From a virus (taxonomy: Duplodnaviria; Caudoviricetes): a stretch of DNA of 41,917 nt. Under the pieces are notes generated by a model. It did not search any database. It was not told the DNA's origin and was given only the letters and a program-made list of their open reading frames with translations. Below, piece after piece: positions 1 to 41,917 of this stretch (its first letter is position 1; each line of letters begins with the position of its first letter). Location of the stretch: IMG/VR virus record IMGVR_UViG_3300049847_000328, positions 1-41,917 of that record. The stretch is one strand, 5' to 3'. Position numbers and translations under genes: made by a program.

Positions 1-291
1 ACGTTATGGGCTAAGTCTCAAAACGGCACTAACTTTTGGGTACCCATTAGAACTAACCAATGTAAAGAATCTACGTAACTTTACTATAGTCGGAAGGTTA
101 AAGTAGCAATCTGCTCAGCTCAGTATTGATCCAAGCAAATTACTTATACCTACTATAAGTAACTATTATATGGCTACTATTTATTCATTTATGGTGTCAA
201 TTAACGGCACTTATCTATAACCATCATATATCATTTATAATCAATATCTACCTCCATTAGCTACCTAACGTAGCCAACCACCGGTAGCGTT
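1..291. repeat. Imperfect terminal direct repeat, left copy (matches 41657-41917)
   Basis: 1-102 and 226-291 are identical to the right copy; the middle has a 40 vs 10 nt replacement (net +30 nt) and several substitutions. Confidence 0.95.
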
Positions 292-504
292 CATTATAGC
301 TCCATTAATGCGCTATTAATCGTTATTTAACCTGTATGTCATTAATAACACTCGCCCCGCCACGGATACGCGAAATGTTTAATCATGCGGGGTACCTAGA
401 GTCGCTATACGCTATATTGCTGCCTTTGAGGACTATTTTTTATTTTTTTGTGACCTAAGTATAGGCGTTTCTGCCGTTATCACACACCCACTTTTTAAAG
501 CTCG

Positions 505-520
505 TGGCCTAACTATTGCA
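505..520 (+). promoter_or_regulatory. Sigma-54-like -24/-12 element
   Basis: TGGC-ctaacta-TTGCA (GG-N10-GC); single instance noticed. Confidence 0.3.
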
Positions 521-591
521 TATCATTAGTAATTCTAATTGTATCATGATGATACGTTGCTAATTGGGACAGTTGTGTATAGGAATGAGAC

Positions 592-669
592 ATGAGATTA
601 CTTTTAACAGTTATTCTTATACAGCTATATCAATTAATTAATACAAATATAGTGTTTTGTATCAGTTAA
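592..669 (+). CDS. Possible 25-aa hydrophobic peptide
   Basis: AGGA 7 nt upstream of ATG; MRLLLTVILIQLYQLINTNIVFCIS. Confidence 0.25.
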   Translation: MRLLLTVILIQLYQLINTNIVFCIS

Positions 670-740
670 TTGGTTGTTATTACATTAGCTACTGACAGTA
701 ATCATGAGTCGCTACAGTAATGACTGTACAGTGAGCTATG

Positions 741-771
741 ATAATGCGCTACAGGCAATCACCGCTTATAT
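741..771. repeat. 31-nt element, inverted copy at 39774-39804
   Basis: 27/31 identical to the reverse complement of 39774-39804. Confidence 0.9.
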
Positions 772-1122
772 CTCAATCACTACGTTCTTTAGTGGTAGTA
801 CCATATATAGTCACTTTAGCCTGCTTTAAGTGCCATTAAGTACCTATTTAGCGCGTGTAGCCCAAAAGCGAAACAAGCGTTGGTAGCTAATGATTGCTGG
901 TAGTGAGATTATATGTATAACTAATTAAGTCGTGAATCACCATTAGAGGTGAATCTAACAATTGGTAGAATAGTAGTGGTTATAATTAACGCAATGTATA
1001 ATCAGCGTGTAGTTAAGATTAGGTTATTGTCCCTCACCCTAGAATCAGGTTAATGGTATCCCTTAACTACAGGTATGGCCGCCTTGATATGGGTCGAACT
1101 ATTACGGGCATACTCTACAGCT

Positions 1123-1151
1123 AATATATTCCATGTATCAAAATAAATCAA
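1123..1151 (-). promoter_or_regulatory. Sigma-70-like promoter pointing into the non-coding region
   Basis: TTGATT-N17-TATATT on the minus strand; spacer contains TTTTGATACA, as at 39976-40005. Confidence 0.5.
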
Positions 1152-1210
1152 TATAAAAATAATAGTTGTTAAATATAATCTATTAATTTATGTTAAATAA
1201 AGGAGATAAA

Positions 1211-1411
1211 ATGTATAAATGTAAATTGATGAAAAAAGAGAAAATAACCAATGGACAAATAAATTATTTAAAAAACCATGGTTATTCAGATTTTGATAAT
1301 ATGTCCAAATATGATGCATTTAAATTAATCCATGAAATTAGTAAACGTATAAAACATAAGGGATGCAATGGACAATTTGCTATAGCTTTAAAAAAAAGAT
1401 TAAAAGTATAG
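1211..1411 (+). CDS. Hypothetical protein
   Basis: AAGGAG RBS before ATG 1211 (preferred over 1190). Confidence 0.7.
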   Translation: MYKCKLMKKEKITNGQINYLKNHGYSDFDNMSKYDAFKLIHEISKRIKHKGCNGQFAIALKKRLKV

Positions 1412-1458
1412 TAATTCCAACCCGTTATAAAATAATTATTCCATATTGCAATTTGGAC

Positions 1459-1485
1459 TAAAGTTTTATAAATAGCCGCCGATAA
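1459..1485 (+). promoter_or_regulatory. Sigma-28 (FliA) promoter
   Basis: Exact TAAAGTTT-N11-GCCGATAA, intergenic, followed by GAGG and ATG 1508. Confidence 0.9.
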
Positions 1486-1540
1486 GATATTATAAGCGAG
1501 GTACAAAATGTTTAAAACATACAAAGATGAAGATTATAAA

Positions 1541-1660
1541 ATGACAGTAGATGGAGTTGAGTACATTTCTACACCAGAATTGGATATGTTTGCTCCAATG
1601 ATGATTTCTGCCTTATTTGTATTTGCTAGCTTATTTGTAACAGCTATTAACTTATTCTAA
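1541..1660 (+). CDS. Small membrane protein (39 aa); in frame with a 10-codon ORF at 1508-1540
   Basis: MTVDGVEYISTPELDMFAPMMISALFVFASLFVTAINLF; C-terminal hydrophobic helix. Confidence 0.55.
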   Translation: MTVDGVEYISTPELDMFAPMMISALFVFASLFVTAINLF

Positions 1661-1669
1661 GGAGTTTAT

Positions 1670-1930
1670 ATGCATTTAGCTAATTGGTTTATAATTGTTT
1701 TAATGCCTGGAGGATGGTTATTAGTTGCAATGTATAAAGTATATACAATGTTTATACAAAAACGCACACATGATACATCCGAGATTAATTATTTATTATC
1801 AAATGTTGTTATGTACCGTAAAGGATTGAGACATAAACCTTACGTTGGTAGTTTTATTAAGTTGACAGATGATATTAGCTATGTTAAGGTATGTGAAGAT
1901 GGATCATTAACAAGGGAGTTTAAATGTTAA
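1670..1930 (+). CDS. Hypothetical membrane protein
   Basis: AAGGAG RBS; N-terminal hydrophobic segment. Confidence 0.75.
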   Translation: MHLANWFIIVLMPGGWLLVAMYKVYTMFIQKRTHDTSEINYLLSNVVMYRKGLRHKPYVGSFIKLTDDISYVKVCEDGSLTREFKC

Positions 1931-2355
1931 GAGTATTATTAGTTTTATTAGCTACTTTAGTTTTAGTTGCATGTGGACGTGCAAGATTTACTGTTACACA
2001 AGTACAACAACAATGTACGACACAACAAGCAAATGGATTGATTAATGTAAATTGTCCAAATGGTGTTAACTATTCATTCCCTGCGCCTACTGATGGTATT
2101 GATGGACAAGATGGTGTTGACGGGCAAAATGGAACTAATGGAATGAATGCTCAAGGAATTCTTGTTGTAGATCCATGTGGTGATAATTTAAATCAAGTTG
2201 ATGAAGTTCTTTTAATCTTCCCTGATAAATCAGTATTAGCTTGGTATCAAGGAGTAGGATTTGTTGTATTAACTCCAGGCGTTATATATCAAACTACAGA
2301 TAATCAGCGTTGTGTGTTTAAAATCGATTCTAATGGTAATGTGAGTTATCCATGA
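1924..2355 (+). CDS. Lipoprotein with short collagen-like G-X-Y repeat
   Basis: Signal peptide with lipobox LVA-C; GIDGQDGVDGQNGTNGMN; several Cys. Confidence 0.8.
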   Translation: MLRVLLVLLATLVLVACGRARFTVTQVQQQCTTQQANGLINVNCPNGVNYSFPAPTDGIDGQDGVDGQNGTNGMNAQGILVVDPCGDNLNQVDEVLLIFPDKSVLAWYQGVGFVVLTPGVIYQTTDNQRCVFKIDSNGNVSYP

Positions 2356-2510
2356 ACAAATTTTTACTTAGACTTAACATAGTTATGGCCGTTATTAATA
2401 TTGTTAACGGCTTAGTATTAGAACGTGCGGATTGTATGATTGTTGCTTTACTAAACATTACTACCGCATATGTTTTAGATAAACATTCACAAAAGAATGA
2501 ATCAAAATGA
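2352..2510 (+). CDS. Small membrane protein (52 aa)
   Basis: ATGA-coupled at both ends; MNKFLLRLNIVMAVINIVNGLVL...; not in ORF track. Confidence 0.65.
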   Translation: MNKFLLRLNIVMAVINIVNGLVLERADCMIVALLNITTAYVLDKHSQKNESK

Positions 2511-2695
2511 GACTTAATATATTAGTAGCAATTTATATGATTATATTTTTTGTAGGATTGTTATTTGCATCATACAATAAAGGATTTAATGATGCGTATG
2601 TATTAGGGTTAGTAGCCCAAGGATTAGGGCTAGATTCATTTGAAAATTACGATATGCCTTATACTAATGTAGATAACCATAAAAAGAAATGGTAG
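2507..2695 (+). CDS. Small membrane protein
   Basis: N-terminal TM helix; ATGA coupling. Confidence 0.7.
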   Translation: MRLNILVAIYMIIFFVGLLFASYNKGFNDAYVLGLVAQGLGLDSFENYDMPYTNVDNHKKKW

Positions 2696-2697
2696 TT

Positions 2698-2805
2698 ATG
2701 CGTAAAATTGATTATATAATAGTGTCTCTTATTGTTACATTACCAATTGTAGCATTACTTTTAATATTTAAACTTTTACAAGATTTATCCTTAAGTTTTA
2801 AATAA
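2698..2805 (+). CDS. Small membrane peptide (35 aa)
   Basis: MRKIDYIIVSLIVTLPIVALLLIFKLLQDLSLSFK; fills the gap. Confidence 0.5.
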   Translation: MRKIDYIIVSLIVTLPIVALLLIFKLLQDLSLSFK

Positions 2806-2817
2806 AGCTGCCGATAA
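2791..2817 (+). promoter_or_regulatory. Sigma-28 (FliA) promoter
   Basis: TTAAGTTT-N11-GCCGATAA followed by AAGGCGG and ATG 2839. Confidence 0.88.
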
Positions 2818-2838
2818 GTATTATGTAAGGCGGTTAAT

Positions 2839-2931
2839 ATGAAAAGAGTTTTTGTAAGTAACAAAGTAAGTCATAAAAGCAGATTAGCTCTTGAACTTAA
2901 AGGATTTACTGTTATAATAGTATTGGAGTAA
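2839..2931 (+). CDS. Small protein (30 aa)
   Basis: MKRVFVSNKVSHKSRLALELKGFTVIIVLE; first ORF after promoter, with RBS. Confidence 0.6.
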   Translation: MKRVFVSNKVSHKSRLALELKGFTVIIVLE

Positions 2932-2933
2932 TT

Positions 2934-3158
2934 ATGAAGGCTATACTAGAATTTAACCTGCCTGAAGAAACTGAATCATATGAACTTGCTATGAATGGAT
3001 GTCATTATCTATTTGCCTTACAAGAATTAGATAATTATTTACGTTCACAATTAAAATATAATGATTCACTTAATGAAGAACAATGTCATTTAATAGAATC
3101 AATAAGAACTAAATTATATGAAGAATTAAATGAACGTGGAGTTACTATAAATGGTTAA
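2934..3158 (+). CDS. Phage hypothetical protein
   Basis: GGAG RBS; MKAILEFNLPE start resembles a common phage hypothetical family. Confidence 0.8.
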   Translation: MKAILEFNLPEETESYELAMNGCHYLFALQELDNYLRSQLKYNDSLNEEQCHLIESIRTKLYEELNERGVTING

Positions 3159-3411
3159 TTTTGCAATTGGTGATAAAGTAAAAGTAACAGTATTACCCCA
3201 AGGCAGCGAAGGGACCGTTTTATCTATACATGATAGATTTTATGTAATAGAATTCATAGATAAACATGGCGAACCATATACTTATGCGTATGAAAAACAT
3301 GAATTAATAAAAGTTGATTCTTATTTTAAATGTGAGTGCGGCGCTGTTTATACTTGGGCACCAAATCAACATTCAACCTGGTGTCCTAAATGGAGGATAG
3401 ATGGCAATTAA
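3151..3411 (+). CDS. Hypothetical protein, SH3-like N-terminus and Cys/His motif
   Basis: FAIGDKVKV...EGTV; CECG...HSTWCP. Confidence 0.7.
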   Translation: MVNFAIGDKVKVTVLPQGSEGTVLSIHDRFYVIEFIDKHGEPYTYAYEKHELIKVDSYFKCECGAVYTWAPNQHSTWCPKWRIDGN

Positions 3412-3772
3412 ATTTGAAGATTGTAAGGTTATGTATAATGGAGAATTACAATACTATATTAATTGGAATTTACTTGTTAGCAACAAATGTGAAAAAAATA
3501 GAGAAGCAATTATTGATACTCATGTTCTTAAATTAACTTTTATTGATATGATTAAAAACAGTACAGATGAAAAAGAAATGAGAGAATTGGCTAAAGATGT
3601 AATGGAATGTGAACGCGAATTACAAAGATTGTGGAAGTTTCATACTGTAGAAGATAGATTTATTAAATTTTGGCTATTACCTAGATGCGAATGTCCATAC
3701 TATGATAATGAAGATAATTATCCAAACGGAAATTATTATATAAAAAACTCGTGTCCGCTACACGGAGGATAA
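3401..3772 (+). CDS. Phage hypothetical protein (possible Zn-binding C-terminus)
   Basis: CECP...CPLHG; GGAGG RBS. Confidence 0.75.
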   Translation: MAIKFEDCKVMYNGELQYYINWNLLVSNKCEKNREAIIDTHVLKLTFIDMIKNSTDEKEMRELAKDVMECERELQRLWKFHTVEDRFIKFWLLPRCECPYYDNEDNYPNGNYYIKNSCPLHGG

Positions 3773-3773
3773 A

Positions 3774-4157
3774 ATGAAAGTTGAAAAAAATAGAAATGTC
3801 ATAACATTTGATGTTGATGATACGCTTATTATTTGGGACGAATTTAGTAGAGATTTAACGTATACAAGCCCGGATAGATTAGTTGTTATTTGTCCTTATG
3901 ATGGTAAACCGTATTCTTTTACAGTACATGAACGACATGTTGCTTTTTTAAAAAGAGAAAAAGCTAAAGGTTCTTTTGTAATTGTATGGTCTCGCAGCGA
4001 AGGTGCCTGGGCAGAAGCAGTATGTAAAGCTTTAAATCTGGAGGATTATGTCGATATTGCAATGTCTAAGCCGACTAAGTATGTGGATGATGTTACTGAT
4101 GTTGATCATATTCTTGGTACCCATTTATTTCTTAATAAAGACGGCCATTCTGTTTAA
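3774..4157 (+). CDS. HAD-superfamily phosphatase
   Basis: Motif I FDVDDTL, motif II VWS, K and YVDD motifs. Confidence 0.8.
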   Translation: MKVEKNRNVITFDVDDTLIIWDEFSRDLTYTSPDRLVVICPYDGKPYSFTVHERHVAFLKREKAKGSFVIVWSRSEGAWAEAVCKALNLEDYVDIAMSKPTKYVDDVTDVDHILGTHLFLNKDGHSV

Positions 4158-4164
4158 TAAAGTA

Positions 4165-4193
4165 TTGACTTATAAGTATAACTATAGTAGATT
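4165..4193 (+). promoter_or_regulatory. Sigma-70-like promoter
   Basis: TTGACT-N17-TAGATT in a gap before GGGGG RBS and GTG 4213. Confidence 0.5.
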
Positions 4194-4212
4194 TGTATAT
4201 GACGGGGGTACT

Positions 4213-4521
4213 GTGAGAGATTATTTAACTTCAGAAGAATACCTTGCATTAACAAATGAACTAAAAGAATTAGTTGAGCGTAAACGTGAACCTGTAACAA
4301 CGCGCGATTTTGCATTTGGTTATGCATATGATGGACATATGTCTGGTGAACCATTTCTACGAATTTATGCTGAGTACTTAATGAAGTACCCAAAAGCTAA
4401 TGTTAAAGATCTACACGCACTATGCTTAGGCTATGGCACAGCAGGTAGCGTAATAGATGAACTTGAAAAACAAGATGATGATTTAGAATTAAAAAAAGAT
4501 GATAAAAAAACTTACCATTAG
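4213..4521 (+). CDS. Hypothetical protein
   Basis: GTG start with RBS preferred over the overlapping 4048 start. Confidence 0.7.
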   Translation: MRDYLTSEEYLALTNELKELVERKREPVTTRDFAFGYAYDGHMSGEPFLRIYAEYLMKYPKANVKDLHALCLGYGTAGSVIDELEKQDDDLELKKDDKKTYH

Positions 4522-4529
4522 GAGGTAAT

Positions 4530-4865
4530 ATGAGTACTAAAAAACAAACGTCAATTGGTCGCCTTAAAACAGTGACTAAGCCAGATGGAACTAGCTTTAA
4601 TGTTCTTGAAATCACTCAAGACATTCAATTAAAACAAAATGATACAGTATATCTTAATGATTATGCTGATAACATTGATTTTTTAGTTGAGTCTGGACTA
4701 ATTGACGCCGCAGTTGGTGCAGAGCGTAAAGTTAATGCTAAACGTACAACAAAGACAGGTACAGTAGAAGAAACTCGTTTTGTTGCTATGCTTCAGTTAG
4801 CTAAACGTGAGCAATCATCAAGTAGCGATTCAAAAAAGGCATCTGGTAGATCAAAAGCTTTCTAA
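4530..4865 (+). CDS. Hypothetical protein (possibly ssDNA-binding)
   Basis: AGGAGG RBS; beta-rich, low-complexity tail ending in Phe; function speculative. Confidence 0.65.
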   Translation: MSTKKQTSIGRLKTVTKPDGTSFNVLEITQDIQLKQNDTVYLNDYADNIDFLVESGLIDAAVGAERKVNAKRTTKTGTVEETRFVAMLQLAKREQSSSSDSKKASGRSKAF

Positions 4866-4879
4866 TAATAGAGGTTTAA

Positions 4880-5452
4880 ATGTCTGAAAATATCAAAGTT
4901 CAAGAACGAACCGATAACAATAGTAATTTTGAAAATTCTGTTGGATGGAACGTAGATGTTAAAAATCGTGTAATCAGAATTACTACAGATATTGACACGG
5001 AGTTATTTGATATTGTAGACGCAGGACTCACGGAGTTAGAGTCAATTTCTAAAAAGGCAATTACTATTAGAATTTCAAGTTATGGCGGCGGAGTTTATGA
5101 AGCTCTTGCCATAATTGGAAGAATGGAAAAAAGCAAGTGTAAAATAATTACCGAGGGCTACGGACCTATTATGTCCGCAGCTACAGCAATACTTGCCGCA
5201 GGTAATGAACGTAGAATGTCAAGACGTGCCTGGTTTATGCACCATGAATCTAGTTATGGAATTGAAGGCCGACACAATGAAATTAAGCATTATGTTAAAC
5301 AACAAGAACGAGAAGAAAATGATTGGGCTAAACTTATGGAAGAACTTACCGGCACCAATAAAAATTTCTGGATCACAGAAGGTAAGAATATTGATAGGTA
5401 TTTCTCAGCACAAGAATGCTTACAATTAAACATTGTAGATAAGTTATTTTGA
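4880..5452 (+). CDS. clpP: ClpP-family serine protease
   Basis: ISSYGGGVYEALAI, catalytic IMSAA, FMHHE, DRYFSAQECL motifs. Confidence 0.9.
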   Translation: MSENIKVQERTDNNSNFENSVGWNVDVKNRVIRITTDIDTELFDIVDAGLTELESISKKAITIRISSYGGGVYEALAIIGRMEKSKCKIITEGYGPIMSAATAILAAGNERRMSRRAWFMHHESSYGIEGRHNEIKHYVKQQEREENDWAKLMEELTGTNKNFWITEGKNIDRYFSAQECLQLNIVDKLF

Positions 5453-5459
5453 GGCAATT

Positions 5460-5975
5460 ATGAGTAAAAAGAAACAACACACACCATTAAAAAAACATCA
5501 ATATAGTAAACCGGTTCAAGACCATATTAGCGATATTGATTATTGGCACAAGCTAAATGAAAAAGATAAAAAGTTTCTAGAACAGTTTATGGATGAATAT
5601 GCAGGTAACAATCATCAAAAATATAGTCAGAAAAAAAGACTACTCAAGACCGATGAACAACAAAAGGCAGCAAGACGGCTTAATAACTCATTTAACCGCG
5701 ATGCTTTTGATGTAGCAAAAAAGACAGTTAATCTTGACTATTCAGAGAATGATGATAAAGTATTTTATAGCAGAGAAAATATCTCTGATTGGATGGAAGC
5801 TTATACGCTTCAAGGTCATAAAGAAGCATTAGATATGATTTTAAGTGATTCATTAGAAGAAATTAAAGAAGCAAATGATGAACGAAGGCAGCGCATTGCA
5901 ATGATAAGATTTTTTATTAGAATGCGTAGATACTTCACACAAGCTAACAAGGAGAAAAAGAATGTCAAAACCTAA
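5460..5975 (+). CDS. Hypothetical protein
   Basis: 171-aa ORF with GAGG RBS, in operon. Confidence 0.75.
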   Translation: MSKKKQHTPLKKHQYSKPVQDHISDIDYWHKLNEKDKKFLEQFMDEYAGNNHQKYSQKKRLLKTDEQQKAARRLNNSFNRDAFDVAKKTVNLDYSENDDKVFYSRENISDWMEAYTLQGHKEALDMILSDSLEEIKEANDERRQRIAMIRFFIRMRRYFTQANKEKKNVKT

Positions 5976-6750
5976 AATAGTGTTCTTAGATATAGAGACG
6001 CTGATGATACCTGAAGAAACACTATCGCGCATTCCAAGTTATGGCGCATATCCTGGTCGTGGGTTTAACGGAACTGTTAGCAGCATATTATGTTTTGGAT
6101 ATAAAATCCAAGGCGAGAAACAGGTTAAATGTATTAACGCTTGGGACTATCCTGGATTTAAAAAGAATCCTAATAATGACAAAGAATTATGTAGAGCAAT
6201 ACATGAAATTCTTAAGGACGCTGATGCAATTGTAACTCAAAATGGTAAACGTTTTGATATTCCTGTAATCAACACGCGACTTGCTAAATATGGTTTACCT
6301 CCCGTTCCAAAATCATTAGCTCATATTGATACAAAAAATGTATTTAAGGCAAATTATGCTGCCTATGATAATAAACTTGATAGCATTGCTAAAACATTTG
6401 GTTGTGAGACTAAATTAGAAAATGGTGGATGGCAATTGTGGATGGATATGTATAAAAACAAAGAGTCATCTAAAAAGCTAATGGAACGTTATTGTAAACA
6501 AGACGTTAATGTTCTTGAGCAAGTCTTTATTAAACTACTACCTTGTATTAAAGGTCTTCCTAACCATAATCTGTTTACTGATGGTACTAAGCGCGTTTGT
6601 CCAAATTGTGGAAGTCATAAATTGCATATTAACGATACGCGAAGATTAAGTACAGGACTATATATTCGCTATAAATGTCAATCCTGTGGTTCGGTAAGCC
6701 GAGATAAAAAACCAACAGTAAAAGCTAAACCTTCAATTGTAAAGGATTGA
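5962..6750 (+). CDS. RNase H-like DEDD 3'-5' exonuclease with C-terminal Zn ribbon
   Basis: FLDIET, QNGKRFD, YCKQDV; CPNCGS...CQSCG. Confidence 0.88.
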   Translation: MSKPKIVFLDIETLMIPEETLSRIPSYGAYPGRGFNGTVSSILCFGYKIQGEKQVKCINAWDYPGFKKNPNNDKELCRAIHEILKDADAIVTQNGKRFDIPVINTRLAKYGLPPVPKSLAHIDTKNVFKANYAAYDNKLDSIAKTFGCETKLENGGWQLWMDMYKNKESSKKLMERYCKQDVNVLEQVFIKLLPCIKGLPNHNLFTDGTKRVCPNCGSHKLHINDTRRLSTGLYIRYKCQSCGSVSRDKKPTVKAKPSIVKD

Positions 6751-6751
6751 T

Positions 6752-7069
6752 ATGTTAAAGAGCGAACGTAAAATATTAGAAGAATTATCTCTTAAAGCAT
6801 TTGGTAAAAAACATCATTATAAAAAGATAATTGATCATGGTCTTTTGTATAGAGACCCAGAAACTAAACAGGCAGCAAGAATACACTTGACACCCGAAGG
6901 TATTAAGTTATACTTAGAAAAAACGATTAAAGTTCGAGAAGATTTTTTAAAAGCAGCAACAGTTTTAAAAGATAAGGAGTTAAATGATGAGTCAAATACC
7001 ACAACCGATACCGAAGGATCAAATAGTAACTCAGAATCAATCGATGAATTTGTCGCAAAACGGTGTTAA
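6752..7069 (+). CDS. Hypothetical protein
   Basis: Directly follows exonuclease; tail overlaps next gene. Confidence 0.65.
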   Translation: MLKSERKILEELSLKAFGKKHHYKKIIDHGLLYRDPETKQAARIHLTPEGIKLYLEKTIKVREDFLKAATVLKDKELNDESNTTTDTEGSNSNSESIDEFVAKRC

Positions 7070-7361
7070 ACACGACCAAGGTAAACCTGATTTAAGTATT
7101 TTATCTTATGGAGCTTTGGCAGAAATTGCTAAAGCTTTTGAATTTGGTGCTAAAAAATATGGTAGATATAATTACTTAGGCGGCATGGAGTGGACTAGAA
7201 TAGGTTCTGCTTTACTGCGCCATACTTACAAATGGCTTTGGGGACAGGATAATGATGATGAGTCTGGTCTACACCATTTAGCTCATGTTGGAGCATGTGT
7301 AATTATGTTGTTAGATTATGTTCTTTTAGGTCTGGGCACAGACAATAGGTATAAAAAATGA
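6984..7361 (+). CDS. DUF5664 dATP/dGTP diphosphohydrolase-domain protein
   Basis: GVKHDQGKP, FGAKKYGRYNY, LLRH, DDESGLHHLAH. Confidence 0.88.
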   Translation: MMSQIPQPIPKDQIVTQNQSMNLSQNGVKHDQGKPDLSILSYGALAEIAKAFEFGAKKYGRYNYLGGMEWTRIGSALLRHTYKWLWGQDNDDESGLHHLAHVGACVIMLLDYVLLGLGTDNRYKK

Positions 7362-7693
7362 AACTTGAAGTGGGTAAACTATATAAAACTAGATCTAAGC
7401 ACTTAGTTAGACTTATAGATAAACGCAGAGTTCATGAGGATGATACTACTAATTATTTTCTTGGTATCATTGAAGGTGGACTTCCAGAGACTTTTTGGTA
7501 TAGTGACACCGGCAGACTATATAATATGGGTATATCGCCGCATGATATAGAGCGTGAAATATTAACTAAACTTGAATTTCAATCTACGTTTTTAACCTCA
7601 AATGGTAGACTTAACGTTGAGCTACCAAAAAAAGAAATTGAAGATCTTTTGGGTCGTAAAGTTAAAATAACTGTAGAGTATGTAAATGAATAA
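7358..7693 (+). CDS. Hypothetical protein
   Basis: MKLEVGKLYKTR start typical of phage hypotheticals; ATGA coupling. Confidence 0.75.
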   Translation: MKLEVGKLYKTRSKHLVRLIDKRRVHEDDTTNYFLGIIEGGLPETFWYSDTGRLYNMGISPHDIEREILTKLEFQSTFLTSNGRLNVELPKKEIEDLLGRKVKITVEYVNE

Positions 7694-8687
7694 GCCAATT
7701 TCATTTTCAGGGTATAAACGATTTATTACCTGTCCAAAGTATTACTACTATCATGATATTAAAGGTGAGAAATCTGATATCGTGAGTTCTGCATTAGTAT
7801 TTGGTACTGCTGTTGATTTAGCATTGAATCATTTACTTGAGTTTAGAAACGAGCCCGAAGCTTTAGGATTATCTAAAGATATAGCAAAAATGCATATAAT
7901 CAATACTAAAATCGATATGTATTTTACCGCAGATTACGACTCTGATTTAGGACTTGATTTGTTGCAATTATATTTAGATGAAAAATCATATAAAGGTGAT
8001 CCTAATGAGCTAATGACAGAATTATTAAATAATCAAAACAAACTTAGTGATAACGAATCATATATTTTAAATAAAGTTGTAAAACATTGTTTAATACAAA
8101 AGGTTGATATTATCCTAAATTCCTATTTTACAAAAGTTCTACCAATTATAGGCAGTGTTGAAACTGTTCAAAAAGAAGTTACTACCGCCGATGGATCGAA
8201 ACGCGGAATTATTGATACTATAATTATCTTAAAAGATGGCAAACGAGTTATTTTTGATAATAAAACATCATCAAGACCATATGAAAAAGATAGTGTTCTT
8301 AAGTCACCACAATTAGCACTATATGCATCTATGGTAAATGCTGATCACGCAGGGTTTATTGTTATGAATAAGCAAATAACAAAGAACCGCAAAAAAGTAT
8401 GTAGCAAATGCGGATACGATGGGTCAGGTACAAAGTATAGAACTTGCCATAATATCATTAATAAAAAGAAATGTGCATCAGAATGGGACGAAACTATTGA
8501 TCCTTATAGTTTTATTCAAATTCATATTGACAAAATACCTCAAATCAATAAGAATCTAATCAATGAAGCTATGGATGATACTATTAAATGTATAAAGAAT
8601 GGTATCTTCCCTAGAAACTTAAATAACTGCTTTAACACATATGGTCAACCTTGTCCATATGTAAAAAAATGCTGGGAGTGCAAGTAA
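7686..8687 (+). CDS. PD-(D/E)XK exonuclease, Cas4/RecB-like
   Basis: SFSGY..F..CP, GIID, DNKTS, QLALY, C-terminal C-x7-CPY-x3-C; internal 4-Cys insert. Confidence 0.88.
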   Translation: MNKPISFSGYKRFITCPKYYYYHDIKGEKSDIVSSALVFGTAVDLALNHLLEFRNEPEALGLSKDIAKMHIINTKIDMYFTADYDSDLGLDLLQLYLDEKSYKGDPNELMTELLNNQNKLSDNESYILNKVVKHCLIQKVDIILNSYFTKVLPIIGSVETVQKEVTTADGSKRGIIDTIIILKDGKRVIFDNKTSSRPYEKDSVLKSPQLALYASMVNADHAGFIVMNKQITKNRKKVCSKCGYDGSGTKYRTCHNIINKKKCASEWDETIDPYSFIQIHIDKIPQINKNLINEAMDDTIKCIKNGIFPRNLNNCFNTYGQPCPYVKKCWECK

Positions 8688-8950
8688 TGTTTAAATCTAA
8701 AAAAGAAACTATAAATAAATATGAAATATTTGTATCAGATATTCTAGGTGTTATATATAACGTTGAATCAATTCTTGCTTCAGGTAAAAACGAAGATGGT
8801 TATTTATTTGAAAGGTATATTGATCATAATATAGACACAAAAATACTTAGTGCTGTTTTAAATAAAGGTATTGAAATTGGTAAAACAAAAATTAATGAAA
8901 ATAATAAATCATTAATAGTTTCATTCAATAACAAGGAGAAAAAGAAATGA
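8687..8950 (+). CDS. Hypothetical protein
   Basis: TAATG-coupled start at 8687 preferred. Confidence 0.65.
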   Translation: MFKSKKETINKYEIFVSDILGVIYNVESILASGKNEDGYLFERYIDHNIDTKILSAVLNKGIEIGKTKINENNKSLIVSFNNKEKKK

Positions 8951-9375
8951 GTGAATTATATAAAAAATTAACGGCAGACTTTCAACCGGAAGCTATGTCT
9001 AAAGATATGTCTCGCGGGTTTGAGTTAACATCAATCAAAGCTCAATATGTTGTTGAGCGATTAAATGAAGTATTTGGTGTTGAAGGATGGAAGGCAGACT
9101 ATACAGTGCAACTCCTTGATAAAGAACAAGGATGTATTGTTAAATGTATTATTATTGCAAATAGTGAAAATGGTGAAATTGTTATTCAGCGCAGCGCATT
9201 TGGTGGATCAGATATTAAAAAGAATATTGGAGACACCATTAAATCTGCTATGACAGATTCATTGTCTAAAGCAGCTTCTCACATGGGTATTGGTAACGAG
9301 GTATTCAAAGGTAAAGTAAAAGTAGGGGGCACTACTTCTGCTGCACCTGCCGCTAAACGCAGTCCTCGTTTGTAA
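8947..9375 (+). CDS. sak: Rad52/Rad22-like single-strand annealing protein (Sak)
   Basis: AQYVVERLNEVFGVEGW and KSAMTDSLSKAASHMGIG motifs. Confidence 0.88.
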   Translation: MSELYKKLTADFQPEAMSKDMSRGFELTSIKAQYVVERLNEVFGVEGWKADYTVQLLDKEQGCIVKCIIIANSENGEIVIQRSAFGGSDIKKNIGDTIKSAMTDSLSKAASHMGIGNEVFKGKVKVGGTTSAAPAAKRSPRL

Positions 9376-9444
9376 GCTCCAAACGTGTCACATACGTTAG
9401 TTGTGAGGTTGTTGCTAACTACTTTTTTTGTTGTTGGAGGCAAA

Positions 9445-10965
9445 ATGAAAATATCTACAGGTAATAATAATACTAATTTTAAACCAGTCGAAATTAACAG
9501 TATTGAAGAATTATGTGAAACTATAACAAAGACTAATTACTCACAGTCTATTTATAAAGATAACTACCGCAATCTTAAGAATTTTTTCTCAGCAGAAATT
9601 ATTGCTGTTGATGTTGATAATGAAAATAAAGGTGATAACCATACTATTGACCAAGCGGTAGAACTATTTAAAGAGTATAAGCATATCATTGCACCTTCTA
9701 GATCGCATCGTAAAGATAAGAACGGTAAAGTTGCGGACAGATTTAGAGTTATTCTTTTTTTAAGCGAACCAATTACTAACGCTAAAGATTTTACGGCAAC
9801 ATGGCATTCAATTCACAAGATTTATCCTGCGATTGATACAGCATGTAAGGATGCAAGTCGTTACTTCTATCCTTCTCCGGAAGTCTACTCTAAAAATCCA
9901 TCAGGTAAATTATGGCCTGTTTCTAAATACACAGAAGAACCACCGGTTCAAACTGATATAGACTCAGTACTTGGTAAAGGCCAATTGGCAGCAATTACAT
10001 TAGATTTCTTACTTAATGGTGCACCGCAAGGTAAGCGCAATGACCGCCTTTTTAAGGCCGCTAAAGACATGCAAGAGCAAGGATACTCAAAGGATGAGTG
10101 TGTTGCTAGGATCAATAAAATGATTCAATCTGGAGGTTCATGGGCGCATAAAGAGCTTGTTACAAGAGACCTTCAAACTATTGATAGTGCATATAACCAA
10201 GATCCAAAGTATAGCAAACGTGATGGTGAATTGACTAAAAACCCAACATTTACGTTTAAAACAGCAAAAGGACTCCTAGAATCAACAGAACAAGTTAATT
10301 GGGTAGTTGATAACCTTCTCACTGAGGGCGGTATGAGCGTTATGGCAGGACCCCCAAAATCAGGCAAATCTACCCTAATGAGACAGTTAGTTCTTGCTGT
10401 TTCACGCGGCGGAGAGTTCTTAGGTCGTAAAGTAAAACCTGGTAAAGTAATCTATTTAGCCCTTGAAGAACAAGAAGGGGTGCTTAAAGATCAGTATAAA
10501 ACTAGTGGACTTACTGAAAATGATAATATGATTATTCATACTGGTGGAGTTCAAACTGAAGATCCAATTCTTGATTTGCGTTCTGCGATATTGGATTTTG
10601 AACCTTCCCTTGTTGTGATTGATACTCTATTTTTATTAATGCAGATTGAATCAATAAATGACTATCGTCAAGTCAACGAGGCAATGGCTAAATTCCGTAA
10701 TCTTGCCCGTGAAACTAATACGCATATTATCACAGTCCATCATACTAAAAAAGATGGCGAATCAACTGGTGCTAATCGTATTCTTGGTTCATCAGCAATT
10801 CACGGAGCGGTTGACTCGGCTTTGATCCTTACCGTTGAAGATAAACGTAGGTTCTTTACTACTTCTCAGAGATTTGGTAAAACATTTTATGATCAAGAGT
10901 TAGTTTTTGATAAAGATACGGCTACTTATTTATTGGGTAATAACAATAAGAATAAGGACTTTTAA
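9445..10965 (+). CDS. Primase-helicase (AEP-like N-terminus, RecA-like RepA-type helicase)
   Basis: DVDN, SRSH, FRVI, PriCT-like GKRNDRLF; Walker A GPPKSGKS, VVIDT, VHHTKK, GSSA; GGAGG before ATG 9445. Confidence 0.88.
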   Translation: MKISTGNNNTNFKPVEINSIEELCETITKTNYSQSIYKDNYRNLKNFFSAEIIAVDVDNENKGDNHTIDQAVELFKEYKHIIAPSRSHRKDKNGKVADRFRVILFLSEPITNAKDFTATWHSIHKIYPAIDTACKDASRYFYPSPEVYSKNPSGKLWPVSKYTEEPPVQTDIDSVLGKGQLAAITLDFLLNGAPQGKRNDRLFKAAKDMQEQGYSKDECVARINKMIQSGGSWAHKELVTRDLQTIDSAYNQDPKYSKRDGELTKNPTFTFKTAKGLLESTEQVNWVVDNLLTEGGMSVMAGPPKSGKSTLMRQLVLAVSRGGEFLGRKVKPGKVIYLALEEQEGVLKDQYKTSGLTENDNMIIHTGGVQTEDPILDLRSAILDFEPSLVVIDTLFLLMQIESINDYRQVNEAMAKFRNLARETNTHIITVHHTKKDGESTGANRILGSSAIHGAVDSALILTVEDKRRFFTTSQRFGKTFYDQELVFDKDTATYLLGNNNKNKDF

Positions 10966-13112
10966 TGTATAACGATAAACTTCTTTATGGTAAAAATTCC
11001 AAGGAAGGAATTGTCTCTATAGAAAATAAAGACAATAAGTTACATATTTATACACATACTGGTCAAGAAATTATTAATTGTGATTACTATATTCTTTATG
11101 ATAAATACCTTGAGTCTTATACTGATGGCAGACTTGAAGGTGTTGGTCAACTGAGATATTACTCTAAGTTTGAATCATCTAAAGAACTTTATGATTTTGA
11201 AACAGTATTAAAATCAAAGGATATTAAGTATTTTAAACCTCGTTCGCCTAGCGAAGGTATGATGCTAAAAGCAGGCTATACACAATATAAAGGAATGAAG
11301 TTTAAAGATCTAAACGTACTAAGTTTCGACTTAGAAACAACCGGAGCATTAATCGATGATAATTCTTATGTTTTGCTTATTAGTAATACTTTCAGGTCTA
11401 GTGATGGCAGCACTGATACTAAGCTCTTTGCTTTTGACGATTATGATAGTCCATCAGATTTTATACGGGACTGGTGTAAATGGGTTCGTAGCAAGAACCC
11501 TGATGTTTTACTTGGTCATAACCTATTTGGATTCGACTTACCTTATCTAAGGCAGTTCTGTAAAAATCAAAATATCGATGGTCTCCATCTTGGTCGTGAC
11601 GCCTCAAAACTACATTACGCACGTAACCCTAGTAAATTCCGTAAAGATGGTTCACAATCCTATGACTACATCAATGTAAATTGTTATGGTAGAGAAATTA
11701 TTGATACAATGTTTTTGGCTTTTAAGTTTGATATTGGACGCAAATATGAATCGTACGGACTAAAACAAATTATTAAACAAGAGGGCCTTGAGAAGGCAGA
11801 CCGTCAACATTACGATGCTTCAAAGATTCGTACAATGTTTACTAATCCTATTGAATGGGCTAAAATTAAAAAGTATGCCGAGCATGACGCAGATGACGCA
11901 CTTGCGTTATTTGATCTTATGGCACCATCTTTTTTCTATTATACTCAAGTTGTTCCTATGTCATTTCAAAACATTATTAACCGCGCGACTGGAAGTCAAG
12001 TAAATAACCTTATGATTAGATCATATATACAAGATGGGTTATCTATTCCATTACCATCAGATACAGAACACTTCCAAGGCGCGGAAGTTATTGGTAACTG
12101 CGGAATCTATGAACATGTGTATAAAGTTGACGTTGCAAGTCTATACCCATCAATTATGCTTAAAGATTCAATTTATCCTGAAGATAAGGATTTTAATGGT
12201 AATTTTTTAAAGATATTAAAGACACTAACAGAAGAACGTTTATTAAATAAAAAGCTTGGTAAAGAAACTGGAGATAGATACTATAAAGACATGGAGCAGG
12301 CACAAAAGATTGTTATTAACTCGGCTTACGGCTTTATGGGCGCGCCTGGTCTTAATTTTAATTATCCTGTCGGGGCGGCAGCGGTCACTCTTGAAGGCAG
12401 AAGAATTCTTAATATAGCACTTAATTGGGCTAAAATTAACAATTTTCAAATTGTAAATGCGGATACCGATTCTATTAGTTTTACTAACGGTCAACATATT
12501 GATCTTCAAAAATGCCTTAATGAACTAAATGAACTGTCAGGTCGTAGTATTACATGGGAAAATGACGGACAATATGAAAAAGTAATAGTAGTAAAATCAA
12601 AGAATTACGTACTTAAACATGAAAAAAAGACCATTATTAAAGGGTCTGGACTTAAAGCAACAATGAAGGAAAAAGCCCTTCAAAAATATATCCGCGAGGT
12701 AATTGATTTATTATTAGAAAATAAAAGTGCATCACTAGTGGAACACTATATGAGTTATGTAAATCAGATCTGTAGTTTGACCGATATTAGTGAATGGTGT
12801 AGTAAAAAGACTATCACTAAAGCAGTACTTGAAGGTACAAGAACTAATGAAACTCGCGTAATGGACGCTGTTGAAGATGTTGAAGGACTACAAGAAGGTG
12901 ATAAGGTCTATGTTTTTTTTGAAACAGTAGATAAACTATCGCAGGATAAAGACTTTAAAGGCGTTTACTCGCGTAAAAAACTATTTGATAAACTATTTAA
13001 AACAATTAAAGTATTTGAAAATATTGTAGATATTAAACAATTCCCGAATTATTCACTTAAAGGGAATCAAAAGAAACTATTAGAACAAAATTTAATATTT
13101 GAAATTGAATAA
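10965..13112 (+). CDS. polB: Family B DNA polymerase with 3'-5' exonuclease
   Basis: FDLET, GHNLFGFD, YAEHD; DVASLYPS, KIVINSAYG, NADTDS. Confidence 0.96.
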   Translation: MYNDKLLYGKNSKEGIVSIENKDNKLHIYTHTGQEIINCDYYILYDKYLESYTDGRLEGVGQLRYYSKFESSKELYDFETVLKSKDIKYFKPRSPSEGMMLKAGYTQYKGMKFKDLNVLSFDLETTGALIDDNSYVLLISNTFRSSDGSTDTKLFAFDDYDSPSDFIRDWCKWVRSKNPDVLLGHNLFGFDLPYLRQFCKNQNIDGLHLGRDASKLHYARNPSKFRKDGSQSYDYINVNCYGREIIDTMFLAFKFDIGRKYESYGLKQIIKQEGLEKADRQHYDASKIRTMFTNPIEWAKIKKYAEHDADDALALFDLMAPSFFYYTQVVPMSFQNIINRATGSQVNNLMIRSYIQDGLSIPLPSDTEHFQGAEVIGNCGIYEHVYKVDVASLYPSIMLKDSIYPEDKDFNGNFLKILKTLTEERLLNKKLGKETGDRYYKDMEQAQKIVINSAYGFMGAPGLNFNYPVGAAAVTLEGRRILNIALNWAKINNFQIVNADTDSISFTNGQHIDLQKCLNELNELSGRSITWENDGQYEKVIVVKSKNYVLKHEKKTIIKGSGLKATMKEKALQKYIREVIDLLLENKSASLVEHYMSYVNQICSLTDISEWCSKKTITKAVLEGTRTNETRVMDAVEDVEGLQEGDKVYVFFETVDKLSQDKDFKGVYSRKKLFDKLFKTIKVFENIVDIKQFPNYSLKGNQKKLLEQNLIFEIE

Positions 13113-13152
13113 AACTCGCCGCGCATAGAGGAGGCACTCTATACGCAGCAAG
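13108..13152 (-). terminator. Intrinsic terminator of the late operon (between convergent arms)
   Basis: 16-bp stem (13115-13130/13137-13152) fully paired on the minus strand with 3 G-U, followed by UUUUAUU. Confidence 0.85.
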
Positions 13153-13165
13153 ACCATTACTGGTT

Positions 13166-13876
13166 TTAGAAATCTGCCTTATACGCTATATATACTAACC
13201 CATCTCCACCGTTGCCGCCTAAACCATTAGTTCCGGCAACTCCAGTTCCACCGCCGCCGCCTGCGCCGTATCCGCCGTTTGTTGCTTTTAATGTAGGATT
13301 AGTTCCACCGCCGTTGCCGCCTACTCCGTAAGAAGCTCCACCGCCGCCGCCTTGTTCTAGGTTAATACCTGCACCTAAAGCAGCAAGTCCACCTGTGTTA
13401 TATTGCGAATTTTCACCGTTTTCTGCTGTATAATCTCCACTACCAAATCCACTGCGTGATCCTTGTCCGCCGTTGCCGCCGTTCCAATACCCAACACCTA
13501 ACACACCGGCATTAGCTCCACCATTACCACCTGCGTCTCCACCTGCAGCAATAAACCTATTTATAGACGATTGTATATAAGAGTCTTGACCGTTTGTTGC
13601 GCCGCTAGATGTTGTACCACCAGTTCCACCTTGACCAATAAAAATAGTTAAAGTTTCACCAGGATTAACAGATAAAAGAGATGATAAAACTGCCGCACCT
13701 CCGCCGCCGGAACCTCCAAATATACCATTTGAACCGCCGCCGCCGCCGCCTGCGCCAACAACAAGCGCAATTATATTATTTACACCAGGTGGTATAACAA
13801 AACTGTGTGTTCCTGGTGTTGTAAAAGTTTGTCTAACAAATCCTTTTCTAGGAAAATGAAATTGTGAACCTGACAT
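13166..13876 (-). CDS. Glycine-rich tail fibre-associated protein
   Basis: TFTTPGTHSFVIP, GAGGGGG repeats, GGNGGDGLVYI end. Confidence 0.8.
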   Translation of the reverse strand: MSGSQFHFPRKGFVRQTFTTPGTHSFVIPPGVNNIIALVVGAGGGGGGSNGIFGGSGGGGAAVLSSLLSVNPGETLTIFIGQGGTGGTTSSGATNGQDSYIQSSINRFIAAGGDAGGNGGANAGVLGVGYWNGGNGGQGSRSGFGSGDYTAENGENSQYNTGGLAALGAGINLEQGGGGGASYGVGGNGGGTNPTLKATNGGYGAGGGGGTGVAGTNGLGGNGGDGLVYIAYKADF

Positions 13877-13884
13877 AGTGCCTC

Positions 13885-14397
13885 CTAAGTTAATTCACCG
13901 TAAATTGAAATATGAAATTTACCTTGGTTAGTTTGTACTCCTACAATTCTAGCTCTTAGTAAATCGTTTTGATTAAATATTTGAGTCGCTGGGCTAATAA
14001 AACTTACCGCACCAGAGATAGAACCAATTGAAGTTCCTGAAATTGAAACTGGTGTAGTTAATAATGGAGACCAATTAGCTCCATTATCTGTTGATTTATC
14101 TATTTGTATTTGTAGTGTGCCCGAAGTAGACGCAGATAAAAGAGTAAGTAATACTTGTGTTATTGTTCCACTTACTGGCGCTCTAAAAACAGGTATAAAC
14201 TCACTAATTTCTGTGTTGGTATAATCAGAAATAAATCCTGTTACAGAAAAATCAAGTATATCAATACTGGCCGTTTGTTTTAATGCCTCAATATCAGTAT
14301 TAAAAGACTCCATATTGTCATGGATATACTGAAATATTTCTTCTTTTGTTGGTTTACCTGCTTCAATCCAAGCGGAAGGAATTGGTATATAAGACAT
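13885..14397 (-). CDS. Tail tip-associated protein
   Basis: Position; N-terminal attachment-like segment and beta-rich domain. Confidence 0.7.
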   Translation of the reverse strand: MSYIPIPSAWIEAGKPTKEEIFQYIHDNMESFNTDIEALKQTASIDILDFSVTGFISDYTNTEISEFIPVFRAPVSGTITQVLLTLLSASTSGTLQIQIDKSTDNGANWSPLLTTPVSISGTSIGSISGAVSFISPATQIFNQNDLLRARIVGVQTNQGKFHISIYGELT

Positions 14398-14405
14398 TTT
14401 TACCC

Positions 14406-16970
14406 CTAACTAATTAAATGCACTCCGGCAGTTTCTTCTAAATTTTCAACTATACCTTGATTGTCGGTGATATACCCATAAACTAGACGTTCATCATCAC
14501 TTGATAATAGATATTCTGGAGCAGTATTTGGTGTGATATAACTTGAGGTATTAAATGTATTACCTAAATCGCTCATCTCCCAATCTATCATTTCACCTGT
14601 TACCGTTTTACCTGTTATCAATACGACTTTTTTACGAACATTATCCGCACCAAGCCTGCGGTACATCTGTTTAAAGTCCAAAATAACAATATCGCCTATT
14701 TCTAAATTCTCTAATCTTAAATCGCTTTTAACTTTTATAGTTGCAACACTTAATCTGTTTTGATAAAGATTGCGGTGTGCGTTTATTTTTGCTTCTGTTT
14801 CATTATATAAATATAAGCTAACTTCTGACAATTGACCAGACTCAATATATCTATTTACAAACTCAGATTCAAATAAATATACGTTATTTGCTTCAGATAA
14901 AGTGTCATTACCTACATCTTTAAATCTATATTTAGCAATAACCTTATTAAATATCTTACCGTTTGTAGATTGAATACTCCAATCAATAACATCATAATCA
15001 CTAATTGTAAGTATCTGATCATCAGCAAAAGCATTTAACACTTGAAATTTTAATCTAAGGTTATTATCTAATGTTAAACTAGAACTAATCGATTTGTTTA
15101 ATTTATCAACTATATCTTTAACTTTAGGTAATGATTTACCGCTAAAAGATTCTGGTATCGCAATAGATACTAATTGATTACCATCAACTTTACCGTCAAT
15201 AAATGATTGTTCATTGACTTCTGTAATATTGATTTGACGAATTAAATCGCGTTCTGCCTGCGCAATTGTGCTAATCCAAACTCCGGAAGCAAGTCCATTT
15301 TCAGTTTTACCAAGTATATCAACAGATATTGTAGTATCGTCTACTAAATAATCAGGGCTTTTATAATCGGCGGTATCACTAACGGTAGCTTCTGTAAAAT
15401 TACTAATTAAATAAATATCGTTATTATCAATATACGAAATCTTGTAATAAGTTGTATACGCAGGAACGTTAGGCTTAATCCAATCACCGGCTTTTAATAA
15501 TTCACTTATTTGAATATCTCCACCGCCTGTATAAGAAACAATCCTAGATCCATTAGTAAAATTTAGATTATAAGCAGTAGATTTTTCTTGAGCTAAATTA
15601 AACTCAACATTAGATGAAAATGTAATTCCACAAGAAGATGAGTTATTAATATTAAAATCGCCAGCAGGCACGATAGACCCGTTGATATATACTTTTTGAA
15701 TTGGCCGTCTAATAGCATTAGTGCTAGGGGTTGGTCTATTAATCATATTTTGACGTAAAACAACAATATTACCAGGCGCGGTATTTTTGATTTCAATACG
15801 CTCGCCGGTAGAAACAAACTCAATAAAGTCACCAGGGAATAGTCCTGAAACATCATTTAATACAACTCTATTTAATTGCTCAACAAGTATGATACTTTTA
15901 ACCTGTTCGGTGCATATATGTTCTGTAGCAAGATAAGTTCTATTTTTTAAAGGTATACCACGCTTAGGACTATTTATACCAGGTCGTGCGCTAAATCCAT
16001 AATCTGGTTCATTTGATATAGTTAACTCGGTATTACTTTGAATAGATTCGACTGTAAATTCAAGACTATCAATTGTAAGTTTATCACCTTGAAATACTTG
16101 AGTTAAAAATTGTGTGCCTGTTCCATATAGCTTTGGTTCCGCAACTGATGCAGTAAGTGTGCCAGTTAATTGAAATCCATCACCAATCTGATCAATAGAT
16201 TGACATTGTAAACCATCAACTCTACCATATACTAAACGTTTATATTGACCTTTAACGCTATTAGATACGTTATCTAAATCAGAGTATACGCTATTTTGCG
16301 GCGGTTGAAGTAATTCAAATATAGGATCTTTAACCGTAAGTGTTAATTGATTTGTGTCAAATGATTTATTAGTGACACGACCTCTATATATAATCTTAGC
16401 TTCAGATGGTTTTAAATCTCGGTTCCAACTGTATACATTTACAATTTGATTTTCAAATATAATCTTATCAAACAATACATCTAAATCACCATCTTGACAA
16501 TGTAATGATAATGTACCTGTTCCAACAAGCGAGGTTAAAGCCTGATCAATACCTATCTTATGTTTATATCCTGGTGTTGCTTTAATGCGACCATCATAGA
16601 ATACTTCATCAGATAGATCTTCAAAATTCCAACTACAATTAATACCTACATCGCTATAGAAAAATCTGTACGTTGCAATCATTTCAACAGCTTTTGGATT
16701 TAAATCAGATAAAGGTCTTACGTGTATTGTTGAGGTTTTAATATCGTAATAGAATTGACCAGGATTAATAATAGAAACTAAAGAATTTACTTTTGTTAAA
16801 TATGTATCGTTTTGTTTTAATTCATAAACAAAATAAGGTACAACTTTAGAATAAATATTAGAACTAGGACCTGTAAATACATATAAACGCTGCTTACCAT
16901 GGACATGAACCATAGTAAGTTTTTCACTAGATTGAGCATTTATAAATTCATCTCTAGTTTTAAATCTCAC
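14406..16970 (-). CDS. Tail tip/baseplate hub protein
   Basis: 854 aa; LVYG and LEIGDIV motifs typical of hub proteins; position. Confidence 0.7.
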   Translation of the reverse strand: MRFKTRDEFINAQSSEKLTMVHVHGKQRLYVFTGPSSNIYSKVVPYFVYELKQNDTYLTKVNSLVSIINPGQFYYDIKTSTIHVRPLSDLNPKAVEMIATYRFFYSDVGINCSWNFEDLSDEVFYDGRIKATPGYKHKIGIDQALTSLVGTGTLSLHCQDGDLDVLFDKIIFENQIVNVYSWNRDLKPSEAKIIYRGRVTNKSFDTNQLTLTVKDPIFELLQPPQNSVYSDLDNVSNSVKGQYKRLVYGRVDGLQCQSIDQIGDGFQLTGTLTASVAEPKLYGTGTQFLTQVFQGDKLTIDSLEFTVESIQSNTELTISNEPDYGFSARPGINSPKRGIPLKNRTYLATEHICTEQVKSIILVEQLNRVVLNDVSGLFPGDFIEFVSTGERIEIKNTAPGNIVVLRQNMINRPTPSTNAIRRPIQKVYINGSIVPAGDFNINNSSSCGITFSSNVEFNLAQEKSTAYNLNFTNGSRIVSYTGGGDIQISELLKAGDWIKPNVPAYTTYYKISYIDNNDIYLISNFTEATVSDTADYKSPDYLVDDTTISVDILGKTENGLASGVWISTIAQAERDLIRQINITEVNEQSFIDGKVDGNQLVSIAIPESFSGKSLPKVKDIVDKLNKSISSSLTLDNNLRLKFQVLNAFADDQILTISDYDVIDWSIQSTNGKIFNKVIAKYRFKDVGNDTLSEANNVYLFESEFVNRYIESGQLSEVSLYLYNETEAKINAHRNLYQNRLSVATIKVKSDLRLENLEIGDIVILDFKQMYRRLGADNVRKKVVLITGKTVTGEMIDWEMSDLGNTFNTSSYITPNTAPEYLLSSDDERLVYGYITDNQGIVENLEETAGVHLIS

Positions 16971-19900
16971 TTAAATACCTCGTTGAGATTGAATTGTAAT
17001 CCAATTAAAGGTTGTTGTGCCTGATAAAGAAGATGTTGTTCCTATTGTGCCTCGAATATCAATTGTCTCGCCGGTATTAAGTTTAATACTTGTTCCGCCT
17101 CTACCAATTTGATCATCAGCAGATGCAGAAGCATTTCTATCTGTGTGTATAACTCTATATACAGTACCGTTTTTAAATATATTTAATACCTTTTGAACAC
17201 CGGCACCTTGCGCTGTAAATTGAAATGCTGCCTCAATATCATATATATCTGCACGAGGAGCTTTAAATGACCAACTAGCACCAGTTGTTACAGCATTATG
17301 AGAATCTTCAATTTTTGTACTATAATTTAAAATAGTATTTGTTGATATTGATTGTGTATTTGGGTTAGTATATTCTGCATAAATTTTTTCACTCGCTGCG
17401 ATTGCTTGATTGCCGGATAATCTCTCAAAAGATACAGCATTGTGTGTAAGAGCTGAAGAAAGAGTCGTTGCTCCACCAGTGCGATTATTAAATACCCTTA
17501 AATCAACAGTGTCGCCAATGTTCAAGTCAATTAAAGTTGAACCAGACAAACTAAGTGATCCTGTGACGGCTGCCTCAACCACACGTAAATCAAGCAAAGA
17601 ATGGGGAGAGTTATTTTTATAAGCGACAACATATCTTTGGTTTCCCGCCGCGTACGCCGCGCTTGTAAAAACCAAGCTAGCGTTTACTTTGTATTTACCA
17701 ACCATTGGAGATGTAAATACCCCAGAGCTTGTGTTGTATGCAGAGTGCGTATCGAAATCTCGTGTCGGCAAAATAACAACAACCTCGGCCGTATTGTTAA
17801 TAGATTGAGAATTTGTAGCTGTGTATCTAGCCGATATTGAACGAGTATCTGCTTGATCAGACATTTGCACTGAAGAAGACCAACCAAGAATTGGCGCTTT
17901 AAAACTTATAAATACTTTATCACCAGAACCAAATGTAAACGGTAGTGTATTTGTAATTTGAGAAGCTGTTATTGGATTTACAGAACCAGCAATTGAATCT
18001 ACACCATAAACAATATCAACAACCGTAGAATTAATATATCTAACAGATCCAATAAGATAATTAACGGCAGTGTCATTAATTGCTGCGTGCCCTAATACTA
18101 CTTCACCGGATGTTGTAATTGCCAATTTAGTAGAATCTATTACTAATCCTGCAGGCATATTAAAAGCTAAAACTGCAGCATTTGGTGCGCCAGCTAGACT
18201 TACTGCCATATTAAATTCTGCGCTATCGCCAATTCTTCTATATCTACCAGTATAAGTTGAGTTAGTAGTCCATGTTCCTGTTGGCGTAAAAGTCTGCCAG
18301 TCGGTAATTGGTGTGCCATAGATATATTTACTAGGACTAACCTTAACCTCATCAAACTTAATTGCCCAAGTTGCAGCACTTGATGTAGCCACATGCCATA
18401 TTAAACGGTACTGCGATCCTGTTGCGCTTGTCTGAAATGTTGCTCTAAATGTATCGCTTAATGTTGTGTTATTAGATAAGAACTTAATTGAGCTAGGTTC
18501 TATTAAAATGGAATTTGTAACATCGTATATGTACACAATTAAATCAGAATCTTGAGTTGATGACCCTGCGGTAAAAGTTCCACTTGCTACAATGTATTCC
18601 ATTTCAATTGTAACAGCTTTAGCTTTATACATTGAATCGATATTAAATGTATTACTAAATCCTTCGCCTTGACAGTTTGTATTATTTTTAGAAACTAACA
18701 GCGAAGCTGTTTTATTTAGCGGACTAGATGTTGAACGAATAATTGTAAGTCCACCGCTAGGAGTTCCCCCGCTTCCATCTTGAGGACGTGATTGTACTGC
18801 ATCTTTATAAAGAGAATAACCTGCGGTATCAACCTCAAAATCAAAGTTAGTAATAAAGTTAACATCACCTTGACCGCTAGATGATCCTGGTACCCAATTT
18901 GTACCATCAAATTTTAATACGTTAGTTGCAACTGGTGTAATTGTTGTAGTATCAACATCAGTAAGTGAATTTAAATTATCGGTAACGTTAACCCATTGAG
19001 TTCCGTTATATTGGATTTTTTGACCGGCAACAGGCGAGGTAAGAGTAACATCTGATAAATCATCTAAACTAGAAGCAACACCGGCTTGGTTGATCCAATT
19101 TGTACCATTAAACTTAAGGAAATCACCTGCGGTTGGTGTAGGTGCGGCAACGTTATTAATATCATCAAGATTGAGTATTACAGTACCAATTTGACCATTG
19201 ACACTTGTAACTTGATTAGAGTTAATTGATTTATGCCATTTATTGTCACTAGCATATACTGCCCAATCATTAATAGCAAATGTAATTGAACCACTACCAA
19301 AGTCATGACTTCCTGCGACATCTGCTTCATAAACATCACCAACATTACCAGTACCATCGACTAGCGTTGTTGTATTAGGATTAAAAAATCCTTTAAGTTC
19401 CATCGCATCAACAGTAAGTTGGCTTGTAGGAATTTTGCCGCTTCCATCTAATGTTGCAACACCGTTAGCTGCGCCTTTTTGTGATAAAGGAATTTTAGAA
19501 TCAAGTTGATCTTGTGCATTAGATGTTAATGAGTTGATATATTGTAGTTCTGTATTTGATACGCTACCATCAGCAAGTTTAGACGCATCAATCGCGGCAC
19601 CGGCTTTAATATCCGCATTTTCAATATTAGTTATAGTGTTTTGATCGGCGTCTATTGTTTTATTTGTAAGTACCTGACTATCTGTAGTACCAACAACTTC
19701 ACCTGCAGGTACAGTTTTTAAAGATATAACTTGTCCTAGCGCATTTCTAACAATAAATTTATTAGCATCACCAAGAACTGTTTTTAAAGAAGGTAAGCTA
19801 ATGTCGGTAAAAGTATTAAGGTCTCCATCCATTGATTTATTAGTCAATGTCTGTGCTGTAGATTCGTCAACAATACTTATCCATTCGGTGCCATTATAAT

Positions 19901-20078
19901 AACGAATTACATTTAACGTTTCATTATAATAAAGATTGCCGGTAGCAGGTGAACCTTGTTCGTTAGCTTCGTATGTTGCATCATCCGGATATTTAACAAG
20001 TGCAGAAGCAACAATATTACCAATGGTTGGTGTTGTTTCTGATTGTGCGCCGTCGAAAAAATCTACAATTCTAGCCAT
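16971..20078 (-). CDS. Long tail fibre with tandem C1q-like C-terminal domains
   Basis: GVATLDGSGKIP, LDDLSDV repeats, FTSPMVGKY...LNIGDTVD and FKAPRADIY...LNTGETID. Confidence 0.8.
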   Translation of the reverse strand: MARIVDFFDGAQSETTPTIGNIVASALVKYPDDATYEANEQGSPATGNLYYNETLNVIRYYNGTEWISIVDESTAQTLTNKSMDGDLNTFTDISLPSLKTVLGDANKFIVRNALGQVISLKTVPAGEVVGTTDSQVLTNKTIDADQNTITNIENADIKAGAAIDASKLADGSVSNTELQYINSLTSNAQDQLDSKIPLSQKGAANGVATLDGSGKIPTSQLTVDAMELKGFFNPNTTTLVDGTGNVGDVYEADVAGSHDFGSGSITFAINDWAVYASDNKWHKSINSNQVTSVNGQIGTVILNLDDINNVAAPTPTAGDFLKFNGTNWINQAGVASSLDDLSDVTLTSPVAGQKIQYNGTQWVNVTDNLNSLTDVDTTTITPVATNVLKFDGTNWVPGSSSGQGDVNFITNFDFEVDTAGYSLYKDAVQSRPQDGSGGTPSGGLTIIRSTSSPLNKTASLLVSKNNTNCQGEGFSNTFNIDSMYKAKAVTIEMEYIVASGTFTAGSSTQDSDLIVYIYDVTNSILIEPSSIKFLSNNTTLSDTFRATFQTSATGSQYRLIWHVATSSAATWAIKFDEVKVSPSKYIYGTPITDWQTFTPTGTWTTNSTYTGRYRRIGDSAEFNMAVSLAGAPNAAVLAFNMPAGLVIDSTKLAITTSGEVVLGHAAINDTAVNYLIGSVRYINSTVVDIVYGVDSIAGSVNPITASQITNTLPFTFGSGDKVFISFKAPILGWSSSVQMSDQADTRSISARYTATNSQSINNTAEVVVILPTRDFDTHSAYNTSSGVFTSPMVGKYKVNASLVFTSAAYAAGNQRYVVAYKNNSPHSLLDLRVVEAAVTGSLSLSGSTLIDLNIGDTVDLRVFNNRTGGATTLSSALTHNAVSFERLSGNQAIAASEKIYAEYTNPNTQSISTNTILNYSTKIEDSHNAVTTGASWSFKAPRADIYDIEAAFQFTAQGAGVQKVLNIFKNGTVYRVIHTDRNASASADDQIGRGGTSIKLNTGETIDIRGTIGTTSSLSGTTTFNWITIQSQRGI

Positions 20079-20089
20079 TTAAAATACCT

Positions 20090-20560
20090 CTATCTATATT
20101 TATATTCAAATAGTTCAAAACCTAAAGGCTCTACCATATCATTAGGTGCTTCATTAGCTATTACGCCCGTTCCGTATGTATCGTAAAACTTTAATTCGTA
20201 TCTGCGAACTGTACCAATAAAATGCTGTGATGAGTTGGTATAATTAGACATATATACCTTAACTTTATATTCAGTCCATTCATTTAACGTATTGTGATTA
20301 AGCTGTAAAGCGTCCATATCAAATCTAATTTGACCATGCGCATATGTGCCAGGAATCTCGGTATTAATAGTTGTATAAGGTATTTGAACCTGTTTTAACA
20401 TAGTTGCGTCCTGCCATACCTCGCAGGTTAGATTACCTGTTAATAAATTGCCATGTTTATACATCCAAGGTCTAAAATGAGCCAATGATATATGTCTTTG
20501 AATTTTAAACTTCTGTTCAAAAACTATACCATTAAATAATTCATCAATTAATAAAGTCAT
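20090..20560 (-). CDS. Tail-associated protein
   Basis: Position, translational coupling. Confidence 0.7.
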   Translation of the reverse strand: MTLLIDELFNGIVFEQKFKIQRHISLAHFRPWMYKHGNLLTGNLTCEVWQDATMLKQVQIPYTTINTEIPGTYAHGQIRFDMDALQLNHNTLNEWTEYKVKVYMSNYTNSSQHFIGTVRRYELKFYDTYGTGVIANEAPNDMVEPLGFELFEYKYR

Positions 20561-21336
20561 TATACTGCCTGTTGTATTGCAATGTCTGTATTAAAGTGTT
20601 GGCCGCCGGAAGCACTCCACTTTGGAAGCGTTGTTAAATAACCATAAATTGCAAGTTTATAATTACCTTCACTCATAGCTTCAGAATCCTTATCAACTAT
20701 CATCCAAATAGGCACATGCGTTTGATGGCGGATTAACATGTCATCAATAACTTCATGTTCAAGTCTATTACAATGATCAATGCCGCCGCCTAGTACTTTA
20801 ATGTTATTGCGAATATTAATAAACTTTTGTCCATAATCATTATTAGAAACACTTGAATTATCTTTATAGGAATAGTTAAAGCTGCTAATACCTAATGAAT
20901 TTTGTAAAAGCTCAACTCTCTCACCAATAAAAATATTTGATAGTTCACAAAATGTGCCTTGTCCAGTTAAAGTCACTTCAACATATCTATATGACATGTC
21001 AGTAGGCCATAGATAATAACCCATACCATGTTGTGCATTAAGCGGAATATTAACGGCAGTAAATCCACTAAAGTCAGTAGTTAGTGATAACTTAACTGAT
21101 GCGGAGGTTAATCCTAAAGTTTGAGTCGCGTCGCCGGTTAACGCAATACTATTAATAGTTCTAGTCTGTTGTAAATCAAATCTAATTACTACGTTATTTT
21201 CTATACTTCTAAATTTCTTAACAGTAGATTCATTTTTAATATTCAATAAAGGGAATTGAGCGTTAGCTGTTCCGGTAGTTAATTGAAAGTTTGATTCGTC
21301 TACATAATTTTCACTTAAAAATACAAGACTAGCCAT
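20560..21336 (-). CDS. Distal tail (Dit-like) protein
   Basis: Immediately after tape measure; YRYVEV...CELSNIFIG motif. Confidence 0.65.
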   Translation of the reverse strand: MASLVFLSENYVDESNFQLTTGTANAQFPLLNIKNESTVKKFRSIENNVVIRFDLQQTRTINSIALTGDATQTLGLTSASVKLSLTTDFSGFTAVNIPLNAQHGMGYYLWPTDMSYRYVEVTLTGQGTFCELSNIFIGERVELLQNSLGISSFNYSYKDNSSVSNNDYGQKFINIRNNIKVLGGGIDHCNRLEHEVIDDMLIRHQTHVPIWMIVDKDSEAMSEGNYKLAIYGYLTTLPKWSASGGQHFNTDIAIQQAV

Positions 21337-23531
21337 TATTGAACCTCGCCTATTTGAAAACCATTAGCTACTTGCTTTGATACTGCTTTGGCAATTGTTT
21401 CACCATCAACAACAACATTGGTATGTACTGTAATCATTTGTCCATTAGAAGAACCGTTATTGATTTGGTTAAATAAATTAGCCTGTTGTTCACGGTTTAA
21501 AATCATCTCGCCAGAATTTACTCTTGCCATAACTCTATCGCCGCTGAATGAATTACCACCGACAAGTCCACCGTCTTGGAATCCCTGGATAGCTTGTGCT
21601 GCTACAGTTGCGGCTCCTAATGCTGCAGCAATATTTGCATTAGCTGTAAGTTGTGCTGCGGCAGCTAAATTCGCAGGATAAGGAATCATTGCAGTCTGCG
21701 CAGGAATAAGACCAATAGCCTTACCACGTGCAACAAATATATCAGCAAGTGCTGCTGCTTTTTGAATAACAAATTGTTCTTTAGATCCTTGTTTAGCAAC
21801 TGCTGCAGCTAATCCAAACGTAGAGCGCATAATACCAATTTCTTGGTCGGCATATACTTCATTAAGTTTCTTTTTAGCTTCTGCTACTTTTTTAGCTTTT
21901 TCTGCGGCAGCTTTATCGGCAGCGTCTTGAAGTTTAAATCTATTTTCAATACCTTGTTTTAATGCATCTGTAATAATAGTTTCTTTTTCAAGTTCTGAAT
22001 TTGCTGCATCTATATGTGCCTGAATACGCGCTTCTTGTTCGCGTGTGAAATTATCCTGCATAAGGATAAGTCTATTATCTGTAAATAATATATCTTGTTC
22101 TGACTGTGCAAGTTGCCATGCCTGCTCTAACATAGCTATAGACTCTAAGTTCTTTTGTTTATCAGCTAATAACTTTTGATCTGCTTCAGAAATAAACTGA
22201 TTTCTTGTAACATGTTTTTCAGCTTTAGAATCTTGTGCCTGTTCTGTTTCTTCAATTTTAGCAAGTTCTGTATTGTATGTATCTAATACAAACTGTTTTG
22301 ATTCCTGAAGTGACGCATTAAATTTATCTTGAGTTTGAGATAATTGATTATTAGTTGCGATTAAATCTGCACCTTGATCAGAAACAACTTCTCTAAGTGT
22401 TGTTAGACTGTCAATTAAATCTTGTGTGCCTTTTATGGCATCTGATCTATCTGTAAATTTATTTAAAAATTTATCAATATATTGTCCTGCTTTTAAAAAT
22501 GCAATCCCTGCATCAATAGCAACAATCTCAATTGCAGCAAGACCAGCTTTAGCATAGTTAACAGCTTTAATTGTAAAAAAGAACCCGTCACTGAGAAATG
22601 ATAAAGCATCAAATGTGTAAGCAATGGCTTGTGGAATTTTTGAAGCTAGTGTATCAATGAACTGTTGAAATCCTGGGCTAACTCGAATCTTCTCAATTAA
22701 ATTACCAAATGAAGTTGCAATTGCCTTAAGTGCAGGTTGAAGTTTAGCACCAACATCTTCTTTAAGATTATCAAAGTTATCATTTAATTTTTTAAGTCTA
22801 CCTTCTAATGTAGCACCTTGTTTTTCAATTGCCTGGAATGCAAATGAACCTTCTTTATTAAGGCGTTGAAATGCCTGCTCAAATACATCGGCAGATATTT
22901 TACCAGACGCAGCAAGCTTTTTAACCGCTTGTTCTGACACGCCCAATGTCTTAGATAACTCATCTCCAATTGGAATTCCTGCTTTTACTAATTGTCTAAA
23001 AGTGTCAGCAGTTAATGCACCAGTATCTCTTACTCGACCAAATATAGTTGTAAGCTGTTCAAGGTCAAGGCCAGATGCTACTGATACATCACCCAATAAT
23101 TGAAGTTCACCTTTAACATCGTTTACGTTAGTTCCAAATAGTAATAATTCTCTAGCAGCATTTGCCACCTTTAAATCTTCAAACGGAGAGTTATCTGCAA
23201 TATTTTGGATATCTTGTGTTAAACGTGCCGCGTCTTGGAGCGACCCAGTTAAAGTTTGAAATCTAGCTTGGAGTGTCTCAATTTGAGATGAAGCGGATAT
23301 ACTTGACTTAACAAAGTCAGTTAAACCGCCGACTAAACTGCTTAAAGCCTTTTGTGTTGCGTTAGCTGCCAATGTGCCAGCAAATACAGCAAATGATCCA
23401 CCGAGTCCTTTTACAGACCCTTGTAGACTGCCTACAACAGTATCGGCATCCTTAACCGATTTAGTAAATTGATTTAATTGTTGTTTAGCCTGTTCGCCAG
23501 CTATCTTTATCTTAACGTCTATTTCTGCCAT
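21336..23531 (-). CDS. Tape measure protein
   Basis: Ala-rich helical; NSPFE, FQDGGLV, ARVNSGEMILN motifs; follows chaperones. Confidence 0.93.
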   Translation of the reverse strand: MAEIDVKIKIAGEQAKQQLNQFTKSVKDADTVVGSLQGSVKGLGGSFAVFAGTLAANATQKALSSLVGGLTDFVKSSISASSQIETLQARFQTLTGSLQDAARLTQDIQNIADNSPFEDLKVANAARELLLFGTNVNDVKGELQLLGDVSVASGLDLEQLTTIFGRVRDTGALTADTFRQLVKAGIPIGDELSKTLGVSEQAVKKLAASGKISADVFEQAFQRLNKEGSFAFQAIEKQGATLEGRLKKLNDNFDNLKEDVGAKLQPALKAIATSFGNLIEKIRVSPGFQQFIDTLASKIPQAIAYTFDALSFLSDGFFFTIKAVNYAKAGLAAIEIVAIDAGIAFLKAGQYIDKFLNKFTDRSDAIKGTQDLIDSLTTLREVVSDQGADLIATNNQLSQTQDKFNASLQESKQFVLDTYNTELAKIEETEQAQDSKAEKHVTRNQFISEADQKLLADKQKNLESIAMLEQAWQLAQSEQDILFTDNRLILMQDNFTREQEARIQAHIDAANSELEKETIITDALKQGIENRFKLQDAADKAAAEKAKKVAEAKKKLNEVYADQEIGIMRSTFGLAAAVAKQGSKEQFVIQKAAALADIFVARGKAIGLIPAQTAMIPYPANLAAAAQLTANANIAAALGAATVAAQAIQGFQDGGLVGGNSFSGDRVMARVNSGEMILNREQQANLFNQINNGSSNGQMITVHTNVVVDGETIAKAVSKQVANGFQIGEVQ

Positions 23532-23955
23532 TTTTCTTATTTATCCGTTCTTGTTCTTTAGCTGCCTTTTGCTGTGCCTCATCAACTAATGCATCTATTA
23601 CGTTAAATATTTCTATTATCTTTGCAGGTTGATCTACCATACTTCCTTGAAATGGTAAGATTCCGTTATTCTTATACGCAAAATATAAGGTTATAACATA
23701 GTTAAAGTATGGATACATAATTCCATCACTTTTAAACCTTAGATTGAGCGATTCTGTGAGTATTGATTTTTGATTCTTTAGATGTTTTAAAAGCGCATCA
23801 GAGTAGCCTCGTTGCTTCAATGATTGCTTTTTCTCGCTTAACCCGTTGTAGTGTCCTACCAGTGTGGCATACTCCCAATCTGACAGACCTGACTCGCTCA
23901 TTATCCTATAATATATATATTCAAATAAGGGAGACACTACCCTAACGGGTAGCAT
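23512..23955 (-). CDS. Tail assembly chaperone, GT extension
   Basis: Lies in the -1 frame after the slippery site, before tape measure. Confidence 0.75.
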   Translation of the reverse strand: MLPVRVVSPLFEYIYYRIMSESGLSDWEYATLVGHYNGLSEKKQSLKQRGYSDALLKHLKNQKSILTESLNLRFKSDGIMYPYFNYVITLYFAYKNNGILPFQGSMVDQPAKIIEIFNVIDALVDEAQQKAAKEQERINKKNGRNRR

Positions 23956-24359
23956 TACTTTTTTTCAGGGCTTGCCTCATCAACAAAACTAACACCATCT
24001 AATGGTTGTTTTGTAATAGGATTTTCAAATTGTTTTGGAATTCCATTGAGAAGGCTTATACACATGTAGTTTAATCTATCACTAACTTCACTATTACCAA
24101 GGTCATTAATAACTTCATCACTAAGACCTACATCATCAAACGTCACTTGGTACTCAGAACCATCACAATTCTCAAGTCCAACAATTTCTTTAACAGAAAA
24201 TTTCATAGCAAGTTTAGATGCTTTTAAAATTGCAGTAGTTGTACCTGCAGCTAAAACAGTTTGAATTTCACACTTCTGTTCAAACGTTAATGGTGTAATT
24301 TTAAAAACTAGTTCGCCAACTTGAACCGATATTTTTTCTGTAGTTTTTCTTATTTTCAT
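23955..24359 (-). CDS. Tail assembly chaperone G
   Basis: Between tail tube and tape measure; ends EKK at slippery site. Confidence 0.8.
   Translation of the reverse strand: MKIRKTTEKISVQVGELVFKITPLTFEQKCEIQTVLAAGTTTAILKASKLAMKFSVKEIVGLENCDGSEYQVTFDDVGLSDEVINDLGNSEVSDRLNYMCISLLNGIPKQFENPITKQPLDGVSFVDEASPEKK
23958..23964 (-). other. Programmed -1 ribosomal frameshift site A AAA AAG
   Basis: GAA AAA AAG TAA; the -1 frame continues GTA ATG CTA into 23512-23955. Confidence 0.8.
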
Positions 24360-24441
24360 CTTAGTAGCCTCCTATAAGATAAAATGGACCGGCGGTTAGT
24401 TCTTTAAGCGGCACCTTCAGTCCGCACCTTGTCCGTGACTG

Positions 24442-25638
24442 TTAAATAAAACCCATGTATAATTCTTCAGATTGACCATCAGAACCGCGTGATGCTACAA
24501 AAGATAATTCTTCTTGTAACAATCCATCTTGGTCTGCTTCAGTCATTTCTGAAATAAAACACTTAGGAATGTAGATAGAAACAACCTGACTAAATTCGCC
24601 AGTAGAGTTACCATTAACATCCAACATAGGAATTTTTGCCATAGCAAATAAACTAAATTCTTGATTAGTTTTAAACTTCAAGAAATTAGCAATGCTATTA
24701 TCTTCCTTATATGGATTAATAGAGCCTGTAATTGAACGCTCAGTAACTCGCGAAGAAATTCTTCCGTTAGAGCTACAAGTTGAGGTTACAAATCCAAGTG
24801 TATTTTCTACGCTTAAAGACAAGCTGTTTACCGGAATTTTAACTCCGTTTTGCCATACACAAGCTTCTAATATAATTGGAGGTAAAGAAGCATCAAACTG
24901 TGGAGGGAATGGAGGAGCCGTTAAGCTTCTATCAAAACTCATACCTTCAAAAGCAAAATTAAGATTTGCAATTTGACCAGTTTCAAATGATTCTAAACTC
25001 ATTGATGTTACTTTACATCCTGCGGCTTGTTCAAGTACTGCATTTTCAATATATTTTGAAATTGACAAACTTGGATGACCACTGTCTGATGTAATATATG
25101 TTGTAAATTTTGCAATTTGCACGTTATTCGCAGGTGCAGATGTCATTGGAATTAACAGCGTAATATTAGCTGCTCCAAGTGTATCGTCAATTGCGCTAAC
25201 TGGTGACACATGATAAGCACCAGTCTGCTTAATCATTACCATGTCGCCAACATTAATATCGCCGATGTCTCCATTTGCAATATTAATAACTGAAGTTGTA
25301 TGTCCAGTTGTAGTTGTTAATACTGTGCTCATTGAACGCTTTTGACCCATAGTTGATAAAAGAAGTTTATCAAATTCTGGAGCGTCACCTTCTTGTTCTG
25401 CTGCTCTGTATTCTACCGGCATTGCTCCGCTTACTGATTTAGTACCAGAGCGAGGAGTTGATTTACCAATAGAACCATTGAAAATATTTCGCTCAATAAG
25501 TTCTTTAGCAGGATTCATTTCAGAACCATCAACTAAAGTTTGAACAAAATCAGCAGAAGAACTTGGTGCAGCGTACGTACCTTCGGTGGATTCAGTTTCA
25601 ACTGCCCATACCGTATTATTTTTTACTGCTATACTCAT
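24442..25638 (-). CDS. Major tail (tube) protein
   Basis: ESTEGT, GCKVTSMSL, TERSITGSI motifs; position. Confidence 0.85.
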   Translation of the reverse strand: MSIAVKNNTVWAVETESTEGTYAAPSSSADFVQTLVDGSEMNPAKELIERNIFNGSIGKSTPRSGTKSVSGAMPVEYRAAEQEGDAPEFDKLLLSTMGQKRSMSTVLTTTTGHTTSVINIANGDIGDINVGDMVMIKQTGAYHVSPVSAIDDTLGAANITLLIPMTSAPANNVQIAKFTTYITSDSGHPSLSISKYIENAVLEQAAGCKVTSMSLESFETGQIANLNFAFEGMSFDRSLTAPPFPPQFDASLPPIILEACVWQNGVKIPVNSLSLSVENTLGFVTSTCSSNGRISSRVTERSITGSINPYKEDNSIANFLKFKTNQEFSLFAMAKIPMLDVNGNSTGEFSQVVSIYIPKCFISEMTEADQDGLLQEELSFVASRGSDGQSEELYMGFI

Positions 25639-25648
25639 TAAATTCTCC

Positions 25649-26101
25649 CTAAATTAAAGTTAACCTATAAATTATGTTAAACGAACCCCTTAACACGGTA
25701 ACTTTTTCATCAAATAAATACTCTGGGGTATCCATAGACAGTTCAACTACATTCATAACACGGGAGGGTAGTCCTGCCTTAGTATTTACAAGATGCACGT
25801 ATAACTCTAGCATTTTTTGACGTAGTTCAAACGAGGCAGCAACGGACTCCTCATCTGTTAAATCTCCACCACAATAACCTTTTGTGAGCACAACTCCAAA
25901 GGTCTGTGAGAATGTCAAATGTTTAGTAACGCTATCTACCTGAAACACTTCTCTAGCTTGCACGATAAATTGTGTTTGACAATTCTTAAATGAATTGAGG
26001 CTTATATCATTACTATATGCCATTTCTTTATATTCAGCGCCCATAACCGTTATTATGGCGGTTTTGATTGCTGTTGAAATATCTAGTGAAACTGTACTCA
26101 T
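25649..26101 (-). CDS. Tail terminator/completion protein
   Basis: Size and position immediately upstream of tail tube. Confidence 0.6.
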   Translation of the reverse strand: MSTVSLDISTAIKTAIITVMGAEYKEMAYSNDISLNSFKNCQTQFIVQAREVFQVDSVTKHLTFSQTFGVVLTKGYCGGDLTDEESVAASFELRQKMLELYVHLVNTKAGLPSRVMNVVELSMDTPEYLFDEKVTVLRGSFNIIYRLTLI

Positions 26102-26931
26102 TATCTAATCCATCTAAACGATGCCATTGGTTGATTTTCACTTTCATCAACCTGTCCATCTTGGTCTTGATCTATACGTAGTATACCAAGATTAAAGGCA
26201 TTGTCAAATTTTGATTTATACTCTAAATACTTTTGCCAATAATTGTCATTGGAATTGTCAGACAGGTTAAAAAAGATTTGACTCATTGCGTAGTATAAAC
26301 TTGCCTGTCTTAATTCGTAAATGTCTAAAACGTCCCATTGATTAATTGGTTCTTTAACGCCATTGATTGTTTTATTATATCCACGTCTAAGAAGTTCTGC
26401 CATTATATAATTTTTAGCAGAAACGTGATAAATCATAAAGTCAGTTTGACCTTGTGGATAAAAGCATTCTTTAAGTACCGATGGGTATTCAATTCCAATA
26501 TCTAAATCATCAGAAAAAACTAATCCTACATAAGAAAAAGTAACCGCGGCGGAGGTTAAAACATCTCCAGATAATCTAATCCAACAACGAGATAAACCAT
26601 TAACGGTTGAATCTACTGCATCGGTTGGAGCTTGCCAATTAATAATTCCGCTACGTTTTAAATACTGAGTTTGGTCAACTGCAGATAACTCAGTCCATGC
26701 TGTACCATTCCAGTACTCAACTTTCATTGTTCCATTAGTTGTATTAAGAGTTGCAGTTAAATGTAAATATAAAGCGGTTATTACTTTGTTATAACCAACA
26801 TATAGAAATTTACCCGTGTCCAGTTCTGCTCTAAATGTGTCAAGAGTTGGGTCTGATGCGGCGGATGTATGATTTTCATATACACTACCGTCAAACTCAA
26901 GTACTGTTAATATATTATTCGGATTTATCAT
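26101..26931 (-). CDS. Head-tail adaptor-like protein with extra N-terminal beta domain
   Basis: EYWNGTAW beta domain; helical C-terminal half; DQDQDGQVD motif. Confidence 0.6.
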   Translation of the reverse strand: MINPNNILTVLEFDGSVYENHTSAASDPTLDTFRAELDTGKFLYVGYNKVITALYLHLTATLNTTNGTMKVEYWNGTAWTELSAVDQTQYLKRSGIINWQAPTDAVDSTVNGLSRCWIRLSGDVLTSAAVTFSYVGLVFSDDLDIGIEYPSVLKECFYPQGQTDFMIYHVSAKNYIMAELLRRGYNKTINGVKEPINQWDVLDIYELRQASLYYAMSQIFFNLSDNSNDNYWQKYLEYKSKFDNAFNLGILRIDQDQDGQVDESENQPMASFRWIR

Positions 26932-27301
26932 TTTTACTCCCTAATTTTTGGATTAGAGACTTGAATAAGTCTTGACCTGTTATTACTGTACTATTTTCTA
27001 GTATACTTTTAAATTCAACCATTCCGATAGCGCCGGCAACTAATTTACTTATCGGTAATAGTCCTTCTATCATATAAATCTCAACAAGGAATCCTGTAAG
27101 TAGAGCAATTTGATATATAACCATTTTTGACACTGTTCTTCTTAGTGCAGCACTTTTAATTTGTTCGCCTCGTTTTTTAGCTGCCCATACTCCAGTTAGA
27201 CAGTCTGCAAATATGAGAAATCCAACTGAGAGTATTAAAGGTTTAATCGGCGCAAATACTGCAAAAAGTGATAGTGCTATGTTATATATCCAAGATTTCA
27301 T
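26915..27301 (-). CDS. Holin
   Basis: Several TM segments; DCLTG and EFKSILEN motifs of a phage holin family. Confidence 0.85.
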   Translation of the reverse strand: MKSWIYNIALSLFAVFAPIKPLILSVGFLIFADCLTGVWAAKKRGEQIKSAALRRTVSKMVIYQIALLTGFLVEIYMIEGLLPISKLVAGAIGMVEFKSILENSTVITGQDLFKSLIQKLGSKNDKSE

Positions 27302-27302
27302 A

Positions 27303-27533
27303 TTATCCTTGAGTCTCTATATTAAAAGATTGACACCATAAATCAAATTCATTTTGATATGATTTTAAATAATTTTCATAATCAATTTCATTCATAATAT
27401 TAAATCCCATATTTAAATATTCTTTTACATCAATTTCTTTAATAATAGAAACCTGCCATGGCCATTTTAATGGAATATTTTCTGCCGGCTTTAGTTCTAA
27501 TGGACAAACTTCAAAAGTTTTAAATGCTATCAT
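27303..27533 (-). CDS. Hypothetical protein
   Basis: Coupled to the upstream fibre gene. Confidence 0.65.
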   Translation of the reverse strand: MIAFKTFEVCPLELKPAENIPLKWPWQVSIIKEIDVKEYLNMGFNIMNEIDYENYLKSYQNEFDLWCQSFNIETQG

Positions 27534-29248
27534 TAAAATTCTCTAATTAATGCAATTGAACCAGTACCAAAATTGACATTTGAAAGGTTAACTTCAGATC
27601 TAAATTGAGGTAAAATTAATCCTGCTGTTGTACATATAAAAGACCCTTTTATATTTGCAATATACCAGTCAGGTTGAATTGTTGGTGTACCAGTTCCTAC
27701 AACAACATCACCTAATGTTGTTATACTTCCTGTAAAAAGTGCTGCGGTTCCATCTGCAGCTACCGGCATGTTTACTTGACACGCAAGTGACCCTGCGGCT
27801 CCATTTGTTGTTCCAATGGTTAATGTTATACCTGTCGTAGTTGCCGCTGCTCTAAATTTAATTGTATATTCTAAATAATAAGTTTTACCTACGGTCGCGG
27901 TAAATCCTAGTTCTGCAACATTTGATAATGTTACGTTTGATCCTGTAATAATATCTGCAGTTGTTATTAATTCGTTCCATGCTGCAGCATTTGCATTAAT
28001 TTGATTAATTTGACCCTGAATTTTACCAAATGCTTGAAGAATTGTATCTGTTGCAGCAATGGCCGTATTAGTTCCAACTGTATATCCAGTTAAAACTACA
28101 GATCTAACTGCTGTAGCAAAATCGGTAACTGCTGTAGATACTATTGCAATTGCTGTTGCTGTAACACCAGCAATGTGTCCTGTAGTTTCTATAGTAATGA
28201 CAGGAACAGTAGATGCAGAACCGTATGTCCCGGCGGTTCCGAAAGTATTATGATTTATTGTTCTATTTGTAGATAAATCTCCGCCGCCGTTTAAACTTGT
28301 ACCTGCTGATATAGTTGTTGATTTATCTGCTTTTAATCCTAAATTTGTTGCAACTGATGTACTTAAACTTGTTAATTGAGCTTGTAAGTAACCAAAAGCT
28401 TGTAAAATAGTATCCGTAGCCGCGATGGCCTGCGCAGTCGCAGTGCTTAATCCAGTTAATACTGTCGATCTAACTGTATTAGCAAAATCAGAAATTGTAG
28501 ATGAAGTTTGAGTTCCAGTATGATTGGATCTAGCTCTATTTGCTGTATCTCTGGCATTTAATTGAGAAGGTGTTTCATATCCATTTGGATTTGATGCATC
28601 GTATTTTAAATTTAAAGCAGTCTGCGTTGCAGTTGAAATTGGTTTATTTGCATCACTAGTATTATCAACGTTAGATAATCCTACTGCGGTTTTATCTAAA
28701 GTTTGAAATGTTTTATCACCACGGTAATATTGACCAGTCGTACCTGCAGTTACTGTATTTTCTTTACCATTTAAAGCAGTTTGAGTTGCTGTGGATATTG
28801 GTTTATTTAAATCAGATGTATTATCAACGTTTTGTAAATCTATATTTGTTTTAGCATTTGTTTTTTGAGTACTATTTAAACCTTGTGCTGCTGTATCTAC
28901 TCTTAATCTATTTGCTAATGCAGATGCAGTTGTTGCTGCAAAATTTGGATCATTACCAAGAGCAGCGGCTAATTCATTTAAAGTATCTAATGTTGATCCT
29001 GCGCCGTTAATTAAATTATTAATTGCTGTTGATATTTTTGTATCAACAACAGTAGATAAGTCATAATCCTGTAAAGCAAGAGCAATAGCTGCGGCAACAT
29101 TTGTTGTTGTTTCATATTTACTTACGGCACCGGTACTATTTTTAATATAAAATGCACCATCGGCAATATCAATACCAACATATAAATGATCAGAATCAGG
29201 ATTACCGCTTGGTATTGTTGCTTTTTTCCAATTAATTATGCCAGCCAT
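27533..29248 (-). CDS. Fibre protein (head/collar or tail fibre)
   Basis: LDTLNELAAALGNDPNFA, two VDNTSD.NKPISTATQTAL, two AIAATDTILQAFG repeats. Confidence 0.85.
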   Translation of the reverse strand: MAGIINWKKATIPSGNPDSDHLYVGIDIADGAFYIKNSTGAVSKYETTTNVAAAIALALQDYDLSTVVDTKISTAINNLINGAGSTLDTLNELAAALGNDPNFAATTASALANRLRVDTAAQGLNSTQKTNAKTNIDLQNVDNTSDLNKPISTATQTALNGKENTVTAGTTGQYYRGDKTFQTLDKTAVGLSNVDNTSDANKPISTATQTALNLKYDASNPNGYETPSQLNARDTANRARSNHTGTQTSSTISDFANTVRSTVLTGLSTATAQAIAATDTILQAFGYLQAQLTSLSTSVATNLGLKADKSTTISAGTSLNGGGDLSTNRTINHNTFGTAGTYGSASTVPVITIETTGHIAGVTATAIAIVSTAVTDFATAVRSVVLTGYTVGTNTAIAATDTILQAFGKIQGQINQINANAAAWNELITTADIITGSNVTLSNVAELGFTATVGKTYYLEYTIKFRAAATTTGITLTIGTTNGAAGSLACQVNMPVAADGTAALFTGSITTLGDVVVGTGTPTIQPDWYIANIKGSFICTTAGLILPQFRSEVNLSNVNFGTGSIALIREF

Positions 29249-29412
29249 AAATCACCTTCTAATGTTAGTATTCCATCAAGAGTTAACGATGTAAAGTTAA
29301 TAGATTGATATTTAAACTCAATAGTAAGTTCTTCATTATCTTCTATAATAGATTGACCAGAATAAATATCTGGTTGAGATTCATCTACCCTTACACCGCT
29401 TTGTATTGCCAT
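29236..29412 (-). CDS. Small structural protein (58 aa)
   Basis: MAIQSGVRVDES...LTLDGILTLEGDLWLA; coupled at both ends; not in ORF track. Confidence 0.7.
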   Translation of the reverse strand: MAIQSGVRVDESQPDIYSGQSIIEDNEELTIEFKYQSINFTSLTLDGILTLEGDLWLA

Positions 29413-29897
29413 TATGCTTCCTCAAGAAATCTTACATCTTGTGAACCAGATGCAGATATCATATATATCGCAATTGCCGGTCCCCATGCATATGTTGCAG
29501 AACTATTTCTACTAATTTTAATACCGTTAGCAGATGTAACACCCGTAGCGCCGATATAAACGTCTTTACTACCTTCGTTTTGAATTGTAACTTGTTTACG
29601 ATTGGCAAGGGGAGTTACTAAAACTTGTGCTGCTGTTGCTGTTACTGTTTCTGCTGAATTTTTAATTGCAACATTAATTGGTGCAACTGATACAGAACCA
29701 CTAACACTTACCGAACCGGCTACTGGAATTGGATTATTTGCATCGTTTTTAATTTCAACTTCGTTACTTACTGTAACGTTAATATTTTCTAGTGCGGCTA
29801 AAGATTCGTCACTTAACTGGACTCTTAGTGTTTCGTCATCGACGGCGCCTGCGCCTTTTGTTAAAAATAACTCATCTAAATGAATTCCTGCCGACAT
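29412..29897 (-). CDS. Virion structural protein
   Basis: AGGAGG RBS; NRKQVTIQN...VYIG jelly-roll-like motif. Confidence 0.7.
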   Translation of the reverse strand: MSAGIHLDELFLTKGAGAVDDETLRVQLSDESLAALENINVTVSNEVEIKNDANNPIPVAGSVSVSGSVSVAPINVAIKNSAETVTATAAQVLVTPLANRKQVTIQNEGSKDVYIGATGVTSANGIKISRNSSATYAWGPAIAIYMISASGSQDVRFLEEA

Positions 29898-29905
29898 TTA
29901 TCCTC

Positions 29906-30322
29906 CTACGGATTGCGTTGTATTAGTATTTCAACCGTGTCTGCTGCCTCGCACAGAAGGTATATTTTTAAATTGGAATAGAAGGCACTGTCTTTAAAAT
30001 TACAGCCCTTTCTAATAGTAATATATTCAATATCTGTATTACCAGATATATACGCCAGTTTAAGTTCTTTTGACGTTCTAGACCTAATATATACCGATTT
30101 TACATTGGTACCGCAGTCAATTTCAGACTCTACATTTGCGGCTAAATTTGAGTTAATTATAACAGGATTAGTGTCGGTATTACCAGATATTGAATTAATG
30201 GCATTAACGATATCTTCATCGTCAATATTAACAAACGATTCGTTTAAATCTGGATCATATTTAAACTTTTTTAACTCTAAATCGTCTCTATTATCACCGC
30301 GTTGGGGAGTACGTTTAGCCAT
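29906..30322 (-). CDS. Hypothetical structural protein
   Basis: GGAGG RBS; late operon. Confidence 0.7.
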   Translation of the reverse strand: MAKRTPQRGDNRDDLELKKFKYDPDLNESFVNIDDEDIVNAINSISGNTDTNPVIINSNLAANVESEIDCGTNVKSVYIRSRTSKELKLAYISGNTDIEYITIRKGCNFKDSAFYSNLKIYLLCEAADTVEILIQRNP

Positions 30323-30509
30323 CTAAACCCTCCGCCTGTTCTGCTATTAGCGGTATTTCGTACCAACAAGTCCACATTCCTTGTGCAAATGAAAAATCAT
30401 AAAATACAATTTTCATCTTTAATCTAAGTTGTAAACGTAACATTAACCCACGTAAGTCGGCTTTAGTCTTAGCTTCTAAATATGCTGGGACTGTTAACGG
30501 TTTATTCAT
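30315..30509 (-). CDS. Hypothetical protein
   Basis: Follows capsid terminator; coupled to next gene. Confidence 0.65.
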   Translation of the reverse strand: MNKPLTVPAYLEAKTKADLRGLMLRLQLRLKMKIVFYDFSFAQGMWTCWYEIPLIAEQAEGLDG

Positions 30510-30522
30510 TACATCTCACATT

Positions 30523-30556
30523 AAAAAAGAAATAGAGGGCCTTGGTAGACCCTCTA
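30523..30556 (-). terminator. Intrinsic terminator after major capsid gene
   Basis: UAGAGGGUC-6 nt-GGCCCUCUA then UUUCUUUUUU. Confidence 0.85.
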
Positions 30557-30567
30557 GGATTAGCTTA

Positions 30568-31419
30568 TTATACGCTAAACTTAACGCCTTTTTTGCCTTC
30601 ATAAGTAAGGCATAGTCCCCAACCGGCAGCAAATGAATAATCAGTTGCGCGGAGAGTAACGTGAGCGCGCTGAGACTCAAAAGAGATATCAGATTGAATT
30701 GCATAAGCAACACACTCTTGATGATACGCAAAAGATTGTGCAGCAGTCAAAAGATTGGACACGATAACTCGGAATCCAAATACTCGACCAATTTCACCAT
30801 TAAGAAGTGCATCTCTAGCTCCATACTCATCAGCTTTGATAAAGTTAGGAAGATTCAACATATCTTGCTCACGCTCTGGAGAGATGAGAAGATAACGGTT
30901 ATCAGCACTAACATTATTTCTGTTAAGTTTTTTACGAGCTTCAGTAATATCAGCAAGAGCAAGTGTAGAACCTGCGCCAGTGTATGTTACTGCATCTGTA
31001 AGAGTAGCAAGAACTGCAATTGCTTCTTTATCCATATAAAGAGCAAATTCTCTACCTGCTTTACGTGAAAGTTCCGCTTCGAGGTTAACAACAGACTGTT
31101 GAGAAACGCGATCAGGAATACGGTAAGACAAGTTCTTCCATTTATTCAATACGATACTGTCAACTTCAAGATCAGCAGCAACATAACTAACAGCGGTTTC
31201 GCCATCAGGGTTTTGTGTTGCAGGATCACCGAAGCGTCCAGATGAATCAGTATCAAAACGAGGCAAATCGATTTGCTTCATTCCTTTACCTGCCATAGAC
31301 GATTTATTGTCCATAGTAGGAAGAACCACTACTGACTCAAGTAGTTCTTGTTGTACGATACTAGAGATAACTGTACTTTCAGTCATTCCAGTGTTAGCTG
31401 CGCTAGTAAAAGCTGCCAT
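30568..31419 (-). CDS. Major capsid protein (HK97 fold)
   Basis: NRYLLISP, NGEIGRVFGFRVIVSN motifs; follows scaffold; strong RBS and terminator. Confidence 0.92.
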   Translation of the reverse strand: MAAFTSAANTGMTESTVISSIVQQELLESVVVLPTMDNKSSMAGKGMKQIDLPRFDTDSSGRFGDPATQNPDGETAVSYVAADLEVDSIVLNKWKNLSYRIPDRVSQQSVVNLEAELSRKAGREFALYMDKEAIAVLATLTDAVTYTGAGSTLALADITEARKKLNRNNVSADNRYLLISPEREQDMLNLPNFIKADEYGARDALLNGEIGRVFGFRVIVSNLLTAAQSFAYHQECVAYAIQSDISFESQRAHVTLRATDYSFAAGWGLCLTYEGKKGVKFSV

Positions 31420-31431
31420 AATTAACTCCTA

Positions 31432-32025
31432 TTATTGTTTATTTTTAAGTTTCATTTCTGCCAAATATGCCATTTTTTCTTGAATGGTCATTTGGTCTAA
31501 CGATTTAGGTGGAGTGACTTCTCCGTTAGAAGCAGCATGGCCTGTAATATTTGCATTCTCAGATTTTGGAATCAATGCACCGTGCTTTTGCCTAAACTCA
31601 TTCGCTACCGTGACTAACGAATTTTTGTTTAGTGATCCATCTTCATTGAACTCAATACTATCAATATTTGCATGAACTAAGTACTCATCGCGAACATTCG
31701 CTCCAAGTTCTTTTTTAAGTTCAACCATTTTTAAGGACTTAAGATAGCGGTTTTGCTGGTCTCTAGCCTTTTGTTTTTCTGCTTCTAGTTCTGATGCCCG
31801 TTTCTCTGCAAGTTCCTTCCAACGTTGTTGTTCGACCATTTTCTCCTCCTCAATGGATTTGACTTTGGTCTGATATTCATTTAAAGACGCTTGAAGTTCC
31901 TTCATTTGCGCCTTATATTTATGCATATCTTTACTAACATCTTCGTACGCTTTTTTAGAAACGAACGCTTCTGATTCCTGCTTACTAGCGGTTTCAGTTG
32001 TAACACTGTTACTATTATCTTCCAT
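31432..32025 (-). CDS. Capsid scaffolding protein
   Basis: Coiled-coil, charged; directly upstream of capsid gene. Confidence 0.85.
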   Translation of the reverse strand: MEDNSNSVTTETASKQESEAFVSKKAYEDVSKDMHKYKAQMKELQASLNEYQTKVKSIEEEKMVEQQRWKELAEKRASELEAEKQKARDQQNRYLKSLKMVELKKELGANVRDEYLVHANIDSIEFNEDGSLNKNSLVTVANEFRQKHGALIPKSENANITGHAASNGEVTPPKSLDQMTIQEKMAYLAEMKLKNKQ

Positions 32026-32042
32026 TCTATACCTCCGGGTAA

Positions 32043-32504
32043 CTACCCTTTGTTAAAACTATCCTTAATTTTATTTTGTAAAAACCTAAGAACTTCGTTT
32101 ACTTCACTCTTAGAGAGATTCATAAACTTTCGACCTTGATTTGCCTGGTCGGTAGCCTTCTTTTGGTTATCACTGCCTTCTATATATATTCTAACCTCAG
32201 TTGCACTAGACTGATATTTAATAGAATCTAGCATTTGTCCAGTTTCGGTTAAATTTGATTTGGCAGGTGCGGTCTGGCTACTTAATTTGCCAGATTTCTT
32301 TTTAGATGTTCTAATTTTTTTAGTTGAATCGGCTAAAGGCTTTAATGGTTCTAAGCTACCTTCAGATTGCGATACGCCTTTACCAAGCCTAGTTCTATTT
32401 TTAATAGATTGAGAAGTTATCTTCCCGATACCATCAAAAGTTTCTTTATTTAAGACATTAGCTAGTGCTTTATCTAGCTTATCTTTTAGATCTTTAAAAT
32501 CCAA
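32043..32504 (-). CDS. Virion morphogenesis (neck/tail completion) protein
   Basis: LKPLADST...SNLTETGQMLDSI motif. Confidence 0.75.
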   Translation of the reverse strand: MDFKDLKDKLDKALANVLNKETFDGIGKITSQSIKNRTRLGKGVSQSEGSLEPLKPLADSTKKIRTSKKKSGKLSSQTAPAKSNLTETGQMLDSIKYQSSATEVRIYIEGSDNQKKATDQANQGRKFMNLSKSEVNEVLRFLQNKIKDSFNKG

Positions 32505-32976
32505 GTATCTTCCTAACTATATTATCAGCTAATGATTTAGTTGCATTAGTTTGAAATGAAACATCGCTAGAACTATTTCGGGCTATGATTTTGTTAAGGT
32601 CTTTTTCTGATATACCGAAGAATTTTCTTGGTGATTGTTTACCTGACTTTTGACCAGATGGAGTTTGAATCCATTTCGCTTTTTTTGCTGCTTCCGCATC
32701 CTCAAACCCAAGTTTGATATAACCAACACCATGACTAATAACAGATATAGTTCCAAGCATTTCTCCAGTTAAAGACAGGTTAACCTTGCTGCTTCCGCCG
32801 TGTCCTATTTTGTATTCAAATGTATTTTTATAACTACTTTTATATGGAGCAAATGGTTCGTTATTAATATCTAGGCCGTTTTTTGTTCGCTCAATAATAA
32901 AATCAACAACGTCAAGACCAATTGCTTCACGTTGTAATGCTGTTAAATTTTGTGGAACATTAATTAGTAGAGTCAT
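32494..32976 (-). CDS. Virion morphogenesis protein, paralogue of 32043-32504
   Basis: FAPYKSSY...VNLSLTGEML, RKFFGIS. Confidence 0.75.
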   Translation of the reverse strand: MTLLINVPQNLTALQREAIGLDVVDFIIERTKNGLDINNEPFAPYKSSYKNTFEYKIGHGGSSKVNLSLTGEMLGTISVISHGVGYIKLGFEDAEAAKKAKWIQTPSGQKSGKQSPRKFFGISEKDLNKIIARNSSSDVSFQTNATKSLADNIVRKILGF

Positions 32977-34498
32977 TAGTTGGTTTTATTCCTTGATTAG
33001 GTGCAGTTGTAGTTTTATTAGCGAACTGCGTTAATCCTGGTGTAATTCCCATATCTAACATATCATTTTTTTCTTGTAATAGCTCAGCTTCAACATCATC
33101 AAGTCTGGCCTGTAATTGTTCTGTTGTTAGGTCAGGATAAAGCTCTTGAAGTGCCTGTTTACGTGTCAATAACTTTAATTCTCTACCAATTTTAATTTTT
33201 TCATACTTTTGTTTTTCAGATTCTAATGGTCGAATCTCAGCAAATCGAATTGACATATTTAACGGGAAGTTTTCGCTAAATAATCGTTTTTCTTCTACCA
33301 ATCCTGCGCGCGAGATATAATCTTGAATTGATTTAATCTTATTCCATAAATCATCTTCAACAATTCTAAAAATTTCCATTTGATTCTTGCGGGCATCAGT
33401 AGCATCGGACTCATCAATAATTTTTGAAACACCGGATGCATCTTGTGTACCATCCATGTTACCAATACCACCGGATTTAAGTCCTTCTGTTGTAAGATAT
33501 GTTGCTAATTGAAATTCAATTAACTGAAGAACGCCAGCAATATCTGTCTTAGGATCAATTGTACCAATTTCTGGACTAATTGAAGGATTCGCAGGATCAC
33601 TATCACCTAGATTAACAATTGCATCAGGATTAATTTCTGCGCCAGCTAGATTTGCATTCTTAGTCCAAATAACAGAATGAGATAAAAATTGTGCTGCGTA
33701 GTTAAGATCTGTTAATAGTTTTGGAATTAAAATACCTACATCAAGTGCTGTTTTATTTGGGTAAGGCATTAGTTCTAGTTTAGAAGTATTGATATATACA
33801 AATGGAATAACGCCAAATGGATTTTTAGTAGATGTTGCACCCATATTAGCCATCAAATCAGTTCTGATATCACCAGATGAGTCAATAATCATAAATTCAT
33901 TATCACTATATAAAGCAAAATTATCAACAATAGTAACTTCTGTAAAAGCAGGAATTTTATTACCGTTCTTATCGACTTCGCTAACAACTCGCTTCTCGTC
34001 CTTAGGCAACAATTTAATAAATACTGTTGGTTTATTAGGATCAATAATACTATCGGAGTAGACGAGAAATTGGTGTGCGGCTAGAACTTTAACTTTGAGT
34101 TTACCTTCATCGACATACAATTCTAACGCAGAACGACGATTAAGATTTGTCATTCTATTTGCTGTGATCAATTGATTTTCAAGTCCTGCGCGTTGGCGCA
34201 GTTCCTTCATTAAACTATTGTCATTTTCGTTATCACACATACGTAAAGCAGGTTCGTTATAAACCTTTGATAACTTATCATTAACTTTTTTAACAATATT
34301 AATTGAGGGAATACGTTGAATTGCTCTGTGATATGCTGCAGGGCTTACCATCTCCATAGCTAAAGATTGTTTAATTTCTTCCGCTACCTGGCCCTCATAA
34401 AAACGATATAATCTAAGGTCAAAAGCTAAATGGTCCCGGTTGTTATTGATATATCTTAGAATCTCCGGAATCATTTCTTTTAATGGCTTGCGTGTCAT
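32960..34498 (-). CDS. Portal protein
   Basis: 512 aa after terminase; NPFGVIPFV and ASGVS motifs. Confidence 0.9.
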   Translation of the reverse strand: MTRKPLKEMIPEILRYINNNRDHLAFDLRLYRFYEGQVAEEIKQSLAMEMVSPAAYHRAIQRIPSINIVKKVNDKLSKVYNEPALRMCDNENDNSLMKELRQRAGLENQLITANRMTNLNRRSALELYVDEGKLKVKVLAAHQFLVYSDSIIDPNKPTVFIKLLPKDEKRVVSEVDKNGNKIPAFTEVTIVDNFALYSDNEFMIIDSSGDIRTDLMANMGATSTKNPFGVIPFVYINTSKLELMPYPNKTALDVGILIPKLLTDLNYAAQFLSHSVIWTKNANLAGAEINPDAIVNLGDSDPANPSISPEIGTIDPKTDIAGVLQLIEFQLATYLTTEGLKSGGIGNMDGTQDASGVSKIIDESDATDARKNQMEIFRIVEDDLWNKIKSIQDYISRAGLVEEKRLFSENFPLNMSIRFAEIRPLESEKQKYEKIKIGRELKLLTRKQALQELYPDLTTEQLQARLDDVEAELLQEKNDMLDMGITPGLTQFANKTTTAPNQGIKPTNDSTN

Positions 34499-34508
34499 TT
34501 AGCATCCT

Positions 34509-35711
34509 TTAGTAGTATGTGATACTAGCATTACGTTTAGGTTTAACTAACGGGTCTATACCCCATGCGGCATAACCTAAAGCATCTGATATATGACTCA
34601 ACATAGGATCATCATTATCATGGACTAGTTGCTCTAAATCTTTAATTAAATACTTACACTTAGGGCTTATCCTAATATAATTATATTCAAAAAGCCTGTT
34701 TACGTTGTTTTGTCGGTCTTTTACGTGAGGGTTTTTAAAGGCTAACACATTGAAATTAGCTCGTTTTAGTATCTCATGATCTGTAGTTTGACTACTTGAT
34801 TTTCGTCTATTACCGGTTTCATCGGCAAATACGCTAAACGGTTTACCTGGGTATCTTTTAGAAATTTCTCTAGCTGCCTCAAAAGTATTACTATTTTCAA
34901 GATGAAGTTCGTCAAATATATGAATTTCTCGGCCTCGCCTTAAAAAGAATATAGCACATAACGGATGAACGTTAAAATCCATGCCTATATATAAGTGATC
35001 ATTAGGTAAAATGTCTACTGGTTTAATATGTTTATTCCTATCAAAGGCATAATAGACTGTACCGGAATTAAGGTTAACAAATTCACCATCAAGTTCCTGT
35101 TTTGATAATCTAGAGTCGTATTGTTCTTTAAGCTGCTTAACGTAACTTTCTGGCAAGTTAACCATATTGTCAGTTGTGCGTGAACGAATGACTTCTTTAT
35201 TGTCTGCACTTGTAACAATGAAAAAATCATACAACCAATTAAACCCATTTGGTGTTGTTGTACCCTTCCATTGGCAAGGACCTTTTTTGTCCCGTATACG
35301 ACCAATCAAAACATCAAATCCTTCTTTTTTATAGAAGGCACACTCATCAGACCAAGCCCATCCAACTTCTATACCGCGAAGTGCATCATACTTCTCCATT
35401 GATGCGCAATAAATAATGGTGTCGTTAATTTCTATGTATGAGTTATTAATATTATACTTGTAGCTAATACCTAATTGGTCACATAAATTAAAAAATGATA
35501 CAAGAGTTGCTTTTTTAAGCTGAGAGTATGTATTGGCAGTTATAAGACCTGGGGTATTTGGATATTTATGGATCATCATGATTGCCCATATTGCACCAGC
35601 AAATGTTTTACCTGACCCGAGTCCACCACAAAACAATACTCTATCTTTAAGCGATTCAACAAAGTCTAGTTGACTTATTGAAAGCTCTAACTCTTTATTT
35701 TGTCTCGTCAT
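34509..35711 (-). CDS. terL: Terminase large subunit
   Basis: GGLGSGKT, WAWSDE, TTTPNG, GMDFN, HISDALGY. Confidence 0.96.
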   Translation of the reverse strand: MTRQNKELELSISQLDFVESLKDRVLFCGGLGSGKTFAGAIWAIMMIHKYPNTPGLITANTYSQLKKATLVSFFNLCDQLGISYKYNINNSYIEINDTIIYCASMEKYDALRGIEVGWAWSDECAFYKKEGFDVLIGRIRDKKGPCQWKGTTTPNGFNWLYDFFIVTSADNKEVIRSRTTDNMVNLPESYVKQLKEQYDSRLSKQELDGEFVNLNSGTVYYAFDRNKHIKPVDILPNDHLYIGMDFNVHPLCAIFFLRRGREIHIFDELHLENSNTFEAAREISKRYPGKPFSVFADETGNRRKSSSQTTDHEILKRANFNVLAFKNPHVKDRQNNVNRLFEYNYIRISPKCKYLIKDLEQLVHDNDDPMLSHISDALGYAAWGIDPLVKPKRNASITYY

Positions 35712-36111
35712 TTGATGCCTTCGGTACTACCGATAAACCATCTCTAGGTTTAAGAGTTATAAATTGAGGAGGTTGATTCTCTGATTTAGTTTCTTGATAT
35801 AAACCACTAATTTTATTAATCTCTTTTTGAATTTCTAATGCGTTTTTAATGTTACCTGCGTTAAGTGCAACGTTAAACATATGCTCAAGTCGATCTAGGA
35901 ATTTATTTTTAAGTAACGGAGTTGATTCCTCCGCCTTAGAGGCCCAACCTTTTGTAACCTCGCGGATATCCTCAAGTACTACACGTTTTTTGATTCCATA
36001 TTTTTCAGATACAATAGTTGCTATTTCAGTTTGAGTATTACCTTTGAGCATTAGGTCTTGCACAAATTCTCGGCGCATTATTAGTTCGCCTTTTGTAGAT
36101 TTTCTAGCCAT
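35695..36111 (-). CDS. terS: Terminase small subunit
   Basis: N-terminal HTH; overlaps terL start. Confidence 0.8.
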   Translation of the reverse strand: MARKSTKGELIMRREFVQDLMLKGNTQTEIATIVSEKYGIKKRVVLEDIREVTKGWASKAEESTPLLKNKFLDRLEHMFNVALNAGNIKNALEIQKEINKISGLYQETKSENQPPQFITLKPRDGLSVVPKASNDETK

Positions 36112-36156
36112 GTGGAACCTCCGTTGGCACTACTGAATATATTCCAAGGGGTAAAT

Positions 36157-36606
36157 ATGCGCGAAATCAAGGGTATTGTAGTTCATTGTTCCGCAAGTCC
36201 CGATTCAAGGGATTTTGGATTTAAAGATATTAACGAATGGCATAAAGTTCGAGGCTTTAAGTCTCCATCGGGAATTCATTGTGGCTATCATTATATAGTT
36301 AGAAGAAATGGAACTATTGAACGCGGCAGACCGGATTCTGAAGTCGGTGCGCATGTTGAAGGTCATAATTCTAAAACAATCGGTGTCGTTTGGATTGGCG
36401 AGAAGGTCCCTACAACTGTGCAATATACCGCACTAGTTCAAATAGTTCATGCAATCATGATTAAATACAATGTATCTATTGATAAAGTTCAAGGTCATTG
36501 TGAAATTGCACCAGAATCTAAAAAAGCTTGTCCTGTTATTGACATGAACAAGCTACGTGCTGAAATTATATTTAAACAAAAAGAAACTAAAGTCAGAAGG
36601 GACTAA
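36157..36606 (+). CDS. Endolysin, N-acetylmuramoyl-L-alanine amidase (T7 lysozyme-like)
   Basis: IVVHCSA, GYHY, GAHVEGHN, GH, KACP; RBS before ATG 36157. Confidence 0.93.
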   Translation: MREIKGIVVHCSASPDSRDFGFKDINEWHKVRGFKSPSGIHCGYHYIVRRNGTIERGRPDSEVGAHVEGHNSKTIGVVWIGEKVPTTVQYTALVQIVHAIMIKYNVSIDKVQGHCEIAPESKKACPVIDMNKLRAEIIFKQKETKVRRD

Positions 36607-36608
36607 TA

Positions 36609-37151
36609 ATGCTATCACTAATACTAACTACGTTTATTTCGCTTGCTCCGGCTAAAGAATTTAAACAAAACGACTACTGTAATCTAACAGAAATGATAAC
36701 TCATGAATCTGTAGCTAAAGCTATTACCTGCCTTAAAACAAAAAAGAAATTATTTGTATTTTCTAATGGCGGTCTTATGGATGCCGGAGATATTCTTTTA
36801 AAATATGTAAATAAACATAAAGTTACTGTGTTGTGCGTAAAATGTTACTCAATGGCAGCATTTTTATGGATCAACGCTGAAAATAAAGAGTTTGGTGAAG
36901 GCGGACAATTAATGTTCCATTACGGTTATATCATTGCTCAAGAAGGAACACCAATGACAATTGATGATCTTCGTAAAACTGCAGATGATCTTGAAAAATC
37001 AACAGAAGCATACTTTGATAATTCTCCAAAAGAACATAAAGAGTTTTTTATTCGTAAAATGAAACAAGAAGGCAATTACTTTTTTGGTCAAGAAGTATTG
37101 GACTCTTTACAAATTAAATATACATTAATTAATAAACCAAAAGCGGCATAA
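36609..37151 (+). CDS. Secreted ClpP/crotonase-fold protease-like protein
   Basis: Signal peptide; SNGG, CYSMAA, LMFH. Confidence 0.7.
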   Translation: MLSLILTTFISLAPAKEFKQNDYCNLTEMITHESVAKAITCLKTKKKLFVFSNGGLMDAGDILLKYVNKHKVTVLCVKCYSMAAFLWINAENKEFGEGGQLMFHYGYIIAQEGTPMTIDDLRKTADDLEKSTEAYFDNSPKEHKEFFIRKMKQEGNYFFGQEVLDSLQIKYTLINKPKAA

Positions 37152-37154
37152 TTT

Positions 37155-37505
37155 ATGAAAACGCACTCAGCTAAAGCAAAAGGTAGAAGGCTCCAACAAG
37201 AAGTTAGAGATAAACTTTTAGAAGTTTCAAAACTTCATGCTGATGATATCCGAAGTACTCCTATGGGGAGTAGCGGCGAGGATATTATGTTGAGTCCTGC
37301 AGCAAGAAGTAAATTCCCTTGGTCTATTGAATGTAAAAATGTTGAAAAATTGTCTATCTGGTCTGCTATAGAGCAGGCTAGATATAATGCTAAAGATCAT
37401 ACTCCGGTTGTTGTATTTACAAAGAATCATGAGACCACACAAGTCACTGTACCTTTTGAATACTTTATGAATTTATATCAATTTTATTTGGAGAATACAA
37501 AATGA
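37155..37505 (+). CDS. PD-(D/E)XK nuclease, Holliday junction resolvase-like
   Basis: SAKAKGRRLQ, GEDI, SIECKN. Confidence 0.8.
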   Translation: MKTHSAKAKGRRLQQEVRDKLLEVSKLHADDIRSTPMGSSGEDIMLSPAARSKFPWSIECKNVEKLSIWSAIEQARYNAKDHTPVVVFTKNHETTQVTVPFEYFMNLYQFYLENTK

Positions 37506-37888
37506 AAAAGTATTTAATAACAGGCGCAGTTTGTTTTTTAATCGGAGCAGTAACAACTAGATATTTTGTTAAAGCAAATGTTGAAACTAAAATTGAGAAG
37601 GTTGAAGTAGTAAAAACAATTGAAAATGTTAAGGTTGTTAAAGAAACAAGACCGGATGGTACTGTTATTGAAACAAAAGAAACTACTGTAGAAAAAGATA
37701 AATCTACAGTAGCTAAAAGTGAGAAAAAAAATGTAGCTCCACGTTGGAATGTGAGTGTAAGTAAAGATTTACTTAACGACTCTCAATGGAGCGGAAGCGT
37801 TAGCCGTAGTATTTTTGATAACATCTACGTTGGCGTTACATACAGAACGAATAACGTATTTGGTATAGGCGTTACGGTAACTTTCTAG
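37502..37888 (+). CDS. Membrane-anchored protein, possibly spanin-like
   Basis: N-terminal TM, V/E/K/T-rich stalk, amphipathic beta strands ending in Phe. Confidence 0.65.
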   Translation: MKKYLITGAVCFLIGAVTTRYFVKANVETKIEKVEVVKTIENVKVVKETRPDGTVIETKETTVEKDKSTVAKSEKKNVAPRWNVSVSKDLLNDSQWSGSVSRSIFDNIYVGVTYRTNNVFGIGVTVTF

Positions 37889-38020
37889 TAACGTATCTTT
37901 TAAAGCACTTATACCTGTTAGGATTCTTCCTGAATCACTGTAATTATCATTAAGAACACATTGTTGTAGTTCATCTTGAAGTTGTTTTAGTTGTTTTTCT
38001 AAATCGTTAATTGTCATCAT
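37769..38020 (-). CDS. Hypothetical coiled-coil protein
   Basis: ATGA-coupled with AAGGA RBS; 3' end overlaps the convergent gene by 120 nt. Confidence 0.55.
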   Translation of the reverse strand: MMTINDLEKQLKQLQDELQQCVLNDNYSDSGRILTGISALKDTLLESYRNAYTKYVIRSVCNANVDVIKNTTANASAPLRVVK

Positions 38021-38493
38021 TTAGTATTCCTTTTAAATAACTCAACACACTGTTTAATAAATAAACCATACATTAATATCTGTTCTTCTGTATATCTTTG
38101 GTCTTTACCAATTTCTTTAAATCCTAATTCCCATTCAGATACTGGCATATAAATACAACCAATTCTTAATGTACCATCTGGTGTATAATACGCAACATGT
38201 TGTTCATAATTAAAAATCATTGTGCCTGTTTCGCGTAAGTTCGCAAAGCTTAAGTCCGCAAAGCTTAAGTCCGCAGAGCTTAAGTCCGCAAAGCTTAAGT
38301 CCGCAAAGCTTAAGTCCGCAGAGCTTAAGTCCGCAGAGCTTAAGTCCGCAGAGCTTAAGTTCGCAAAGCTTAAGTTCGCAGAGCGTAAGTTCGCAAAGCG
38401 TAAGTCCGCACGCTCGCCGTTTTCTTCTCCACGTACCCACTTACCATGTTTATCTAAAATATCTTTTAATTCTTGTTCATTTATTATTCTCAT
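38017..38493 (-). CDS. Pentapeptide-repeat protein
   Basis: About 12 A(D/N)L(S/R)(S/F) repeats after HGKW...GERADL. Confidence 0.93.
   Translation of the reverse strand: MRIINEQELKDILDKHGKWVRGEENGERADLRFANLRSANLSFANLSSADLSSADLSSADLSFADLSFADLSSADLSFADLSFANLRETGTMIFNYEQHVAYYTPDGTLRIGCIYMPVSEWELGFKEIGKDQRYTEEQILMYGLFIKQCVELFKRNTK
38233..38410. repeat. 15-bp tandem repeat (about 12 units)
   Basis: gcttaagtccgca(a/g)a units encoding the pentapeptides. Confidence 0.95.
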
Positions 38494-38494
38494 A

Positions 38495-38707
38495 TTAACA
38501 TCCTTTATTGTTGGCAGATAATTCCATTACTAATCTGTAATCACTAAGACTTGGATCATCAATTTCATCAAACGTAGCAATATAACTATAATCTCTACTG
38601 TACTCAAATTTGTGTACACGATAATATTCATCAAAGTAAATAATAGTAGTAATACCATCAATTTCGGTTCTATCTATTTCTGATAATTTACATTTTAAAC
38701 GTAACAT
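38495..38707 (-). CDS. Hypothetical protein
   Basis: GGAGG RBS; coupled. Confidence 0.7.
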   Translation of the reverse strand: MLRLKCKLSEIDRTEIDGITTIIYFDEYYRVHKFEYSRDYSYIATFDEIDDPSLSDYRLVMELSANNKGC

Positions 38708-39009
38708 TATTTATTTCCTCCATTTTGATATTCATCAACATATGATTCAAATAATTCAAACGTTGTGCTATCCATTTCATCCGATGTCTTGCCTTTATGA
38801 TCAGAAGTAAATCCATTTTCTGGATTATATTTATAATGCATCCAATATTTGGTATCTATGTTGAGTAGGTCTCCATTTTCTTTATAGTTAAGAGATAAGC
38901 ACATAATAATTTCATGCTCCTCTCCGCGGCTATCTGTATAACTAAAAGATCTAGTATCTAAAACTTCATGTGTCATTCCAAAATAATTATCTGTATCTGT
39001 TAAGCTCAT
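38707..39009 (-). CDS. Hypothetical acidic protein
   Basis: AAGGAG RBS directly after sigma-28 promoter. Confidence 0.75.
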   Translation of the reverse strand: MSLTDTDNYFGMTHEVLDTRSFSYTDSRGEEHEIIMCLSLNYKENGDLLNIDTKYWMHYKYNPENGFTSDHKGKTSDEMDSTTFELFESYVDEYQNGGNK

Positions 39010-39027
39010 ATTTATCTCCTTGTTATA

Positions 39028-39663
39028 TTACTTATCGGTAGGTTGTTTTAAAACTTTAATGTTTTTTAAAAAATAATCTATAAACATGCCTGTATATATT
39101 GCAGTAGATTGACTACTGCCGCTTAATGAGATTCCATATGCTTCTTTATCTTTACCATCTATAAAGATATCAACAGGTGTACCATAATTAGACGATTTTT
39201 GTGTATTTGCAACAACAACTATTCTTTTGTCAGCACACGCAGGATAATAATCACATTTTTTTGATAGACTTCTACTATCATTACCGCTTGCGGCAATAAA
39301 AATACCACCGCTATCTAAGAATTTTTTAATAAGGCGAGTTTCTTCTTTATCTTCATAAACACCACCTCCGCTATAGTTAATAATGTGTACTCTATGGTGT
39401 ATAGCATCCTGTATAGCTTTTATTGTTGCTCTATTATCTTTAACTAAAAAGACTTTATATATATAAAAACAATAGTTATTTGAATTTGCATATTTTTGAA
39501 TTAAACCTGTAACATTTGTTCCATGACCATGAGTGTCATTTATATTTTGGTTATACTTAACACATGTTGGTAAGGAATTAAGGTATTCAAGTTTAAATCC
39601 GGTGTCCATAACAGCAACCTTTAGTTGCGCAAAACTTAGTGACATAAATAACATAATAAACAT
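39028..39663 (-). CDS. Secreted subtilisin-like (S8) serine protease
   Basis: Signal peptide; VMDTG, HGHGT, ASGND, SGSSQST; GGAGG before ATG 39663. Confidence 0.88.
   Translation of the reverse strand: MFIMLFMSLSFAQLKVAVMDTGFKLEYLNSLPTCVKYNQNINDTHGHGTNVTGLIQKYANSNNYCFYIYKVFLVKDNRATIKAIQDAIHHRVHIINYSGGGVYEDKEETRLIKKFLDSGGIFIAASGNDSRSLSKKCDYYPACADKRIVVVANTQKSSNYGTPVDIFIDGKDKEAYGISLSGSSQSTAIYTGMFIDYFLKNIKVLKQPTDK
39032..39058 (-). promoter_or_regulatory. Sigma-28 (FliA) promoter
   Basis: TAAAGTTT-N11-ACCGATAA on the minus strand, then AAGGAG and ATG 39009. Confidence 0.88.
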
Positions 39664-39675
39664 ACTAACCTCCAC

Positions 39676-39969
39676 AGTTAGAATCTACTATATATTTAAT
39701 TTTGGCGCAATATTTAGCTGTACCGTGTTGCATTGTGAAACAGGTTAGATTTAAAGCAAGCGTAGCTTTAGCTATATAAACGGTAATCGCCTGTAGTGCA
39801 TTATATTGGATTGCATGGTAGTACTTAGTAGTGACTTACCCAGATTGAGTAGTCAAATACCCATTATGGGCAGACCTATCCTTAAGTGTGCCTTTCGCTA
39901 CAGGCACTTGACGGCCTGCGCTCACAACAAATTGGCTTGGTTAGATTAGTGGAGCTTAATCGCTCCATA
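39676..39969 (-). ncRNA. Candidate structured 5' leader or small RNA
   Basis: About 290 nt without a credible ORF, behind a consensus promoter; local hairpins; complementary to 741-829. Confidence 0.45.
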
Positions 39970-39975
39970 AGGTCA

Positions 39976-40005
39976 ATTATAATCATGTGTATCAAAACGT
40001 GTCAA
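39976..40005 (-). promoter_or_regulatory. Sigma-70 promoter
   Basis: TTGACA-N18-TATAAT on the minus strand; spacer contains TTTTGATACA. Confidence 0.8.
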
Positions 40006-40334
40006 GTATTATTTGCTCCAAATGGCAAAATTTCGTTATCTTTAGTCTCTTGTCCATATTGTTCGCGTGTTCTGTACGATTTTTTTCGTACAATCGGTGT
40101 ATTATTTTGACGCATAACCTTGCGAATTTCTAATGGAATGTTTACGTATAAAGCCATAAGTTCAAGTCTAGTTTTAACTTTATAGAATTTATATATTAGA
40201 CTCAATCTTGCTTTAAGTGTTTTGACCTTAATTCCTAGGACCATTGCTACTACGTGTAGGTCTTTACCACTAAGTAATGCGTGTAGAGTTTGTAATCTAA
40301 GTTCTTTTGATATTTCTATATTGTTTCTTCTCAT
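40002..40334 (-). CDS. LuxR-type HTH transcriptional regulator
   Basis: LLSGKDLHVVAMVLGIKVKTLKARLSLIYKFYKVKTRLEL matches the LuxR C-terminal pattern. Confidence 0.78.
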   Translation of the reverse strand: MRRNNIEISKELRLQTLHALLSGKDLHVVAMVLGIKVKTLKARLSLIYKFYKVKTRLELMALYVNIPLEIRKVMRQNNTPIVRKKSYRTREQYGQETKDNEILPFGANNT

Positions 40335-40395
40335 ACCCTATAATTGCCTGATTCTGGCAAAAACACAATACGTTGTATCACATTGGTACCTACGG

Positions 40396-40424
40396 TTGAC
40401 AGTTTATAATTTACTATATACTAT
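40396..40424 (+). promoter_or_regulatory. Sigma-70 promoter
   Basis: TTGACA-N17-TACTAT upstream of AAGGAG and ATG 40466. Confidence 0.7.
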
Positions 40425-40465
40425 GTACTCTATAAGCGTACATTTGTACGTTAAAAGGAGACAAA

Positions 40466-40639
40466 ATGATTGCACTACTAATAACCCTAGCACTAGCCCA
40501 AGAACCTGAAATAGTTAATGATGATCTACAACTAATTGATATAGAATTTGTAGATAAAGTTGAGTCAGAACTTAATGATGAAATTGATATGCCTAAAATC
40601 CAAAGTATTAACGAATTAGCTTTTGTGGAGCAAAAATGA
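40466..40639 (+). CDS. Small acidic protein with signal peptide (57 aa)
   Basis: MIALLITLALAQEPEIV...; AAGGAG RBS; ATGA-coupled; not in ORF track. Confidence 0.7.
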   Translation: MIALLITLALAQEPEIVNDDLQLIDIEFVDKVESELNDEIDMPKIQSINELAFVEQK

Positions 40640-40836
40640 AAGTAATTAAATATGTAGACATTGAAGTTGATGGAATAGATACTAATGATCATCCGGACTA
40701 TGTTGATGCTTATGTTGAAAGTGCAACAGCAGTTATGGAAGATGGTAGTATGCGAGAAGCAACAGAAGATGAACTTGAGGCACTGACAGAAGATAGTGAA
40801 CTTATGAGCAGTCTTATTACGGAGAGGATATATTAA
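40636..40836 (+). CDS. Acidic phage hypothetical protein
   Basis: DGIDTNDHPDYVDAYVESA...EATEDELE. Confidence 0.8.
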   Translation: MKVIKYVDIEVDGIDTNDHPDYVDAYVESATAVMEDGSMREATEDELEALTEDSELMSSLITERIY

Positions 40837-41096
40837 TGTTGACTCGTGGTATGTTTATAAAGCATGATAAGTTTATGGATGTCTGTATTAGAATAGACAA
40901 GTCGCCAATTAAACTGCCAGATGGTAGATACGTTGTGCGTGGTACGTTTTGGAATATGGCCTTTGTTGATTCTTATAGTTTACGTATAAAGTTTATTCGT
41001 AAGCTAACAGTAGAAGATATCCGTAATAACTGGACTGCAACTCTGGCTGGAGAAAATGACACTTGTCTCCGATATAACAAATGGGTGAGATTATGA
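40836..41096 (+). CDS. Hypothetical protein
   Basis: GAGG RBS; coupled. Confidence 0.75.
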   Translation: MLTRGMFIKHDKFMDVCIRIDKSPIKLPDGRYVVRGTFWNMAFVDSYSLRIKFIRKLTVEDIRNNWTATLAGENDTCLRYNKWVRL

Positions 41097-41317
41097 AAAT
41101 ATATGCTATAATGTTTGGATTCTATTCTGGTATGGATAACGCTGAATATGAGTCATTCTGGTCCACTAAAGAGAAGGCAGTAAATCAGATGATGGTTTAC
41201 GTTAAAAACCGTAATCTAAAACAGCAGCTAAATCGCAAGACTAAAGAATTAATTGACGTTTATAGTGACGGAGATTACTATTGTTATGTTACAGAAATTC
41301 CACTCGATGAGGTATAA
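41093..41317 (+). CDS. Hypothetical protein
   Basis: ATGA-coupled start MKIYAI preferred. Confidence 0.7.
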   Translation: MKIYAIMFGFYSGMDNAEYESFWSTKEKAVNQMMVYVKNRNLKQQLNRKTKELIDVYSDGDYYCYVTEIPLDEV

Positions 41318-41319
41318 TT

Positions 41320-41547
41320 ATGAAATCAATTTTTAATTTTTTTATGGTGCTAATACCAGGATCTATATTTTATATTGATATGGCAGATGAAGGAATAATT
41401 CTTGTATCTAAAGGTATTGAACTTAAAAGACTATATATCTCATTTCATATCGGATTAACTAATGTTGATAGTTGCTATGAGATACTTGTTGGTAATACTA
41501 TTAATAGATTAAACCCATCAAGACTAACTTACATTGGGAGAGTATAA
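41320..41547 (+). CDS. Hypothetical protein
   Basis: GAGG RBS; similar to next gene. Confidence 0.7.
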   Translation: MKSIFNFFMVLIPGSIFYIDMADEGIILVSKGIELKRLYISFHIGLTNVDSCYEILVGNTINRLNPSRLTYIGRV

Positions 41548-41762
41548 TGAATTTTTTTAAATTTGTAATAGCACTAAGACCAGGTACTATTCTCTATGAT
41601 AAAACCACAGACCAGTTACTTATATCCTGTGGTTGTAAGTCATACCTGTATCGGCTACGTTATGGGCTAAGTCTCAAAACGGCACTAACTTTTGGGTACC
41701 CATTAGAACTAACCAATGTAAAGAATCTACGTAACTTTACTATAGTCGGAAGGTTAAAATAG
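41547..41762 (+). CDS. Hypothetical protein
   Basis: Coupled; 3' half lies in the terminal repeat. Confidence 0.7.
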   Translation: MNFFKFVIALRPGTILYDKTTDQLLISCGCKSYLYRLRYGLSLKTALTFGYPLELTNVKNLRNFTIVGRLK

Positions 41763-41917
41763 CTATATCTTATACCTACTATAAGTAACGTTTATGTGTC
41801 TATTATTTATTCATTTATGGTGCCAATTAACGGCACCTATCTATAACCATTATATATCATTTATAATCAATATCTACCTCCATTAGCTACCTAACGTAGC
41901 CAACCACCGGTAGCGTT
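41657..41917. repeat. Imperfect terminal direct repeat, right copy
   Basis: See 1-291. Confidence 0.95.

Follow-up and report, generated by a model that had tools for sequence, protein, structure and literature searches.

The window, the whole 41,917-nt stretch analysed here, is a near-complete tailed-phage genome (IMG/VR record IMGVR_UViG_3300049847_000328) whose ends overlap for ~290 nt at 95–98% identity, giving a circle of ~41.6 kb. Its replication genes, encoding a primase-helicase, a family B polymerase and a Rad52-like protein, occupy the plus strand (1190–13112), and its packaging and virion genes occupy the minus strand (36111–13166). The two largest non-coding gaps of the genome, at 1–1189 and 39664–40001, are the two regions considered here. 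The shorter gap precedes a minus-strand gene for a subtilase (Peptidase_S8; 39028–39663), which encodes 211 amino acids with a hydrophobic N terminus and heads a short gene run. Between the two elements lie a 110-amino-acid minus-strand ORF with a weak LuxR-type helix-turn-helix (HTH) match (40002–40334; GerE E = 0.14) and small plus-strand ORFs belonging to the early genes (40467–41762). No integrase or site-specific recombinase was recognised among 60 ORFs scanned, and no antirepressor was recognised in the window. The phage is apparently lytic. Its DNA was best represented in a freshwater sediment run, and among the six runs listed there was no RNA run with the phage. Organism-named homologues of the subtilase are S8 peptidases of the Bdellovibrio group (33–36% identity), which gives a hint, and only a hint, of the host.

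Other features of the genome were recorded alongside. The end overlap (1–291 versus 41657–41917) comprises two alleles with a 30-nt indel between them, and X2, one of two strain contigs described below, has a third allele. A 6-bp hairpin at 193–211 is perfect in one end-overlap allele and is kept in the other by two plus-strand G–U pairs; the early genes of the plus strand probably end there in their 3′ direction. The 290-nt overlap did not show the doubled depth of a direct terminal repeat in X2 (6.4 versus 5.1–5.6). The interval 40335–40466, from which the HTH-like ORF and the small plus-strand genes diverge, holds a 10/12 sigma-70 site and palindromes, one of 14 bp at ~40438–40451, and is a possible operator. 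The early genes include those for a ClpP-like protease (4880–5452), a dATP/dGTP diphosphohydrolase domain (6984–7361) and a collagen-like protein (1924–2355), and in locus L216 too, genes for ClpP, a subtilase, a diphosphohydrolase and a collagen-like protein occur together. One of the genes that follow the subtilase in its run encodes a pentapeptide-repeat protein (38017–38493, minus strand) and has a 15-bp tandem array.

The two gaps are complementary to each other over a long range. As an earlier note on this DNA had reported, and as our recount agrees, 741–771 is the reverse complement of 39774–39804 at 27/31 positions and 819–829 that of 39751–39761 at 10/11, with transitions accounting for all five differences; the 2.6-kb spacing that the note gave across the circle junction is also correct, in line with the overlapping genome ends. 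The 31-nt pair is the top ungapped long-range inverted match of the genome both without G–U pairs (score 19, runner-up 17) and with minus-strand G–U pairs counted (26.2, runner-up 18.8). Its self-BLAST E value of 0.003 is equalled by one promoter repeat, the CCGATAAG motif, and none of 300 shuffled versions of the short region attained its score. We regard chance as a scarcely credible explanation of the match. Colinear similarity extends beyond the blocks, over 707–791/39836–39752 (score 58 versus a maximum of 48 in 200 shuffles), and the pairing possibly arose as an inverted copy of ~110 nt. A weaker match that had been drawn between 252–277 and 39932–39954 proved to be at chance level (best residual alignment score 33 versus 30 ± 4 in 100 shuffles).

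An inverted repeat may represent either complementary RNAs or same-sense duplicates, which makes strand the key question. When both regions are read from the minus strand, four of the five differences become G–U pairs, leaving 30/31 and 11/11 positions paired; on the plus strand only one of the five does so. We denote the arms of the long minus-strand RNA d (741–771, 31 nt) and c (819–829, 11 nt), and their respective minus-strand partners in the subtilase leader d′ (39774–39804) and c′ (39751–39761). The segment between c and d (772–818, minus strand), predicted to be looped out, contains short hairpins, one of them with a minus-strand G–U pair, and the d′–c′ spacer (39762–39773, minus strand) contains a 4-bp hairpin. 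The predicted cofolding gain is −32.4 kcal/mol for the minus/minus combination, the remaining three combinations reaching −15.6, −15.5 and −3.0, and minus/minus binding is −29.0 versus −7.2 ± 3.0 in 40 shuffles. In the ensemble cofold, 29/30 pairs of helix d have a probability of at least 0.96, and the pairs of helix c have probabilities of 0.69–0.88. The arms would also be nested in order within a single minus-strand transcript (c, d, loop, d′, c′). A competing cis helix between 741–761 and 891–912, likewise proposed in the earlier note, does appear in the minus-strand fold of 680–1152, but two of its pairs are better on the plus strand, where alone they form G–U pairs.

Three further candidate elements were tried and rejected. 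A third helix (842–849/39738–39745) occurs in one minimum-energy fold with an ensemble probability of 0.01, and one of its pairs is broken in the strain contig X3. A third copy of the core motif (39896–39906) has two changes in X3 and hence was not counted as essential. A permuted 'splint' (829–835 and 856–861 versus 39898–39910) consists of 6–7-nt matches at chance level and is broken by X3 changes unless these are compensated.

For the short region, the strand is indicated by a perfect sigma-70 promoter on the minus strand (TTGACA-18-TATAAT, 39976–40005, 12/12), in which none of the listed strain changes falls. From this consensus, a 306-nt subtilase leader is expected at 39664–39969 on the minus strand or, alternatively, a separate RNA of ~240 nt. 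Its sole minus-strand ORF encodes a polar product of 28 amino acids and begins at the first bases of the expected transcript. The leader has a closing stem (39915–39928/39732–39744), and the predicted duplex with the long RNA lies 88–141 nt upstream of the AUG (39663) of the subtilase gene. A local hairpin is predicted over the ribosome-binding site (RBS), and adding the long RNA leaves it unaltered; a refolding switch is therefore not predicted. The earlier note had proposed an RNA–RNA switch.

For the long region, the strand evidence comes from two motifs that face it on the minus strand. One, TGGAATATATT at 1123–1133, is a candidate late promoter; an identical second minus-strand copy stands upstream of the small terminase gene, at 36136–36146, in the gap separating this gene from the amidase gene, where loci L132 and L133 have a related form. 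For this 45-nt gap, the longest exact match elsewhere in the genome is at 1123 (11 nt, same orientation). A colinear relative, G004 (~30–58% protein identity, about 45%), has a 1.1-kb gap at the same place as the long region, and the longest match of its terminase/amidase gap is at 36671 (12 nt), likewise heading the long region. The gap match thus heads a long non-coding region in the same orientation in 2/2 records with that region; the same matching on G003, L134 and L135 gave nothing interpretable. As exact matches of 11–14 nt arise from five other late gaps too, the promoter motif counts by position and orientation alone. The terminase/amidase gap of G004 also has two copies of the core of the motif word, inverted relative to each other, which is the arrangement that divergent promoters would give.

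The other motif, TTAACAACTA (1163–1172, minus strand), is the best match in the genome to a motif at the packaging-operon head of other subtilase-bearing phages. The survey that yielded it took in the upstream side of 33 hand-picked subtilase loci out of 129 fetched, 17 of which had a loose TTAACA[AT]; the matrix was built from 11 TTAACAA sites, after removal of a duplicate locus, of the five loci that had TTAACAT only and of one site at L036, which has two. In the five loci with genes listed, large minus-strand genes follow the TTAACAA site in a run, and by eye we took them for terminase and portal genes. With this matrix, position 1172 on the minus strand ranks top of all positions in the window (19.3 bits, next 14.2), and no strong site was found at operon heads in G004 or G003. 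Taken together, the terminase-gap motif and the 11-phage matrix make a late minus-strand transcript from ~1117 likely. It would be a non-coding RNA of ~0.9 kb (200–1117), both ends being estimates, and may continue further; the longest minus-strand ORF with an ATG start in this interval encodes 26 amino acids. An alternative sigma-70-like promoter (TTCACG-17-TATAAT, 908–936, minus strand, 10/12), which alone does not exceed chance, would give a shorter RNA from ~901.

Given the 12/12 promoter on the short side and the motifs facing the long one, both regions are likely to be transcribed from the minus strand, as the earlier note had held. The fold of the long region is somewhat stronger on the plus strand (z −2.18 versus −0.66 and −1.02 on the minus strand), and individual stems divide: 741–761/891–912 and 683–696/879–892 have G–U pairs on the plus strand, and 201–213/827–839 and 256–264/270–278 favour the minus strand. 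Both strands of the long region may be transcribed. No terminator-like site was found in 1–1600 or 38900–41917.

Two other candidate promoter elements came to light. Eleven larger phages (L003:6790–6910, L004, L006, L007, L013, L014, L036, L083, L086, L087 and L092) share a conserved minus-strand unit upstream of the subtilase gene, consisting of TTAACAA..TA followed by ~90 nt that carry GCAA, a hairpin that varies and GTTACGC. This unit heads an operon divergent from the subtilase gene and looks like a late promoter with a structured leader; Rfam gave no family at the gathering score (L003, L083) and a best E value of 0.22 (L086). In the window, the motif AAGTTTT...CCGATAAG occurs in three copies directly upstream of genes (1451–1486 and 2783–2842 on the plus strand, 39006–39056 on the minus strand). 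It is present in L014 too and is likely to be a phage promoter.

The short region is covered by contigs from two other studies, X2 and X3 (one contig per strain, depth 5–8). For X3, 18 of 19 contig differences are listed; the X2 comparison is limited to these listed changes, with X2-only ones outside the table. Among the listed differences, X3 differs from the window at 5 of 42 block positions, and all five substitutions keep minus/minus pairs with the window's own long element: four turn a Watson–Crick pair into G–U and one repairs the single mismatch. Four of the five disrupt plus/plus pairs. Under the substitution spectra of the strain comparison, five compatible changes out of five have p = 0.003–0.005 if neutral, and p = 0.04–0.05 given that they are transitions. 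X2 has four of the five. Transversions number 0/5 inside the blocks versus 4/6 in the flanks (p = 0.06), and substitution density is not lower in the blocks (5/42 versus 6/84 in the flanks, p = 0.50). Two of the block changes (39796 and 39797) fit a cis helix with 39896–39905 as well, and X3 breaks this cis partner of d′ twice. Outside the blocks, the X3 change at 39739 preserves the closing stem of the leader by pairing with a bulged C, and that at 39767 lies in the hairpin loop of the d′–c′ spacer. At 8/9 variable block positions, the base in the long minus strand is precisely one able to pair with both alleles. The X3 alleles are a test independent of the discovery, in which they had no part, and, together with the promoter-motif evidence on strand, they support minus/minus RNA pairing. 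Across the subtilase gene, the divergence of X2 and X3 from the window is 12–17%, against 2–4% upstream of ~39850; the subtilase module and the 3′ half of the leader (39000–39830) look like a swapped cassette.

Near-complete relatives of the phage are represented in the protein collection. In G004 there is no duplex comparable to that of the window, either near the long region or genome-wide, though the long region and its motif are present. The pairing therefore seems to have been added, within one lineage, to a late non-coding region that is older. Searches with the subtilase, terminase, ClpP, HTH and primase proteins or with sequence patterns yielded no relative that has both elements. The subtilase searches returned 0, then 80 and 49 loci (25–45% identity) with no credible match to either element, and the terminase search returned 80 loci, of which the closest two, L132 and L133 (about 90%), stop short of the region. 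The remaining protein searches gave 2 loci (ClpP), 0 (HTH) and 19 + 2 (primase), and the pattern scans gave 0, 1 and 0 matches, the single one (L222) being coding and unrelated. The long gaps of 18 other subtilase loci have no common sequence, the 7 that were scanned lack a long inverted match, and cultured phages gave short chance matches only. Sequence homology between the long regions of the window and G004 was considered and rejected: its score of 54 versus a maximum of 49 in 100 shuffles comes from an AT-rich alignment at odds with the global one. As these alignments are AT-rich and inconsistent, we claim only position and promoter motif as common to the two. Elsewhere in the same relative, at L219:14790–15085 (G004 34790–35085, plus strand), a TTGACA promoter lies inside a 38-nt palindrome and is followed by ~230 nt of hairpin-rich non-coding sequence and then by small genes; this stretch has a fold z score of −0.14 and no Rfam match. 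A literature search of titles and abstract openings, with subscription journals and supplements outside its scope, found nothing on this element or phage group.

OOP RNA of phage lambda is cis-encoded and fully complementary to its target. It promotes RNase III degradation of cII mRNA, according to the available text of PMC12197685, and shares with the phage pair an antisense RNA directed at a phage mRNA, with RNase III decay proposed in our case; OOP is a small RNA, unlike the phage pair, which is trans-encoded with G–U pairs. A closer likeness is to IstR-1/tisB, in which a 21-nt duplex far upstream of the RBS leads to RNase III decay and standby-site block, with kin in Escherichia coli in shoB–OhsC, zor–Orz as well as dinQ–AgrB (PMC4147584, available text). 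As that source presents the system, it is characterised by 20–30 complementary nt in a long 5′ UTR, at a distance from the RBS, and the phage pair has this if the leader is as the promoter consensus suggests: a separately encoded RNA with one long stretch complementary to a long 5′ UTR, far from the RBS, the complementarity being 21 nt in IstR-1/tisB versus 31 + 11 nt in the phage. Set against the same account, the phage target is a 211-amino-acid subtilase rather than a small hydrophobic toxin, the loci lie 2.6 kb apart on the same strand rather than as divergent neighbours, and the antisense segment would lie inside a 0.9-kb late transcript. C4 antisense RNA of phages P1 and P7 is about 77 nt long, is processed by RNase P, serves immunity and pairs through short loops at the target RBS (PMC5320573 and PMC12197685, available text). 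Going by these descriptions, the phage RNA would resemble C4 in its predicted action in trans on an mRNA of its own phage through two complementary blocks, with which the strain alleles are compatible, but its arms (31 and 11 nt) are long, contiguous and away from the RBS, 88–141 nt upstream of the AUG. The C4 family model, with three stem-loops in about 77 nt, was unmatched in the Rfam search, which gave no gathering-score match in the window and none at E up to 10 in 1–1300 or 39600–40500.

Long non-coding transcripts are also described from other phage genomes: GOLLD and ROOL, large RNAs of unknown function (bioRxiv 10.1101/2024.12.08.627333), and lnc001 and lnc002 of phage K (PMC9241854), in both cases from the available text, in which no trans partner is described. 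The inferred long RNA of the window is like these in kind, but it has no Rfam match, no nearby tRNA and weak fold scores. Membership of GOLLD/ROOL was rejected on the lack of an Rfam match and a long-region z of −1.02 in the window and +0.43 in G004. Of the other classes considered, two-piece tmRNA was rejected with 0 genes from ARAGORN (a tRNA-like acceptor and tag frame were sought), and a group I intron with no Rfam match and with words like the group I R and S motifs, found by eye, that leave no room for P4–P5. A reading as RNase P was dropped, and a crRNA:tracrRNA system was rejected with no spaced array and no Cas effector among 60 ORFs. Because the defining features of IstR-1/tisB and of C4 are not all present, the pair stands outside both families; it would work most like these two and is a candidate variant of phage trans-antisense control.

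The long-range complementarity itself is real, and RNA–RNA pairing is its probable meaning. The repeat could instead be a pair of same-sense duplicates that never meet, a reading absent from the earlier note: ~110 nt of the long region would have been copied and inverted before the subtilase gene, each copy being read locally (plus strand at 741, minus strand at 39804) as a cis element, the partner of a third RNA or a relic. The colinear similarity beyond the blocks fits such a history, transitions alone would suit any common partner, and the genome offers a precedent in the CCGATAAG promoter motif, an equally strong inverted repeat; the plus-strand fold and stems of the long region and the plus orientation of its flanking genes point the same way. 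We nonetheless find this rather unlikely, given the pairing of the long minus strand with both alleles at 8 of the 9 variable positions, the two minus-strand promoter motifs and the lack of a common cis structure, the partner of d′ at 39896–39905 being broken twice in X3. Read as DNA, the sites could be the ends of a 2.6-kb invertible segment, as the earlier note had suggested in the alternative, or protein binding sites, for example of the HTH protein. Such sites would account for the inverted geometry, and the phage encodes a Rad52-like annealing protein and an HTH-like ORF between the sites; yet no site-specific recombinase was recognised among the 60 ORFs, and both strain contigs span the short block and show neither a joint nor a loose end there (contigs drop rare variants, so that rare inversions would be invisible). 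Moreover, transitions at 9/9 differences with one G–U polarity are not expected of DNA sites, and we consider this reading highly improbable and an invertible switch unsupported.

If the pairing is real, the long RNA might be the target rather than the regulator. An early sigma-70 RNA could mop up late transcripts that arise by leakage and so keep them from extending, as antisense, through the early genes at 40467–41762, or a read-through late transcript could fold c–d onto d′–c′ and so enclose 2.6 kb that RNase III would cut out, much as processing stems work in rRNA. The same pairing evidence applies here, and the nested arms, the lack of a terminator-like site, a binding that leaves the RBS structure unaltered and the leader's own closing stem, maintained in X3, would all suit it. 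Against it, the perfect promoter of the short RNA makes cis folding unnecessary, G004 has a late-facing long region without such a partner and read-through is without support, so that we hold this reading to be quite doubtful. A stable two-piece structured RNA, with early short and late long strands joined by helices c and d for a function of its own, would draw on the hairpin in each looped-out spacer, which would make a multi-way junction, on the suitability of G–U tolerance to a structural role and on GOLLD and ROOL as precedents for large phage RNAs. It is very unlikely, however, in view of the absence of an Rfam family, the weak fold scores of the two pieces (z −1.0 and −1.25), the third-helix probability of 0.01, the missing duplex in G004 and a near-perfect 31-bp helix that would itself be a likely RNase III substrate. 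Either the two-piece structure, which would come into being only when the two expression phases overlap, or the clamp excising a 2.6-kb gene-bearing loop from the late transcript might serve as a timer, in which a late RNA meets an early RNA made 2.6 kb away; a lytic phage would then use a kilobase late RNA, positionally conserved in its group, that docks through a multi-way junction. This, too, seems to us a doubtful proposal.

Functional minus/minus pairing of some kind is, in our estimation, reasonably probable. Within it we tentatively favour, as a possibility still short of probable, that the long late RNA acts in trans on the subtilase leader as an antisense RNA and shuts it off. A long non-coding RNA would be transcribed from the candidate late promoter near 1125, the motif of which two phages have both in the terminase gap and at the start of the long region, and would meet the 306-nt leader made from the sigma-70 consensus promoter, pairing with it over 31 + 11 bases. 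The duplex, with which the leader alleles of the strains are compatible, would mark the subtilase mRNA for cleavage by an RNase III-type nuclease or hinder ribosome loading, and the exported protease and the genes behind it would probably be switched off late in infection. RNase III cuts helices of this sort, 31 bp long with a single mismatch, and it is this, together with the IstR-1/tisB precedent, that leads us to prefer late shut-off.

Among the antisense RNAs described from phages, most are short, with ribosome-binding sites as their place of action in the choice between lysis and lysogeny. The weight of the present case is limited in that it is lineage-specific so far and based on one genome and the alleles of one strain. 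If the shut-off reading is true, an apparently lytic phage makes a late RNA of kilobase size that engages a distant leader through 42 nt of pairing, and entry into the late phase would be coupled to the shut-off of an accessory exported protease. The pairing would also give a first handle on a late-promoter-driven long non-coding region that two phages with ~45% protein identity have at corresponding positions.
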